Assembly (NCBI GenBank): GCA_965223415.1
Contig: OZ245002.1
Span: forward strand, 5,120,001 to 5,184,000
DNA: 64,000 nucleotides
Source: Myxococcota bacterium
GTDB taxonomy: Bacteria > Myxococcota_A > UBA9160 > UBA6930
Direction: 5' to 3'
Part shown: piece by piece, positions 1 to 64,000 of the stretch
How positions within the stretch are numbered: the stretch's first letter is position 1
How the letters are laid out: each line of letters opens with the position of its first letter
Translations under genes and position numbers: made by a program
The notes under the pieces: generated by a model
The model's input: only the letters and a program-made list of their open reading frames with translations
The model's database searches: none
Told to the model about the DNA's origin: nothing

Positions 1-2
1 AC

Positions 3-581
3 GAAGCACAGGACCTCCGGCGTCTGCGCAAGAAGTATCGCGCCTTCCTGCGTGCCGAGGTCCGGCCCTGGAACGACGCCTACGCCTGCGAGGTGGTCCG
101 CGCCGGAGGTCGCGCCCTCTCCGACGAGGAGCGAGCGCGCCTCCGCGAGCTCTATCGCAACGTGCACGGGCGAAGCCGCGAGCTGAACACGTTCCCGCTC
201 CCCGGCGACGTGTTCGATCGGATGCTCGAGGACGAGTGCTGGGAGCTCCTGCTGCTGCGCCCCCGCGCCGCCGCCGTGGGCACGCCCCCGCTGGCCCTGG
301 TAGCGAGCTTCCGGGGGCCCGGGACCTACAGCCCGATGGTGATCGGGCTCGACTACGACCACGTGCGCAGCGCAGGACTCTATCGCCAGTGCCTGCGGCA
401 CGTCATCCAGCGGGGCCGCGCCCTCGGCTACCGGAGCATCGCCCTCGGGCTCGGAGCGGGCCTCCAGAAGCGGCGCTTCGGGGCTCGCGCCGAGACGGGG
501 AGCGTCTACCTGCTGGCGGAGGATCACTACCCCCTGGACGTGCTCGCAGAGATCCGCACGCGTACGCACCGAAGCGCGTGA
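3..581 (+). CDS. C-terminal GNAT-like acyltransferase domain, 5'-truncated by the window edge; probably the end of a PLP aminotransferase class I/II-GNAT fusion
   Basis: Frame open from base 3. Motifs LYRNV..LNTF, YSPMVIGLDYD..LYRQ and LGLGAGLQKRRFGA resemble the GNAT tail of such fusions (recalled, not searched). Confidence 0.6.
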   Translation, partial: EAQDLRRLRKKYRAFLRAEVRPWNDAYACEVVRAGGRALSDEERARLRELYRNVHGRSRELNTFPLPGDVFDRMLEDECWELLLLRPRAAAVGTPPLALVASFRGPGTYSPMVIGLDYDHVRSAGLYRQCLRHVIQRGRALGYRSIALGLGAGLQKRRFGARAETGSVYLLAEDHYPLDVLAEIRTRTHRSA

Positions 582-1489
582 GGGGGCCGGCGGCCGGTGC
601 AGCGCGATGGGTGACCGGGCTCCTGGGAGCCGCGCTCTTCGCCGGGGTGGCGGTGTTCGCTGCCAGCGAGTGGCGTCTCCAACGGCGTTGGCCGGCGCCC
701 CCGGACGTCGCCGCCTCGCCGCCGGCGCGGACCGTAGCGAACCCGGAGCCCCTCGATCGCGGGCGCCACCTGGCAGAGCACGTCACGCTCTGCGGGCACT
801 GCCACGCTGCGGACCTGGGCGGCGCGGCGATCTCCGAGAGCTTCTGGGCGGGCACCCTCTGGGCCCCCAATCTGACGGGGGGGCGCGGCGGCCTCGGCGC
901 GAGTCGAACCGAGGCGGACTGGATCGACGCTCTGCGCCGCGGCGTCGACCCGGACGACCGCACCCTGGTGGCCATGCCCGCCGACCATCTCGGGGCGCTC
1001 TCGGCGGCGGACCTCTCGGCCGTTCTCGCCTACCTGGCCCAGGTACCGCCGGTGGATCGGATCACGCCGCCCCGGCGCATCGGGCCCGCCGCGCGGCTCG
1101 CGATCCTGCTCGAGCGCGGCAGCGACGTGCTCGCCGCCGAGCGTGTCACCCCCACTCGCTCGCCGCCGCCCATGCCGGAACCCGCCCCCAGCGCCGCCTA
1201 CGGCGCCTACCTGGCGCGGGTCGGCCTCTGCTACCTCTGCCACCACGCGGATCTGTCCGGCGGCCTGCATCCCCTCGCCCTGCCGGGAGAGCCCTCGCCC
1301 GCAGACCTGCGTCCGGCCGCCCTGGCGGGCTGGTCCGAGGAGGACTTCCGGCTCGCGATGCGCGCCGGCCGCACTCCGGACGGCCGCACCCTCGACCCGG
1401 CCTGGATGCCCTGGCCCCGCTACGCCGGGCTCAGCGATCTGGAGCTGACGGCGCTCTGGCGGTTCCTTCGTGAGCGAAGAGGTCCCTAA
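578..1489 (+). CDS. Membrane-anchored diheme c-type cytochrome
   Basis: Two CxxCH motifs (CGHCH, CYLCH), APNLT and MPW motifs, N-terminal TM segment. GTG start overlaps the upstream TGA. Confidence 0.85.
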   Translation: MRGPAAGAARWVTGLLGAALFAGVAVFAASEWRLQRRWPAPPDVAASPPARTVANPEPLDRGRHLAEHVTLCGHCHAADLGGAAISESFWAGTLWAPNLTGGRGGLGASRTEADWIDALRRGVDPDDRTLVAMPADHLGALSAADLSAVLAYLAQVPPVDRITPPRRIGPAARLAILLERGSDVLAAERVTPTRSPPPMPEPAPSAAYGAYLARVGLCYLCHHADLSGGLHPLALPGEPSPADLRPAALAGWSEEDFRLAMRAGRTPDGRTLDPAWMPWPRYAGLSDLELTALWRFLRERRGP

Positions 1490-2019
1490 CGTCCGGCGTG
1501 CTCCCGGGCGAGCGTGACGTAGGAGAGCGTGCGCTCGCGCTGCAGCGCCAGCTCGTCGGCCCGAAGCTCCCGCACCGGCCGCGCCGGCGTTCCCACGACC
1601 AGGGTGCGCGGGGGCACCTCCGCTCCCGGCGCAACCACCGCGCCGGCTGCCACGAGCGCCTCGTCGCCCACCCGCGCGCCGTCGAGGACGACGGCACCGA
1701 TGCCGATCAGCGCCCCGTCGCCCACCCGGCAGCCGTGCACCACCGCTCGGTGACCGATGGTCACCTCGTCGCCCACCTCGGTCGGATGCCGATCCCGGGT
1801 GACGTGCAGGACCGCGCCGTCCTGCACGTTGCTGCGCTGGCCGACGCGGATGTGGTGCACGTCGCCCCGCAGCACGCAGGCGTACCAAACGCTCGTCTCG
1901 GCCCCGAGCTCCACCTCACCGATCACGGCGGCGCCAGGTGCCACCCAGGCGCTCTCGTCGATCCGCGGGTGGGAAGTGAGATAGGGAAGGATGCGCGCGT
2001 CGGGAAAGCGGTCGGTCAC
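1486..2019 (-). CDS. Gamma carbonic anhydrase family (YrdA/PaaY-like hexapeptide repeat) protein
   Basis: VLRGDVHHIRVG..SNVQD..LHV, IGH..VHGC. Only the last 177 aa of the 663-aa track ORF look real. Confidence 0.9.
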   Translation of the reverse strand: MTDRFPDARILPYLTSHPRIDESAWVAPGAAVIGEVELGAETSVWYACVLRGDVHHIRVGQRSNVQDGAVLHVTRDRHPTEVGDEVTIGHRAVVHGCRVGDGALIGIGAVVLDGARVGDEALVAAGAVVAPGAEVPPRTLVVGTPARPVRELRADELALQRERTLSYVTLAREHAGR

Positions 2020-2078
2020 GGCCGGAGAGTGACACGGCTTGCCCGCCGCGGCCCTTCCGGAGTGGGGGCATGCCGGCG

Positions 2079-2117
2079 TGCCCAGGAAACGGGCAGTCCC
2101 TGCCCAGGAGTTGGGCG
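2079..2117 (+). promoter_or_regulatory. Two tandem 17-bp NtrC-like enhancer sites upstream of amtB
   Basis: TGCCC-AGGAAAC-GGGCA (2079-2095) and TGCCC-AGGAGTT-GGGCG (2101-2117) have the NtrC-type TGCAC-N7-GTGCA geometry, with centres 22 bp apart. Confidence 0.6.
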
Positions 2118-2153
2118 AGCCCGCCGCACGGGGCCGTTCACGGCCTCCCGCCG

Positions 2154-2169
2154 TGGCATGCCGATTGCT
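2154..2169 (+). promoter_or_regulatory. Sigma54 (-24/-12) promoter of amtB
   Basis: TGGCAT-GCCGA-TTGCT with exact GG-N10-GC spacing, 33 bp before the ATG. Confidence 0.8.
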
Positions 2170-2202
2170 CCCCCGGCAGGCGTCACCGACCCGGAGGAAG
2201 CC

Positions 2203-3483
2203 ATGCTGCGCCCCGTCGTCCACCTGTCGATCCTGCTCGGCGTCGTCCTCGTAGCGGGGCCGGCCCTCGCCGAAGACGCACTCTCGGCGGGCGACACCGC
2301 CTGGATGCTCACCAGCACCGCCCTCGTGCTGATGATGACCGTGCCGGGCCTGGCGCTCTTCTACGGCGGCCTGGTCCGCTCGAAGAACGTGCTCTCGGTC
2401 TTCATGCAGTGCCTGATCTCCGCCGGAATGGCCGGCGTGGTCTGGATCCTGTTCGGCTACAGCCTGGCCTTCGGCGAGGGCAATGCCTTCATCGGGGACA
2501 CCTCGAAGGTGCTGCTCTCGGGCATCACGCCGGAGACGCTGTTCGGCACCATCCCCGAGTACGTCTTCGTGATGTTCCAGGGGATGTTCGCGATCATCAC
2601 CCCGGCGCTGATGCTGGGCGCTTTCGCCGAGCGCATGAAGTTCTCGGCCTATCTGGTGTTCATCGCCCTCTGGCTGGTACTGGTCTACTGCCCCCTGGCT
2701 CACATGGTGTGGGGCGGCGGCTTCATCGGCGCGAGCATCGGCGCCCTGGACTTCGCCGGGGGCCTGGTCGTCCACATGTCCAGCGGCTACTCGGCGCTGG
2801 TGGCGGCGATCGTGCTGGGGCCGCGCAAGGGCTACGGCAAGTCGCCGATGCCTCCCCACAACCTGCCCTACACCGTGATCGGGGCGGCGCTCCTGTGGGT
2901 CGGCTGGTTCGGCTTCAACGCGGGCAGCGAGCTCGCTGCCGACGGAACCGCGGGCCTGGCCTTTCTCACCACGAACACGGCCACTGCCGCGGCGATCCTG
3001 GTGTGGGCGCTCATCGAGCAGCTCCACCTGGGCAAGCCCACGGTGCTGGGGGCCGCCACCGCCGCCGTCGCCGGCCTGGTGTGCATCACGCCGGCCTGCG
3101 CCTTCGTCACGCCGGTCGGCGCCCTGGGCGTGGGAGGCATCGGGGCGGCCGTCTGCTACTTCGCCGTCGGCATCCTGAAGCCGCGCCTCGGCTACGACGA
3201 CTCGCTCGACGTGTTCGGCGTCCACGGCGTGGGCGGCACCTGGGGCGCTCTCGCCACCGCGATCTTCATCGGCGACTTCGCCCTCGGCGACGGGAGCTGG
3301 GGCGGCCAGCTCTGGGCGCAGATCCAGAGCATCGTCTTCACGGCGATCTTCGCGCCGCTGGTGACCATCGTGATCCTCTACGTGCTGAGGGCGGTGCTCG
3401 GCGACCTGCGGGTCGACGAGGATGCGGAGGCCGAGGGGCTCGACCTGGCGGAGCACTCGGAGACGGCCTACTCCCACGAGTGA
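2203..3483 (+). CDS. amtB: Ammonium transporter
   Basis: GDTAWML..LVLMM.PGLALFYGG, LDFAGG.VVH, GWFGFNAGS, DDSLDVFGVHG. GGAGG RBS before ATG 2203. Confidence 0.97.
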   Translation: MLRPVVHLSILLGVVLVAGPALAEDALSAGDTAWMLTSTALVLMMTVPGLALFYGGLVRSKNVLSVFMQCLISAGMAGVVWILFGYSLAFGEGNAFIGDTSKVLLSGITPETLFGTIPEYVFVMFQGMFAIITPALMLGAFAERMKFSAYLVFIALWLVLVYCPLAHMVWGGGFIGASIGALDFAGGLVVHMSSGYSALVAAIVLGPRKGYGKSPMPPHNLPYTVIGAALLWVGWFGFNAGSELAADGTAGLAFLTTNTATAAAILVWALIEQLHLGKPTVLGAATAAVAGLVCITPACAFVTPVGALGVGGIGAAVCYFAVGILKPRLGYDDSLDVFGVHGVGGTWGALATAIFIGDFALGDGSWGGQLWAQIQSIVFTAIFAPLVTIVILYVLRAVLGDLRVDEDAEAEGLDLAEHSETAYSHE

Positions 3484-3566
3484 TCGGCCCGGCAGGCGGC
3501 ACCCTTCCGGGGCTCCGCCCGCCGGCGCTTCGGGGCTACCCTGGCCCGTCCGCTCAGGAGGAAGCC

Positions 3567-4748
3567 ATGCGCGTGGAAATCGGCGGCAAGCCCACCGGGC
3601 CCCTGGCCGGGGTGCAGGTCCTGGACCTCTCGACCATCGTCTCGGGCCCGCTCTGCGGCCAGGTCCTCGGCGATCTCGGCGCCGACGTGGTGAAGGTGGA
3701 GACCGCCGTCGGGGACACGGCCCGGTATCTGGGCGGCCTGCGACGAGCCGACATGACGGGCTTCTTCGCCCAGTTCAACCGCAACAAGCGCAGCGTCGTG
3801 CTCGATCTCAAGAGCGACGCCGGAGCGGCGGCCCTGCGCAAGCTCGCGCTGCGGGCGGACGTGCTGATCGAGAACTTCCGACCGGGGGTGATGGACCGCC
3901 TGGGGCTCGGCTACGAGCAGCTCGCCGAAGAGCATCCGGAGCTCATCTACGTCGCGATCAGCGGCTTCGGGCCGGACGGCCCGTACCGCGACCAGCCCGC
4001 CTACGACATGATCGTCCAGGCCCTCTCCGGCTTCGCCAAGCTCCTCGGCAGCGACGACGAGCCCCAGCTCATCAGCAACCTCGTGGCCGACAAGACCAGC
4101 GGCATCACCGCCGCCTGGGCGACCCTGGCCGCCCTGTTCGCGCGGGAGCGCGGCGGCCGCGGACAGCGGGTCGACGTGCCCATGCTCGACGCCTTCGCGG
4201 GCTTCGTGCTGCCCGACGCCTTCGGGCCCTACGCGTTCGGCGAGCCTCCGGAAGACCCGGCGGTCGGCGAGATGCTCTATCGGGCGTGGCAGACCGCGGA
4301 CGGACACGTCGCGACCCTGGTGATCGAAGACCACCAGTTCCAGGCCCTGTGCCGCGTGCTCGAGCGCGAGGACCTGGCGGCCGACGCACGCTTCACGTCC
4401 CTCATGGGTCGCCTGCAGAACGCCGGCGAGCTGTTCGGCGTCATGGAGATCGAGCTCCGCAAGCACACCACCGCCGAGCTGATGCGGCGCGCCCACGAGC
4501 ACGGCGCTCCCCTCGGCGCCGTGAACGGTATGGACGAGTTCCTGGCCGACCCCCAGGTCCGGTCGAACCAGACCGTCTTCGAGCTCGAGCACCCGGAAGC
4601 CGGCCCCATCGCCCTCTTCCGCAGCGCCCCCCGCTTCGCCCGCACCCCGAGCGACGTCCGCCGCCCCCCGCCCAAGCTCGGCGAGCACACCGAAGAAGTC
4701 CTCCGCGAAGCCGGCCTCACCCCCGAAGAGATCGAGTCATTGCGCTAG
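3567..4748 (+). CDS. CaiB/BaiF family (class III) CoA-transferase
   Basis: GPLAGVQVLDL, LGDLGADVVKVE, NRNKRS, DVLIENFRPG, PAYDM, PPKLGEHT. Confidence 0.95.
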   Translation: MRVEIGGKPTGPLAGVQVLDLSTIVSGPLCGQVLGDLGADVVKVETAVGDTARYLGGLRRADMTGFFAQFNRNKRSVVLDLKSDAGAAALRKLALRADVLIENFRPGVMDRLGLGYEQLAEEHPELIYVAISGFGPDGPYRDQPAYDMIVQALSGFAKLLGSDDEPQLISNLVADKTSGITAAWATLAALFARERGGRGQRVDVPMLDAFAGFVLPDAFGPYAFGEPPEDPAVGEMLYRAWQTADGHVATLVIEDHQFQALCRVLEREDLAADARFTSLMGRLQNAGELFGVMEIELRKHTTAELMRRAHEHGAPLGAVNGMDEFLADPQVRSNQTVFELEHPEAGPIALFRSAPRFARTPSDVRRPPPKLGEHTEEVLREAGLTPEEIESLR

Positions 4749-4782
4749 CCGTTGCATTCGGGGCCCGTTCCGTTCGTTGCGT

Positions 4783-4819
4783 CGTTAAGTTAGGGGCCGG
4801 TTCCGATTGTCAAGTTGTT
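4783..4819 (+). repeat. Left 37-bp copy of an inverted repeat pair, preceded by a degenerate tandem copy at 4750-4782
   Basis: CGTTAAGTTAGGGGCCGGTTCCGATTGTCAAGTTGTT is 35/37 identical to the reverse complement of 6323-6359. Confidence 0.9.
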
Positions 4820-5475
4820 CGGGGGGGCCGGCCCGTCACGGTTTGGTAGATGATGCGGGCGCAGGTCTCGACGAGGTCGTCGCGGGTGGCGTCGCCGCTC
4901 AGGAGCGTGGCCTGGTGGGCGGCGATCAGCTCGAGAAGCGAGCCGATGGCGGCGGCGGCGACCCAGGGGTGGAGCTCGGGCTCGACGTGGCCGTCCGCCT
5001 GGGCCCGCTCGATCTTGGCGGCGAAGGCGTCGAGGAGCGGCCCGAGGGCGTCGCGGCGCACTCGGTGGAATCGGCGATTCCCGCGGTCCGACTCCAGGTT
5101 CCGCAGCAGGAGCACCGCGTGGTGCGCCTCCCAGTGGCGGATGAAGCCGTCGACGATCTCCCGGGCGCGGTCGAGCCCGGCGCGGCCGCGCCAGGAGCCA
5201 TCGATCAGGGCGAACAGCGCCGGCATCTCCTCGGCGGCCGTCTCGGCCAGCTCCAGGGCCACCTCCTCCACATCCTTGAAGTAGTGGTAGAAGGTCGCGG
5301 GGGAGGTGCCCGCCGCACGGGCGATCTCGACCACCGACAGATCGAGGACGCCGCGCTCGTCCAGCAATCGTGCGGTGGCGGCGAGGATGCGCTTTCGCGT
5401 CTTGAGGGCGCGGGGCCCGAGGGCGCGGCCGCTCTGGGCGACCGGCGTCTTCCGGCGGCGGTTCGTTTTTGACAC
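4810..5475 (-). CDS. TetR/AcrR family transcriptional regulator
   Basis: TRKRILAATARLL..LSVVEIARAAGTSPATFYHYF HTH. GTG start at 5475 lies 8 nt after TAGAAT. Confidence 0.93.
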   Translation of the reverse strand: MSKTNRRRKTPVAQSGRALGPRALKTRKRILAATARLLDERGVLDLSVVEIARAAGTSPATFYHYFKDVEEVALELAETAAEEMPALFALIDGSWRGRAGLDRAREIVDGFIRHWEAHHAVLLLRNLESDRGNRRFHRVRRDALGPLLDAFAAKIERAQADGHVEPELHPWVAAAAIGSLLELIAAHQATLLSGDATRDDLVETCARIIYQTVTGRPPRTT

Positions 5476-5484
5476 TTCGTCAAA
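5468..5484. promoter_or_regulatory. Palindromic operator TTTGAC-N5-GTCAAA, likely the TetR site
   Basis: Perfect palindrome overlapping the tetR start at the tetR/SDR divergent junction. A second copy is at 9236-9250. Confidence 0.7.
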
Positions 5485-5512
5485 TTCTAGCAGCTGGCCT
5501 ACCTTGCGGCGG

Positions 5513-6316
5513 ATGCGCGCTCCGGAGCTGTTCGACCTCGGCGGCCGCACGGCCCTCGTCACCGGCGGCGGACGCGGCCTCGGGCGCTTCATGGCGGAGG
5601 GGTTGGCCGAGGCTGGCGCCCGGGTCTTCGTGGCGTCGCGCAAGCTCGCGGCCTGTGAGGCCGCCGCCGCGGCGATCCGCGAGGCCGGAGGCGACGCCAG
5701 CGCCGTCCAGGCGGACGTGTCGCAGCCGGACAGCGTCCGCGCCCTCGTCGACCAGGTGATCGCGGACGCCGGCCGCATCGACGTCCTCGTGAACAACGCC
5801 GCCCTCGCCTGGGCCGCGCCCTTCTTCGACTATCCCCTCGAAGGCTGGGACAAGGTCTTCGACCTGAACGTCCGCGGCGTCTTCCTGCTTGCCCAGGCCG
5901 TGGCGCGCCACATGCGGGAGCACGGCGGGGGCTCGATCATCAATCTCAGCTCGCTCTCCGCCCGCTTCGGCGCGACCGACGAGGAGCAGCCGGTCGTCGC
6001 GTACATGGCCAGCAAGGGCGCCGTCGAGGCTCTGACCCGCGACCTGGCCGTGAAGCTCGCCCCCCACGGCATCCGCGTGAACGCGATCGCTCCGGGACCC
6101 TTCGATACGGACATGCTCGCCCACATCAAGAGCGACCCGGCCACCCTCGCCCGCCACGACCACCAGGTCCCCCTCGGCCGCCCCGGCGGCCCGGACGACA
6201 TCAAGGGCGTCGCGGTCTTCCTCGCCAGCCCCGCCGCCGCCTACGTCACCGGGGCCGTCCTCCGCGTCGACGGCGGTATCGCCAGCGTCTACCCCGTCAA
6301 GAAGCTCGCCCCCTGA
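5513..6316 (+). CDS. Short-chain dehydrogenase/reductase
   Basis: TGGGRGLG, NNA, YMASK, IRVNAIAPG, VDGG. Confidence 0.95.
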   Translation: MRAPELFDLGGRTALVTGGGRGLGRFMAEGLAEAGARVFVASRKLAACEAAAAAIREAGGDASAVQADVSQPDSVRALVDQVIADAGRIDVLVNNAALAWAAPFFDYPLEGWDKVFDLNVRGVFLLAQAVARHMREHGGGSIINLSSLSARFGATDEEQPVVAYMASKGAVEALTRDLAVKLAPHGIRVNAIAPGPFDTDMLAHIKSDPATLARHDHQVPLGRPGGPDDIKGVAVFLASPAAAYVTGAVLRVDGGIASVYPVKKLAP

Positions 6317-6322
6317 GCGCGC

Positions 6323-6359
6323 AACAACTTAACAAACGGAACCGGCCCCTAACTTAACG
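6323..6359 (-). repeat. Right 37-bp copy of the inverted repeat pair
   Basis: AACAACTTAACAAACGGAACCGGCCCCTAACTTAACG, which contains the TAA stop of the downstream ligase gene. Confidence 0.9.
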
Positions 6360-8009
6360 GTAGGTGTGGCCGGCGATTTCGGTGTGGTGGGTGGTGAGGT
6401 GGGCGAGGGCCTTCTCGCGCAGGGGGTCGAGCTGGATCTTCTGGCTGCCGGTGTAGGTAACGTCTTCCGGGCGGACGGGGATGACGACGCGGGGGACCTT
6501 GTAGCTGGCGATCCGATCGCGCAGGTGGGAGCGCAGGGCGTCCGGGTCCGGCGGGGTGGTGGCGTCGGTGGGGATGACGCAGAGCACGATGGCTTCGCCG
6601 AGGGTCGGATGGGGGACGCCCAGGGCGTGGGCGGCCTTCACACCCGGGTAGGCCGCCAGAGCGGTCTCGATCTCGAGGGGCGACACGTTGGCGCCGCCGG
6701 TCTTGATCAGGTTCGAGAGCCGCCCCTTCCAGTGCAGGTTGCCATCGGCGTCGATCCAGCCCCCGTCCTGGGTGCGGAAGAAGCCCTCAGCGTCGAAGGC
6801 GTTCTCTGGATCGACCTTGTAGTAGCCGACCATCAGGGTCGGCCCCTTGACGGCGATCTCGCCTTTCTCGCCCTGGGCCAGCGATGCGCCCGACTCCGGC
6901 TCGACGATCCGGACGGTATTGCCCGGGAGCGGCGGTCCGTGGGTTTCGTGCCGCAGCGCCGGGGCGGCCCGGGCGGGCAGCGCCGTCGCCAGGGTGAAGG
7001 TCTCGGACAGGCCGTAGGACCCGTAGATCCCCCACTCGTCCTTCTCCAGGGGGACGAGCTTCGCGAGGGGCGAGCTGAACTCCACCCGTCGAACGCTGCG
7101 CAGGTCCCGGCCGGTGGCGCTGGGATGCTCGGCCATGGACTTCTCCTGGTGCGGCCAGGCGTGGACGGTGGTGATGCGCTCGCGCTCGATCGTCGCCAGG
7201 GCCTGTTCCGGGTCGAAGGACTCCTCCACGACCAGGGTCGCCCCCGCGGCGAGCGTCGCGCCCAGCGACATGGCGATGCCCGCGGTCCAGAAGAAGGGCT
7301 GGGCGGAGTACACCCGATCGTCGGACGACAGATCCATCAGCTCCGCGAAGCGCCAGCTCTGCAGGATGGCGGCGCGCTGGCGATGCAGCACGCCCTTCGG
7401 TTGGGCGGTCGTGCCCGACGTGTAGATGATGCAGCCCTCGTCCGAGGGTGCGACCTCCGAGATGCAGGCATCGAGGAGCTCGTCGTCTTCCCCGGCCCCC
7501 CGCTCGATCAGCTGGGACCAGGGCACCGCGCCGCCGCGACCGCGCTCGAGAGCCAGACAGAAGATGCGCCGCAGCTGCGGCAGCGCCCGCACCCGCAGCC
7601 CCCCCGGCCCGGCCTCCCCGACGGCGGCGTGCTGCTCGAGCAGCTCGTCGAGGAAGCGGTGCTTGAGGAGCTCCCGCTGCATGAGGAGCACCGAGACGTC
7701 CCCGTGGCGGAGGATGTGGTCGCGCTCCGAGGGGCTCGCGTAGGTGTTCACGGGAACCACCACGGCGCCGGTCATCGCCGCGCCGAAGGCCGCGGTCACC
7801 CACTCCGGGCGGTTCGCCAGCCACACCCCCACGCGAGCACCCTTCACCACGCCGGCCGCGACGAGCCCCTTCGCCACCGCCCGCGCACCCGCGTGCAGCC
7901 GTGCGTAGCTCCAGCTCTCGTCGCCGAAGCGCAGCGCCTCCCGCTCGCCGAAGCGCGCCGCCACGTCCTCGAGGAAACGCGGCCAGGTCTGGCGGTGAGG
8001 ATCGGGCAC
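6354..8009 (-). CDS. Acyl-CoA synthetase (class I adenylate-forming enzyme)
   Basis: YTSGTTAQPKG, YGLSET, FFRTQDGG, GRLSNLIKTGGANV, YKVP. GGAGG before GTG 8009. Confidence 0.93.
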   Translation of the reverse strand: MPDPHRQTWPRFLEDVAARFGEREALRFGDESWSYARLHAGARAVAKGLVAAGVVKGARVGVWLANRPEWVTAAFGAAMTGAVVVPVNTYASPSERDHILRHGDVSVLLMQRELLKHRFLDELLEQHAAVGEAGPGGLRVRALPQLRRIFCLALERGRGGAVPWSQLIERGAGEDDELLDACISEVAPSDEGCIIYTSGTTAQPKGVLHRQRAAILQSWRFAELMDLSSDDRVYSAQPFFWTAGIAMSLGATLAAGATLVVEESFDPEQALATIERERITTVHAWPHQEKSMAEHPSATGRDLRSVRRVEFSSPLAKLVPLEKDEWGIYGSYGLSETFTLATALPARAAPALRHETHGPPLPGNTVRIVEPESGASLAQGEKGEIAVKGPTLMVGYYKVDPENAFDAEGFFRTQDGGWIDADGNLHWKGRLSNLIKTGGANVSPLEIETALAAYPGVKAAHALGVPHPTLGEAIVLCVIPTDATTPPDPDALRSHLRDRIASYKVPRVVIPVRPEDVTYTGSQKIQLDPLREKALAHLTTHHTEIAGHTYR

Positions 8010-8032
8010 GCGAGCGCCTCCGGGAGCCGAGT

Positions 8033-9205
8033 CTACTCCTCGGGCAGGGCCTCGGTGGGAAGCTGGATCTCGGCCTGGCCGGCGGCCATCACCGCGTCCT
8101 TCTGATTGGTCATCGTCACCTCGACGGTGGCGATCGGCAGGCCCGTCTCCGGCTGCTCCTGCACGTCGGTGACGGCGCCGTTCAGGTAGGTCATGTCGCC
8201 GAGGAGCGCCGGCGAGCGGTAGGACATGTTGCTGTGCAGCACCCGCCCCCACTCGCCGACCCAGTTCGTCAGGTAGTCGAGCACCCACGCGCCCATCGAC
8301 GCCCCGTAGCCGTAGCCGCGGGGCATGCCGATCAGCTGGGCGTAGCGATCCTGCACGTGGCCCCGGGAAGGCCCGTAGTAGAGCCCGTCGCTGTAGGTGG
8401 GATCCACCTTCGCGCCCTCCAGGTCCCGTGACATCTCCGGCAGCCAGCCTGCCCGCCACAGGGAGGTGGGACCGCCGCTCGCGCGGAAGGTGCCCCAGAC
8501 CGTGAACGGGTAGGAGCGCCACTCGGTCGTGAAACTCATCACCGTGTGCGGACCGATGGGACGGGTCGGCAGGGTGTCGCCGGCCTTCACGAAGAGCCGC
8601 CGGTCGTGCGCCAGATCGAGGAAGCTCTGGTAGTAGTCGAACTTCTGCTTCTCGATCTCCCGCAGCTCGTCGTCGTTCCAGGTCGTCGTCGGGTCCTCCA
8701 TGAACTGGCCCTTCTCCCGGGCCAGGTCCGCGCGGTAGCGGATGGAGGTGGAACGCTGCTTGCAGACGATCTCGCCCCGCTGGTTCACGTAGGTCGTGTC
8801 GCCCCGGGAGAACATGGTGGGGCCCGCGAACTTCGTCTCCGTGACCTTGTAGTCGAAGAGCATGCGCTCGTGGCGGAAGGAGTCGCCGGGGTAGATGCGC
8901 GGCCCGTAGAACCACCACTCGTCGCCGCCGAAGAGCATGTGGGTTCCCGGGATGTGCCCTTGGATGGCCGGCGCCGCCCCGTGGCTGTCGTCGGTGCACA
9001 CCGCATAGGACTGGGGCGCCACCAGCTCGCCGTAGCGACCCTCCTCCGCGTACTCCTCGTCGTAGTAGAGCGGGTTCGGGTTCTGCATGCCCTGGGCCCA
9101 GCGCCGCAGATCGTTCGGGTGGATCGGGTCCTTGGGCTCGCCCCCCCCCAAAGGCACCCCGATCCACCGGTCGACGTCGGTCGTGTCGAAGTCGTGAGCC
9201 GCCAT
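8033..9205 (-). CDS. Tandem hot-dog (MaoC/FAS1-like) acyl-CoA dehydratase
   Basis: DLRRWAQG..NPNPLYYD, APQSY, MLFGGDEWWFY..IYPGD, then a second hot-dog domain (GHVQD..A..IGMP..YGYG). Confidence 0.8.
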   Translation of the reverse strand: MAAHDFDTTDVDRWIGVPLGGGEPKDPIHPNDLRRWAQGMQNPNPLYYDEEYAEEGRYGELVAPQSYAVCTDDSHGAAPAIQGHIPGTHMLFGGDEWWFYGPRIYPGDSFRHERMLFDYKVTETKFAGPTMFSRGDTTYVNQRGEIVCKQRSTSIRYRADLAREKGQFMEDPTTTWNDDELREIEKQKFDYYQSFLDLAHDRRLFVKAGDTLPTRPIGPHTVMSFTTEWRSYPFTVWGTFRASGGPTSLWRAGWLPEMSRDLEGAKVDPTYSDGLYYGPSRGHVQDRYAQLIGMPRGYGYGASMGAWVLDYLTNWVGEWGRVLHSNMSYRSPALLGDMTYLNGAVTDVQEQPETGLPIATVEVTMTNQKDAVMAAGQAEIQLPTEALPEE

Positions 9206-9235
9206 GGAGCCTCCGCTGGGGAACCCGGGTAGTAT

Positions 9236-9250
9236 TTGACGGACCGTCAA
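9236..9250. promoter_or_regulatory. Second TTGAC-N5-GTCAA operator, in the dehydratase/VOC divergent intergenic region
   Basis: TTGAC-GGACC-GTCAA has the same half-sites and spacing as 5469-5483. Confidence 0.65.
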
Positions 9251-9276
9251 CTCGGTCAAGGGCTAGCATCGCCGCC

Positions 9277-9750
9277 ATGAGCTCGATCCAACGCTTCTCG
9301 CATCTGGGCCTGTGCGTGGCCGCGCTCGAGCCCGCGCGCCGCTTCTACGTCGACGCCCTGGGATTCGCCGAGGAGAGCGAGCTGCAGGTGAAAGGCGAGC
9401 CGACCGACAGCCTGCTCGGCCTGCGCGATACGGAGCTGCACGCGGTGTACCTCACCCGCGACGGCTTCCGCCTGGAGCTGCTCCACTACGCGAGGCCGGG
9501 GCACGAGGCCGCCCCGCGGCCCCGCCCGATGAACCAGCTGGGGCTCACCCATCTCTCGCTGCGGGTCGCCGACCTGGACGAGGTATTGGTCCGGGTCGCC
9601 GCGTCCGGCGGCGAGGTGCTCGCCGGGACGCGGATCGCGATGGGTCCTTCCGCCGCGGCCTTCGTCCTCGACCCCGACGGCACGCGCATCGAGCTCGTCC
9701 AGGCGCCCGGCGACCCTGCGAGCCCGCCGTCCGCCGGAGGTTCGCGATGA
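9277..9750 (+). CDS. VOC/glyoxalase family protein
   Basis: FSHLGLCV..RRFYVDALGF, RLELL, THLSLRV, FVLDPDGTRIELVQ. Confidence 0.9.
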   Translation: MSSIQRFSHLGLCVAALEPARRFYVDALGFAEESELQVKGEPTDSLLGLRDTELHAVYLTRDGFRLELLHYARPGHEAAPRPRPMNQLGLTHLSLRVADLDEVLVRVAASGGEVLAGTRIAMGPSAAAFVLDPDGTRIELVQAPGDPASPPSAGGSR

Positions 9751-11390
9751 GTCTGCCCGAGCCGTGCTCGATGCCCGCCTTCGTGCGCGCCCAGGCCGCG
9801 CACCACGGCGATCGTCCCTTCGTCTCCCTCGGCGAGCAGCGCCTCACCTACGCCCAGCTCGAAGCCCGCTCGCGACGCTGGGCCCGGGGGCTCCTGGCCC
9901 GCGGCGTCGGAAAGGGCACGCGGATCGGCCTGCTCATGCCCAACGGTCCCGACTGGGTGACGGCCTGGATCGCCGCGACCCGCATCGGGGCCCTGCTCGT
10001 CCCGCTGAACACCTTCTACCAGGCCCGCGAGCTCGGCTGGGTGCTGGCCCACGCCGATGTCGACACCCTGCTCTGCGTCGACCGCTTTCTCCGCAACGAC
10101 TACCTGGAGCGCCTCGAGCAGTTCGCTCCCGAGCTGGCACGCGCAGAGGCGGCACCGCTCCACCTCGAAGCCCTGCCCTACCTGCGCCGGGTCCTGGTGG
10201 CGGGAGAGCTGCGCCGGCCCTGGGCACGGCCCCTCGCAGAGCTGGAGGCGCAGGCGGAGGCGGTGCCCGAGACCCTCCTGGAGGCGGTGGAGGCCCAGGT
10301 GACTCCCGCCGACCCGATGATCGTGATCTACAGCTCCGGCAGCACGGCAGATCCCAAAGGCGCCGTGCACACCCACGGCACCGTCATCCGCCACGCCCAC
10401 AACCTGAACCAGTTCCGTGATCTCCGGGCCAGCGACCGCATGTACTCGCCGATGCCGTTCTTCTGGGTCGGCGGCTTCCTCTTCACCCTGGCCTCGGTGA
10501 TGCACGTCGGCGCCGCACTCCTGTGCGAGGAGGTGTTCGAGCCCGGACCCACCCTGGAGCTCCTGGAGCGCGAGCGCGCCACCCTCGTCACCGGCTGGCC
10601 CCACTACAGCAAGGCTCTGGCGGACCACCCGACCTTCTCGCAGCGGGACCTCTCGGCCGTACGCGGCGGCAACCTCTACGACCTGCTGCCCGAAGGCCAG
10701 CGCCCGGCGGACCTCGAGCTCCGCTCCAACTCTCTCGGCATGACCGAGACCTGCGGGCCCCACACGATGGACCCGATGGACCAGACCCTGCCCGAAAAGC
10801 TGCGCGGCTCCTTCGGCCACGCGGTGCCGGGCGTCGAGCACAAGGTGGTCGATGCGGAGACCGGTGCGGTGCTCGGGGCCGACGCCTCCGGCGAGATCTG
10901 CGTGCGCGGCTACTCCGTCATGCAGGGCCTCTACAAGCAAGAGCGCGAGGAGGTCTTCGACCGCGACGGCTTCTACCACACCGGAGACGGCGGGCGCTTC
11001 ACCGCCGACGGCGTCCTCTTCTTCGAGGCGCGCCTCGGCGACATGATCAAGACCGCCGGCGCGAACGTGACCCCGCGGGAGGTCGAGGTCGTGCTCGAGG
11101 GCCTTCCGGGGGTGCGCTCGGCCTTCGTCGTGGGCGTGCCACACCCGGACCGGGGCGAGAACGTCGCCGCGGTCGTCGTGCCGAAGGAAGGCGAGAGCCC
11201 GGCGGCCGACGCGCTCCACAGCGCCCTGCGAAACGAGCTCTCCGCCTACAAGGTGCCGCGCCACCTGTGGCTGGCCGGTGCCGACGACGTGCCGATGACC
11301 GACAGCGGCAAGGTCGACAAGAAGCGCCTGCGGGCGGAGCTCGCCGCGCGCATCGAGGCGGGCGACACCGGCGAGCCCCCGCGCACGTGA
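9747..11390 (+). CDS. Acyl-CoA synthetase (class I adenylate-forming enzyme)
   Basis: YSSGSTADPKG, LGMTET, FYHTGDGG, RLGDMIKTAGANV, SGKVDK. ATGA overlap with the VOC gene. Confidence 0.93.
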   Translation: MSLPEPCSMPAFVRAQAAHHGDRPFVSLGEQRLTYAQLEARSRRWARGLLARGVGKGTRIGLLMPNGPDWVTAWIAATRIGALLVPLNTFYQARELGWVLAHADVDTLLCVDRFLRNDYLERLEQFAPELARAEAAPLHLEALPYLRRVLVAGELRRPWARPLAELEAQAEAVPETLLEAVEAQVTPADPMIVIYSSGSTADPKGAVHTHGTVIRHAHNLNQFRDLRASDRMYSPMPFFWVGGFLFTLASVMHVGAALLCEEVFEPGPTLELLERERATLVTGWPHYSKALADHPTFSQRDLSAVRGGNLYDLLPEGQRPADLELRSNSLGMTETCGPHTMDPMDQTLPEKLRGSFGHAVPGVEHKVVDAETGAVLGADASGEICVRGYSVMQGLYKQEREEVFDRDGFYHTGDGGRFTADGVLFFEARLGDMIKTAGANVTPREVEVVLEGLPGVRSAFVVGVPHPDRGENVAAVVVPKEGESPAADALHSALRNELSAYKVPRHLWLAGADDVPMTDSGKVDKKRLRAELAARIEAGDTGEPPRT

Positions 11391-11403
11391 CCCACCCCAC
11401 GTC

Positions 11404-12585
11404 GTGAGCACCTACCGATGGTTCACGGCGGGCGTCGCCTCCTGGTTCACCGCCTGGGGCATGAACGCCCTGGTCTTCAGCTGGCTCGTGGTGGGCGTCC
11501 TCGAGGCGGAGCCGCGTTGGGTGGGGATCGCCCAGACCTCGACGCTCCTGCCCTCGCTTTTCCTGCTCCTGTTCGGCGGCGCCGTCGCCGACCGGCTCGA
11601 CCCCCGGCGTCTGCTGATCGGTCTGCACCTGGCCGCAGCGCTGCCGATCCTGGCCCTGGCCGGCGTCGTGCAGGTCGGCGCCCTCACCCTGCCCTTGCTG
11701 CTCGGCTACGGTGCGGTGCTCGGCTCCTTCTCCGCCTTCGTGATGCCGAGCCGGGACGCCCTGCTCTCCCGGGTCGCCGGCGGCGACATGATGCGAGCCG
11801 TGACCGGCATGACCGTCTTCCAGTTCGGCGGCCAGGCCCTGGGCACGCTCCTGGCCGGTCGGGCGGAGGCCGTGGGGGTCGTGGCCGTGCTAGTCGCCCA
11901 GGCGATCATCGTGGCCCTGGGCGCCGGCGCCACCGGCTTCCTCACCGAACGTCCACCTCGGACGGATGACGCCCAGGACGGCTCGGCGCTCGCACGGATC
12001 CGCGCCGGCCTCGGCATCGTGGCGCGCACGCCGGAGCTGCGCACGCCGGTGGCGCTGGTGTTCCTGGTGGGCGTCCTCTTCATCGGCCCGTACCTGGTGC
12101 TCTTCCCGCTCCTCGTCCGGGATCGCTACGCCGGCGGCGCCCAGGAGCTGGCCTTCGTGCTCATGACCTTCCCCCTCGGCACGATCCTGGGCTCACTGGT
12201 TCTGCGGGCCCGCGGCGGCATCCGGCGCAAGGGCCGAGCGCTGCTCCTGGCCCTCGCCGCCGGCGCGACCACCCTCGTCGTGATGGGTACCGGCCTCTCC
12301 TTTCCGGGCATGGTGCTCGCCGCCCTCTTCTGGGGGCTCGCCGGATCGGTCTTCATCAACACGAGTCGCACCCTCGTGCAAGAAGCGGCGCCGGCAGAGG
12401 CAAGGGGTCGCGTGCTGGCCGCCTATCAGGTCGGTTTCGTGGGCGGTGGCCCGATCGGGACCCTGCTGGCGGGCATCGTGGCGGAGCGCGTCGGCCCCCT
12501 CGCGACGCTCACGGCAGCGGGCGGTGCGATGCTCGTGTGCGTCCTCGCAGTCGCCGTGTTCAGCGGCGCGCGGGAGATGCAGTAG
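11404..12585 (+). CDS. MFS transporter
   Basis: About 12 hydrophobic helices, GAVADRLDPRR motif A, RGRV in the second half. Confidence 0.9.
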   Translation: MSTYRWFTAGVASWFTAWGMNALVFSWLVVGVLEAEPRWVGIAQTSTLLPSLFLLLFGGAVADRLDPRRLLIGLHLAAALPILALAGVVQVGALTLPLLLGYGAVLGSFSAFVMPSRDALLSRVAGGDMMRAVTGMTVFQFGGQALGTLLAGRAEAVGVVAVLVAQAIIVALGAGATGFLTERPPRTDDAQDGSALARIRAGLGIVARTPELRTPVALVFLVGVLFIGPYLVLFPLLVRDRYAGGAQELAFVLMTFPLGTILGSLVLRARGGIRRKGRALLLALAAGATTLVVMGTGLSFPGMVLAALFWGLAGSVFINTSRTLVQEAAPAEARGRVLAAYQVGFVGGGPIGTLLAGIVAERVGPLATLTAAGGAMLVCVLAVAVFSGAREMQ

Positions 12586-14341
12586 GGCCCGCGCTCCAGC
12601 GGCGACCCAGCAGGGCGTCCGGCGCGCGCCGTGCCGGGGCAATCGCCACGGCACGCCCGCCGAGCTCGATGCGCGCCGCGCTGCCGGCGGCGAGGCGCGG
12701 CACCTCCAGGCGGGCGGGTCTCGGATCGTCCCCGAAGACCTCGACGACCAGCCCCTCCAACGGCCGTGCGTCCCGGTTCACGATGCGAAGGGCGCCGCCC
12801 TCCGCCGCCTCGAGCTCGACCCGCGAGCGCTGCGCGACCCAGCGCACCGCTTCGCCCGCCGTCGCCCGCCAGGCGTCCCGGCGCAGATCGTCCCGGAGCA
12901 CCGGGGCCAGGGCCTCGCGGTGGGAGGTCGCGGCCAGGCCCTGTCCCGAGAGCACCAGCAGGTGGAGACCACCCAGGGCACGCATCCGCCGCAGGTCCCG
13001 CTGGGCCTGGCGAGGCGCCACCCGCTGGCGGGCGGTCCGGTCGTGGGCGGCGGCCGCCCGTGAGACCAACGCCATCGGGAGGCCCTCCGCCGAGACCCAG
13101 CGCGGGTAGGCGCGGTCGAAGGCCGGGTCACCGACGACGTAGGCGTAGCCCGCCGTCGCCGCCTCGTGGAGGGTCAGGGCATCGAACTGCTCGCGAGGCA
13201 CGCGCAGGCCCCTGACCGGTCGCGGGTGGAGCCCGCCGATCGCCGCCCGGCTCTCCGAGAGCTTCTGCTGCTGGTGGATGCGTGTGCCGCCGTCGAATAG
13301 GGTGCGCCGGTCGCCCCGGGAGCCGAGCTCTGCGCTCGCGCGCAGGCGGGTCCTCAGGCGCCCCTCGGCGCGGACGACGTCGCTGTAGACGAACACGGTG
13401 GCACGCGGCTCCAGCGCTGCAGCGGCCTCGACCGCGGCCAGCACCTCGTCCTCGTCACCGTGGGTATCGATGCCGACGACGGAGGCGAAGCGCTGCGCCT
13501 CGGGCCACGGCGCGAGCGCGACCACGTCGTCTCCCGCCACCCACTGCAGGGCAAGACTCCGCAGGCGATCCAGCTCGGCGCGAGAGCCCTCCACCGCATG
13601 GGTGGCCGGGAACCCGAACCAGGCGCGGCGGGAGGCGCCCCCGTCGAGCGCCGCTGCGGGCTGCCAGGCGCCGAGCGGGTCCGGCGACGGGCGCAGCTGC
13701 CAGCTGCTCCACCAGAGCACCGGGTCGCCGCTCTCGTGGGTGTAGGCCGGCGAGTCCAGCGGGATCTCCAGCCGGCGTCCCGGATCGAGGGGAGCCGCCG
13801 GCGCGCTGCGTCCGGCCGGGACCACGAACAGAGCCTCGGCGCCGAAGGGACGGGGCGCCGCATCGGCGAGGCCGGCCGCACCGGTGAGGATCACGCCTCC
13901 GCCGGCGGCGGCGAAGCGATCGATCGCCCGGCGCTCCCCCGGTGCCAGACACAGCACCCAGGGAACGACGATCGCGTCGATCGTCCCCGGCCGAGCGGGG
14001 ATGCGTCGGGCGTTGCCCAGCTCGGTCGCGATACCGACGGCCTCCGCCAGCCCGCGCCAGCGCTCGGTCTGGGACCACAGGTCGAAGCCCCGCTCGGTCG
14101 CGCAGGCGATGTTGCTCGCGGGCTGCACGATCCGCACGCGGCGCGCGGGCCCCCTGCGCCAGGGCGGCGCGGTACCCTGCTCGGCGGTGGGAATGGACGC
14201 CACCTCCATCGCCGGGAACAGGTTGCGCAGGGTCCAGAGATAGGCGAGGCCGCCGCTGGCCATCAGCAGCACGAGGCTCGCCACCAGCAGCGCGTAGTAG
14301 AAGGGAATCCGTCCGCGCGGGTCTCCTTCGGTTCGCTCCAC
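12560..14341 (-). CDS. Membrane-anchored polysaccharide deacetylase-like protein with a degenerate NodB-type domain and an N-terminal Rossmann/GATase-like domain
   Basis: N-terminal TM; DAIVVP..E..AI.RF...GGGVILTG; PWP..; GIDTH, ATVFV, ELGSRG (normally EIxxHG), GLRVP, GYAYV. Confidence 0.65.
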   Translation of the reverse strand: MERTEGDPRGRIPFYYALLVASLVLLMASGGLAYLWTLRNLFPAMEVASIPTAEQGTAPPWRRGPARRVRIVQPASNIACATERGFDLWSQTERWRGLAEAVGIATELGNARRIPARPGTIDAIVVPWVLCLAPGERRAIDRFAAAGGGVILTGAAGLADAAPRPFGAEALFVVPAGRSAPAAPLDPGRRLEIPLDSPAYTHESGDPVLWWSSWQLRPSPDPLGAWQPAAALDGGASRRAWFGFPATHAVEGSRAELDRLRSLALQWVAGDDVVALAPWPEAQRFASVVGIDTHGDEDEVLAAVEAAAALEPRATVFVYSDVVRAEGRLRTRLRASAELGSRGDRRTLFDGGTRIHQQQKLSESRAAIGGLHPRPVRGLRVPREQFDALTLHEAATAGYAYVVGDPAFDRAYPRWVSAEGLPMALVSRAAAAHDRTARQRVAPRQAQRDLRRMRALGGLHLLVLSGQGLAATSHREALAPVLRDDLRRDAWRATAGEAVRWVAQRSRVELEAAEGGALRIVNRDARPLEGLVVEVFGDDPRPARLEVPRLAAGSAARIELGGRAVAIAPARRAPDALLGRRWSAGPTASPARR

Positions 14342-14344
14342 GGT

Positions 14345-14572
14345 CTAGGCCTCGGGGTCTCCGCTCGGCTCCTCGACGGACGCGCCGCCGCCCCGCTGAT
14401 AGCGGCGGAACACGCGCGGCGGCGCTTCCTCCTCCGGCGCCACCCGTCCGGCGCGGGCGCGCTTCTGGTCCCGGAGTTTGTAGGCTGCGTAGGAGCCGAA
14501 CGCGAGGATGATCGTGACGATCGTCGTGGCCATGATCACGGTCGACAGGATCGGGATGAGGTCGAACTTCAC
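14345..14572 (-). CDS. Small single-pass membrane protein (75 aa), candidate synthase accessory subunit
   Basis: Long hydrophobic N-terminus, then a basic stretch. Starts 1 nt after the GT2 stop and ends 3 nt before the next gene. Confidence 0.75.
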   Translation of the reverse strand: MKFDLIPILSTVIMATTIVTIILAFGSYAAYKLRDQKRARAGRVAPEEEAPPRVFRRYQRGGGASVEEPSGDPEA

Positions 14573-14573
14573 G

Positions 14574-15884
14574 TCAGATGCGCCCCTTTCGCTCGAGCTT
14601 TCCCCAACTCATCTGGCGGCCCATCAGCTCCTCCAGCGTGGCCATCACCTTGCACACGTCGATCACGACGATGAAGAAGACCCGATAGTAGATGGCGTAG
14701 AACGCCAGCTTCAGGTCCTCTTCCTCGATCGCCACACAGAAGAGCGCCGCCGCCACGTCGAGGATCGTGAGCTGCGTCCACCAGAAGAACAGCAGCTCCG
14801 TCATGCCGTACTTGACGCCCACGATGACGAAGAAGGCGTTGGCGAAGATGTTCATCGCGGGCCAGATCAGCCCCTCGAACACCATGTACCAGAGGATCAG
14901 GCTGTTGGCGGGCGTGGCCCACGGCCGCCAGAGCAGCCGCGAGTGCTTCTTGATCGCCTGGAGGATTCCCCGCGTCCAGCGGTAGCGCTGCTTGAGCAGG
15001 TCGAGCAGGTCTTCGGGCGCCTCCGTCAGCGCGACGCAGCGCCGCTCGTAGACGACCTTGAAGCCCTCGAGGAGCAGCTTGAGGGTGAGGTCGCAATCTT
15101 CCGCGTAGGTGTCGTGCTCGTAGAGGCCCACATGGAAGAGCGCGGACTTGCGGAACATCCCGATCGGCCCGGGAATGATGTTCACCATGCGAAAGAAGCC
15201 CTGGGCCTTGCGGGCCATGTTCAGGCCTTCGATGTACTCGAGGGCCTGGAGCTTCGAGATCATGTTCGATCGGTTCACCACCTTCACGTTGCCGGCGACG
15301 GCCGCAATGTTCGGATCGAGGAAGTGTTTGACGCCCTCGCGCACCGTGTCCCGCGTGAGCTTCGAGTCGCCGTCCATGCAGAGCACGATCGAACCGCGCG
15401 CGGAGCGGATGCCCTGATTGAGCGCCCGGCTCTTGCCGCCGTTCGGCTTGCGGATCACCCGCACCTCGGCGCCGCCCGCCTGCTTGCCCGCCAGCTGGTT
15501 CGCCTTGCGGTAGGTGTCGTCGGTCGAGCCGTCGTCGATGACGAGGATCTCGTAGTTCGGGTAGTCGAGCTCGAGGAGCGAGCGGATCGAGCTCTGGACG
15601 ACGGCGCCCTCGTTGTAACAGGGCACGATGATCGTGACCATCGGGTACTGCCGCATGTCCGGCAGGGCCTGGTCCTCGAGCTGATCCAGGTAGGAGAACC
15701 ACAAGAGGCCGAGGTAACGGATGACCAGTAGGACGAGGAAGCCGAAGAGCACCACCACCGAGACCTGGACGAAGGCGTCCTCCAGCACGAGGCGCTTGGA
15801 GAGCACCTGGCGGTAGAGCACGACGCTCAGCGTGATCAGAGCGACGGCGAGGACGACCAGGCCCGCGGTGTAGCGATGCTTCAC
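14574..15884 (-). CDS. Processive GT2 glycosyltransferase, PgaC/IcaA-like (PNAG-type) synthase
   Basis: IIVPCYNEG, DDGSTD, NGGKSRALN, MDGDS, AEDCD, QRYRW, plus N- and C-terminal TMs. Confidence 0.9.
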   Translation of the reverse strand: MKHRYTAGLVVLAVALITLSVVLYRQVLSKRLVLEDAFVQVSVVVLFGFLVLLVIRYLGLLWFSYLDQLEDQALPDMRQYPMVTIIVPCYNEGAVVQSSIRSLLELDYPNYEILVIDDGSTDDTYRKANQLAGKQAGGAEVRVIRKPNGGKSRALNQGIRSARGSIVLCMDGDSKLTRDTVREGVKHFLDPNIAAVAGNVKVVNRSNMISKLQALEYIEGLNMARKAQGFFRMVNIIPGPIGMFRKSALFHVGLYEHDTYAEDCDLTLKLLLEGFKVVYERRCVALTEAPEDLLDLLKQRYRWTRGILQAIKKHSRLLWRPWATPANSLILWYMVFEGLIWPAMNIFANAFFVIVGVKYGMTELLFFWWTQLTILDVAAALFCVAIEEEDLKLAFYAIYYRVFFIVVIDVCKVMATLEELMGRQMSWGKLERKGRI

Positions 15885-17817
15885 GGCGCCACCGGGAACC
15901 GATAGCGAAGGCCCACCTGCACGAAGTCCGACTCGTAGACGAGCCCCGACCGCACGGACTGATAGTGGTCGTAGCGAAGGGAGAAGCGCAGGCGCTCGTT
16001 CAGCTCCCACAGCAGCTCCGGGTTGATGCGCCAGCTGAGGCCGGAGCTCCCATCCGAATGGATGCGGCCGTACTCGCCGGTCAGCACCAGGTAGAACCGG
16101 TCCCAGAGCCGCTTCTTGAGCCGCAGGCCGAGTGCGTAGGTGAGCAGGTCCTGGGGCGAGTAGTAGAGGGGCGAGGTCTCGCTGTAGTCCCCGACGGAGC
16201 CGACGGCGAGCAGGTCGACCTCGAGCGGGCGCTCGACGAGGGTCAGGCCCAGGACGCTCCGCACGGTCCAGAAGCTGGGGGAGTCCGAATAGCGACCGAC
16301 CTCGGCGCGGGTCCAGCTCGTGAAGCGCTCGCCGTCGTACATGTGCACCAGGAAAGCGGTCGAACGCTCCACGCCCTCCAGCCCGCTCTCGATCGAGTGC
16401 ACCTCGGGGAACGCGTCGCCGTGGCGGAGGTCGAGCTGGAGCGCGTGGCGGTAGCCGAGCCAGCGCGTCGCGAAGACCCGCAGGCGCGGTGAGAGCCCGA
16501 CGCCGCCATAGCGGACCGCGCCCAGCTCCCCGCCCCACTCGAAGCGCTCGTCGGCCCGCTCGGAGAAGCCGACGCGGAAACCGTAGGCGTCGACCCGCTC
16601 GCCCGCATGCTCGGCCCGGGGCGTGTCCAGGCGAAGCGACCAGCGCTGGCCCGGTCGGGGCGTGTACAGGCCCTCGCTCTCGGTGGTCCACACCGAGAGG
16701 CCGTCATTGTCCTGGAACCACGAGAAGGCCGGCTCGGCGGAGGGCGAAGCCAGCAGGGCCAGGTGGGCGAGCTGGCGCTTGGCTTCCGCGTGGTCCGGGT
16801 CTTCGGCAAGGATGCCGCGGTACACGTCGTCGGCGAGACGATGGGCGCCGGACCAGGCGTGGACGTTGCCGAGCCCGACTCGGGCGCGGTGGTCGTCGGG
16901 CTGCTCTGCGATCAGCGCCTCGAGCTGGCGGCGGGCCGGACCGTACCGGCCGCGCCAGCTCGTCATCTCCGCCAGCTCGGTCCGCAGCAGGCGGTCTTCG
17001 GGTCGGGCCTCGAGGAGCTCCTGGTAGAGCATCTGGGCCTCGGCGTATCTTGCGCTCCAGGCGTGGAAGCGCGCCAGGTGGAGACGCGCCTCGTCGTCCT
17101 CCGGGTGCTCGCGAAGGTGCCGGCGCAGCAGGCGCCGCGCCTCCGCGTAGTGGCCCTCCTGTCCCAGCCGGATGCCGAGCGTGCGGGGCGAACGCTGATC
17201 GCGTTGCACCGCCTCGAGCTGGGTCCGGGCCCCCTCGTGGTCGGGATGATCGGCGAGCACCGCTTCCAGCTCCCGGGCCGCGTCGTCCAGGGCGCCGTCG
17301 CCATGATAGCCGCGGGCCCGCGCGACCCGGAAGGCGGGCTCGTCGGGGAAGTGCTGGAGGCCGAAGAGCAGCCAGCGGCTGGCCAGGTCCGGCCGCTCGG
17401 CAGCCCGCATCACCTCGACGGTCTCCGCCAGCACCTCGGGCTCGTCCCGGAAGAACGGCGCCGCGAGCACGTAGTGGGAGAGCGCGGTGCCGCCGTCGCC
17501 CAGGTAGTAGTGGGCGCGGCCGAGGGACAGCCGCGCCTCGCCGTCCCCGGGCGCATCGGCGACGACCGCCTGGAGGGTCGGGATCGCGTCGAGCTCCCTG
17601 CCTGCCCAGAGCTGGGTCAGGCCGAGCTCGCGCCGGAGGGTGGCGTCTCCGGGCTGCTCGGCGAGGAGCGTCTCGTACAGCGCGATCGAATCGTCGTAGT
17701 CGCCGGACCAGGCCAGCTCCCGAGCCCGCTCGTGACGCGGCGCCACCTCGGCCTCGGCGCTTCCGGCGGCGGTCGCGAGGAGCAGGAGGGCCAGCAGGAG
17801 GGGGGAGCGGCTCTCAT
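15881..17817 (-). CDS. TPR-repeat plus outer-membrane beta-barrel polysaccharide exporter (PgaA/BcsC-like architecture), frameshifted in a C6 run just after the start
   Basis: Repeated 'ARELAWSGDY'/'LARFHAWSARY'/'LGNVHAWSG' TPRs, amphipathic strands ending VQVGLRYRF. ATG 17817 (ATGA overlap) is out of frame with the signal peptide by one base. Confidence 0.8.
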
Positions 17818-20126
17818 GCTTCCCGGCCGCGGAAGACGCGGCCCTCCTCCACCCGGGCCACCACCCGTGGCGGGCTCTCGACCGTCTCCACCCAGAGGAT
17901 GCAGGCGCCGCTCCGGGCACGGAAGCCTGCGGGGGTCTCCTCGGACCCGCTCTGGCGCCGGTAGCGGTGGGCGTCGATGGTCGCGGCGCGCAGGCCGTCG
18001 GCCCCGACGCTGATCTCGTGGCTCGCACCGTCGATGGGTGACGTGACGAGGGTCTGCTCACCGGCCAGGGCGTGATAGACCGCTTCGATCAGCGGGTACT
18101 TCTCCACGGGCTCGCCGGGTCGCTCGTCGACGTCCTCTTCGATGAGCTGCGAGCTCTCCTGGAAGAGCCGCTCGACGTAGGGCGGCTCGATGGCATCGTC
18201 GGCCAGGCGATCGGGCTGCAGGGTGAGGAGACGGAAGAGGGCCTTCGGCTTCACCGTCTGCTCGCCGAGGAACGCCTCGGCCGCCCCGGCCATCTCCGTG
18301 TGCACCCGGCGCACCACGGCGTGGGCGCCCTCGCCGTCCGCGTCGACGAGCACGGCGACCAGCCGCCGTTCGTCCAGCTCCGCCAGCGCGTCCTCGGCGC
18401 GGATGCTGCGGGCGAGCACGTCGCGGAACTGGGCCACGAAGCCGGCACTGGCGCCGTCGACGAAGCGGAACTCGTAGCCCACCAGGCTCACCGGAACGCC
18501 CGCGTCCTCGGCCCAGCTCCGGACGCGCTCGATCGCCGGCTCGAGCTCGTCGCGCGCCAGCGTTCGCGGGAGGAGCATGCGCGGCGCCGCCTCGACGTCG
18601 ATCGCCGGCCATTCCTGGGAGCCCGGCGGCCGCGCGCGCAGCAGCGACACCATCGTCGCCCGCAGGCGCCGCTCGTCGATCGGCTTCGGAAGGGCCGCGT
18701 CGGCACCTGCGGCGAGGGCCCGGGGCAGCTCGCCCGGCCCGGCGTGGGGCGAGCACAGGAGCACGATCGGCACCGTCACGCGGAGCTCGCGCAGGATGCG
18801 GCAGAGCCCGATGCCGTTCAGGCGCGGCATGCGCGCGCCCATCAGCACCAGATCCGGCTCGGAGACGGCGGCGAGACGCAGGCCGGCGACCCCGTCGGCG
18901 GCCTCGAGAACGTCGATCTTCGAGCCGCAGGTGCGTGCCACCTCCCGGCGCGCCTCCTCGTCGGCCTCGATCACGAGCACCGTCGCCGAGAGCCCCGGGC
19001 GCCGGTTGGGCGCCACCTCGACGGGCGGCGGGGCACTCGGCTGCACCCGCGGCGACGCGACGCCGGCCTTCCGGCGGCGCCGGGCGAGCTGCTCGAGCTC
19101 GTCGAGAGTATCGTCGTCCAGCAGCTCGAGGTCATCGGCCCCCGAGCTCGACCCCGCCGCCGGACGCGGCGCGACGGGTGCGTGCGGCTCGGCGACGGCT
19201 GCCGCCTCGGCGGCCCGCGGCACGGCCTCGACGACCGGCTCCACCGCAGCCCGCGGCACGGCCTCGGCGACCGGCTCCGCCGCAGCCCGCGGCACGGCCT
19301 CGACGACCGGCTCTGGAGCGACGACCGGATCCGGGAGCAGCGTGGGCGCCAGCTCGGCGTGCGGGGCCGGCGTCTCCTCCGTCGCGGCGGGCGCCGCCGC
19401 TCGCTTGAAGCGCGCGAAGCCGCGACGCCCGGGGGCGACCGCGGTCGGTCCGCCGCCCGAGATCCCGGCCTCGCCGATCGTGAAGTCGAAGCGGCTCTTC
19501 TTCAGCTGCACGTTGCGCATCTTGTAGACGAGCAGCGAGTGGTCCGGCCCCTCGTCGCCCTCGGCGCCGCGCTGCAGCTCGAACAGACCCCAGCACACCT
19601 CCGAGAAGACCCGCAGCACGAAGGGCTGCTGCATCACCCCGCTGTCGCTCAGCATGAGCGGGCTCCAGCCCATCTCCTCGAAGCGGGCGGTCAGCATGCG
19701 CAGCTCGCTGCGCAGGATCGTCTCGTCGTCCATCGACGAGAAGAACGGGTCCACCGGGTCGAGCACGATACGCCGGACGCCCAGCCCCTCCACCTCGGCC
19801 TGCAGCTCCACCAGCACGGCCTCGGGGCCGGAACGGGCGACGATCTCCCGGAAGCCCTCGTCATACTCGAGCAGGATGAGCTGCTCGTTGTCGACGTACT
19901 GGCTGAAGGGGAAGCCGAACCGCTCGGCCTGCTGGATCAGGTCGTCGGCCTTCTCGCGACACACGTAGAGGGCGCTCTCGCCGGCCTGCAGGCCGGCGTG
20001 GGCGTACTGCAGGCCGAAGATCGACTTGCCGGTGCCGCTCGCGCCGAACGCCATGTAGGGTTTCGCGCGAAAGAAACCGTCTGCCCCGGCGTCGAGGAAA
20101 TCGACGCCGGTGGGGATCCCCTCCAT
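17814..20126 (-). CDS. KaiC/RAD55-like P-loop ATPase, Pro/Ala linker, pseudo-receiver and degenerate GGDEF (RxxD) domain protein
   Basis: IPTGVDFLD, GASGTGKS Walker A, RIVLDP Walker B, VYKMR; receiver PDLVLMGARMP..NG..LC and LPKP; RSIRAED I-site followed by LDERR in place of GGDEF. Confidence 0.85.
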   Translation of the reverse strand: MEGIPTGVDFLDAGADGFFRAKPYMAFGASGTGKSIFGLQYAHAGLQAGESALYVCREKADDLIQQAERFGFPFSQYVDNEQLILLEYDEGFREIVARSGPEAVLVELQAEVEGLGVRRIVLDPVDPFFSSMDDETILRSELRMLTARFEEMGWSPLMLSDSGVMQQPFVLRVFSEVCWGLFELQRGAEGDEGPDHSLLVYKMRNVQLKKSRFDFTIGEAGISGGGPTAVAPGRRGFARFKRAAAPAATEETPAPHAELAPTLLPDPVVAPEPVVEAVPRAAAEPVAEAVPRAAVEPVVEAVPRAAEAAAVAEPHAPVAPRPAAGSSSGADDLELLDDDTLDELEQLARRRRKAGVASPRVQPSAPPPVEVAPNRRPGLSATVLVIEADEEARREVARTCGSKIDVLEAADGVAGLRLAAVSEPDLVLMGARMPRLNGIGLCRILRELRVTVPIVLLCSPHAGPGELPRALAAGADAALPKPIDERRLRATMVSLLRARPPGSQEWPAIDVEAAPRMLLPRTLARDELEPAIERVRSWAEDAGVPVSLVGYEFRFVDGASAGFVAQFRDVLARSIRAEDALAELDERRLVAVLVDADGEGAHAVVRRVHTEMAGAAEAFLGEQTVKPKALFRLLTLQPDRLADDAIEPPYVERLFQESSQLIEEDVDERPGEPVEKYPLIEAVYHALAGEQTLVTSPIDGASHEISVGADGLRAATIDAHRYRRQSGSEETPAGFRARSGACILWVETVESPPRVVARVEEGRVFRGREA
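19213..19313. repeat. 36-bp tandem repeat (about 2.8 copies) encoding the EPV(V/A)EAVPRAA(A/V) linker
   Basis: GCCCGCGGCACGGCCTCG(A/G)CGACCGGCTC units start at 19213, 19249 and 19285. Confidence 0.9.
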
Positions 20127-20171
20127 CCGTTCCCATCCTCTCTCGCTCTCTCGCGAGGGTTTCGCTGTTGA

Positions 20172-20197
20172 ATCGGTGCTTTCACCGGGGGGCTTGA
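20172..20197 (-). promoter_or_regulatory. Sigma28/FliA-like promoter TCAAG-N15-ACCGAT upstream of the EPS operon
   Basis: The same motif and spacing recur at 39467-39492 (+) and 62187-62212 (-). Confidence 0.5.
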
Positions 20198-20227
20198 GGA
20201 GCGGACGCCTGGGGTCGAAGGGGAGGA

Positions 20228-21268
20228 ATGCCCCGCACGAGCGAGCCGCCGAAGGTCGTCCCCTGGGGGGTCCGGTTCGCCCTGGCCCTCCTTCTCGCCG
20301 CTCCGGACGCCTCCGTCGCCGAGGGCCTGCGGGTGGGCATCGGGGACCGGGTCGAGTTCCACCGCGCCGGCCGGGTCGTCCATGTGCGGGACGAGGCGCG
20401 GGCCCTGGGCCTGGCCACGGACTACCAGCAGATCTGGCTGCCCCGCGGATGGCAGGACGCCTGGCTCGACCCGGCGGCGCTCAGCGCCCTCGCTCACACC
20501 GGGACCACGCCGGTGGTGGCCCACTGGTTCTTCGGCGACGCGATCAGTCGCGAGCGGGTCGAGGCGGAGCGCCACGCGTGGCACCGGAGCCTGGCCCGCA
20601 TGGCGCGGCGCATCGCGATCGGCGCGCCGGTGCTGGTGCTGCTCGAGCCCGAGTTCAACAACGCCCCGCCGCCGGGAGAGACCGCCGTCACCGACTGGCC
20701 CGGCTTCGCGCGGGAGGTGCGCGAAGCCGTGCGCATCCTCCGCCACTTCGCGCCGGAGGTCCGCGTCGGCCTGTGCGCCGGGGACTTCTCACCGACCCGG
20801 AACCTGGAGCGCGCGCTCGGCGGCGTCGCCGACGAGCTCGACTTCCTCGCCTTCCAGGAGATGCGCGCCAGCACGCGCCACGGGCGCGACGCCCTCGACC
20901 TGGGGACCGCCGCCGTCTCCTACGCCCGCTACCTGAAGGAAGCGTTCGGGCGGCCGCTGTTCCTGGGCTACGTGGCCGTCTCGTCCCACGGCGGCTGGGA
21001 GGACGCCCAGCGCGAGGCCCTCGCCTCCCTCGTTCGCGAACGCGAAGCCCTGACCGGGGCCGGTGTCTTCGGCCTCGTCTACTTCCAGCTCCGCGACGAT
21101 CCGGACCACACGGGCTGGTTCGGCGACGCCGAGCGCCACTTCGGCGTGCTCACCGCCGAGGGCGCGCCGAAGCCGGCGCTCGAGGCGCTGCGCGCGCTGG
21201 GGACGAGCCCGGCCGCCCCGCCTGCCGCACGAGACGGATCCCCTGGATCCGCTCCCACACCTCGCTGA
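20228..21268 (+). CDS. Secreted TIM-barrel glycoside hydrolase-like protein
   Basis: Signal peptide; VLVLLEPEFNN acid/base-like motif, LDFLAFQ, RPLFL, GLVYF..DD..H.GWF..E..FG. Divergent from the EPS operon. Confidence 0.55.
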   Translation: MPRTSEPPKVVPWGVRFALALLLAAPDASVAEGLRVGIGDRVEFHRAGRVVHVRDEARALGLATDYQQIWLPRGWQDAWLDPAALSALAHTGTTPVVAHWFFGDAISRERVEAERHAWHRSLARMARRIAIGAPVLVLLEPEFNNAPPPGETAVTDWPGFAREVREAVRILRHFAPEVRVGLCAGDFSPTRNLERALGGVADELDFLAFQEMRASTRHGRDALDLGTAAVSYARYLKEAFGRPLFLGYVAVSSHGGWEDAQREALASLVREREALTGAGVFGLVYFQLRDDPDHTGWFGDAERHFGVLTAEGAPKPALEALRALGTSPAAPPAARDGSPGSAPTPR

Positions 21269-22451
21269 CCGGCAGCACCGTCACGCCGCTCCTCTCGATC
21301 TCGACCAGGGCCTTCTCGAAGTCGTCGACGGCGTACTCGATCTCGATCCGGGGATCGCCGTTCAGCACGTGGAACATCAGGATCGCCCATTCGCCGTGCT
21401 CCTTCGCCCGCCGCGCGATGGCGCCGATCTCCGCGGGCGTCGTCGTGTCCAGCACGTTGACGGCGCGGAGCAGGTGACGGTCCGCGACCGGGATCGTCTC
21501 GGGACCGGCGCCGGCGACGCGGGCCGTCGCGAAGTGCTTGCGTACGATCGGCCGCACCACCCGCGGCTCCTGTCGGCCGAGGGGATAGGCGAGGTGGCCG
21601 TCAGCGCGGAAGCCCCGCCCGCGCAGGTAACCCTGCACGTCCTGGATCTCCCGCTCGAGCTCGAGCTCGCTCATCTCCGTGAACGGGGTCGCGTGGTGGG
21701 CGGCCACGTCCCAGCCGTAGCGGCCGCCAAGGCCTTCGAGCTGCTTCGCGGTGACGAAGCCCTCCTCGCCCACCTGCGCCGGCATGACGTAGGCCGTGCC
21801 CCGGAAGCCGTGGGCGTGCATGGCCGGCGCGGCGATCGTGGCGTGGTCGTCGGTGCCGTCGTCGAAGGTGAACGAGAGGAAGCCCTCAGAGGCCCGTTGC
21901 ACGGCGGTCAAGCCCGTCCACGCCACCTCGACCCCGCCCTGGCCCCGATCGGCGAAGTAGAGGCCGACGGCGCGCACGTTCTGGAGGTCCACCGCGCCTT
22001 CGACCCGGGCAGTCCCGAGGCTGAAGCTCACCGGGGTCCAGGTGCCGGGCTGGACGACGTTGAACGGCGCATCCGAGAAGAGCGGAATGGGGAAGGCCGC
22101 CGTGCCCTCGTCGAAGCGGCTCGAGGTGAGCCGCAGCTCCAGGCCCGACAGGTGGGCGAGGTTGCTCACCCGGATCCAGGTGCGCAGGGTGTGACCCGTG
22201 AGGTCGGCGCCCGGCGTGATCGGAGCCGCCGAGGCGAGGAAGGCGGGACGGCCGTCACCGCGGGTGCGGCACGCCACCCAGGGCTGGGCCGGCTCGCCCC
22301 CTGCCTGGCAACGGGCCGTGCCCCACTTCTCCACGATGCGCGCAGCGCCGGGATCCTGCACCACCCACTCGCCCACCCCGCGCCCGGTGGCGGCGGAGGC
22401 GGCCAGCAGGGCGACGAGGGCGACGAGTCCGTGAATCGCTCTGGAGCCCAT
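21150..22451 (-). CDS. Secreted polysaccharide deacetylase with an N-terminal CBM-like beta-sandwich
   Basis: SFTFDDG, GFRGTAYV, WDVAAHH, LAYPLG, ILMFH NodB motifs; WTPVSFSL..VDLQNVRAV CBM-like segment. Confidence 0.85.
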   Translation of the reverse strand: MGSRAIHGLVALVALLAASAATGRGVGEWVVQDPGAARIVEKWGTARCQAGGEPAQPWVACRTRGDGRPAFLASAAPITPGADLTGHTLRTWIRVSNLAHLSGLELRLTSSRFDEGTAAFPIPLFSDAPFNVVQPGTWTPVSFSLGTARVEGAVDLQNVRAVGLYFADRGQGGVEVAWTGLTAVQRASEGFLSFTFDDGTDDHATIAAPAMHAHGFRGTAYVMPAQVGEEGFVTAKQLEGLGGRYGWDVAAHHATPFTEMSELELEREIQDVQGYLRGRGFRADGHLAYPLGRQEPRVVRPIVRKHFATARVAGAGPETIPVADRHLLRAVNVLDTTTPAEIGAIARRAKEHGEWAILMFHVLNGDPRIEIEYAVDDFEKALVEIERSGVTVLPVSEVWERIQGIRLVRQAGRPGSSPARAAPRAPASARPRR

Positions 22452-22533
22452 GGGTCTCCTCCCGGTGCGAGATCCGACAGCTCATCGACCTCCGCGGCGT
22501 CTCCCTGAAGGCGGTCGCGGTAGACTGCTGCCG

Positions 22534-24237
22534 GTGCGCGCCCTCCCCTCCCGCCGGGTCTCCTTCGTCTTGCTTCTCCTCCTGCTCCTCGCGGCCACAG
22601 CCTGCGGGAGGCGGACGGTCTTCGTGGGTGCGCCGGTCCTCACTGTGGGCCCGGACAACCGGATCGCGGAGGCCTTCGGCATCGACGGCGACCGCATCGG
22701 GGCGGTCGGGAGCGAGACCGAGGTGCGGGCCTGGGCCGGCCCCGCGGCGCAGGTGGTGGAGCTCTCGGGGGGCGCCATCGTGCCGGGCTTCATCGACGCC
22801 CACGGCCACTTCCCCGGCGACGGCGTGTGGGCCGGCGTCACCGATCTGAACCCGCCGCCGATCGGCGACCTGGAGACCCTCGAGGAGCTCGTGGCACGCA
22901 TGCGCGCGCGGGCGGAGACGACGCCGGCCGGGGAGTGGGTGACCGGCATGGGCTACGACGACACGCTCCTCGCCGAGCGCCGCCACCCCACCCGCGTCGA
23001 TCTCGACCGGGTGTCCACCGAGCACCCGGTGGCGATCTTGCACATCTCCGGCCATCTGGCCTCGGTGAACAGCCGCGCCCTCCGGGACCTCGGCTGGGAT
23101 GCGAGCACGCCGGACCCGGAAGGCGGCGTGATCCGCCGGGATCCGGAGACGGGCGAGCCCGACGGCGTGCTGGAAGAGAACGCCATGGAGTCGCTGCAGG
23201 CGGAGCTCCTGAGCCCGGGCCTGGCCGACGGGCTGGCGATGGTGCGGCTGGCCGTGGAGCGCGCCGTCGCAGAGGGCGTGACGACGGCCCAGGTCGGCTA
23301 CACGCCGACCTCCCAGCTGCGCCTCTTTCCGTGGCTCTCGCGCCTCGGGATCGTTCCGATCCGGCTCGTGCTGTGGCCCAGCATGGAAGCCCTCGATGAG
23401 CTGCTGGACGGCGGCGACCCCTACACCACCTACGACCCGGAGTGGGTGCGCATCGGCGCCGTGAAGCTCGTGGCCGACGGCTCGATCCAGGGCTACACGG
23501 GCTACCTGGCCGAGCCCTACCACGTGCCGCCCGGCGACGATCCGGAGTTCCGCGGCTATCCGCGCATCGCCCGAGACGAGCTGATCCGCAGGGCCCGGCG
23601 CTACCACGCGGCGGGCTGGCAGCTCGCCATCCACGGCAACGGCGACGCCTCGATCGACGACATCCTCGACGCCTTCGAGGCCGCCTTCGCCGAGACGCCC
23701 GCCGACGACCCGCGACCCATCGTGATCCACGCCCAGATGACCCGCGACGACCAGCTCGACCGCATGGCCGCGCTCGGCGTGATCCCCTCCTTCTTCAGCC
23801 TGCACACCTACTACTGGGGCGACCGCCACCGCGATCTGTTCATGGGTCCCGAGCGCGCGGCGCGCATGAGCCCCGCGAAGAGCGCCCTCGAGAAGGGCGT
23901 GCGCTTCACGATCCACTGCGACGCGCCGGTCGTGCCGATGGAGCCGCTGCGACTCATGTGGGCGGCGGTGAACCGCAAGAGCAGCAGCGGCAACGACATC
24001 GGGCCGAGCGAGCGTATCACGCCGATGCAGGCGCTGCGCGCCACCACCCTCGACGCGGCTTACCAGTACCGCGACGAGGACCTGAAGGGATCACTGGAGG
24101 TCGGCAAGCTCGCCGACTTCGTGATCCTCTCCGCGTCGCCCCTCGACGATCCCACCCGCATCGACGAGATCCGGGTGCTCGAGACCTGGGTCGGCGGCGA
24201 GCGGGTATACCGGGCGGGAGACACGGCGAGTGAGTGA
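22534..24237 (+). CDS. YtcJ-like amidohydrolase (Amidohydro_3), probable lipoprotein
   Basis: PGFIDAHGH, VKLVADGS, IHGNGD, IHAQ, HCDAPV, KGSLEVGKLADFVIL; LAATAC lipobox-like signal. Confidence 0.92.
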   Translation: MRALPSRRVSFVLLLLLLLAATACGRRTVFVGAPVLTVGPDNRIAEAFGIDGDRIGAVGSETEVRAWAGPAAQVVELSGGAIVPGFIDAHGHFPGDGVWAGVTDLNPPPIGDLETLEELVARMRARAETTPAGEWVTGMGYDDTLLAERRHPTRVDLDRVSTEHPVAILHISGHLASVNSRALRDLGWDASTPDPEGGVIRRDPETGEPDGVLEENAMESLQAELLSPGLADGLAMVRLAVERAVAEGVTTAQVGYTPTSQLRLFPWLSRLGIVPIRLVLWPSMEALDELLDGGDPYTTYDPEWVRIGAVKLVADGSIQGYTGYLAEPYHVPPGDDPEFRGYPRIARDELIRRARRYHAAGWQLAIHGNGDASIDDILDAFEAAFAETPADDPRPIVIHAQMTRDDQLDRMAALGVIPSFFSLHTYYWGDRHRDLFMGPERAARMSPAKSALEKGVRFTIHCDAPVVPMEPLRLMWAAVNRKSSSGNDIGPSERITPMQALRATTLDAAYQYRDEDLKGSLEVGKLADFVILSASPLDDPTRIDEIRVLETWVGGERVYRAGDTASE

Positions 24238-25495
24238 AGCCCGCGACCGCACGGCGAGCTGGGTGCTCGCCGTGCTCCTCGTCACCTACACCTTCAACTA
24301 CCTCGATCGCTACCTGCTCACGATCCTGGTCCAGCCGATCAAGGAGGAGCTGGGCGTCTCGGACACCGTGATGGGCTTCCTGATCGGGCCGGCCTTCGCC
24401 CTCTTCTACACCGGCCTCGGCGTCCCGATCGCCCGACTCGCCGACCGCACCAACCGGCGGAACGTGATCGCCGCCGGCTTCGTCCTGTGGAGCGCCTTCA
24501 CCGCCTTGTCGGGCGCCGCGCGCAGCTGGGTGCAGCTCGCCCTGGCGCGGGTCGCCGTGGGCGTGGGCGAGGCGGCCGGTGCGGCGCCCTCCCACTCGCT
24601 GATCTCGGACACCTTCCCCGCCGAGCGGCGCGCCGGCGCCCTCTCCATCTTCCAGATGGGGGTCTACCTGGGCCAGATCCTCGGGCTCGCGGTCGGCGGC
24701 CTGCTCGTGGCGCCCCTCGGCTGGCGCTGGACCTTCGTCGTGGTGGGCCTGCCCGGCCTCTTGTTCGCTGCGCTCCTGCGCTTCACCATCGACGAGCCAC
24801 CGCGCGGGCGCTTCGACCCGGTCGACACGGGCGCGCCGCCGCCGCCGTTCACGGACGTGTTGAAGCACCTCTGGGCCATGCCGACCTTCCGCTGGCTCGC
24901 CATCGGCACCGGCCTCGCGTCCTTCGCCGGCACCGGCTACGGCTTCTGGATCCCGACCCTCTTTCTGCGGGTCCACGACATGAGCTTCGCCGAGATCGGC
25001 ACCAGCTTCGGATTGATCAGTGGCCTCAGTGCGCTCACCGGCACCTGGATCGCCGGCCGACTGGGCGTCCGCCTGGGTGCGCGGGATCCGCGCTGGCTGC
25101 TGCTCCTGGCGAGCCTGGCCGTCGCGGTCTCGCTGCCCTTCCTGTGCGCCGTGAGTCTCTGGCCCACGCCGTGGATCGCGATCTCCTTCGCGATTCCCGC
25201 CGGCCTGGCCGGCGCCGGCTGGGCGCCGCTCACCTACACGGTGGTGCAGAACCTCGTGCCACCGGCGATGCGCTCGGTGGCGGCGTCGATCCTGATCTTC
25301 TTCATCACCTTCCTCGGCATGGGCCTCGGTCCCCAGGCCGTGGGCCTGCTGAGCGACGCCCTCGCCGCCAGCCAGGGCGACCAGGCCCTGCGCTACGCCC
25401 TCGTGCTGGTGCTCGGGACGAGCGGCGTGGGCGCGGCGTGCATCGCGGTGGCGGCACGCCACCTCCCGCGCGATCTCGCAAGGGCCGCGCCGTGA
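24230..25495 (+). CDS. Spinster-like MFS transporter
   Basis: FNYLDR..IKEELGVSD..G, ARLADRTNRR, GVGEA..P..SLISD.FP. Confidence 0.92.
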   Translation: MSEARDRTASWVLAVLLVTYTFNYLDRYLLTILVQPIKEELGVSDTVMGFLIGPAFALFYTGLGVPIARLADRTNRRNVIAAGFVLWSAFTALSGAARSWVQLALARVAVGVGEAAGAAPSHSLISDTFPAERRAGALSIFQMGVYLGQILGLAVGGLLVAPLGWRWTFVVVGLPGLLFAALLRFTIDEPPRGRFDPVDTGAPPPPFTDVLKHLWAMPTFRWLAIGTGLASFAGTGYGFWIPTLFLRVHDMSFAEIGTSFGLISGLSALTGTWIAGRLGVRLGARDPRWLLLLASLAVAVSLPFLCAVSLWPTPWIAISFAIPAGLAGAGWAPLTYTVVQNLVPPAMRSVAASILIFFITFLGMGLGPQAVGLLSDALAASQGDQALRYALVLVLGTSGVGAACIAVAARHLPRDLARAAP

Positions 25496-25815
25496 CCCGC
25501 CTGCGCCCGGGCCCGCCGGGCGACGACTCGGGCGACGACGAGCTCGTCGTCGAGGTGCCGATCACCGAGGTGCTCGACCTGCACGACTTCGCGCCCCGGG
25601 AGATCCCGGAGGTGGTGGAAGCATACCTGGAAGCGGCCTGGGAGAAGGGCCTCCGCGAGGTGCGCCTCGTCCACGGCAAGGGCAAGGGGGTGCAGCGGGC
25701 GCGGGTGCAGAGCCTGCTGACGACGGTCCCCCACGCCCGCGCCTTCCGCGACGCCCCGGCGGAGCGCGGCGGCTGGGGCGCCACGATCGTCGAGCTCGGC
25801 CCGCCGGAGGACTGA
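25492..25815 (+). CDS. Smr/MutS2 domain protein
   Basis: LDLHDF, VRLVHGKGKGVQR, GGWGATIV. Confidence 0.9.
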   Translation: MTRLRPGPPGDDSGDDELVVEVPITEVLDLHDFAPREIPEVVEAYLEAAWEKGLREVRLVHGKGKGVQRARVQSLLTTVPHARAFRDAPAERGGWGATIVELGPPED

Positions 25816-25847
25816 AAGAGGAGAGCCGGCCCGTCGATGCGTGGGCA

Positions 25848-26564
25848 ATGCCCGGCCTCGCCCACGTGCTGCTCCTCGTGCTCCCCGCCACCTGCGGCGG
25901 GGCGGCGGCATGGATCGCCTACCTGCGCTGGAAGGACCGCCGCACCCCGGAGCCCTGGCCCCTCATGTTCGGCGCCGCGCTCCTGGGCGCCGGCGCCATG
26001 CTGCTCGCGCACCTCGGCTACCGGGCCCTGGACGGCGTGGGCCTCCAGGCGAGCTGGGCGATGCTGACCGGCCCGCTGCCCCGGGCCTGGGCCGGCGCCC
26101 TGGCGATCGGAGCGGTGGAGGAGGCCGCCAAGCTGGTCCCGGTGCTGCCCTTCGTCTTCGTCACCCATCGCTTCGACGAGCTGTGGGACGGCCCGGTGTA
26201 CGCGGGCGCCTGCGCGGTGGGCTTCGCCGTGGCCGAGGCCGTGCTGCTGGCGGCCCTCGGCGAGATCGGCGTCACCTCCACCCTCGCCCGCGCCGCCGCC
26301 GCTCCGCTCACCCACGCCGTGTTCGCGGGGCCCTGGGGGCTCGGCCTCGCGTACACCGTGCTTCGGGGCGCGCGCTGGGCCTTCCCGCTGGGCTTCGCCG
26401 TCTCCGCGGCCGCCCACGGTGCCTACGACCTGCTGCTCGCGCGCCCCGGCCTCCAGCTCTGGGCGGCGGCCCTGGTCGCGGCGCTCTGGCTGCTGTGGAT
26501 CGCGGTCGCCTCACACCTCACCCGAGAGCGGCGGCGCCACCCGCGGCCAGACTCACACCGATGA
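25848..26564 (+). CDS. PrsW family glutamic-type intramembrane protease
   Basis: D...PEP, VEEAAK, FDE..DG.VY..A.GFA..E, HAVF, HGAYD. Confidence 0.9.
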   Translation: MPGLAHVLLLVLPATCGGAAAWIAYLRWKDRRTPEPWPLMFGAALLGAGAMLLAHLGYRALDGVGLQASWAMLTGPLPRAWAGALAIGAVEEAAKLVPVLPFVFVTHRFDELWDGPVYAGACAVGFAVAEAVLLAALGEIGVTSTLARAAAAPLTHAVFAGPWGLGLAYTVLRGARWAFPLGFAVSAAAHGAYDLLLARPGLQLWAAALVAALWLLWIAVASHLTRERRRHPRPDSHR

Positions 26565-26630
26565 GGCCCCCGTCGGGGCCCGGCTGCCACCGATGAGGCG
26601 CCCGTCGGGGCCCGGCTCACAGCGATGAGG
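26556..26630. repeat. 32-bp tandem repeat (about 2.3 copies) with an internal GGCCCC-N4-GGGGCC hairpin, at convergent gene ends
   Basis: CACCGATGAGGC(C/G)CCCGTCGGGGCCCGGCT at 26556 and 26588, partial CGATGAGG at 26623. Confidence 0.85.
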
Positions 26631-27716
26631 AGTCGCCCGGCGACTTCGCCATCAATCGCTTGGCGAGGACCGGGACCAGGGGACGCATCAGCCGCCCGGC
26701 CAGACGACCGAGCCGCCCGGTGGGCGCCGTCTCACCCGCCGAGCCGTAGGCGTCGATGCCGAGTTCCTCGCGCAGGTCGGCGGAGACGAGCTTCACCGGG
26801 GTATCGAGGGGGATGCCGGTGCCGTCGGCGATCCGCACCATGCGCTGGAAGTTGCCGACGACGCCCGCCGCATCGACCGTGGCTGCGTCACCCACCGCCG
26901 CGCGAAGGGATTCGCGCGCGCGACCGATGGCGTCCTCCTCGCCGCCGACGACCGCCTCGGCGAAGCGCACCAGCTCCGGCCCGTGGGCGACGCCGCTCTC
27001 CGCCGCGTCGCCACTCGTCACGCCGCTCACGTCGAGCGTCCGCCCTTCCATCTCGCCGCCCGCACGGAGCAGCACCGCGTGGGAGCTGGTTCAGTAGAAG
27101 CAGTCGTTCAGGGCGGAGACCCGCCCGGCGAGGAGCTCGATCTGCTGCCGATCGAGGGCTCGCCCCTCGGACCAGGTCGGCACGCCGACCGCCCACATCG
27201 GAACGTACTGGGCCGCCGAGAGCGACTGCAGCGCCCGCACCGCATCCGGCACGAGGCTGAGCGCGCGGACCACGTTGGCGGACTGCTTGCCCGAGAAGAG
27301 ATCGCTCTCCTTCGCACCCGCCTTGCCGGACGCGATCATCGGCACCCAGGCGGTCTCGGTCTCGAGGGCCTCGGGGCGGTAGCCGGAAGCCGTGCCCGGC
27401 TCCGGGATCGGCAGCGTCTCCGGCGCCAGGCCGAGGCCGCGATGGAAGGAGTCGATGCTGATCACCGACACCACCACACCCAGGAGCTCCACATAGTGGC
27501 CGTCCGAGAGGCCCTGGGCGGCCAGCTTCTGGACCCAGCTGCCGGAGAGCCGGGACGCGTCGGTGACGAGCCGGTGCACCGTGTCGATCGCCGCATCCGG
27601 CAGCACGCTCCCCTCGGCGTGCTCGTGCTCGCCAGGGCGAGCCAGTAGGCGCGATGGGCCTCGGGGATCTCGGGACGGACGGGCCACGGCGTCGTCTCGT
27701 AGGCGAAGCTCGACAT
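26617..27716 (-). CDS. AhpD/alkylhydroperoxidase-related selenoprotein (CxxU), with an apparent frameshifting deletion near its 5' end
   Basis: QIELLAGRVSALNDCFY-UGA(27093-27091)-TSSHAVLLRAG continues in frame into ORF 26617-27075. The N-terminus MSSFAYE.. (ATG 27716) is in another frame. Confidence 0.8.
27054..27074 (-). promoter_or_regulatory. Bacterial SECIS-like hairpin
   Basis: UGCUGCUC-CGUGC-GGGCGGCG: 8-bp stem, apical loop 24 nt after the UGA with GU at loop positions 2-3. Confidence 0.7.
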
Positions 27717-27814
27717 GGGCCGAGCATAGCGTCCTGCCCGCTGCCTCCGTCCCAGGGGGGTAGACAGGGGAAGAAACCGGCGCGTAGGATGGCCCGCTCC
27801 CAAGGAGGATCCCG

Positions 27815-28594
27815 ATGCGCATGCTGCTTCGACTGCCCCTGCTCTGCCTCCTGCTCGCGCTGACCCCGGCCACGAGCGCAATGGCGGGCCCGCTGCTCTC
27901 GGCGACCTGGCGGGGCGCCATGCCGCTCTCTGCGTACCGGCTCACGACCGGCGCCGGAACCCTCCAGGCCAGCGGCTGGGCGTCCGGAGGATCGGCCCAC
28001 GTTTCGCTCACGATCCCGACCTTCACGACGACCCGCTTCGTCACCAGCACCGTGCCGACGGCCATCGTCCGCCAGCACCTCCGCGGCAGCCAGACGATCG
28101 CGTTCGGTCCCGGCGGCGCCGTGGCGAACCAGGCCTTGAGCGCCACGATCGACGTGTCCCTCGCCATCGCTAGCGGCTTCCGCCTCTTCACCCTGCCCAT
28201 GGCCATCGGCCTCAGCCAGACCCCGACCGCCACCGGCTTCAACCCGTTGATCGGTCAGATCACGGTCGTGAACCAGTTCCTCGGCTGGACCACGGGGAGC
28301 TTCGCGAGCCCCGTGACCTTCAGCGGCATCTCCTACGGCAGCTACGTCAGCCGGGGCTCGAACCGGCTCACGGCCAGCGGCGGGGGCACACTGACGCTGA
28401 TCGGCCCCTCCGTCACGAACGTCACCATCCAGGGGCAGCCCAACCGCCACGACCCGAGCGTCACCCGCCTCACCCTGACCTTCGCGCCCGGCCCGGGCCC
28501 CGGCGGCCCCCAGCCCGCGATCCCGGAGCCCGCCGCCGCCCAGCTCGTGCTGGGCGCCCTCGCGCTCCTGGGCCTGCTCCGCCGAGCACGCTGA
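27815..28594 (+). CDS. PEP-CTERM sorting-signal surface protein
   Basis: Signal peptide, Thr/Gly/Ser-rich body, IPEPAAAQLVLGALALLGLLRRAR tail; AAGGAGG RBS. Confidence 0.85.
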   Translation: MRMLLRLPLLCLLLALTPATSAMAGPLLSATWRGAMPLSAYRLTTGAGTLQASGWASGGSAHVSLTIPTFTTTRFVTSTVPTAIVRQHLRGSQTIAFGPGGAVANQALSATIDVSLAIASGFRLFTLPMAIGLSQTPTATGFNPLIGQITVVNQFLGWTTGSFASPVTFSGISYGSYVSRGSNRLTASGGGTLTLIGPSVTNVTIQGQPNRHDPSVTRLTLTFAPGPGPGGPQPAIPEPAAAQLVLGALALLGLLRRAR

Positions 28595-28875
28595 AGCTCC
28601 GTTCGCAGGGAGAACGGCTGAGGCCGTAGGCCACTCCCCGCGCCACAGGTGTCCATTGACGCCACGCGTCGGGACCCGTGCCGACCGGGGATGACGCAGG
28701 GTCAGATATATTTGTTGAACTTCAGTGACTTATCCGGTTGACGCATTGCGCCACAAGTTCCCCGGGGACGTTGGGACTCCGCGTGGCGTTCCGTCCCAAT
28801 CTGCCGGTCGACGCCCCTTGGATGCGGCGATCTCCCACGACCCCGCCCTGCAGCTCTGTTCGCCCCCTGTCGAGA

Positions 28876-28891
28876 TGGCACGGCGGCTGCA
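28876..28891 (+). promoter_or_regulatory. Sigma54 (-24/-12) promoter
   Basis: TGGCAC-GGCGG-CTGCA with GG-N10-GC spacing, upstream of ORF 28967. Confidence 0.6.
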
Positions 28892-28966
28892 AATACCGCG
28901 AGCGTGGCTCCGCACCAGAGACGGACGCCGCGCTGAACCCGCCACTGAGGATCCAGGAAAACCGCC

Positions 28967-29254
28967 ATGGACAACGATCGCGCCTTCGTCTTCTACGCCA
29001 CCACGATCTTCGCCGCATTGGCCTCCGTGGTCACAGCCTCCCTGATGGCGGGTGTCGCCGCGCTGCCGACCCTCGGCGTCTTCCTCTCCCACTGGGCGCT
29101 CAGCCTCGGCTTCCGCCTGGCCTACAAGAACTTCGACAACAGCTACAGCCCGATCCCCTGGTTCGTCCCGACCGCCATCCCCGCACCCGCCGGCGCTCCC
29201 GCGCTGCCGACCGCGGACGCCACGGTCAAGGAAGAGGAGAAGCAGGCGGCCTAG
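28967..29254 (+). CDS. Small membrane protein of unknown function (95 aa)
   Basis: AGGA RBS, two hydrophobic segments, high-GC3 codon use, own promoter and terminator. Confidence 0.7.
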   Translation: MDNDRAFVFYATTIFAALASVVTASLMAGVAALPTLGVFLSHWALSLGFRLAYKNFDNSYSPIPWFVPTAIPAPAGAPALPTADATVKEEEKQAA

Positions 29255-29282
29255 CTCCCCGCATCCCCTACGACCCGCATCG

Positions 29283-29323
29283 CCGCGGCGCGTCGACCCG
29301 GTCGGCGCGTCGCGGTTTCGTTT
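29283..29323 (+). terminator. Intrinsic terminator
   Basis: 15-bp GC stem (CCGCGGCGCGTCGAC/GTCGGCGCGTCGCGG), 3-nt loop, then TTTCGTTT. Confidence 0.65.
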
Positions 29324-29394
29324 GGGTTCGGGCCAAGGGCGCGGCCGCCGCCCGCGCACACCTGTGGCAGACTCGCCTGCGGAGGGACGCCGAG

Positions 29395-29826
29395 ATGAAG
29401 AAGGCCGCCCGGATCACCGTCGCCGTGCTCGTCGGCTACGTCGTCCTGGCGTTGGCCTTCGATGCCTTCATCGGCGCTACGCAGATCGCCCTCGGCGGGC
29501 CCGAGGGTGTCCTGCGCACCTTCGACGAGGACGGCCAGGTGCACGAGACGCGCATGATCGTCCTCCAGGACGGCGACGTGACCTGGGTGCAGTCCGGCCA
29601 TCACTTCCGCGGCTGGTACCACCGCCTCATGGCCAACTCCGAGGTCGAACTCCTCATGGACGACGGCGAGGTGCGGGCCTACCTGGCCGTGCCCCTCGAG
29701 GACGCGGCCTCGAAGGCGAACATGAAGCGGCTGATCGAGGAGCGCGTCGGCCGGGTCCGCGCCCGGGTGATCCGGACGATCCTGCTCTTCGCCGACGTCA
29801 AGCCGGTGCGGCTCGACCCGCGTTGA
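29395..29826 (+). CDS. Membrane-anchored split-barrel (nitroreductase/quinone reductase-like) protein
   Basis: N-terminal TM; LRTFD.DG..HET, WYHRL.AN..VEL, VRLDPR C-terminus. Confidence 0.55.
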   Translation: MKKAARITVAVLVGYVVLALAFDAFIGATQIALGGPEGVLRTFDEDGQVHETRMIVLQDGDVTWVQSGHHFRGWYHRLMANSEVELLMDDGEVRAYLAVPLEDAASKANMKRLIEERVGRVRARVIRTILLFADVKPVRLDPR

Positions 29827-29854
29827 GTCGGGCTGCGCCCGGAGACGGGCGCGT

Positions 29855-30658
29855 TCAGTCGAAGCCGTTGGGCAGCGAGCTCCGGTGGCGGCGCGTCATG
29901 GCTGCCAGGCCGATCACACTGGAACCCAGGAGGAGCAACGTGCCCGGCTCCGGCACGAAGTTCAGGGTCAGGATCGTGGCGTCCGCGGTGCGGAAGTCGA
30001 GGTTCGAGCCGTCGCAGGCACCCAGGGTCGTCCCCCCCGCGCACACCGAAGCGACACCGGGCGAAACCAGGGTGATCGACCCGCCGCCGTCCGGCGTCAA
30101 GCCGAACGATCCGGCGGCGGTGAGCGCCGGCAGGGGCGCCGTCATGTTGGTGGCGCCGTTGGGCGTGGTCGTGGTGCCGAACAGACCGCCGATCGATACG
30201 GAGCCCGGTGTCCACGGGAAGAAAGTCGCTGTGATGGTGGCGGCGCCCAGCTGCATGACGGTGACGACCATCGCGGTGCCCGATCCGCCGGGGGAGATCG
30301 GGATCGTCAGCAGCGGAAAGATGTCTGCGATGTACGTCACGGCGCCCGGAATCCCCGCGTTCGCCGTGGCACCGGCCGCGGTGATGCCGATGGATGCCTG
30401 GCCACCCAGCACCTGGGCGATGTAGAAGGGGAACGTCCCGCTCAGGAACCCCTGATACGGCACCGTGATGGCGACGGAGGCACCGAAGGCGGTGGAGCTT
30501 CCGGAGGCGATCAGGCTTCCCCCGGCGGTGGTGAGCGTGAACGGCGTGCCGTCCTGGAAGTCGCCCGTCCAGCTGGCCGACGTGAGCGTTCCCGCTGGGG
30601 CCGTGCTGGCGACCCACAGAGAGCCCAGAACGACCGCCAGAGAAAGGGACCACCGCAT
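29855..30658 (-). CDS. PEP-CTERM sorting-signal surface protein
   Basis: Signal peptide MRWSLSLAVV, PWTPG and GGGSITLVSP segments, FVPEPGTLLLLG..RRHR tail. Confidence 0.88.
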   Translation of the reverse strand: MRWSLSLAVVLGSLWVASTAPAGTLTSASWTGDFQDGTPFTLTTAGGSLIASGSSTAFGASVAITVPYQGFLSGTFPFYIAQVLGGQASIGITAAGATANAGIPGAVTYIADIFPLLTIPISPGGSGTAMVVTVMQLGAATITATFFPWTPGSVSIGGLFGTTTTPNGATNMTAPLPALTAAGSFGLTPDGGGSITLVSPGVASVCAGGTTLGACDGSNLDFRTADATILTLNFVPEPGTLLLLGSSVIGLAAMTRRHRSSLPNGFD

Positions 30659-30725
30659 GGTGGGGATGGTACCACGATCCGGCATCTGCCCGGCCGGCCT
30701 GCCACACGACAGGCTCTCGGGCAGC

Positions 30726-31139
30726 ATCGACTGGGTCACGGTCGGAGGCGCCGGCAACGCCGCCGACACCACGGGCCATGGCGCCGTGGCAACCCCCTAC
30801 CGCACCTCGAAGACCGAGGTGACGAACGCCCAGTACGCTGAGTTCCTGAACGCGGTCGCGGCCACGGATACCCACGGCCTCTACAACGCGAGCATGGGCT
30901 CGGGCTTCAGCGGCATCACACGCGGCGGAAGCTCCGGGAGCTGCACCTACCGCGCGATCGCGGGCCGGGCGGACATGCCCGTGACCTACGTCTCGTTCCG
31001 GGACAGCCTGCGCTTCGCGAACTGGCTGCACAACGGCCAGCCGACCGGCGCGCAGGGCAATGCCACGACGGAAGACGGCGCCTACACGATCTCCCCGATC
31101 GGGATCGCGACCACAGATCGGTGTACCCTCGCCTCGTGA
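30726..31139 (+). pseudogene. Fragment of an FGE-sulfatase (SUMF1-like) domain protein
   Basis: WVTVG..GNAAD..G.GAV, KTEVTNAQYAEFLN, PVTYVS..RFANWLHNGQP, TEDGAYT. No start or signal peptide, and the C-terminal half is missing. Confidence 0.75.
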
Positions 31140-32161
31140 ACGTGCGGGCACTGCGCGCGCTGGAGGGGCATTCGCCGGGAGCGGTCGCGTCGGGCCTGCT
31201 CGTCGCGGCGCTGCTGTTGGGCGTCTACGTGGCCGGTGTCGCGCTGCTCGGCGCGCCCGGACACCGCTGGAGCGCCGCCGGCGCCCCGCTCCTCCACCCC
31301 GAGCACCGGCTGAACGTGGTCGTGATCTTCCTGATGAGCTTCCTCTTCGCGAGCCAGCGCTACGTGAACCAACGGAAGGACGAGAGCCTGGAGCAGCTGC
31401 GCTCTCTCACCGATTGCGGGGAGGCGGAGTTCGAGGAGCTGCGCGAGCGGCACGAATCGGTGGATCGGCGCCGCCTCTTCCTTGTGGCGTTGGGCTCTGC
31501 GCTGCTCGGCATCGGGGCCGTGCCCGCCACCCAGCGCGATCCGCTCTCCCTGCTGCAGCCCGGCCTCTGGGGCTTCCGGTTGGCCTGGTCGTTCGGCGCG
31601 AATGCCGCGCTGTTCGCAACGCTCGGGGTCGGGATCTACCGCTCCATGCGGTCGCACGCCGCACTGGCGGACGTCGTCGAGCGGATCGAGCGGATCGACC
31701 TGCTCGATCGTGCGCCGCTGGCTCCGTTCCCGCACATGGGGCTGCGTCACGCCTTCGTCTGGCTGGGCGGGAGCTCGATCGCGTCGCTCATCGTCCTGGA
31801 CGTGGAGCGCGCCTGGCCCGTCGCCGTCGTGATCCTGGTGACGCTCGGAACGGGCGCCTTCGCGTTCCTGGGTCCGCTGCGGGCGATTCGCGACCGCCTG
31901 CGCCTCGAGAAGAGCGCCGAGCTGGCGCGGGTGCGCGCCCGGATCCGCGAGGCCAGCAGCTCGGCGCTGGCGAGCGAGCCCGGCGCCGAGGGGGCGAGCC
32001 TGCCCGGGCTCCTGGCCTACGAGGCGCGCGTCGCGGCGGTGAGCGAGTGGCCCGTCAGCGCGCCGACCCTGCTGCGCCTCGGAGTCCTGGCTGCGCTCGC
32101 GGTCGGCTCCTGGCTCGGTGGCGCTGTGGTCGAGCGTCTCCTGAGCGTGGCGCTGGAGTAA
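31121..32161 (+). CDS. Hypothetical multi-pass membrane protein
   Basis: Several hydrophobic helices, GLLAYEARV..VSEWP C-terminal motif. Start position uncertain. Confidence 0.7.
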   Translation: MYPRLVNVRALRALEGHSPGAVASGLLVAALLLGVYVAGVALLGAPGHRWSAAGAPLLHPEHRLNVVVIFLMSFLFASQRYVNQRKDESLEQLRSLTDCGEAEFEELRERHESVDRRRLFLVALGSALLGIGAVPATQRDPLSLLQPGLWGFRLAWSFGANAALFATLGVGIYRSMRSHAALADVVERIERIDLLDRAPLAPFPHMGLRHAFVWLGGSSIASLIVLDVERAWPVAVVILVTLGTGAFAFLGPLRAIRDRLRLEKSAELARVRARIREASSSALASEPGAEGASLPGLLAYEARVAAVSEWPVSAPTLLRLGVLAALAVGSWLGGAVVERLLSVALE

Positions 32162-32164
32162 CCG

Positions 32165-32214
32165 GGCTCCGGAATCGCCAGCGAAAGCGGCGTCCAGAAC
32201 CGGACCGGAACCCG
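32165..32214. repeat. Degenerate direct repeat of the tRNA-Glu 3' end and flank (att-like scar)
   Basis: Manual alignment to 33783-33832 gives about 39 matches in 51 columns, including GGCGTCC..AAC.GGAC..GAACCCG. Confidence 0.6.
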
Positions 32215-32489
32215 AGCAGACATCGCGCGAGGGCCCGGAAGGGCGAAGACCCTGGAATCGTCGGAGTCGCCTCCGCCTTCCCGGCCTGCGGTATCCGAGC
32301 CAGTCGTGAAGCGACCCCGTCGATGCCCTCCTTGAGGTAGAGTGGTTCGGTTCCTTGGTACGGCGAGGACGCCGCTCCAAGCGTGGGACCCATCGACGGT
32401 CTCAAGGGAAGCCTGAGCAATGCCAGGTTTCGTCACACGGGCACCAACCGCATCTCGGCGCGAAGGTTCCGAAGGAGAAAGGAGTCGAC

Positions 32490-33782
32490 GTGCGGCACAC
32501 GATACCTATCATCATCGTGATCACTCTGATCCTGCCGTGTGCAGCTCTGAGCGGTGAGGGTGCGACTCAGATCACTTTCGGGGGCGCGAGTTCGCCCGCC
32601 TGGTCCCCGGATGGCAGCCAGATCGCGTTCCACTGGCTCCACGGCGGGAACTATGACGTCTGGGTGGTCCCGGCCACCGGGGGGATCGAGACTCAGATCA
32701 CGTTCGACCCGGGCAACGACTTCTCGCCCACTTGGTCGCCCGACGGCAGCCAGATCGCGTTCCACACGCTCCGCGGTCACCCCCCCGGTCTCTGGGACAT
32801 CTGGGTGATTCCGGCCGCCGGCGGGACCGCGACTCAGATCACGTTCGACCCGGCTCCCGCCACGTCACCTGCCTGGTCGCCCGACGGCAGCCAGATCGCG
32901 TTCAGCTCGTTCCACAGTGGGAGCTACGATGTCTGGGTGATCCCGGCCACCGGGGGCACCGCGACCCAGATCACTTCCGGCCCGGCTCACGACTTCACCC
33001 CCGTCTGGTCGCCGGACGGCAGCCAGATCGCGTTCCAGTCGGACCGTAGTGGGAACGCGGACATCTGGGTGATCCCGGCCACCGGCGGAACCGCCACCCA
33101 GGTCACGTTCGACCCAGCATCGGACACGAGGCCTGCCTGGTCGCCGGACGGCAGCCAGATCGCGTTCCAGTCGGACCGCAGTGAGAACGCTGACGTCTGG
33201 GTGATCCCGGCCACCGGGGGGACCGCCACTCAGCTCACGTTCGACCCGGCTTTCGACGGTGGTCCTGCCTGGTCGCCGGATGGCAGCCGAATCGCGTTCG
33301 GCTCTGGCCGCAGCGGGACCACCAACATCTGGGTGATCGACGTTTCTCCGGACATCGACATCAAGCCCGGCAGCGATCTCAACTCCGTCAACCCGTTCAG
33401 CCGCGGCATCATTCCCGTGGCCATCCTGGGTTCCGACACCTTCGACGTGGCCGACGTGGATGTGACCAGCTTGGCATTCGGACCCGATGGAGCGGCGCCC
33501 GCCCACGTGCATCCGGAGGACGTCAACGGCGACGGGCTGACGGACCTGGTCTCGCACTACCAGACACGGGAGACCGGCATCGCTGCCGGAGACGAGGAAG
33601 CCTGCTTGACGGGCGAGACCCTGGACGGCACCACGTTCACGGGATGTGATGCCATCCGGACCGTCTCGGCCTGTGGGTTCGGGTTCGAGCTGGCCTTCCT
33701 GCTCCCGCCGCTGATGGCGGCGTCGCGTCGGGGCAGACGCCTGATCCGTTCGCCCCGGACCCAGTCCGGCGCGACACATTAA
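32490..33782 (+). CDS. TolB-like PD40 beta-propeller protein with a C-terminal DIDIKPG domain and a Cys-Gly-x-Gly-x-Glu-Leu/TM/Arg tail
   Basis: Six P.WSPDGS.IAF repeats, signal peptide, DVNGDG Ca-binding-like loop, [25 protein letters not shown] end. Less GC-biased codons than neighbours. Confidence 0.88.
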
Positions 33783-33805
33783 GCCCCCGAAATCGCAACG
33801 AAAGA

Positions 33806-33881
33806 TGGCGTCCCCAACGGGACTCGAACCCGTGTTGCCGCCTTGAAAGGGCGGAGTCCTAGACCACTAGACGATGGGGAC
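33806..33881 (-). tRNA. tRNA-Glu (anticodon UUC)
   Basis: GTCCCCATCGTCTAGTGGTCTAGGACTCCGCCCTTTCAAGGCGGCAACACGGGTTCGAGTCCCGTTGGGGACGCCA forms a cloverleaf with TTC anticodon and encoded CCA. Confidence 0.97.
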
Positions 33882-34105
33882 GCGGGGAGCCGACGGAGCC
33901 CACGGCGGGCGGGACCTGGCGGCGCCGGCGCAGTATCGCGAATCCCCCGCGCGATCCCCAGCAGGGGCCCCGGGGACCCGGCTCCCCCGTCACCTCGCCC
34001 CCCGCCCCCGGCACTCACTCCCGTCGGGCTCTGGGAAGAGGAGCGCTGCCGCCGGGGGGTGGTCGCGCAGACGTTGGAGATGCTGCTGTGGGGAACGGAA
34101 GCGAC

Positions 34106-34567
34106 GTGCGGGCGGACCGGTGGGTCCGGGGGTGGATGCGGATCGGGCTGATCGGGCTGGGCCTGCCGGTGGCGACGGCGGGGGTCGCCTGGGGCGCGGA
34201 CGGGGCGGCCGCGGCCAGCGGGGAGGCCTGGCAGAGCGGGCACATGGCGAGCCGCTACCGGAGCCTGTTGGCCGAGCCGACCCGGGCGCCGGAGCTGCGC
34301 GGTGCGGGCCGCTACGAGGCGATCCAGCAGGGCGAGGCGGAGACGCCCAGGACGAAGCCCCCGGAGACGCAGCCAGCCTGGTCCCAGCGCAGCTGGGAGA
34401 GCGGACCCTCGCGGCCGCCGGGCAAGCGCACGCGGCTCGGCCACGGGCCGGGCGGCGGAGCCAGCGCCAAGGCCAACGGGACGGGCGGCTCCCGCCGAGG
34501 CAGCAAGCCGCCGGGCATGCGGCCGCGGACCGGCGGGCGCTCGGTGAGTCGGTCCGGCGGGCGATAG
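34106..34567 (+). CDS. Possible small secreted hypothetical protein
   Basis: Signal-peptide-like IGLIGLGLPVATAGVAWG and fills an otherwise empty gap. Low-complexity tail, no recognisable domain. Confidence 0.35.
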   Translation: MRADRWVRGWMRIGLIGLGLPVATAGVAWGADGAAAASGEAWQSGHMASRYRSLLAEPTRAPELRGAGRYEAIQQGEAETPRTKPPETQPAWSQRSWESGPSRPPGKRTRLGHGPGGGASAKANGTGGSRRGSKPPGMRPRTGGRSVSRSGGR

Positions 34568-34633
34568 GGGCGGCGGGGAGGCGTCCCCCGGGACGCGAGC
34601 GGCCGGCCGGGCCGGCCCTGGTACCCTCGTCCC

Positions 34634-35566
34634 ATGGACGATCTGACGATCCGCCAGGAGAAGGCCCAGAACCTCTGGACCAGCGCGACGCGGAAGATCC
34701 CGCCGCTGTCGAAGGCCTCGGAGGTGATCGGCGCGCCCCAGGTGGACGGCGAGTCGATCGGCGGGCTCGCCGAGGCGCAGGAGGAGGTGCTCACCTACGC
34801 CTGCGCCATGACCAATCCGGAGGTCTACGAGACCTGGGGCACGTTCCCGCCCTCGGGGCTCCTGCTGATCGGCCAGCCCGGCGCGGGCAAGACGCTCCTC
34901 GCCAAGGCCCTGGCCACCCGGGCCGACACGGCCTTCGTGCACATCCTGGTGCCGCGGCTCGCCCTCGAGATCGTGCACCACGGCGGCAAGGTGGGCGAGC
35001 TCCTGGAGGGCTGGAGCCAGGTGCTCTCGGAGATGCCCCCCACCACGGTCTACTTCCACGAGCTCGAGTTCTTCCAGGCCGAGGAGATCGGCGGCCGGCG
35101 CTCGGACCTGCCGATCGGGCCGATCATGGACTTCCTGGGCGAGCTGACCGATCGCGCGGTGACGCCGGAGCACACCCTGGTGGTGGGCTCGACGAGTCAC
35201 CCCGACACGCTGCGGCCGGCGTTCGTGCAGCCGGGCCGCTTCGAGCGCGTCGTGGAGGTGACGCCGGCCTACCCGGACGACATCGTGGCGGCGCTCCAGA
35301 TCCACGCGAGGGCGGCCGAGAAGCGGGCCGGCAAGGCGCTCTTCGGCGAGGTCGACTGGGCCGACGTCGTGAGCCGCTTCCGCGAGCCCTCGACGGGAGA
35401 CTGGATCCACCTGATGCACAGCGTGCTGCGACGCAAGGCCCGCTGTGAGGCGGCCGCCGAGGAGGTCGCGCCGGTCACCACCGACGACCTGCTGCGGGAG
35501 GTGGATCTCTACCGGCGCACGCGCAAGCGGCTGCCCCAGCGGGCGCCGGCGGGCACCTATCTGTGA
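34634..35566 (+). CDS. Stand-alone AAA+ ATPase (FtsH/CDC48-like module) with an atypical Walker B
   Basis: IGGL..., [48 protein letters not shown]. Confidence 0.85.
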
Positions 35567-36651
35567 GCCGCTGGATCGTCACCGGCGGTGCGGGCTTCAT
35601 CGGCTCGAACTTCGTGCGCCACGTGCTGGGGGAGACCGACGCCCGGGTGGTGGTGGTCGACAAGCTCACCTACGCGGGCAACCTCCAGAGCCTGCGCGAT
35701 CTGGCCGACGATCCGCGCTTCGCCTTCGAGGAGGCGGACGTCGCCGACCGCGAGGCGATGGACGCGCTGTTCGCCCGGGAGCGGCCGGCGGTGGTGGTGA
35801 ACTTCGCCGCCGAGACCCACGTCGATCGCTCGATCGACGGCCCGGTGGAGTTCGTGCACACGAACGTGCTCGGCACGCTGCAGCTGCTCGAGGCCGCCCG
35901 CGCCCACGCGGCCAGCCTGCCCTCTTCGGAGCGGGAGGCCTTCCGCTTCCTCCAGATCTCCACCGACGAGGTCTACGGCTCGCTCGGGGCCGAGGGGCTC
36001 TTCCGCGAGGACACGCCCTTCGCGCCGAACTCGCCCTACTCCGCCTCCAAGGCCGGCGCCGACCATCTGGTGCGGGCCTACCATGTGACCTACGGCCTGC
36101 CCACGCTGCTCACCCACTGCTCCAACAACTACGGGCCCTACCAGTTCCCGGAGAAGCTGATCCCGCTGATGATCCTGAACGCCCTCGAGGGCAAGCCCCT
36201 GCCGATCTACGGCGACGGGCTCCAGGTGCGGGACTGGCTCTTCGTCGAGGACCACTGCCGCGCCCTGCTGCGCATCCTCGAGGCCGCGGCGCCCGGTGCC
36301 CACTACAACATCGGGGGCCGGGCGGAGCACACGAACCTGGAGATCGTGGACCGGCTGTGCGAGACGCTCGAGGCGGCCCACCCGGCCGCGGACGATCCAG
36401 TGCTGCGCGGGCGGGACGTGGAGCGCTACGAGAGCCTCAAGACCTTCGTGGAGGACCGGCCCGGCCACGATCGCCGCTACGCCATCGACGACCGACGCCT
36501 GCGCGAGGAGCTGGGCTGGGCGCCGAGCCTCGACCTGGCGACGGGCCTGGAGCGCACGGTCGCCTGGTACCTGGCGCACCGGGAGTGGTGCGAGGCGGTG
36601 CAGACGGGCAGCTACCGCCGGGAGCGGCTCGGGCTCGCGCCGGGCTCCTAG
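35563..36651 (+). CDS. rfbB: dTDP-glucose 4,6-dehydratase
   Basis: [54 protein letters not shown]. Confidence 0.96.
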
Positions 36652-36657
36652 GCGCCG

Positions 36658-36828
36658 CTAGCGGGCCGCGAGAGCGGTCGGGGCGCGCAAGCCCGCCTGG
36701 TCGGCGGCGATCCGGGCCGAGAGGCACGAGCGGCAGATGCCGTGGCTCGCGGCCGGGCTGGCCTCGGGGACGATCCGGGGATCGGGCCGGGCCGTGATCG
36801 TCGTTTCACACCATGCGCAGACAACCAT
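36658..36828 (-). CDS. Small putative zinc-binding protein (56 aa)
   Basis: MVVCAWC...SHGICRSC (CxxC..HxxCxxC). Confidence 0.6.
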   Translation of the reverse strand: MVVCAWCETTITARPDPRIVPEASPAASHGICRSCLSARIAADQAGLRAPTALAAR

Positions 36829-37225
36829 CTCATCAGGGAAGTGGCCCGCCGGCCCCGGAGGTGGCAAACAAATCCCGGGATCGGGATGTCCCGGATCCGG
36901 GACGCGCCGAGGCGATCCTTGGTGATGTGAAACACACCCACTCGAGCCTTCCCCTCGGGAGACTCGCGTCGGCTGGGGCCTCTCCTCCCGCCACTGCGCG
37001 TGCGTGAGGCGGCAGGCCCGGTGCAGCCTGCTCCCCGACTGCTCCCCTCCTGCGCGCTGCCGGACCGCTCCGGGTCCCAGGCTCAGGAATCTTCCGGGTT
37101 CGGGCCGGATCGGCAGGAACGCGCCGAAGCCCCCGGCAGGGCTGGGCTTTGGTGTGCCCAGGGCGCGTCGGCACGGGCCTTGAAGTACCCCGGCCTTCCC
37201 GGAACCCGCCGGAGGTGGACCCCCC

Positions 37226-38353
37226 ATGCCCGAGCCCACCGTCCTCTTCGTGGACGATGAGGTGAACATCCTGAAGGCGCTCCAGCGCCTGCTCCGCCAC
37301 GAAGGCTGGACGGTGCTCACCGCTTCGCGCGGCGAGGAGGCCCTCGGCCTCCTGGACCAGCATCCGGCCCAGGTCGTCGTCTCCGATCAGCGCATGCCCG
37401 AGATGAGCGGCGTCGAGCTGCTCTCGCAGATCCGCGAGCGCTACCCGGCGATCGTGCGGATGATGCTCACCGGCTACACGGAAATGAACGTCGCCGTGGA
37501 CGCGATCAACCAGGGCGAGATCTTCCGTCTGATCACGAAGCCGTGGAACGACGAGGAGCTCAAGGCCACGCTGCGCCAGGCCTTCGACCACTTCGCCCTG
37601 AAGAACGAGATCAAACGCCTCAACCAGGTGACCCGCGAGCAGAACCTGCGCCTCCAGGACATGAACCGGAACCTGGAGGGAAAGGTCCGCGAGCGCACCA
37701 AGCAGGTGGCGGAGAAGCACCAGGAGCTGCGCATCGCCTACGTGCAGACGATCCGCGCGCTGGCGGAGGCGGTGGACGCCAAGGACGCCTACACGCGCGG
37801 CCACTCGGAGCGGGTCGGGGTGTATGCCTCGAAGATGGGCAGGGAGCTCGGGCTTCCGAAGGAGGTCATCGAGCGGGTCTACATCTCGGGGCTGCTGCAC
37901 GACGTCGGCAAGATCGGCGTGCGGGATGCGGTCATCACCAAGCCCGACCGGCTCACGCCCGAGGAGTACGAGGAGATCAAGCAGCACCCGGAGATCGGGG
38001 CGCGAATTCTCCAGCCGGTGGCGTTCCTGTCCGATGTGGTGGCCTGCGTGCGCCACCACCACGAGTGGTACGACGGCTGCGAGCGGGGCTACCCCGACCA
38101 GCTGAACGGAGACGCGATTCCCCTCCCCTCGCGCATCATCATCGTCGCGGACACGGTCGAGGCCATGACCAGCGACCGACCCTACCGCACCGGGCTCGAG
38201 CTCGAAGCGGTGGTGCGGGAGCTCGTGAAGTACTCCGGCTCCCAGTTCGATCCCCGCTGCGTGGACGTGATGCTGCGGCTGCTCGAGGCCGAGGGCGAGT
38301 CGTTCATCAAGAAGGACCAGAAGTTCGACATCCATGCCTTCCTCGAAGTCTGA
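37226..38353 (+). CDS. Response regulator with an HD-GYP c-di-GMP phosphodiesterase domain (RpfG-like)
   Basis: LFVDDE, SDQRMP, KPW; YTRGHSERV, LHDVGK, HHEWYDG..GYP, DRPYR. Confidence 0.95.
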   Translation: MPEPTVLFVDDEVNILKALQRLLRHEGWTVLTASRGEEALGLLDQHPAQVVVSDQRMPEMSGVELLSQIRERYPAIVRMMLTGYTEMNVAVDAINQGEIFRLITKPWNDEELKATLRQAFDHFALKNEIKRLNQVTREQNLRLQDMNRNLEGKVRERTKQVAEKHQELRIAYVQTIRALAEAVDAKDAYTRGHSERVGVYASKMGRELGLPKEVIERVYISGLLHDVGKIGVRDAVITKPDRLTPEEYEEIKQHPEIGARILQPVAFLSDVVACVRHHHEWYDGCERGYPDQLNGDAIPLPSRIIIVADTVEAMTSDRPYRTGLELEAVVRELVKYSGSQFDPRCVDVMLRLLEAEGESFIKKDQKFDIHAFLEV

Positions 38354-39374
38354 TCGCGAAGTGCGGGGCGGGATCCGGCTCCTGTCCCAGGAGCTGGCCG
38401 CCCTCGGCGTGGACCTGCACGCGACGTTGCAGGAGGAGCCGCGCTTCCTGCTGGACCAGCGGCTGCTGGGCGCCCTGCACCAGGAGCTGTTCGCCCAGCT
38501 CGGCCCCGTCGATGCGCGGGCGGCGCTGGTGCAAATGGGCTTCCTGCACGGGTTGCGGGACGCGCTGCGGCTGGTGGCCCGGGGCTTCGGCGCCTCGGCG
38601 TCCCATGCGGCGGGCCTGCCGACCAACGCGCGGCTCGCGATCCGCTTCGCGCGGGCGCCGAGCGGCGGCGGCCTGCTCGTGCAGGGGAGCTGGCCGGAGC
38701 GACACGAGGCCGACGCGGTACGCGCGGTGCTGGGCCTGCGCGGAGAGCCGGCCTGCGCGGTCAGCGCCGGGTTCACCTCCGGATGGCTCTCGGGCATCTA
38801 CGACACGGATCTCCTCGCCTTCGAGACGACCTGCCGCGCCAGCGGCGAACGCGAGTGCAGCTTCCAGGCCCGGGACGCCTCCCAGTGGCATCGCGGGGAC
38901 GACCCGGCCGTGGAGGAGGCTCTCCTCGCCCTCCCTTTCCAGCCCCTGCGCGACGTCGTCGCGCGGCACATGGCCGAGCACGAGATCGCCGACCCGTACG
39001 ATGGCGACGCGTTCGAGCCCGGGGCCGCCATCGTGCACGTCTGGGGCCCGGTGATGGTGATCCCCTTCTCGGGCCCCGAAGAGTCGCTGCGCGCCCTCGA
39101 GCTGATCGGCCGCGATCCCGGCGCCCGCGACGTGCGGGTGGTCGTGATCGATCTCTCCGGCGCCATCATCGACGAGGGCTTCGGCGCCGCCGCCCTCGAG
39201 CAGCTCCTCGAGGCCGTCGCGGGCTGGGGCGCCGAGCCGATCCTCGCCGGCGTGTCGCCCCTCTCGGAGCCCGTCGTCGCCGGCCTCGAAGCCTCCCACC
39301 TCGTCGTCTCGAAGGACCTCCCCGATGCCATTGCCCTCGCCTTCCAGGTCGCCGACCTCCAACGCCGCGCCTAG
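38334..39374 (+). CDS. V4R (4VR) sensor plus STAS domain protein
   Basis: EPAC..SAGFTSGWLS..ETTCRASGERECSF; VMVIP, VVIDLSG, ILAGVSP RsbR-like STAS. Confidence 0.8.
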   Translation: MPSSKSDREVRGGIRLLSQELAALGVDLHATLQEEPRFLLDQRLLGALHQELFAQLGPVDARAALVQMGFLHGLRDALRLVARGFGASASHAAGLPTNARLAIRFARAPSGGGLLVQGSWPERHEADAVRAVLGLRGEPACAVSAGFTSGWLSGIYDTDLLAFETTCRASGERECSFQARDASQWHRGDDPAVEEALLALPFQPLRDVVARHMAEHEIADPYDGDAFEPGAAIVHVWGPVMVIPFSGPEESLRALELIGRDPGARDVRVVVIDLSGAIIDEGFGAAALEQLLEAVAGWGAEPILAGVSPLSEPVVAGLEASHLVVSKDLPDAIALAFQVADLQRRA

Positions 39375-39381
39375 CCCCGAA

Positions 39382-39455
39382 AACGCAAGAACGGGGACGT
39401 TCCTTGCAACTTGCGCAATTGCGCAAGTTGCAAGGAACGTCCCCGTTCTTGCGTT
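39382..39455. repeat. Perfect 74-bp palindrome, REP-like, with GGGGACGTTCCT core
   Basis: AACGCAAGAACGGGGACGTTCCTTGCAACTTGCGCAA followed directly by its exact reverse complement. Confidence 0.97.
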
Positions 39456-39466
39456 CTGACTGCGGG

Positions 39467-39492
39467 TCAAGTCCTGGGGCGGTTCGCCCGAA
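39467..39492 (+). promoter_or_regulatory. Sigma28/FliA-like promoter TCAAG-N15-CCCGAA
   Basis: Ends 9 nt before ATG 39502; same spacing as the two other copies. Confidence 0.5.
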
Positions 39493-39501
39493 AGCGGGGC
39501 G

Positions 39502-40977
39502 ATGGCCTCCCTTGCCGACACGCCCCTGCCCCGGTTGCTGGTGGAGCTCCACCGTCAGGGCTTCGAGGGGTGGGTGAGCCTCGAGCGGGGGAACCTGCGG
39601 CGGCGCGTGCAGTGGCAGGGCGGCGTGCCCACGCGGCTGGACTCGACCGCCGAAGCCGATGCCCTGGTCGAGCGGCTGATCGCGCGCGGCCTCGTGGGCG
39701 AGGACGCGCGCACCAAGGTGCGCCGCGAGCTGGCGCGCAAGGCGGCCCCGGAGCTGGCGGTGCTCGTCGGCCTCAAGCTCGCCCCGCCGAGGGAGCTGCT
39801 GGCGGCCGTGGGCGACCAGCTGCGCACCTGCCTGCTGGACGCCATGACCTGGGAGACGGGCAGCGTGAGCTTCGAGCCGGCGTCGGGCAGTGAAGGTGCG
39901 CCGGCGGCCGCCCCGGTGGACGTGCTGGCGATCGCCGCGGAAGGCGTGGCCCGCCACTGGCGGGCCGACCAGGTGCTCCAGGGCCTGGGCGACCGGGTGA
40001 CCCAGTTCCCCGCCGCCGGCGACACCCTGGACGACCTGCGCGGACGGCTCCCCACGAGCCCCGCCGTCGTGGACCTGCTCGAGAACCTCGGCAGCGGCGA
40101 GTCCGCCTTCAATCTCCTGCGCCGTGTCAACGATCCCCTCGCCCACGGCACGCTGTGGCTGCTCGACGCGTGCGGCGCCCTCGAGTGGAGCGCCATGCCG
40201 CCGGAACGGGAGGAGCCGGAGGAAGCGGAGAGCGACGACTTCGCGCAGACCGAGCTGGAGATCATCGTCGCCGACACGCCGGCCGGCAGCGACGAAGCCA
40301 GCGCAGCTCGCGCGACGGCCGAGGCCTCCTCCGCCACCGACGCCAAGGCCGAGACGCTCCGGACGGAGATCCTCAAGCTCTACGACCAGCTCCAGGACCT
40401 CGACTACTGGGCCCTGCTGGGCGTCGACCGGGACGCCCCGGCGCCGAAGATCAAGAAGGCCTACCTCAAGGCCGCCAAGCGCCTGCACCCGGACAAGGTC
40501 TCCCAGGCCGGCCTCGAGGACGTGAAGGACGCCGCCAACGAGCTCTTCGCGGAGATCACCCGCGCCCATCAGGTGCTCACCGATCCCGACGAGCGCCGCG
40601 CCTACGAGGCCTCCCTCGAGGGCCACACCACCTTCGACGCGGACCGGCTCGGCCAGGCCGAGGCGCTCTTCCGCAAGGGCGAGATCATGATGAAGGCGGG
40701 CAGCTTCCGGGAGGCCCACGAGCTTCTCGAAGCCGCCGTCTCGCTCTGGCCGGAGGAGGCCGACTACCAGGCCGCCCTCGCCTGGACGCTCTTCAAGAAG
40801 ACCCCGCCGGAGGACGCCCGCGCCATCGAGCACTTCGAGAAGGCGCTCTCCCTGAACGAAGACGACGCGGTCATCCACGCGCGCTTCGCCCTCGTCCTCA
40901 AGGCGAACGGCGAGGCGGACCGGGCTGCCAGCGAGAGCGCCCGGGCCCAGGCCCTCGACCCCCAGGTCAAGGTCTAG
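39502..40977 (+). CDS. DUF4388-like N-terminal domain, DnaJ domain and TPR protein
   Basis: LADTPLPRLL.EL..G N-terminus; DYWALLGV..IKKAY...LHPDK J-domain; C-terminal TPRs. Confidence 0.88.
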   Translation: MASLADTPLPRLLVELHRQGFEGWVSLERGNLRRRVQWQGGVPTRLDSTAEADALVERLIARGLVGEDARTKVRRELARKAAPELAVLVGLKLAPPRELLAAVGDQLRTCLLDAMTWETGSVSFEPASGSEGAPAAAPVDVLAIAAEGVARHWRADQVLQGLGDRVTQFPAAGDTLDDLRGRLPTSPAVVDLLENLGSGESAFNLLRRVNDPLAHGTLWLLDACGALEWSAMPPEREEPEEAESDDFAQTELEIIVADTPAGSDEASAARATAEASSATDAKAETLRTEILKLYDQLQDLDYWALLGVDRDAPAPKIKKAYLKAAKRLHPDKVSQAGLEDVKDAANELFAEITRAHQVLTDPDERRAYEASLEGHTTFDADRLGQAEALFRKGEIMMKAGSFREAHELLEAAVSLWPEEADYQAALAWTLFKKTPPEDARAIEHFEKALSLNEDDAVIHARFALVLKANGEADRAASESARAQALDPQVKV

Positions 40978-41887
40978 GCGCCCCCGCCTCGAGCCACCTC
41001 CGCAGGGCGCGATCGGCGACCACCACGATCGCCTGCGGGTCCCGGGCCACGTTCCGCAGCTCCGGCACGAGGAAGCCCAGGGGCTCGCCGTCCGGCCGGC
41101 GCCAGAAGATGCGCGCGACCCGGTCCCCGGCCCGCAGCCACGGTCCGCGCAGCCCGGTGCTGCGCGCCAGGGGCCGGAAGCCGTCGACCGCCTCCGTGCG
41201 CCAGCGAGCCACGGCCACGCGTCGCCGCAGGGAGCCCGACGGGAGCGCGTAGAGGGCGCGCAGCCCCGGTGCCCGCAGCCGGCCGCCCCGCCGTACGTTG
41301 CGCCCGATCCGGCGAATCGCCTCCGGCGCCGCCACCATCGGCCCCTCGCCGGCACGGGCGTGCCCCGCAAAGCCGAGGGCATGGCCCAGCTCGTGGACCA
41401 GGGCGCCGAGGCGCTCGTCCGGAGAGAGGGGACGGAAGTGGCCGCGCCAGTCCGGGCCCACGCGGCGCGCGATCTCCACGCGCGCGCGGTCGAGTACCAG
41501 GGCGCCGGGCCCGTCGCGACGGCAATCCGCGGTGGCGAGGCCCACGCCGAGGGCGCCCGCATCTCGCTCCGGCGGCTCGTCGCGGAAGCGCACCCGCAGC
41601 GGCGCGGCGTCCTCCTCGTCGGGCGCCTCCATGCGGAGCTCCAGGGCGAGGCCCACCTGGCTCCACGCCTCGAGGGCACGGGCCAGGTCGGCTCGCTCGT
41701 CGCGGGTCGGCGCGCCGTCGAGCGCCACCGCCAGGCTCGCCCCGTCGGGCCAGCGACAGGTGCGCAGGGCGACGCTGCCGTCCTCCGCCCACACCACCGG
41801 GTGCAGCCCTGCCAGCGGGTCCCGCGGCCCGACACAGCCCGCGAGTACCACCGCGAACACCACCGCCCGGCCCGCGTGCCCGGTCAT
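40967..41887 (-). CDS. Lipoprotein zinc metalloprotease (matrixin/metzincin-like)
   Basis: VVLAGC lipobox, HELGHALGFAGH, downstream Met. Alternative starts at 41923 and 41959 because of the tandem repeat. Confidence 0.8.
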   Translation of the reverse strand: MTGHAGRAVVFAVVLAGCVGPRDPLAGLHPVVWAEDGSVALRTCRWPDGASLAVALDGAPTRDERADLARALEAWSQVGLALELRMEAPDEEDAAPLRVRFRDEPPERDAGALGVGLATADCRRDGPGALVLDRARVEIARRVGPDWRGHFRPLSPDERLGALVHELGHALGFAGHARAGEGPMVAAPEAIRRIGRNVRRGGRLRAPGLRALYALPSGSLRRRVAVARWRTEAVDGFRPLARSTGLRGPWLRAGDRVARIFWRRPDGEPLGFLVPELRNVARDPQAIVVVADRALRRWLEAGAPRP

Positions 41888-41974
41888 CAACGGGCGGCCC
41901 GCCCGGCCCACGCGCCCGGTCATCAACGGGCGGCCCGCCCGGCCCGCGTGCCCGGTCAAACGGCGGCCCGCCCG
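41865..41974. repeat. 36-bp tandem repeat (about 3 copies) spanning the MFS stop and protease start
   Basis: GCCCGGCCCGCGTGCCCGGTCATCAACGGGCGGCCC-type units at 41865, 41901 and 41937. Confidence 0.9.
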
Positions 41975-43122
41975 TCCCAGGCGTAGAACACCGCCGTCCC
42001 CAGCAGGACCAGCCCAGCGGCGGCGAGGAACATCACCGCGAAGCCGCGCAGCTCGATCCACAGGCCGAAGAAGGGCCCGCCAAGCAGCACGCCCAGGTCG
42101 AAGAGCGCGGTGTACACGGCCATGGCCATGCCGCGGTTGGATTCCGGCGTGCGGCTGACGACGAGGCCGAACAGGATCGGGAAGGCGTAGCCGTGGCCGA
42201 TGCCGCAGAGCACGCCGCCGACGACGACGTCGCGATCGCTCGATGCCTGGCTCAGCCAGACGAAGCCCGCCGCCAGGGCCAGCAGCGCCGGCAGCAGCAC
42301 GCGCTTGGGACCGATGCGATCCGGCAGCCAGCCGAAGAACACGCGCAGGAAGAGCGCCGCCACCGTGTAGGCCGTGAAGAACGAGCCCACGCTCCCGATG
42401 CCCGTCTCGTCGACGAAGCGACGGGTGAAGACGAAGAGCGCCGTCACCGCAATCGAGAACGCGGCGCCGACCTGCCAGAGGGGAACCAGGTCCCGCTGGG
42501 CCAGGGCCGCCCGCAGCCCGGCCGGCGGCTCGTCTGCCGCGCCGTCGGCCCCCCGGCGCGCCTGCCAGCGCTCGGGGAGCGCCAGGGAGACGAGCAGCGA
42601 GAGCAGCGCCAGGCCCAGGGCCACCTGGAAGAGTGCGTCGAAGCCGCGCACCTCCAGCAGCGCATCCCCGAGCACGCCCCCCACCGACATCGGCAGCATG
42701 CCCGAGACGCCGAACCAGGCCAGGCCCTGGGTGCGGCCCCGGGCCGGCACGTGGTCCGCCGCGTAGGTGAACAGCGCCGAGAACAGCATCGCCTCGGCCA
42801 GGCCGTGGAGCACGCGCACCGCGTAGAGGAAGGGACCGATCTGGTCCACCGCCAGGTAGAGCCCGACCACCGCCGCGTGCAGCACCCCACCCAGCACGAT
42901 CAGGGGGCGCCGGCCGCGCCGGTCCATGGCCCGGCCGATGGGCGGGCGCAGGGCGATCGCCGCCACGGCCGTGATGCCGGAGATCCAACCGATCTCCACG
43001 TCTCCCGCCCCCAGATCATGGAGATAGCCCGGAAAGTGGAGAAACAGGTTGAAGGCCACGCCCTGGAGCAGGTTCGCCCAGAAGCACAGCCAGAAGGCGC
43101 GGGAGGCGAGCCCCTCCGCCAC
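41956..43122 (-). CDS. MFS transporter
   Basis: GRAMDRRGRR and GWLPDRIGPKR motif A copies, about 12 TMs. Confidence 0.9.
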   Translation of the reverse strand: MAEGLASRAFWLCFWANLLQGVAFNLFLHFPGYLHDLGAGDVEIGWISGITAVAAIALRPPIGRAMDRRGRRPLIVLGGVLHAAVVGLYLAVDQIGPFLYAVRVLHGLAEAMLFSALFTYAADHVPARGRTQGLAWFGVSGMLPMSVGGVLGDALLEVRGFDALFQVALGLALLSLLVSLALPERWQARRGADGAADEPPAGLRAALAQRDLVPLWQVGAAFSIAVTALFVFTRRFVDETGIGSVGSFFTAYTVAALFLRVFFGWLPDRIGPKRVLLPALLALAAGFVWLSQASSDRDVVVGGVLCGIGHGYAFPILFGLVVSRTPESNRGMAMAVYTALFDLGVLLGGPFFGLWIELRGFAVMFLAAAGLVLLGTAVFYAWDGRAAV

Positions 43123-43124
43123 CC

Positions 43125-45035
43125 CTAGAGGCCCTGGATCACGAGGTCGATAGAGGCGTCGGTGGGGAAGCCGAAGATGCGGCCGTAGAAGGACAGCTCG
43201 GACTCCAGGGCGCGGCGGATGTTCTCCGCGGCCCGGAAGCCGTGCCCCTCGCCGGGGAAGGTGACATGGGCGTGGGGGATGGCGCGGGCGGCCAGCGCTT
43301 TCACCATCGCCTCGGCCTGGTTGGGCGGAACGATCGGATCCTCCATCCCCTGCAGGAAGATCACCGGACAGGAGAGTCGATCCGCCGCGTGAATCGGGGA
43401 GCGGGCGCGATAACGCTCGCGCTCCTGCGGGTAAGGGCCGACCAGGCGGTCCAGGTAGCGCGACTCGAACTTGTGGGTGTCTCGGGCCAGCGTCTCGAGA
43501 TCGCCGATGCCGTAGTGGCTCGCGCCGGCGCCGAAGACGTCGCGAAATGTCAGGGCACACAACGTGGTGTAGCCGCCAGCACTGCCGCCGGTGATGGCGA
43601 GCCGCGCCGGGTCCGCGACGCCTTCACGGCCGGCGAAGGCCGCCGCCTCGCAGCAATCGTCCACGTCGGCGAGGCCCCAGGCGCCCCGCAAGGCGTTTCG
43701 ATAGGCGCGGCCGTAGCCCGTGCTTCCGGCGTAGTTCACGTCCAGGACCGCGAACCCGCGGCTGGTCCAATACTGGATGCCGAAACGCAGGGCCGGCCCG
43801 GTGGCCGCGGTCGGGCCGCCGTGGCTCTTCACGAGCAGCGGCGGCGCGGCGCCCTCCGGACCCCGCGTCTCCGGATGGGTCGGCCGGTAGAGGAAGGCGT
43901 GGGCCTCCCGCCCGTCCGCCGAGGGGAAGCGAAGGGCCTCGGCCACGCTCCAGAGCGCCGGGTCCGCCCCGGCCACGTCGAAGGCGCTGGCCAGCTCGTC
44001 GAGGTTCCCGTCGTCCAGGTCGAGCCGGCAGACCGTGGAGGCCCGGCTCGGGCTCCCACCCAGGAAGACCGCCTGCCGCCCCTCGACCCGGAGGCCCTCG
44101 AGCTCGTTGAAGGGCGTCGGCAGCGGCACGCGATCGCCGGTAGCGACGTCGACGCGCACCAGCTCGTCACCGGCCTCCCCGCTCCGAATGCACAGCAGCC
44201 GCTCTTCGCCCTCGAAGTCGTAGCTCGACAGGCCGAACACCCAGAGCGGGCGCCCGTACTCCGCCGCCTCAGGGCACACGGGGGTGGGCCCGCCTTGGCG
44301 GAGCTGCTCGACGTTCCACCAGCCGGAGCGGTCGCTGATCCAGGTGAGCACGCCGCCGGGCGAGTAGCGGGGCTGGAAGATGGATTCGTCCGGGCCACCC
44401 GCCACCTGGCGCGGCGCGCCCGCGGGCCCCTCCGGCCCCCAGCCGATCACGAGCAGGTCCGTGCCGTCCCAGGGCATGTTCGGGTGGTCCCAGGCCAGGC
44501 AGGCGAGCTGGTCGCCCCGGGGCGAGAAGGCCGGCATGGCGACGAAGTCCCGGTCGGCCACGAGCTGGCAGCGGGTGCCCGCCGCCAGGTCGAAGGCCAC
44601 CAGGCGGTTGCTGGGCTCGCCGCCTTCGCGGGCGCACTCCTCCACCGCCACGAGAAAGCGGCCGTCCGGCGAGCCGACCAAGTCCGCATGCCGGGCCCCG
44701 GGGCGGGTGCCGGCGACGGGCCGCTCGCCAAGGCGACGGATGCCGTCCTCGCCCAGCACCACGTAGGCGACGCTGTCGCCGACGAGGCCGTAGTCGCCGC
44801 CGCCGTACTCGTGGACCCGGCTGCGGACGTTCTCGCTCTCCGGCGTGAGCGGTGCCGGGGCGCGGCCCGGCTCGGCCACCATCAGCTGCTGGCGCCCACC
44901 CTCCTCCGGCCGGCCCTCGATCCAGAGGACGCGGCCCCGTTGGAGCCGCGGCTGGCCGAGGCGCTTCGCGGCCCGGGCGAGCCGATCGGCGGACAGCGGC
45001 GACTTCCAGGAGCCGTAGGGTGCGGTGCGGGCCAT
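43125..45035 (-). CDS. S9 prolyl oligopeptidase / acylaminoacyl peptidase
   Basis: APYGSWKSP, VHEYGGG, HGGPT, GGSAGG, D..VPPNQA, GEGHGFR. Confidence 0.95.
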   Translation of the reverse strand: MARTAPYGSWKSPLSADRLARAAKRLGQPRLQRGRVLWIEGRPEEGGRQQLMVAEPGRAPAPLTPESENVRSRVHEYGGGDYGLVGDSVAYVVLGEDGIRRLGERPVAGTRPGARHADLVGSPDGRFLVAVEECAREGGEPSNRLVAFDLAAGTRCQLVADRDFVAMPAFSPRGDQLACLAWDHPNMPWDGTDLLVIGWGPEGPAGAPRQVAGGPDESIFQPRYSPGGVLTWISDRSGWWNVEQLRQGGPTPVCPEAAEYGRPLWVFGLSSYDFEGEERLLCIRSGEAGDELVRVDVATGDRVPLPTPFNELEGLRVEGRQAVFLGGSPSRASTVCRLDLDDGNLDELASAFDVAGADPALWSVAEALRFPSADGREAHAFLYRPTHPETRGPEGAAPPLLVKSHGGPTAATGPALRFGIQYWTSRGFAVLDVNYAGSTGYGRAYRNALRGAWGLADVDDCCEAAAFAGREGVADPARLAITGGSAGGYTTLCALTFRDVFGAGASHYGIGDLETLARDTHKFESRYLDRLVGPYPQERERYRARSPIHAADRLSCPVIFLQGMEDPIVPPNQAEAMVKALAARAIPHAHVTFPGEGHGFRAAENIRRALESELSFYGRIFGFPTDASIDLVIQGL

Positions 45036-45076
45036 GGCCGTCGACTACTGTACCGACCCATGACCGAGCCGGGCCC

Positions 45077-45817
45077 ATGACGGCCGCCGATGCCGTGCTC
45101 CTGATCGGCGGCGGCCTCATCGCCGGCGTGGTCAACACCATGGCCGGTGGCGGCTCGATGCTCACGGTGCCGCTGCTCGTGCTGGTCGGCCTGCCCGGCA
45201 CGCTGGCGAACGGCACCAACCGGGTCGGCGTGCTGCTCCAGAACGGCGTGGCCTCCTGGGGCTTCTGGGCCCAGGGCGTGGGGGATCTGCGCCGGGCCGT
45301 GCCGGTGATCGGCCCGGTGGCCATCGGCGCCGCGACGGGTGCCGCCTTCGCGTCCCAGCTCCCCGACGACGTTTTCGAGCGGGCCTTCGGTGTGGTGATG
45401 CTGCTGCTCCTCGTGCCCGTGCTGCGGGGCCGGAGGGCGCCGCCGGCCGAGCCGCCGCCGGAGCGACCGGGCTGGCTACAGACCCTGGTCTTCCTGGCGA
45501 TCGGCCTCTATGGCGGTGCGTTCCAGGCCGGCGTCGGGTTCCTGCTGATCGCCGCCCTCTCCTTCGGGGGCCTCGACCTGGTGCGCGCCAACAGCGTCAA
45601 GGTAATGGTCAACTTCTGCTTCACCCTGCTCGCGGTGCCCATCTTCATCGCCGCCGACCAGGTGGCCTGGCCCGAGGCGCTGACCCTAGGCGCCGGCTTC
45701 GCCGCCGGAGGCGCCCTCGGCGCCAGGCTCGCAGTGAAGGGCGGCGAGCAGCTGATCCGCGCCGTCCTCACCGTCGCCGCCACCGCCCTCGCCGGCCGCA
45801 TGCTCGGCGTGTACTAG
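45077..45817 (+). CDS. Sulfite exporter TauE/SafE family protein
   Basis: AGVVNTMAGGGS, ANGTNRV, GLYGGAFQAGVG, ANSVK. Confidence 0.9.
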   Translation: MTAADAVLLIGGGLIAGVVNTMAGGGSMLTVPLLVLVGLPGTLANGTNRVGVLLQNGVASWGFWAQGVGDLRRAVPVIGPVAIGAATGAAFASQLPDDVFERAFGVVMLLLLVPVLRGRRAPPAEPPPERPGWLQTLVFLAIGLYGGAFQAGVGFLLIAALSFGGLDLVRANSVKVMVNFCFTLLAVPIFIAADQVAWPEALTLGAGFAAGGALGARLAVKGGEQLIRAVLTVAATALAGRMLGVY

Positions 45818-45912
45818 TGAGACGAGGGGACGTTCCTGACTGTCTCACTCCCGAGGGAGTACACCCATCCGCTTCGAGGAGTGAGACAGTCAGGAACGTC
45901 CCCTTGTCTCAC
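45817..45912. repeat. REP-like inverted repeat: 35-bp arms (34/35 match), 26-nt spacer, GGGGACGTTCCT core
   Basis: GTGAGACGAGGGGACGTTCCTGACTGTCTCACTCC (45817-45851) versus 45878-45912, between convergent genes. Confidence 0.93.
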
Positions 45913-46546
45913 CGTCCACCACGGCCATGGCGTCGGCGGCGGTACCGCCGCCTTCGGGGGCCGGCACCTCGGTAATGCGCTCGTCGACGTCGTCGTACTC
46001 CAGGCGCAGGGCGCGGCACATGGTGGCATGCATCTCGTAGAGGCAGACGACGTAGGTGAGCTCGAGGATCTCCTCCTCCGAGAGGCCCGCGCGCAGCGCC
46101 TCGAAGACGCCGTCGGGCGTGCGGCCGCCGTCCAGGACGAGGCAGTCGGTGTAGGCGAGGACGGCGCGCTCGAGCGGCGTGTAGCAATCGGCGGTGCTCC
46201 AGTGCGGAATCGCCGCCACCTGCTCCTCGCTGAGACCGACGGCCCGCGAGGCCTTGCAGTGCTGGGAGAAGACGAAGCGGCTGCCCCGGGCGAAGCCGGC
46301 GCGGGTCTGGCCCAGCTCGCGCAGCTTCGGGTCGAGCTCGCGCTCGGGGCTGCGATAGAAGCCGAAGCCGGCGACGGCGTGGTCGAAGGCATCCGGCACC
46401 CGCGCGAAGACCGGCCACCAGTCGCCCGGCGTCCCGGTCTCGGTGCCCGGCTCGTCCACCGGGTCGCGATCCCCAAAGAGCATCTGGAAGACCGGCTCGG
46501 CGGCCGGGTGGATCTCGGTGCGGCGGGCGGGGCGGATGCGCGGCAT
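45890..46546 (-). CDS. Carboxymuconolactone decarboxylase/AhpD family protein
   Basis: LDPKLRELG..RAG....S.FVFSQH, ERAVLAYTD, LSEEEILELT; AAGGAG RBS. Confidence 0.88.
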   Translation of the reverse strand: MPRIRPARRTEIHPAAEPVFQMLFGDRDPVDEPGTETGTPGDWWPVFARVPDAFDHAVAGFGFYRSPERELDPKLRELGQTRAGFARGSRFVFSQHCKASRAVGLSEEQVAAIPHWSTADCYTPLERAVLAYTDCLVLDGGRTPDGVFEALRAGLSEEEILELTYVVCLYEMHATMCRALRLEYDDVDERITEVPAPEGGGTAADAMAVVDGETRGRS

Positions 46547-46577
46547 GCTGGGGCTCCTTTCGGGAGCCCGCAGTCTA

Positions 46578-47387
46578 GTGCCGATCCGCCTCGAGAAGCC
46601 CGCCGACCACCCCCACGTCGCCCTGGTCACCCTGGACCGCCCGGAGAAGGCCAACAGCCTCGACCCGGGAATGCTCGCCGACCTGGCCGGCACCTGGCGC
46701 GAGCTCGCGGCGGACGACGCGGTGCGCTGCATCGTGCTGACCGGCGGCGGCGAGCGCGTCTTCTGCTCGGGCATGGACATGACGACCACCATCCCCATCT
46801 CCCAGGCCTTCGCCCGCGGCGAGCGCGTGGACGAGCGCAGCTTCGAGGGCCTGCGCAGCGTCGCAACGGCCCTGCTCGCGGGCTTCGACCTGGGCAAGCC
46901 GCTCGTCTGCGCCGTCAACGGCCACGCCCGCGCCGGCGGCTTCGACCTGATGCTGGCCTCGGAGCTCCGCTACGTGGCGCCCCACGCGACCTTCGCCCTG
47001 GAAGAAGTGGCTCTCGGCCTCTATCCCACCGGCAACGCCACCGTCGCCCTGCCCCGCCAGATCGGCTGGGTGCACGCCCACGACCTGCTGCTGACGGCAC
47101 GCCCCATCGACGCGGAGCGCGCCCTGGCGGTGGGGCTGGTGAACGCCATCGTCCCGGCCGACCGGGTACTCGAGGCCAGCTTCGAGGCCGCCGACGCCAT
47201 CGCCCGCAACGCCCCCCTCGCCGTCCGCGCCACCCGCGCCGGCGTGCGCGAGATCCTCCCCCTCCCCCTGGAAGCCGCCTACGAGCGCCAGGAAGAGCTC
47301 GGCCGCCCCCTTCGCAAGACCGAGGACGCAAGGGAGGCCCAGCAAGCCTTCGTCGAGAAGCGCCGGCCGGCCTTCCGGGGTCGTTAG
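46578..47387 (+). CDS. Enoyl-CoA hydratase/isomerase
   Basis: LDRPEKANSL, FCSGMD, KPLVCAVNG..AGG, EV.LGL.P, AFVEKR.P.FRGR. Confidence 0.93.
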   Translation: MPIRLEKPADHPHVALVTLDRPEKANSLDPGMLADLAGTWRELAADDAVRCIVLTGGGERVFCSGMDMTTTIPISQAFARGERVDERSFEGLRSVATALLAGFDLGKPLVCAVNGHARAGGFDLMLASELRYVAPHATFALEEVALGLYPTGNATVALPRQIGWVHAHDLLLTARPIDAERALAVGLVNAIVPADRVLEASFEAADAIARNAPLAVRATRAGVREILPLPLEAAYERQEELGRPLRKTEDAREAQQAFVEKRRPAFRGR

Positions 47388-48784
47388 GCTCCCGAGCCCG
47401 GCTCGCCCACCGCGACGCTCTCGATCTGCTCGAGGGTGAGTCCCTTCGTCTCCGGGGCGTAGCGCATGACGAGGACGGCACCGACGATGGGCCCGAAGGC
47501 GACCACGCCGACGGACCAGGAAAGGCCGAGGGAGGCGACGAAGGTCCCGACCACCAGGGGAACGCCGATCTCGGTCACGCGCCCGAACAGGTTCGTCGTC
47601 CAGCCGTAGCCAGTGGCGCGGATCTCCGTTGGGAAGAGTTCCGAGGCGTAGACGTGGGTGGCCGTGTTCGCCGCGCCGAAGCCGAACACCGTGGCGATCA
47701 GGGTCATGTACTGCAGGGGCACGCTGCGTACCTGGAAGAGCAGGAAGATCGCGATGGCCGCGAAGACGTAGAGGCCGGCACACACGGGCTTTCGACCGAT
47801 GCGATCGATCAGGGAGCCGGCCACGAAGTGCCCGGCCACGCCGCCGCCGTAGCCCCAGAACAGGATGTCGCCTACCACGTGGGGCGAGAAGCCGAGCTCC
47901 TCCCGCACGTAGATCACCCAGAAGGCGACCGCCGGCGCGGTCACCAGGTGCACGCAGTTCCACAGCAGCATCACCAGCAGCGAGCGGCTCCGGTACTGGG
48001 GCTCGAAGGGGATCTGGGCATTCGCCCACTCCCGGCGCACGAGCTCGCGAAAGGGCTCGCGGACCTCGTCCCGGCGGACCGCCTCGAAGCGCCGCGTTTC
48101 CCGCATGGCGAAACGCAGGCCGAAGACGATCACGAGCGGGATCCCGCCGAGCAGGTAGAGCACCCGCCAGTCCTCGCCGTCCACCGCCAGGCCCAGCCCC
48201 CGCTGCACCCACGCCACCACGGCCAGGCCGGTATCGCGCACCACGTTGCTCTCGGCGCCCTCGCCTTCGAGCAGGATGTAGGGGTGGAGCTTGGCGATCA
48301 CCATCACGCCGGCCGTGGCGAAGCTGGTAAGGATCGCGATCGCCCGGCCGCGCAGCCGCGCCGGGAACTCCTCGCCGACCATGATGATCGCCAGGGCGTA
48401 CTCGGCCACCAGGAAGAGTCGGGCCCAGAACTGGAAGAAGGCCAGCTCCACCATGCTGTCGGCAAAGGCCGTCGCGGCGTTGAAGACCGCGAAGCCGACG
48501 ATCGTCGTCATCATCAGTGTCCGCCGGCCGAAGCGATCCGCGAACAGCAGGAACAGGAACGAGCCCACGGCCCCCGCCCGGGTGACGGCGAAGAGCCAGC
48601 TCCACTGGTCGAGGCCGATGCCGAGGGTCTCGCGCACGTCCGGCGCCGCCACCGTGAGCATCGCCGAGTCGAAGCCGTCGAACAGGGTGGCCGTCGAGAG
48701 CAGGAAGAAGAGAAAGACGAGATAGCCGTCGACGCCGCCGGCCTCGAGGGAGGAGCGGCCCGCCTGCGATTCGTCCGGGCGCAC
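47384..48784 (-). CDS. MFS transporter (aromatic acid/sugar porter-like)
   Basis: FDGFD, ADRFGRR, EEFPARLRG, RETRRF, SELFPTEIR, PETKGLTLE. Start supported by TATCCT 6 nt upstream. Confidence 0.9.
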   Translation of the reverse strand: MRPDESQAGRSSLEAGGVDGYLVFLFFLLSTATLFDGFDSAMLTVAAPDVRETLGIGLDQWSWLFAVTRAGAVGSFLFLLFADRFGRRTLMMTTIVGFAVFNAATAFADSMVELAFFQFWARLFLVAEYALAIIMVGEEFPARLRGRAIAILTSFATAGVMVIAKLHPYILLEGEGAESNVVRDTGLAVVAWVQRGLGLAVDGEDWRVLYLLGGIPLVIVFGLRFAMRETRRFEAVRRDEVREPFRELVRREWANAQIPFEPQYRSRSLLVMLLWNCVHLVTAPAVAFWVIYVREELGFSPHVVGDILFWGYGGGVAGHFVAGSLIDRIGRKPVCAGLYVFAAIAIFLLFQVRSVPLQYMTLIATVFGFGAANTATHVYASELFPTEIRATGYGWTTNLFGRVTEIGVPLVVGTFVASLGLSWSVGVVAFGPIVGAVLVMRYAPETKGLTLEQIESVAVGEPGSGA

Positions 48785-48842
48785 GGCGGCAGGATAGGTG
48801 AGGGCTGTTACCCTCCGCCCCCTTTCCGACGAGGAGGTCTCG

Positions 48843-49595
48843 ATGGGACGATTCGACGACAAGGTGGCGCTCCTGACCGGAGCCGCCTCGGGCATCGGCC
48901 GCGCGACGGCGCTCCAGCTCTCCTCCGAAGGCGGGCGGATCTTTGCTGTGGACGTGAACGAAGCAGGTCTCGCGGAGACCGCCGATCGGGTCCGCAAAGG
49001 GGGCGGCGAGATCGAGGTGGCCCGCTGCGACGTGCGCGAGCGCCAGGCCTGCTTCGACACGGTGGCCGCCGCCGCGGCCCGCTTCGGCCGCCTCGACGTG
49101 CTCGGCAACATCGCCGGCGTGAACCGCTTCACCCACTTTCACGAGATGGACGCGGAGACGTGGGAGCTCCTGCGCGGCGTCAACCTGGACGGCGTGATCT
49201 ACATGACCCAGGCCGCCATCCCGCACCTGCTGGAGAGCGAGGGCAGCGTGGTCAACATCGCCTCCCAGGCCACCTTCATCGGCCAGGCCTACACCGGCGG
49301 CTACTGCGCCACCAAGGGCGCGGTTGGCCAGCTGACCAAGGCCCTGGCCATGGAGTACGCCCGAAAGAAGGTCCGCTTCAATGCGATCGCTCCCGGCGGC
49401 GTCGACACGGAGATGAACGAGACCCTCCAGCTTCCGCCGGAGGTGAACGGCAAGCTGATCCAGCGCTTTGCCTCCTTCCGGGGCGCCTGCCCGCCGGAGG
49501 AGATCGCACGGGTGTTCGCGTTCCTGGCGTCCGGCGAGTCGCCCTACACCCACGGCGCCATCTGGCCCGTCGACGGGGGAACGACCGCCGGCTGA
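48843..49595 (+). CDS. Short-chain dehydrogenase/reductase
   Basis: TGAASGIG, NIAG, YCATKG, NAIAPG, VDGG; GAGGAGG RBS. Confidence 0.95.
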   Translation: MGRFDDKVALLTGAASGIGRATALQLSSEGGRIFAVDVNEAGLAETADRVRKGGGEIEVARCDVRERQACFDTVAAAAARFGRLDVLGNIAGVNRFTHFHEMDAETWELLRGVNLDGVIYMTQAAIPHLLESEGSVVNIASQATFIGQAYTGGYCATKGAVGQLTKALAMEYARKKVRFNAIAPGGVDTEMNETLQLPPEVNGKLIQRFASFRGACPPEEIARVFAFLASGESPYTHGAIWPVDGGTTAG

Positions 49596-51912
49596 GGGCC
49601 GGCGGTGCCAGGGTCCGCACCGGGAGGTCGGGCCCGAGCCCGACGACGACCGCGCCGTCCCGTCCGGTCCATTGGAAGCCGGCGCCGGCTGCGGCGGCGG
49701 CAGCACGCACCTCCGCATGCGGAAAGCCGAAGCGCGAGCGGCGGGGCGCGGAGGCCACCGTGAGCCGGGGCGCCACGGCATGGAGCCAGGCGGCCCCGGA
49801 CGAGGTGCGGCTGCCGTGGTGGCCGAGCAGCAGCACCTCCGATCGCAGCTCCAGGCCGCGGGCGAGGAGCGCCCCCTCCTGGGCCCGCGGGAGGTCGCCG
49901 GGCAGCAGGACGCGCCGGCCTGCGACCTCGACGCGAAGCACCAGGGAGCCTTCGTTGCGAACAGACGCCCGGAAGCCGGGCGCCGGCCACAGCACCTCCA
50001 CCCGGGCACCGGGGATCGCGAGCGGCGCTCGGCCGAGCCGCGGCGACTCCACGCGCACGTTCCGCGCCCGAGCGACGTCGAGGAGCTCCCGGAAGGCCGG
50101 ATCGCCGGGGTCGGAGAGCCAGAGCCGCTCGCAAGGCACGGCGCGCAGCACGGCGGGAAGCCCACCCCGGTGGTCCGCGTCGGCGTGGCTCGCCACGACC
50201 AGGTCGAGGCGACGCACGCCGAGCGCCGCCAGTGCCGGGAGCACGACGCTGCGCCCGCGATCGAAGCGCCCGGGCGCGGCGGCGCCTCCGTCGACGAGGA
50301 GGTTGGCCCGGCCGGTCTGCACGAGGATGGCGTCGCCCTGGCCGACGTCCAGGAACACGACACGCGGCGGCGCGGGCTCGAAGCTCGGAGCGGGCCCGAG
50401 GACCAGCATGGCCACGACGACGAGGGCGGCGAGCACCCGCCCACGGGTGCGCCCGCGGAAGAGCGCAACGGCGCCGATTCCCAGGGTCGCCGCCACCACG
50501 AGGGGCGCCGGGCGTACCCGAGGCGTGGGCGGGAGGCCCGCCGAGAGCCCGTGGGCCGCGCCGAGCAGCCAGCCGGCGACTGCCGCGAGCCCGTCCACGG
50601 CGGGGCCGGCCGCCGCCCACGGCGCCAGCAGCGCCGCCGCCAGGGCGAACGGAAGCAGCACGCCCACGAGCGGAACCGCCACCAGGTTCACCAGCAGCCC
50701 GAAGGGCGCGACCCGGCCCAGGTGCAGTGCCGCCAGAGGCGCGGTGGCGAGCAGCGCTGTCGCCGTGACGTTCACCAGCGCCCGAGCCCGACCGCGCAGC
50801 CCGGCGGCCTCCGGCGCGGAAGACCGGCTCAGGGCCGTGGCCGCGGCGAAGGAGAGCTGGGCGCCCGGGGAGAAGAGTGCACCGGGCTCGGCCAGGAGAA
50901 GCAGCGAAGCCGCGGCGACCAGCCCGTGCAGGGTCGGCAACGGCCGCCGCCGAAGGGCGGCCAGGGAGAGGGCCGCCAGCAGGATCCAGGCGCGCCTCAC
51001 CGGGAGCTGGGCGCCGGTCAGCAGCGCGTAGCCCGCGGCGACGAGGAGCGCGCCGGTCAGGGCGAGGCGGCGTGCGTCTCCCGCTCGCGGCGGCGGCAGG
51101 AACGCGCGCAAGGCGGCGAACACCAGGCCCGCCACCAACGTCAGGTGCAGGCCGGACACCGCGAGCAGATGGGCGAGGCCCAGCTCGGCGACGGCGTCGC
51201 GGGTCTCCGGTGCGAGCGCCCGCGCCTCCCCCAGCGCCAGCGCGGCCAGCAGGGCGCCGCCTTCGCCTCGGGCGAGGAGCGCATCCCGCCGCTCCCGGCG
51301 CCAGCGGGCGACGGCGCCGGGCGTGCACCGACCGCTCACCGGCACCTGGAGCCGCTCGTCCACGAGCCGGCCGCGGGCTGCGATGCCGTGGCGCCGCGCG
51401 CGGACCCGAGGGCTCGCCGTGCCCGGGTTGAACGAGGACGGAACCGGCCCGAGCCGAAGGCGCAGCCGCAGCCGGCACCCGACGGGCCGGTCGGCCAGCG
51501 GCAGGCTCGCGAAGTCCGCGCGCTCCGGCGGCGAAGCGCCCTCACCTTCCGGCCCGGTCCACACCTCGATCCGTTCGGGGACCGGCTTCCCGTCCTCGGC
51601 GCGCATCCGGCCGAGCACCACCCGCGCCCGGGAGCCGCGACGCTCCACGAGCTCCACGTCGGCCTCGACCACCCGCTCGGCCGCCGCGACCGGCACGTGC
51701 CGGTCGGCCGAGGCGAGGACCGAGCCCAGCGAGAGCAGCCCCGCGACGGCGCCCAGCAGGACGACGGCGCCACGCCGCCCCCACGCACCGAGTCCCCATG
51801 AGAGCGCCGCCCCGTGAAGGCCGGCGACCAAGCCCGGGCCGATCGGGGCGCCCGCATCGGCCAGCAGCAGCCCGGCGACGTGGCCGCCGAGCCAGAGCGG
51901 AAGGAACGGCAA
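49378..51912 (-). CDS. comEC: DNA uptake channel ComEC/Rec2
   Basis: HLLAVSGLH, QLSF, NLVAVP competence domain; DVGQGDA, SHADADH.GG, HHGS metallo-beta-lactamase domain. The 3' tail overlaps the SDR gene. Confidence 0.92.
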   Translation of the reverse strand: MPFLPLWLGGHVAGLLLADAGAPIGPGLVAGLHGAALSWGLGAWGRRGAVVLLGAVAGLLSLGSVLASADRHVPVAAAERVVEADVELVERRGSRARVVLGRMRAEDGKPVPERIEVWTGPEGEGASPPERADFASLPLADRPVGCRLRLRLRLGPVPSSFNPGTASPRVRARRHGIAARGRLVDERLQVPVSGRCTPGAVARWRRERRDALLARGEGGALLAALALGEARALAPETRDAVAELGLAHLLAVSGLHLTLVAGLVFAALRAFLPPPRAGDARRLALTGALLVAAGYALLTGAQLPVRRAWILLAALSLAALRRRPLPTLHGLVAAASLLLLAEPGALFSPGAQLSFAAATALSRSSAPEAAGLRGRARALVNVTATALLATAPLAALHLGRVAPFGLLVNLVAVPLVGVLLPFALAAALLAPWAAAGPAVDGLAAVAGWLLGAAHGLSAGLPPTPRVRPAPLVVAATLGIGAVALFRGRTRGRVLAALVVVAMLVLGPAPSFEPAPPRVVFLDVGQGDAILVQTGRANLLVDGGAAAPGRFDRGRSVVLPALAALGVRRLDLVVASHADADHRGGLPAVLRAVPCERLWLSDPGDPAFRELLDVARARNVRVESPRLGRAPLAIPGARVEVLWPAPGFRASVRNEGSLVLRVEVAGRRVLLPGDLPRAQEGALLARGLELRSEVLLLGHHGSRTSSGAAWLHAVAPRLTVASAPRRSRFGFPHAEVRAAAAAAGAGFQWTGRDGAVVVGLGPDLPVRTLAPPALSRRSFPRRRARWRRGCRATRRTPGTRTPVRSPPAGRRPGRRQSAGSACRSPPAEAGGSRSSPCRRRRERSH

Positions 51913-52041
51913 CGCCGAGCCTCCCGGGACCGGGGCCCCCGAGCCTAGCGCGAGCGTTGGCTAGAGCCCGTCTCAAAAATGTCCAGCGTGCCCGTGTCAC
52001 CGAGGAAGGCCGGTACGCGTTTCACACTTGGGAGACCGGCT

Positions 52042-52383
52042 CTAGTGGAGCGTGCGGTCCTTCAGGTCGGACTGGGTGCGAAGCCGCACGACATAGGCCG
52101 CCAGGGTCTCGAGGGCCTCGTCGAGCTTGCGCAGCTCGTCGTGGAAGTCGCTCATCAGCTGCTGGATCTCGCCCAGGTCACGGGCGGTACGGCGCAGCTC
52201 CGGTTCGCCGTCCCGGTGCACGACGAAGGTGAGCACGGCGCCGGTCAGGAGGCTCTCGTAGGACTGGCCCCCGAGCTGGTCGGCCTGGGGCGCCAGGTGG
52301 GCGGCGAGGGTCTGCGAGACCGACGCGGGGACGCCGCGATCCTCCAGATCCCGCCGGATGCGATCGGCGCTGCGCTTCGACAT
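52042..52383 (-). CDS. Hypothetical helical/coiled-coil protein (113 aa)
   Basis: High-GC3 codons; EIQQLMSDFHDELRKLDEALETL coiled coil. Confidence 0.65.
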   Translation of the reverse strand: MSKRSADRIRRDLEDRGVPASVSQTLAAHLAPQADQLGGQSYESLLTGAVLTFVVHRDGEPELRRTARDLGEIQQLMSDFHDELRKLDEALETLAAYVVRLRTQSDLKDRTLH

Positions 52384-52521
52384 GCCCGGGCAAGGAGCAA
52401 ACGCCGTGCCGCCGGCCCGGCGACCGGCAGCCGCCGCGTGCATCCCCGCGGCGCAGCAAGGCCTTTCGGGCCGGCCCCGTCTCCTGGGCGCGTGATGCCC
52501 AGTGGGCGGCCCGTTCCCCAA

Positions 52522-54525
52522 TCACGGAACTCCGCTTCCACCTCCGTCTGGGTGCTCCGCAGCCCTTTCGCCGTCCGGGGCCGGCTCCGCCACGGGCTCC
52601 ACGGCCGCGTCGTCGGCAACGGGCTCGGCGGGAGCCGTCCCGCCTTCGTCCACGCTGGCGACGGCTCGGAAGAAGGCATGGATCCGGCGGGCGTCCTTCG
52701 GCGAGATGCCGGGCACCGCCGCGAGGGCCTCCGGCGTCGCCTCGCGTACCCGGCGCAGGGAGCCCAGCTCCCGCAACAGCGCCTTCCGCTTGCCGGGACC
52801 GATGCCCGGGATCTCCTCCAAGATCGAGGTGAGGCCGAGCTTCTGGCGCAAGGAGCGCTGGAACTCGACCGCGAAGCGGTGGGCCTCGTCGCGCACCCGT
52901 TGCAGGAGCAGGAGCCCTCGCGAGCTGGGCGAGAGCAGGACCGGGTTCACCCGGTTCGGCAGGAACAGGCGCTCGGCCTTGAGGCCGCCGGAGCGCTTCA
53001 CCCGTTCCGAGGGGCTCTCCTCGTCGCGTTCCTTGGCGATGCCCACGTGGCCCACCTCCAGGCCCGCGTCCTTCACGAGCGCCGTCACCACGGCGAGCTG
53101 CCCGCGACCGCCGTCCACCACGAGCAGGTCCGGGAGGGGGTCCTTCCCGACCTTCTCGAGCCGCCGGGCGATCACCTCGCGCATGCACGCCAGGTCGTCG
53201 CCGGCCGGTGCCTCCTGGATGCGGTAGCGGCGGTAGCCGCTCTTGTCCGGCAGGCCGTCCACGAAGGTGACGCGGCTCGCGACCGCCAGGGTGCCCTGCA
53301 GGTTGGAGACGTCGTAGCACTCGATGCGACGCGGGGCGGTGGTGAGGAAGAGCTTCTGCTCCAGCTCGGCCAGGGCCGCGTCGACGCTCTCGCGGTTCTC
53401 GAGGCGCCGGGCCAGGGCAAGCTCGGCGTTGCGCAGGGCCATCCCGACGAGCTCGCGGCCGGCGCCACGCTGGGGAACCCGGACCGCCACCTTGCGGCCC
53501 GCCCGCTCGCCGAGCAGTGCCTCCAGGGCCGGCTCGTCGCCGGCGGTCGCCGAGGCCAGCACCTCCGCCGGCACCTGGCGCTCGTGGTCGAGGCCGTAGT
53601 ACTGGCCCAGGAAGGAGCTCATGACGTCGCCGTCGTCGATGCGCACGTCCGAGAATGGGTACTCGGCGGAGCCGATCACCCGGCCCTCGCGGACGTGGAG
53701 CACCTGGACCAGGGCCTCGCCCTTCTTCCGCGCCAGGCCGAACACGTCGCGGTCCATCTGCCGGTCGCTCACGATCTGCTGGCGCTCCACCGTGTGCTCG
53801 ACGGCCTGGATGCGGTCGCGCAGCCGGGCCGCGTCCTCGAAGCGCTCGGCAGCGGCGGCCTCCTGCATTCGTCGCTCCAGAGCGGCGACGAGCTCGCCGG
53901 AGCGACCGCGCAGGAAGAGCTCGGTGCCCTGCAAGAGCTCCGCGTAGGCCTCGGGGGTGACCTTGTCGCAGCACGGGCCCGGGCAGCGGCCCATCTCGTA
54001 CTCGATGCAGGGGCGCCCCCGCCGTGCGTAGTCCTTGAAGACGCCGTCGCTGCAGGTGCGCAGCGGGAAGATCCTCCGCAGGTTCGAGAGCGCGTGCTTC
54101 ATGCCCGTCGACGAGGTGTAGGGCCCGAAGTACTGGGCGCCGTCGCGCTTGAAGCGGCGCACCATGGTGAGCCGCGGCCAGGTCTCGCGAGGGTCGAGAC
54201 GCAACGCGAGGTACTGCTTGTCGTCCCGCAGCCGGACGTTGAAGGGCGGCTTGTGCTGCTTGATCAGCTCGTTCTCGAGGAGCAGCGCGTCCTTCACGGT
54301 GGGCGTCACCAGCACGGCCACGTCCGCCACCCGCGAGACGAGCTTCGGCACCTGCACCCGCCCGTCGCCCCCGGCCTGGAAGTAGGAGCGCACGCGCGTG
54401 CGCAGGTTCTGGGCCTTGCCGACGTAGAGCACCTTCCCCCGGGCGCTCTTCATCAGGTACACGCCCGGGACGGCGGGCAGGCTCTCGATCCGCTCGGCCA
54501 GCCGCTCCTCGGCGGAGGCGGCCAT
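52522..54525 (-). CDS. uvrC: Excinuclease ABC subunit C
   Basis: PGVYLM..LYVGKA.NLR.RV.SYF, RIECYDVSN, VDGGRGQ, RDEAHRFA, HhH. Confidence 0.98.
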   Translation of the reverse strand: MAASAEERLAERIESLPAVPGVYLMKSARGKVLYVGKAQNLRTRVRSYFQAGGDGRVQVPKLVSRVADVAVLVTPTVKDALLLENELIKQHKPPFNVRLRDDKQYLALRLDPRETWPRLTMVRRFKRDGAQYFGPYTSSTGMKHALSNLRRIFPLRTCSDGVFKDYARRGRPCIEYEMGRCPGPCCDKVTPEAYAELLQGTELFLRGRSGELVAALERRMQEAAAAERFEDAARLRDRIQAVEHTVERQQIVSDRQMDRDVFGLARKKGEALVQVLHVREGRVIGSAEYPFSDVRIDDGDVMSSFLGQYYGLDHERQVPAEVLASATAGDEPALEALLGERAGRKVAVRVPQRGAGRELVGMALRNAELALARRLENRESVDAALAELEQKLFLTTAPRRIECYDVSNLQGTLAVASRVTFVDGLPDKSGYRRYRIQEAPAGDDLACMREVIARRLEKVGKDPLPDLLVVDGGRGQLAVVTALVKDAGLEVGHVGIAKERDEESPSERVKRSGGLKAERLFLPNRVNPVLLSPSSRGLLLLQRVRDEAHRFAVEFQRSLRQKLGLTSILEEIPGIGPGKRKALLRELGSLRRVREATPEALAAVPGISPKDARRIHAFFRAVASVDEGGTAPAEPVADDAAVEPVAEPAPDGERAAEHPDGGGSGVP

Positions 54526-56518
54526 CAGCGCTCGCGGAGCTGCTCGGTCGCAAGCTCCCGGATGCGATCGCGCAGCATGGCCGCCCGCTCGTACTCGAGG
54601 GCGTCGGCGGCCTTCTTCATCTCCTCGCGCAGGGCCTCGAGCACCTCGGGCACCTCGTGGGCGGGGATCTCCGGCTCGCTGCGCTCCTCGCTCTTCGCAA
54701 CCGTGACGTAGTCCGCCTCCCAGATCGAGTCGCGCAGGGAGACGATGGCCTTCTCCACCGACTTCGGCGTGATGCCGTGCTCCTCGTTGTACTGGATCTG
54801 GGCCTCCCGGCGCCGGTTCGTCTCGGCCACGGTCTCCCGGATCGAGTCGGTCTCCTTGTCGGCGTAGAGGACCACCGTGCCCCGCACGTTCCGCGCCGCC
54901 CGCCCGATGGTCTGGACCAGGCTGCGGGTGGAGCGCAGGAAGCCCTCCTTGTCCGCGTCCAGGATGGCGACCAGCGACACCTCCGGGATGTCGAGCCCCT
55001 CGCGCAGCAGGTTGATCCCCACCAGGACGTCGAAGACGCCCTCGCGCAGCTCGCGGATGATCTCCGTGCGCTCGATCGTCTGGATGTCACTGTGCAGGTA
55101 GCGGACCTTGACGCCGTGGTCGGCGTAGTAGTCGGTGAGCTCCTCGGCCATGCGCTTGGTCAGGGTCGTCACGAGCACCCGGTCGCCCGCCTCGACCCGG
55201 CCGCGGATTTCGGCCAGGAGATCGTCCACCTGTCCCTGGGCCGGCCGGATCTCCACCTGGGGATCGACCAAGCCGGTGGGCCGGATGATCTGCTCCACCA
55301 CCACACCCTGGCACTTCTCCATCTCGTAATCGCCCGGCGTGGCAGAGACGTAGACGCGGGTGTTGGCACGAGCCTCCCACTCCTCGAAGCGCAGCGGGCG
55401 GTTGTCGAGGGCCGACGGCAGCCGCCAGCCGAACTCGACCAGGGTCTCCTTGCGGGCCCGGTCGCCCCGATACATGCCGCCGATCTGCGGTACCGAGACG
55501 TGGCTCTCGTCCAGGAAGACGAGGCCGTCCTCCGGGAAGTAGTCGTAGAGGGTGTACGGGGTCTGCCCCTCCTGCCGGCCGTCGAGCCAGCGGGAGTAGT
55601 TCTCGACCCCGTGGCAGAAGCCCATCTCCTGCAAGCTCTCCACGTCGTAGAGGGTGCGCTGCTCGAGGCGCTGGGCCTCGAGGAGCTTGCCCTCCTTCTG
55701 GAAGAGGCCGAGCCGGTCGCCGAGCTCGCCTTTGATGCCTTCGCAGGCCTTGCGGATGCGCTGCTCGGTGGCCACGTAGTGGCTGGCCGGGTAGATCATC
55801 GCCCGCTTCGGCCGCGCCAGGACCTTGCCGCGCAGGGGATCGATCTCGGCGATGCTCTCCACCTCGTCGCCGAAGAACTCGATGCGCAGCGCCCGCTCGC
55901 TCTCGTACTGGGGGATCACCTCGACCACGTCGCCGCGCACGCGGAAGGTGCCGCGCCGGAAGTCGTGGTCGTTGCGGTCGTAGAGCATGTCGACGAGCTG
56001 GCGCAGGAAGGCATCCCGGTCGATCGTCCCGCCCACCTCGAGGAAGGCGTGCATCGAGCCATAGGCGTCCGGCGAGCCCAGGCCGTAGATGCAGGAGACG
56101 CTCGCCACCACCAGCACGTCGCGGCGGGTCAGCAGGGCGTGGGTGGCGGAGTGCCGCAGCTTGTCGATCTCGTCGTTGATCGACGAGTCCTTCTCGATGT
56201 AGGTGTCCGTCGAGGGGATGTAGGCCTCGGGCTGGTAGTAGTCGTAGTAGGAGACGAAGTACTCGACGGCGTTCGACGGGAAGAGCTGCTTGAACTCCGC
56301 GTAGAGCTGGGCGGCCAGGGTCTTGTTGGGCGCCATCACCAGGGCCGGCCGATTCAGGGCCTCGATGACGCAGGCCATGGTGAAGGACTTGCCGCTGCCG
56401 GTGACGCCGAGCAGCGTCTGGTGGGCGGCGCCGCGTTCGATGCCCTCCACGAGCTCGGCGATGGCCCGCGGCTGATCGCCCTGGGGCTCGAACTCGCTCT
56501 CGATCTTGAAGGGGTGGC

Positions 56519-56522
<4 letters not shown>
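54525..56522 (-). CDS. uvrB: Excinuclease ABC subunit B
   Basis: [45 protein letters not shown]. Confidence 0.98.
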
Positions 56523-57924
<1,402 letters not shown>

Positions 57925-57928
<4 letters not shown>

Positions 57929-58410
57929 TCGTCGTCCGATTCCAGGAGCACCACGGCCTGGGCGGCGATGCCCTCCCCTCTTCCGATCGCGCCGAGGTGG
58001 TCGGTGCTGGTGATCTTGACGTTCACCCGGCGCGGGTCCACCCCGAGGGCCTCGGCCACGCCCTTGCGCATGCCGTCCTGGTGGGGTGAGAGCCGCGGTG
58101 CCTGGGCGATGACCGTCGCGTCGCAGTTGCCGACCCGAAAGCCCGCCTCCCGAGCGAGGGCCATGGCGCGCTCCAGGAGCTCCCGGGAGGCGATGCCGCG
58201 CAGGCTCTCGTCGGAGGACGGGAAGTGACGGCCCAGGTCGCCCTCGCCGAGCGCGCCGAAGACCGCGTCGGTCACCGCGTGGAGCAGCGCATCGCCGTCC
58301 GAGTGGCCGGCCAGGCCGCGGTCGGAGGGGATCTCCACGCCACCCAGCACGAGCCTTCGCCCGGGCTCGAGGGCGTGGACGTCGAAGCCCTGGCCCACGC
58401 GCGTGTTCAC
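57925..58410 (-). CDS. ispF: 2-C-methyl-D-erythritol 2,4-cyclodiphosphate synthase
   Basis: [36 protein letters not shown]. Confidence 0.97.
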
Positions 58411-59132
58411 GGCGCCGCTCCCTGCAGCACGCTCTCGGCCCAGGCGAGATCGGCGGTGGTGGTGATCTTGCGATTGATCGGGTCGCCCTCGACGACCCGC
58501 ACTTCCACGCCGAGGCGCGCCACGAGGGCGGCGTCGTCGGTGCCGTGGACGCCCTCGGCCCGCGCCTTGGCGAGGGCCTCCCGCAGCCAGTCCACGCGGA
58601 ACACCTGGGGTGTGAGGGCTGCCCACAGGCCCTCCCGGGGCGGCGTCTCCCGGAGGTGGCCGGCCTCGATCCGGTGGATCGTGTCCGCGACCGGAGCGGC
58701 CAGGAACGCCGCGCCGTGCTCGAGGGCCACCTCGACGACCCGCGCGACGTCGGCCGCCGGCACCAGCGGCCGCGCGGCGTCGTGCACGGCGACGTGGGTG
58801 ACGTCGTCGGGAAGGGCCGCGAGCCCGGCCGCCACCGAATCCTGCCGCTCGGCCCCGCCGGCCACCGCCGGCGCCAGCCCATCGATCGCGGTCAGGCTCT
58901 CGGCCAGGGCCTGGAAGCGGCCGAGCCAGGGCTCCGGAACGACCGGCACCAGCGTTCCGATCGCCCGGACCTGGGCCATGCGCAGCAGCGAGCGCTCCAC
59001 GAGGCTGCGCCCGCCGACGGGAAGGAACGCCTTCGGCGGGAGCTCCTCGCCCGCTCCGCCGCCGGCGGAAGCCAGACTGCGGCGCAGGCGCCTGCCGAGG
59101 CCGGCGGCGAGCACGAGAGCGGCCACGCGCAT
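58407..59132 (-). CDS. ispD: 2-C-methyl-D-erythritol 4-phosphate cytidylyltransferase
   Basis: [41 protein letters not shown]...DL. Confidence 0.96.
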
Positions 59133-59254
59133 CGGCGCAACATAGCGGAAGCCGCGTGCCTTCCCCCCCGGGGTTGCTACGGTTCGGCGGCGTAATCGAT
59201 TCGTGCATTCGTGGTCGCTCCGACGGAGCGACGCCTGGAGGGGAGAACGTCTCG

Positions 59255-61036
59255 ATGATTCGCCACCTGTTCGCGGTCGCCTCGATCCTTGGTCTGGCGC
59301 TGGCCCTGGCCATCGCCCCGCCGGTCCTCGCGGAGGAGGAGCCCGCCGCCGAGCCGACCGCAACGGACGACGCCGACGACGCGGCCGAGACGCGAGCCGT
59401 CGCGCCGCCCCCGTCCGATCTGCCCGGCGGAACCCAGCCGGAGCTCCGGGGAGAGCTGGCCCTCTCGCTTCGCGACGCCATCGCCATGGGCATCGAGAAC
59501 AACCTCGACGTCGAGATCGTGCGTCACGATCCGCTGATCGCCGAGCAGGACCACCGCATCGCCCGCGGCGCCCACGACCCGAGCCTCTACGGCACCTTCG
59601 ACTACGCGAGCCGGGAGACCCCCGTGGCGAGCGCCCTGCAGGCGAGCGATCGCCTGGTCGAGCGGGAGAGCACCGGCAGCGCGGGCCTGCGCGGCCTCGT
59701 CCCCAAGCTCGGTTGGACCTACGACCTGGGCGTCACCGGCCGCCGCATCCAGACCACCTCCTCCATCTCGGATCTCTCCCCGGAGTACAACTCGGGCGTC
59801 ACCGGCTCCCTCACGATGCCCATCCTGAAGGGCTTCCTGTGGGGCGAGGCCTGGACCCAGGTGAAGATCACCGGCCTGGGCGACGAGATCGCCAAGGAGG
59901 AGTTCCGCCAGCAGCTGATGGACGTCGTGAAGGGAATCGAGGACGCCTACTGGACCCTCGCCGCCGAGCGGGAGAACCGCTCCGTCGCCAACAAGAGCCT
60001 CGAGACCTCACGGGCGCTGCTCGACCAGACGAACGCCCAGTACGAGGTGGGCGTGGTCTCCCGGGTGGAGGTGACCGAGGCCGAGGCCGGCGTGGCCGAC
60101 CGGGAGTTCCGCCAGATCGGCGCCGGGAACCGCCACGAGAACGCCCAGGACACCCTGATCGACGCGGTGCTCGGGCCCTATCTCGCCCCGACCTCGGACC
60201 TGAGAGTCGTCCCCACCGACCAGCCCGAGGAGTACACGACCTTCGTCCTCGATTCGGAGGAGAGCGCCAAGAAGGCCTTCGAGAAGCGGCCGGAGCTCGG
60301 GGTGGCCCGGCGGCGCCTGAAGCAGAGCCGGGTGAGCCTGAAGTTCGCCCGGAACCAACGGCTGCCGCAGCTGGACCTGGTGGGGACGTACGGATACCGG
60401 GGGCTGGCGGGCGACACGAACCCCCAGCCTCCGCTTTTCGGAGGAGGGGACGCCCAAGTAGCAACGGTCGTCGATGTAGCGACCGGCACCACGGTTCCGG
60501 TCTCGGTCCTCGACACGACCCCTCCGGACCAGAGGACTCGAGCGCCGATCAACATCGACCGCAGCTTCTGGAGCTCGGACGACGACTTCTTCTCCGCCGA
60601 CGGCGCCAAGCAGTGGACGGGAGGCGCCCAGCTCACCATCCCGCTCGGCAACCGGCGGGGGCGCGGCGGGGTCACGAAGGCGGAGCTCGAGCTGCGCAAG
60701 GCGCGGACGAACCTGCGGCGCCTCGAGCAGCAGATCGTGATCGACGTGCGCAAGGCGGTGCGCGACCTGCGCTCGGCCCAGCTCGGCATCGAGGCCGCCG
60801 AGCGCCGGCGCGTGGCGGCGGAGGAGCAGCACCGCGCCGAGCAGATCCGCCTCGAGCACGGCGAGTCGACGCCCTTCGACGTGCTGCAGCGGGAGGAGGA
60901 CCTGGTCGAGGCCCAGAGCCAGAAGATCGGAGCGTTGCAGGTCTACCACAGCTCGGTGGCCGCCCTGGACCGGGCCCAGGGAACGATCCTCGAAGATCGC
61001 GGCGTCGTCGTCGAAGAGGCGCGACCGCTGCGGTAA
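59255..61036 (+). CDS. TolC family outer membrane protein
   Basis: Signal peptide, [39 protein letters not shown]. Confidence 0.92.
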
Positions 61037-61066
61037 CATCCGCTTTCGCCGTCACCGGAGGAAGCC

Positions 61067-61597
61067 GTGAGCCTGTTCGGAAAGAGTCAGCGCGACTCCG
61101 CACCCGAGCCGAAAGCTCCCGCCGCCCCGTCCGGAGTCGCGAAGGAAGCACCGGCGCCGCCGCCGGCATCGCCTGCATCCGGACGGGAACGAACGCAGAG
61201 CCAAGGAGGAGCCAGCGTGGCCAACATCGGCAAGTCCATCACCATCAAGGGAGACCTCACCGGCAACGAGGATCTCCAGATCGACGGCAACGTGGAGGGC
61301 CGCATCGACCTTCCGAACAACCAGCTGACGATCGGCGCCGAGGGCGAGGTGAAGGCCGAAGTCACCGCCAAGGCCGTCACGGTGGTGGGCCACGTGACCG
61401 GCAACCTGAGCGCGACCGACAAGATCGAGGTCGAGTCCAGCGGCATCGTCGACGGCGACGTCCGCGCCCCCCGCCTCATCATCCAGGAAGGCGCCGTCCT
61501 GAACGGCGCCGTCGAGATGGGCGCCAAGGCCAGCAGCCCCCCCGCCAAGGCCCCCGCTCCGCCCCAGGCCGCCGCGGGGACGGCCTCGGAGGGCTAG
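61067..61597 (+). CDS. Bactofilin (polymer-forming cytoskeletal protein)
   Basis: IGKSITIKGDL..EDLQIDG.VEG.I, V.G.V.GN, V.GDV.APRL.I.EGA.LNG. Confidence 0.93.
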   Translation: MSLFGKSQRDSAPEPKAPAAPSGVAKEAPAPPPASPASGRERTQSQGGASVANIGKSITIKGDLTGNEDLQIDGNVEGRIDLPNNQLTIGAEGEVKAEVTAKAVTVVGHVTGNLSATDKIEVESSGIVDGDVRAPRLIIQEGAVLNGAVEMGAKASSPPAKAPAPPQAAAGTASEG

Positions 61598-62178
61598 GAA
61601 CCCGAGCGCCGGCCCTGGGCCTCCTGGACGTCGAGCAGCTCCCAACCGTCGTCGAGGGCCTCCTGGGCGGCCGCCCGCGCCTCGTCCTCGTCGGCGGCCG
61701 CGAGCGTCAGCGTCCGGGTCCGGTTGCCCTGCCGGACCCGAACACGGTAGGTGCGTGGATCGGAGCTGGCGGCCGACTCCCGGATCGCGTCCGACAGCTC
61801 GGCCCGAAGCCGGGTCAGCCGCGCCCGCTCCGGCGAAGCCGGCTCGACCGGGGGCGCGCTGTCGCGCTTCGCGGTCATGTCCGGCAGGAGATCGAGGTAC
61901 TCGGGGCCGGGATCCTCGACGATGCAGCCGTAGCCGTAGCTCTCTCCGCCGCGAAACCGCACCCGGCGCTGGTGCCAGACGACGGCGGACACCTGCACCG
62001 ACCGGCCCAGCCCCGCGAACTCCAGCCTGACAGGCGTTGCGGGCTCGAGATCGGCCTTGCAGACGAAGGCCAACCCTCCCTCCGAGAGGTCGAGAATCAT
62101 ACCCTCGTGCTTCTTCTTCGCGACGAGGATCCGGCACTGGGCCCGCCGCTGGATCCGATGGCTCTTCCGGCGCTCCAC
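61594..62178 (-). CDS. PilZ domain protein (c-di-GMP receptor)
   Basis: RRKSHR (RxxxR) and DLSEGG (DxSxxG) motifs. Confidence 0.85.
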   Translation of the reverse strand: MERRKSHRIQRRAQCRILVAKKKHEGMILDLSEGGLAFVCKADLEPATPVRLEFAGLGRSVQVSAVVWHQRRVRFRGGESYGYGCIVEDPGPEYLDLLPDMTAKRDSAPPVEPASPERARLTRLRAELSDAIRESAASSDPRTYRVRVRQGNRTRTLTLAAADEDEARAAAQEALDDGWELLDVQEAQGRRSGS

Positions 62179-62186
62179 ACCCCCTC

Positions 62187-62212
62187 TTCGGCCCTCGGAG
62201 CGCGTGGCTTGA
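62187..62212 (-). promoter_or_regulatory. Sigma28/FliA-like promoter TCAAG-N15-GCCGAA
   Basis: Ends 8 nt before the PilZ gene start. Confidence 0.5.
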
Positions 62213-62227
62213 CCGGTCTCGCTCCTT

Positions 62228-63280
62228 CTACAGCGCGGCCTTCGCGGCCTTCCCGCCCTTGCCCTTTCCCTTGGCCTTCGGCTTGCCCTTCCCCTTGGCG
62301 GGCGAGGTCGACGGGGCGGCCGCCGTCGGTGTCCCGCCGAAGCGGGACTCGAGCCAGAGCAGGGTCGGGCCGGCGATGTAGATCGACGAGTAGGTGCCGA
62401 CCGCGACGCCGATGGTCATGGCCAGGGCGAAGGGGCGCACCACCTCGCCACCCAGGAAGAGCAGGCAGAGCACCGCCGCGAGCGTGGTGATCGACGTCAG
62501 CACGGTGCGCGAGAGCGTCTGGTTGACGCTGCGGTTCAGCACGTCCAGCAGGTCGAACTTCGTGCGCAGCTCCATGTTCTCGCGCACCCGGTCGTAGACG
62601 ATGATCGTGTCATTCAGGCTGTAGCCGATGATCGCCAGCAGGGCCGCCAGGACGCGCAGGTCGAACTCGAGGCCGAGCAGCACCCAGAGGCTGCAGGTGA
62701 TCAGCACATCGTGCAGCAGGGCTACGACCGCGCCGGGCGCGAAACGCGTGGAGAAGCGGAAAGCGATGTAGGCGAGAATCAGGACACCCGCGATCAGCAT
62801 CGCCCGCAGGCCGTCCTCGCGCAGCTCGGCGCCGACCTTCGGGCCGACGAAATCGACCCGCTGCCGGTCGTGGCCGCCGATCTCCCCGGTCAGGGCCTCG
62901 TCGAGGGCGATGATCCGGTCGGTGGAGGCGTCGACCTTGCCGCTCTCCTCCAGCGGCAGGCCCTCCTCCTGGGCGATGCGCCGCTCCCCCGGGAACTTGA
63001 TCAGGAACTCCTGGGTATCGGCCGGCCCGTAACGGATCACGCTGGCACCGTCGATGTCCAGGGTGTCGAGCACGCTGCGGATGGCGCCTTCGTCGGTGGT
63101 GACCCCCTCGTGGAAGCGGATCTGCACCTCGGTGCCGCCGGCGAAGTCGATGCCCAGCTGGACGCCGCGGGTCGCCACGCCCACCAGGCCGGCGGCGATG
63201 ATCGCCAGCGAGACCGCGACGCACACGCGCCACTTGCCGATGAAGTCGATGTGGGTACCGGGCTTGATGATCTCGATCAC
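62228..63280 (-). CDS. secF: Protein translocase subunit SecF
   Basis: GIDFAGG, VGPKVG, ALLHDV, IGYSLNDTII.YDRVRE, TLSRT, GTYSSIYIA. Confidence 0.97.
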   Translation of the reverse strand: MIEIIKPGTHIDFIGKWRVCVAVSLAIIAAGLVGVATRGVQLGIDFAGGTEVQIRFHEGVTTDEGAIRSVLDTLDIDGASVIRYGPADTQEFLIKFPGERRIAQEEGLPLEESGKVDASTDRIIALDEALTGEIGGHDRQRVDFVGPKVGAELREDGLRAMLIAGVLILAYIAFRFSTRFAPGAVVALLHDVLITCSLWVLLGLEFDLRVLAALLAIIGYSLNDTIIVYDRVRENMELRTKFDLLDVLNRSVNQTLSRTVLTSITTLAAVLCLLFLGGEVVRPFALAMTIGVAVGTYSSIYIAGPTLLWLESRFGGTPTAAAPSTSPAKGKGKPKAKGKGKGGKAAKAAL

Positions 63281-63289
63281 GAGCGACTC

Positions 63290-64000
<711 letters not shown>

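Follow-up and report, generated by a model that had tools for sequence, protein, structure and literature searches.

Which polymer machinery, if any of those already known, is encoded by a group of five adjoining genes in the myxococcotal window analysed here (a 64,000-nt stretch of DNA), and how is its lead protein related to BcsE? The first-pass annotation had read the group as a PNAG-type synthase operon led by a KaiC-like ATPase/c-di-GMP receptor, and had proposed it as an undescribed system.

Organization and conservation of the operon

The features of the locus, with the basis for each assignment in brackets, are as follows:

17814–20126, minus strand: KaiC/RecA-fold ATPase regulator gene, 770 aa (Pfam, models, fold comparison, motif census)
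18390–18401, minus strand: RxxD I-site R576-A-E-D579 in the regulator (alignment of 29 homologues)
15881–17817, minus strand: TPR/β-barrel exporter gene with signal peptide (TPR Pfams, weak TIGR03939 match)
14574–15884, minus strand: membrane GT2 gene, 436 aa (D,D,D,QxxRW motifs, membrane segments, profile scores)
14345–14572, minus strand: small membrane protein gene, 75 aa (TM prediction, alignment, synteny)
12560–14341, minus strand: deacetylase-like gene, 593 aa (weak CE4 match, fold, motif state)
20228–21268, plus strand: putative glycoside hydrolase (GH) gene, accessory (GH26-like by Atlas language-model features)
21150–22451, minus strand: accessory secreted CE4 deacetylase gene (intact CE4 motifs)

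The five minus-strand genes are as tightly coupled as had been described: an ATGA overlap joins the ATPase gene to the exporter gene, a GTGA overlap joins the latter to the GT2 gene, and spacers of only 1 and 3 bp separate the 75-aa gene from the GT2 and deacetylase-like genes, respectively. Outside the operon, the GH-like gene is indeed divergent from it; the accessory deacetylase gene lies on the minus strand, converging on the GH-like gene, and its earlier CBM label is dropped, since the N-terminal part of the protein gave no domain match, CBM included.

Conservation was assessed at 123 loci chosen by the synthase alone, each partner being counted only where the flank was long enough. The gene for the 75-aa-type small membrane protein accompanies the synthase in 116/118 loci; the corresponding figures are 95/103 for the deacetylase-like gene, 90/96 for the TPR/barrel gene and 80/84 for the ATPase/BcsE gene. 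These loci are spread over the window's phylum, the Ignavibacteria and the Betaproteobacteria, with the same gene order across several phyla; they derive mostly from related Ignavibacteria-type genomes and so are not independent, although the co-conservation of the five genes is far above chance. Genome sampling recovered the system in 42 of 401 genomes of the Ignavibacteria-containing phylum and in 16 of 251 of the window's phylum. Its betaproteobacterial form is patchy, as just one of the 301 genomes from the order to which one carrier (G041) belongs matched the deacetylase-like profile. A plasmid search returned no close synthase (the best was ~35% identical over most of its length). A literature search, the scope of which stopped short of the epsSMASH supplementary list of 28 clusters, found no description of the five-gene system, and the proposal of an apparently undescribed, co-conserved, synthase-dependent system stands.

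The regulator and its relation to BcsE

The regulator begins with a KaiC/RecA-fold ATPase domain (residues ~4–225; KaiC PF06745, E 7e-31), the model of which matches KaiC with Z 22.1 and rmsd 2.8 over 205 aligned residues. It has a single ATPase domain, not the tandem CI–CII arrangement of the KaiC clock protein, and scores 73 bits against a cut-off of 408. A disordered Pro/Ala linker (residues 227–377) leads to a receiver domain (residues 380–500; REC PF00072, E 1e-15) that has lost its phospho-acceptor Asp, and then to a GGDEF-fold domain (residues ~520–663). The latter has no Pfam match; its model gives the GGDEF fold with Z 15.3 (rmsd 2.6, 138 aligned), the matches including PelD (Z 10.8) and BcsE (Z 8.3), and is nearer to ordinary cyclases than to BcsE. 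The GGDEF motif itself is absent, its position reading DERRL, five residues after the RxxD. A C-terminal domain of ~100 aa had no clear fold match in a very limited comparison.

Across the 29 aligned homologues, both Walker A (GxSG[TS]GKS; GASGTGKS in the window) and RxxD are present in 29/29, whereas the GGDEF motif is present in 0/29 and the receiver Asp is lost in 29/29; the KaiC-like ATPase, degenerate receiver and degenerate GGDEF architecture first annotated is borne out, and it includes an intact RxxD. RxxD also occurs in 5/5 shorter paralogues, which match PF16963 down to E 1e-5, and in 4/4 full-length betaproteobacterial copies. The window's sub-family additionally retains Walker B, the catalytic-position Glu and the Arg-finger residue. 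Walker A has decayed in most other lineages carrying the system, and ATPase activity is therefore dispensable for the system overall. Nor would c-di-GMP sensing be universal, since in the Ignavibacterial regulators there is no REC domain and DKKD stands at the RxxD position, and 5/9 betaproteobacterial BcsE copies stop before the GGDEF-like part. Given 20 GG[DE]EF motifs in the window's own genome, c-di-GMP is likely made there.

All nine betaproteobacterial regulators scanned, from six genomes, match PF10995 (BcsE) above its cut-off (93–197 bits versus 25), and they adjoin the same GT2 clade and the same small-protein family. The window regulator has the BcsE-type order of domains with RxxD, but not the dead NTPase of BcsE, judging from its motifs. 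It has no PF10995 match, and none was found elsewhere in its genome; a BcsE profile built from two sequences gave no significant profile–profile match to its family (E 0.16), and a metagenome scan with betaproteobacterial BcsE found nothing. Nesting of BcsE inside the system's regulators was seen in one tree (81/90), was lost under a mixture model and is not adopted, the alternative not being rejected (p-AU 0.45); a tree test with p=0.001 is no evidence for nesting either, as it reflects only the BcsE identity of the betaproteobacterial copies. From the regulator tree, an origin of BcsE in the system and its recruitment into it are indistinguishable. Of the bcsEF-like module claimed at first pass, the BcsE-like regulator and a BcsF-like small protein are supported; the notion of a pga-like core hybridized with a borrowed module is not supported.

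The 75-aa protein has one predicted TM segment, as has BcsF, whereas PgaD has two; in its alignment, a stretch of basic residues and a conserved tail of the P-x-F-R-R-Y type stand out. Comparison with BcsF of E. coli gave no meaningful score (E 1.1), and there was no PF11120 match and no PgaD (PF13994) Pfam match at E≤10. In its anatomy, it looks BcsF-like rather than PgaD-like, albeit as a family of its own. Docking of its residues 1–64 to residues 1–230 of the ATPase gave 0.41, against 0.00 for the best control, with contacts agreeing between runs to at least 72% and a partner pLDDT of at least 60; the docking mark is reached by 116/157 solved and 2/215 mismatched pairs, although both of these mismatches, and no more than 18 of the solved pairs, reach it at ≤0.60. 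The prediction, which may echo the solved BcsE–BcsF complex, lends weak support to binding of the small protein to the ATPase domain.

The synthase and the exporter

The GT2 carries DDGS, DGD, AED and QRYRW, equivalent to the D,D,D,QxxRW signature, and about five hydrophobic segments, lying on both sides of the catalytic domain as in a processive enzyme; QxxRW is present in 41/41 system GT2s, and no PilZ match was found in the window's protein. In a GT2 tree, as had been suggested for a check, these processive-type enzymes form a clade of their own, separate from PgaC/IcaA and with no firm sister group; a clade uniting the system with the PNAG synthases is not rejected (p-AU 0.11). Although PgaC_IcaA (TIGR03937) is the best NCBIfam match (E 7e-65), the score of 219.5 bits falls below the cut-off of 422.3, and its motifs are QALEY, IIPGP and AED, as opposed to QVGE[FY] (in one case QISEF), TVSGV and TED in all four PgaC/IcaA references. 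The PNAG-type, PgaC/IcaA-like membership first assigned to the GT2 is not supported; annotation pipelines often name the system synthase PgaC. The CelA profile scores 74.9 bits (cut-off 699.1), and no BcsB was seen.

The exporter comprises a signal peptide, a TPR array and a C-terminal β-barrel, and is likely to be an outer-membrane polymer exporter. It matches PgaA TIGR03939 with E 6e-15, at 54.5 bits against a cut-off of 366.65, the signal coming from the TPR part. Its barrel has no BLAST similarity to the barrel of E. coli PgaA, and the sequence search of the PDB was blank; of 16 aligned barrels, 4 weakly match TIGR03939 (best E 4e-7) and 2 match PF21197, all of these being barrels of relatives. 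Near 17800, at a C run, the assembled sequence puts the exporter ATG in a different frame from its long ORF. Because relatives start in frame and short-read contigs from three of four runs carry an extra base at 17799, we attribute the frameshift to an assembly error, and reject a pseudogene or a phase-variable gene (the contigs cannot exclude rare length variants). These three runs are from one study, two of them from one sample, possibly the source sample; the fourth has no long contig over 17799.

The deacetylase-like protein and accessory enzymes

The 593-aa protein has an N-terminal anchor and is predicted to be periplasmic, with a GH42-trimerisation-like domain and a CE4 barrel that has lost its catalytic histidines, which agrees with its earlier description as a degenerate deacetylase. 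At E≤1e-30, its family counts 564 clusters when grouped at 50% identity. The catalytic residues are intact in 0/5 window-type and 0/66 Ignavibacteria-type copies, and in 8/10 betaproteobacterial copies and 83/143 diverse representatives; these intact copies point to an acetylated polymer. The accessory CE4 deacetylase has intact motifs (TFDDG, AHH, AYPxG and LMFH). Of the related loci mapped, seven carry it, and each of these belongs to the window's phylum. The putative GH, found in four related loci mapped, is GH26-like by language-model features only, with no Pfam or PDB match by sequence; its conserved acids are E142 (86/86 homologues) and E211 (85/86). Accessory enzymes vary with lineage, GH9 and SGNH accompanying the Ignavibacteria (GH9 in 47 and SGNH in 19 loci mapped), and this weakens any single polymer assignment.

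Proposed mechanism and alternatives

We consider it probable that the five genes specify a synthase-dependent exopolysaccharide machine. The GT2 would polymerize and extrude a β-linked, likely N-acetyl-sugar polymer, which the TPR/barrel protein would carry through the outer membrane. The regulator, for which the 75-aa protein is the likely tether, would activate synthesis upon binding c-di-GMP: by analogy with BcsE/BcsF, the small-protein tail would dock on the ATPase domain and RxxD would bind c-di-GMP, providing a sensor for a synthase devoid of PilZ and PgaD. In this sub-family only, ATP binding or ring formation may be a second input, replacing the missing BcsQ, as the retention of the full set of ATPase motifs suggests. 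The dead CE4 protein may serve as a periplasmic polymer-binding scaffold, with deacetylation presumably left to the neighbouring intact CE4, and the GH-like protein could trim or clear the polymer.

The operon could tentatively be taken for a remote pga operon making ordinary PNAG, in which the small protein would partner the synthase as PgaD does and the regulator would be an optional extra. The best NCBIfam match, the weak PgaA matches of relatives' barrels and the unrejected PNAG clade all speak for this, as does the fact that the nearest outside GT2s by identity (31–34%) are CE4–GT2 fusions: Streptomyces MatB, which has this architecture, is indicated in PMC5972031 to make a PNAG-like polymer, the MatB sequence itself lying outside our GT2 comparison. 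Against it stand the sub-threshold PgaC score, the divergent motifs, the single TM segment with no PgaD Pfam match, and a search that found no PgaB-type GH153 domain. Secretion of a neutral polymer of β-glucan or mannan type, perhaps O-acetylated, in place of one made of amino sugars is unlikely: it would suit the GH9 and SGNH genes, the GH26-like features, the loss of CE4 residues in every window- and Ignavibacteria-type copy and a regulator of a type known from cellulose systems, but the GT2 is only 21% identical to BcsA as against 25–34% to GlcNAc-using and fusion enzymes, lacks PilZ and an accompanying BcsB, and has intact CE4 enzymes beside it in the window and with the operon in Betaproteobacteria.

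Other readings concern the proteins rather than the product. It is decidedly unlikely that, with polymer export as proposed, the lead protein is mainly an ATP-driven assembly or localization factor (FlaH/BcsQ-like) with RxxD as a remnant. The ATPase domain is the sole part kept across all lineages, FlaH and KaiC-like single domains match it at Z 20–22, and the I-site is absent in Ignavibacteria; yet the persistence of RxxD beside a fully decayed GGDEF motif in 29/29 homologues suggests selection on the I-site, and its presence in the shorter paralogues and full-length betaproteobacterial copies points the same way. A role for the GT2 in the non-processive glycosylation of lipids or proteins, the TPR/barrel protein having some other cargo, seems very improbable: the enzyme's top PDB sequence match is indeed an archaeal GT2 (6yv7; E 2e-20), but hyaluronan and cellulose synthases rank among its best matches too, the motifs are complete, the N- and C-terminal membrane segments resemble those of PgaC, and linkage to porin-like and CE4-like genes is constant.

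If the synthase-dependent machine is accepted, it adds a further biofilm polymer system, and the reach of BcsE-type control is likely to be much wider than cellulose. BcsE-family proteins occur beside a synthase lacking BcsA, BcsQ and PilZ; therefore, BcsE would have to act by a route other than BcsQ. The motif-intact relative also offers an opening for studying the former function of the dead ATPase domain in BcsE. A bolder proposal, which we regard as doubtful, is that these operons form a widespread, so far undescribed class of synthase-dependent exopolysaccharide system from which the BcsE/BcsF module originated. The window's sub-family would then have kept an active KaiC-like ring ATPase that combines ATP and c-di-GMP signals in gating a synthase devoid of PilZ, the polymer being neither PNAG nor cellulose, and enterobacterial BcsE would be a decayed descendant.

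Comparison with known systems

With Pel, the system shares a separate c-di-GMP receptor of the degenerate-GGDEF type and a TPR porin. Pel relies on a GT4 in the cytoplasm together with a separate transporter, whereas here there is one membrane GT2, and the regulator has ATPase and receiver domains instead of the TM-GAF of PelD. With PgaABCD/IcaADBC, it has in common a TPR/barrel exporter, a ~430-aa PilZ-less GT2, a small membrane protein and a CE4; it differs in its separate GT2 clade, its single-pass small protein, its extra cytoplasmic regulator and, relative to PgaB, the dead operon CE4 of other architecture. The CE4–GT2 fusions of the MatB type share the QALEY-type, PGA[IV]G and AED motifs, but are single fused proteins, with no regulator or porin annotated in five fusion records.

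Relative to type II cellulose secretion in E. coli, no BcsA-PilZ, BcsB, BcsQ/R or BcsG was seen, and the small gene follows the GT2 gene, not the regulator gene. The window regulator keeps all of the ATPase motifs that are dead in BcsE, and it has two additions, a linker of 150 aa and a further domain at the C terminus. What it shares with E. coli BcsE–BcsF (PMC7439463, PMC11470070) is the order of NTPase, degenerate receiver and degenerate GGDEF domains, the RxxD I-site and a single-pass small partner with a cytosolic tail; moreover, PF10995 proteins themselves fill the regulator slot in the betaproteobacterial copies of the operon.

Organization and conservation of the operon

The locus is part of a real, broadly conserved and apparently unpublished synthase-dependent polysaccharide system. 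The genes concerned are as follows.

17814-20126 (-): regulator, 770 aa; KaiC-fold ATPase, then degenerate receiver (REC) and GGDEF domains, with an RxxD c-di-GMP I-site motif
15881-17817 (-): TPR/barrel exporter
14574-15884 (-): GT2 synthase
14345-14572 (-): 75-aa small protein
12560-14341 (-): deacetylase-like protein
20228-21268 (+): glycoside hydrolase (GH)-like protein, divergent from the operon
21150-22451 (-): intact CE4 deacetylase, recurring in 7 loci

The first-pass annotation described the first five as tightly coupled, and their stops and starts indeed overlap or nearly touch. The host genome is a single 5.8 Mb contig (GC ~72% within the window); the homologues closest to it carry Myxococcota or Deltaproteobacteria labels. 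In the assembly, a C run leaves the exporter start codon in the wrong frame; given the in-frame starts of the five relatives inspected, and one extra base at 17799 in short-read contigs from three of four runs (one study, possibly of the source sample), the gene is intact in the organism. The genes at 6354-11390, which we take to encode an acyl-CoA synthetase-like ORF (its true start apparently overlapped by a longer upstream frame), MaoC-like and glyoxalase-like proteins and a second synthetase-like protein, are unrelated to the operon.

GT2 matches were found in 9 of 41 related genomes, 16/251 genomes of the same phylum, 42/401 of the phylum of an Ignavibacteria genome and 7/151 genomes related to a betaproteobacterial one; of 90 loci from a scan of species representatives, 80 were retained, mostly Ignavibacteria (51-59% identity). 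We mapped 123 loci, selected solely on GT2 similarity; the set omits six duplicates as well as loci L137-L192, whose flanks were short, 33 of those places being re-covered in wider versions. The gene-neighbourhood search that had been proposed for the five genes confirms their co-occurrence: among loci with sufficient flank, the small gene follows the GT2 in 116/118 and a deacetylase-like gene comes after in 95/103, while the TPR/barrel gene lies upstream in 90/96 and an ATPase/BcsE gene in 80/84. As the synteny profiles were trained on the same loci, ~75 of which are Ignavibacteria-type kin, these counts show a stable gene order rather than independent events. Three related genomes carry two operon versions each (G004, L013/L020; G005, L015/L019; G015, L017/L022), one of the window type and the other shorter, with a regulator that has an intact phospho-acceptor Asp and an Arg replacing the Walker A Lys. 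In five Ignavibacteria loci (L043, L048, L053, L059 and L090), the ATPase or the ATPase-exporter pair is tandemly duplicated, some copies being truncated.

The regulator and the small membrane protein

The motifs of the regulator have their roles from the KaiC, REC and GGDEF families. In the predicted structure (mean pLDDT 75.7), the ATPase domain has a KaiC fold (Z 22.1, rmsd 2.8, 205 aligned) and the receiver domain gives Z 20.0; the part from residue 500, modelled alone (pLDDT 83.5), best matches GGDEF domains (Z 15.3, rmsd 2.6, 138 aligned), followed by PelD (Z 10.8) and BcsE (Z 8.3, rmsd 4.0, 116 aligned). Among 29 full-length homologues aligned, out of 30 close matches, Walker A (GxSG[TS]GKS), the Walker B Asp, the Arg of YKMRN and RxxD are present in 29/29, and the receiver phospho-acceptor Asp and the GGDEF motif in 0/29. 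The ATPase motifs are more decayed in other lineages: the Walker A Lys is Arg in most Ignavibacteria-type regulators and most shorter Myxococcota paralogues, and the betaproteobacterial copies have no P-loop. Ignavibacteria regulators lack both REC and RxxD. Downstream of the operon in most Ignavibacteria loci (e.g. L034:13616-18491), an Ig/FN3 lipoprotein gene is consistently accompanied by one for a PAS-kinase-REC protein; these might provide an alternative input in lineages that have lost RxxD. The disordered linker of the window regulator contains three imperfect 14-residue repeats (EPVVEAVPRAAA-type; 19200-19330), and its length differs between homologues. In genome G830, the ATPase, one hydrophobic segment, the TPRs and the barrel form a single open frame at two loci (L224:6761-9925, 1054 aa; L225:3372-7277, 1301 aa), which could be a trans-envelope fusion or a frame that happens to continue into the exporter signal peptide by chance.

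The small protein has one hydrophobic segment, a basic stretch and, in the alignment, a conserved F-x-R-Y-type tail following a proline. Clear homologues adjoin betaproteobacterial BcsE genes; sequence comparison with E. coli BcsF itself gave no score. Docked on the ATPase domain, it scored 0.41 versus 0.00 for the best control (at least 72% of contacts agreeing between runs, partner pLDDT at least 60), a result rated weak: the mark was reached by 116/157 solved and 2/215 mismatched pairs, with scores of up to 0.60 accounting for both of these mismatches and just 18 of the solved pairs. The score may partly reflect resemblance to the solved BcsE-BcsF complex.

The synthase, its polymer and modifying enzymes

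The window GT2 carries the processive motif set (QRYRW in 41/41 synthases of the system), and no PilZ domain was found in it. It scores 219.5 on the PgaC/IcaA profile (TIGR03937) versus a cut-off of 422.3, and shares 31-34% identity with CE4-GT2 fusions, 25-30% with PgaC/IcaA and 21% with BcsA. The GT2 phylogeny that the first-pass annotation called for was built with few references (14; one cellulose-like candidate was dropped, lacking profile coverage). The 55-row tree recovers the system synthases as a group (84/84) that excludes both the four PgaC/IcaA references (100/100) and the five CE4-GT2 fusions (100/98). With 29 rows, the system group receives 100/99 but has no settled sister, and a clade uniting it with PNAG synthases is not rejected (p 0.11). 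As MatB, an enzyme of the fusion type, produces a PNAG-like polymer (PMC5972031), an N-acetylglucosamine product would be the best single guess.

The fifth gene encodes a membrane-anchored protein with GH42-trimerisation-like and CE4 domains. All three CE4 catalytic positions are intact in 0/5 window-type copies, 0/66 Ignavibacteria-type copies, 0/16 others from the Ignavibacteria-containing phylum, 2/7 other own-phylum copies, 8/10 betaproteobacterial copies and 83/143 family representatives. The first-pass label 'degenerate' was apt for this locus. The GH-like gene, which recurs in only 4 loci, has no match in Pfam or the PDB; among the language-model feature clusters of the Atlas, its two best lack a name and GH26 comes third (0.93), and two glutamates are near-invariant across 86 homologues. 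Ignavibacteria loci instead often contain GH9 and SGNH genes, which argues for caution over one polymer for all lineages.

Relationship to BcsE and known systems

According to PMC7439463 and PMC11470070, E. coli BcsE comprises a dead RecA/KaiC-like NTPase and degenerate REC and GGDEF domains, the last with an RxxD site. Its membrane recruitment depends on the single-pass protein BcsF, whose tail extends the NTPase sheet by one strand. The BcsE profile (PF10995) does not match the window regulator; its cut-off is passed by 9/9 betaproteobacterial regulators scanned (6 genomes), each heading the same operon. The layout is BcsE-barrel-GT2-small in seven of these nine, the barrel being absent in two; a deacetylase lies downstream in 7/9, and four BcsE copies are full length with RxxD, five ending after REC. 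In two of four betaproteobacterial draft genomes searched, all PF10995 matches fall inside these operons. In NTPase-domain trees, the BcsE proteins of cellulose systems and of this operon fall into one group (100/99), with no firm place among the other regulators (p-AU 0.45). Homology to BcsE, with a shared operon position, is supported, but no direction of descent.

Yet another BcsE context is found at L244:9680-11143 (G041:C12), where a PF10995 match precedes a 1065-aa gene, no GT2 being evident among the ORFs listed. Beside the betaproteobacterial operon on another contig of that genome (L131:17086-19894 and L132; G041:C103) are genes that, from their N-termini, we take to be an MBOAT/AlgX-type acetylation cluster, two BcsQ-like ATPases and more deacetylase-family genes.

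The proposal of an undescribed system stands within the literature covered, namely the accessible text outside subscription journals, where we found no description of the operon, nor of BcsE outside cellulose; the supplements of PMC7112194 and of the epsSMASH preprint (10.64898/2025.12.21.693542) could include such operons under the label 'PNAG-like'. That the system secretes a polysaccharide is very probable; the full mechanism, in which a c-di-GMP-sensing regulator would be tethered by the small protein, is somewhat favoured. The first-pass labels 'PNAG-type' and 'PgaC/IcaA-like' are not supported as membership, the GT2 being below the cut-off. The system would function as a core of pga size controlled in the manner of BcsE/BcsF, and is a member of neither pga nor bcs. 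Its regulator shares the NTPase-REC-GGDEF order and RxxD with E. coli BcsE, but retains the Walker motifs and is not matched by PF10995; its small protein resembles BcsF in having one hydrophobic segment, a number that differs from PgaD; and its synthase, most similar in identity to the CE4-GT2 fusions, is set apart from PgaC/IcaA by its score and by a group of its own.
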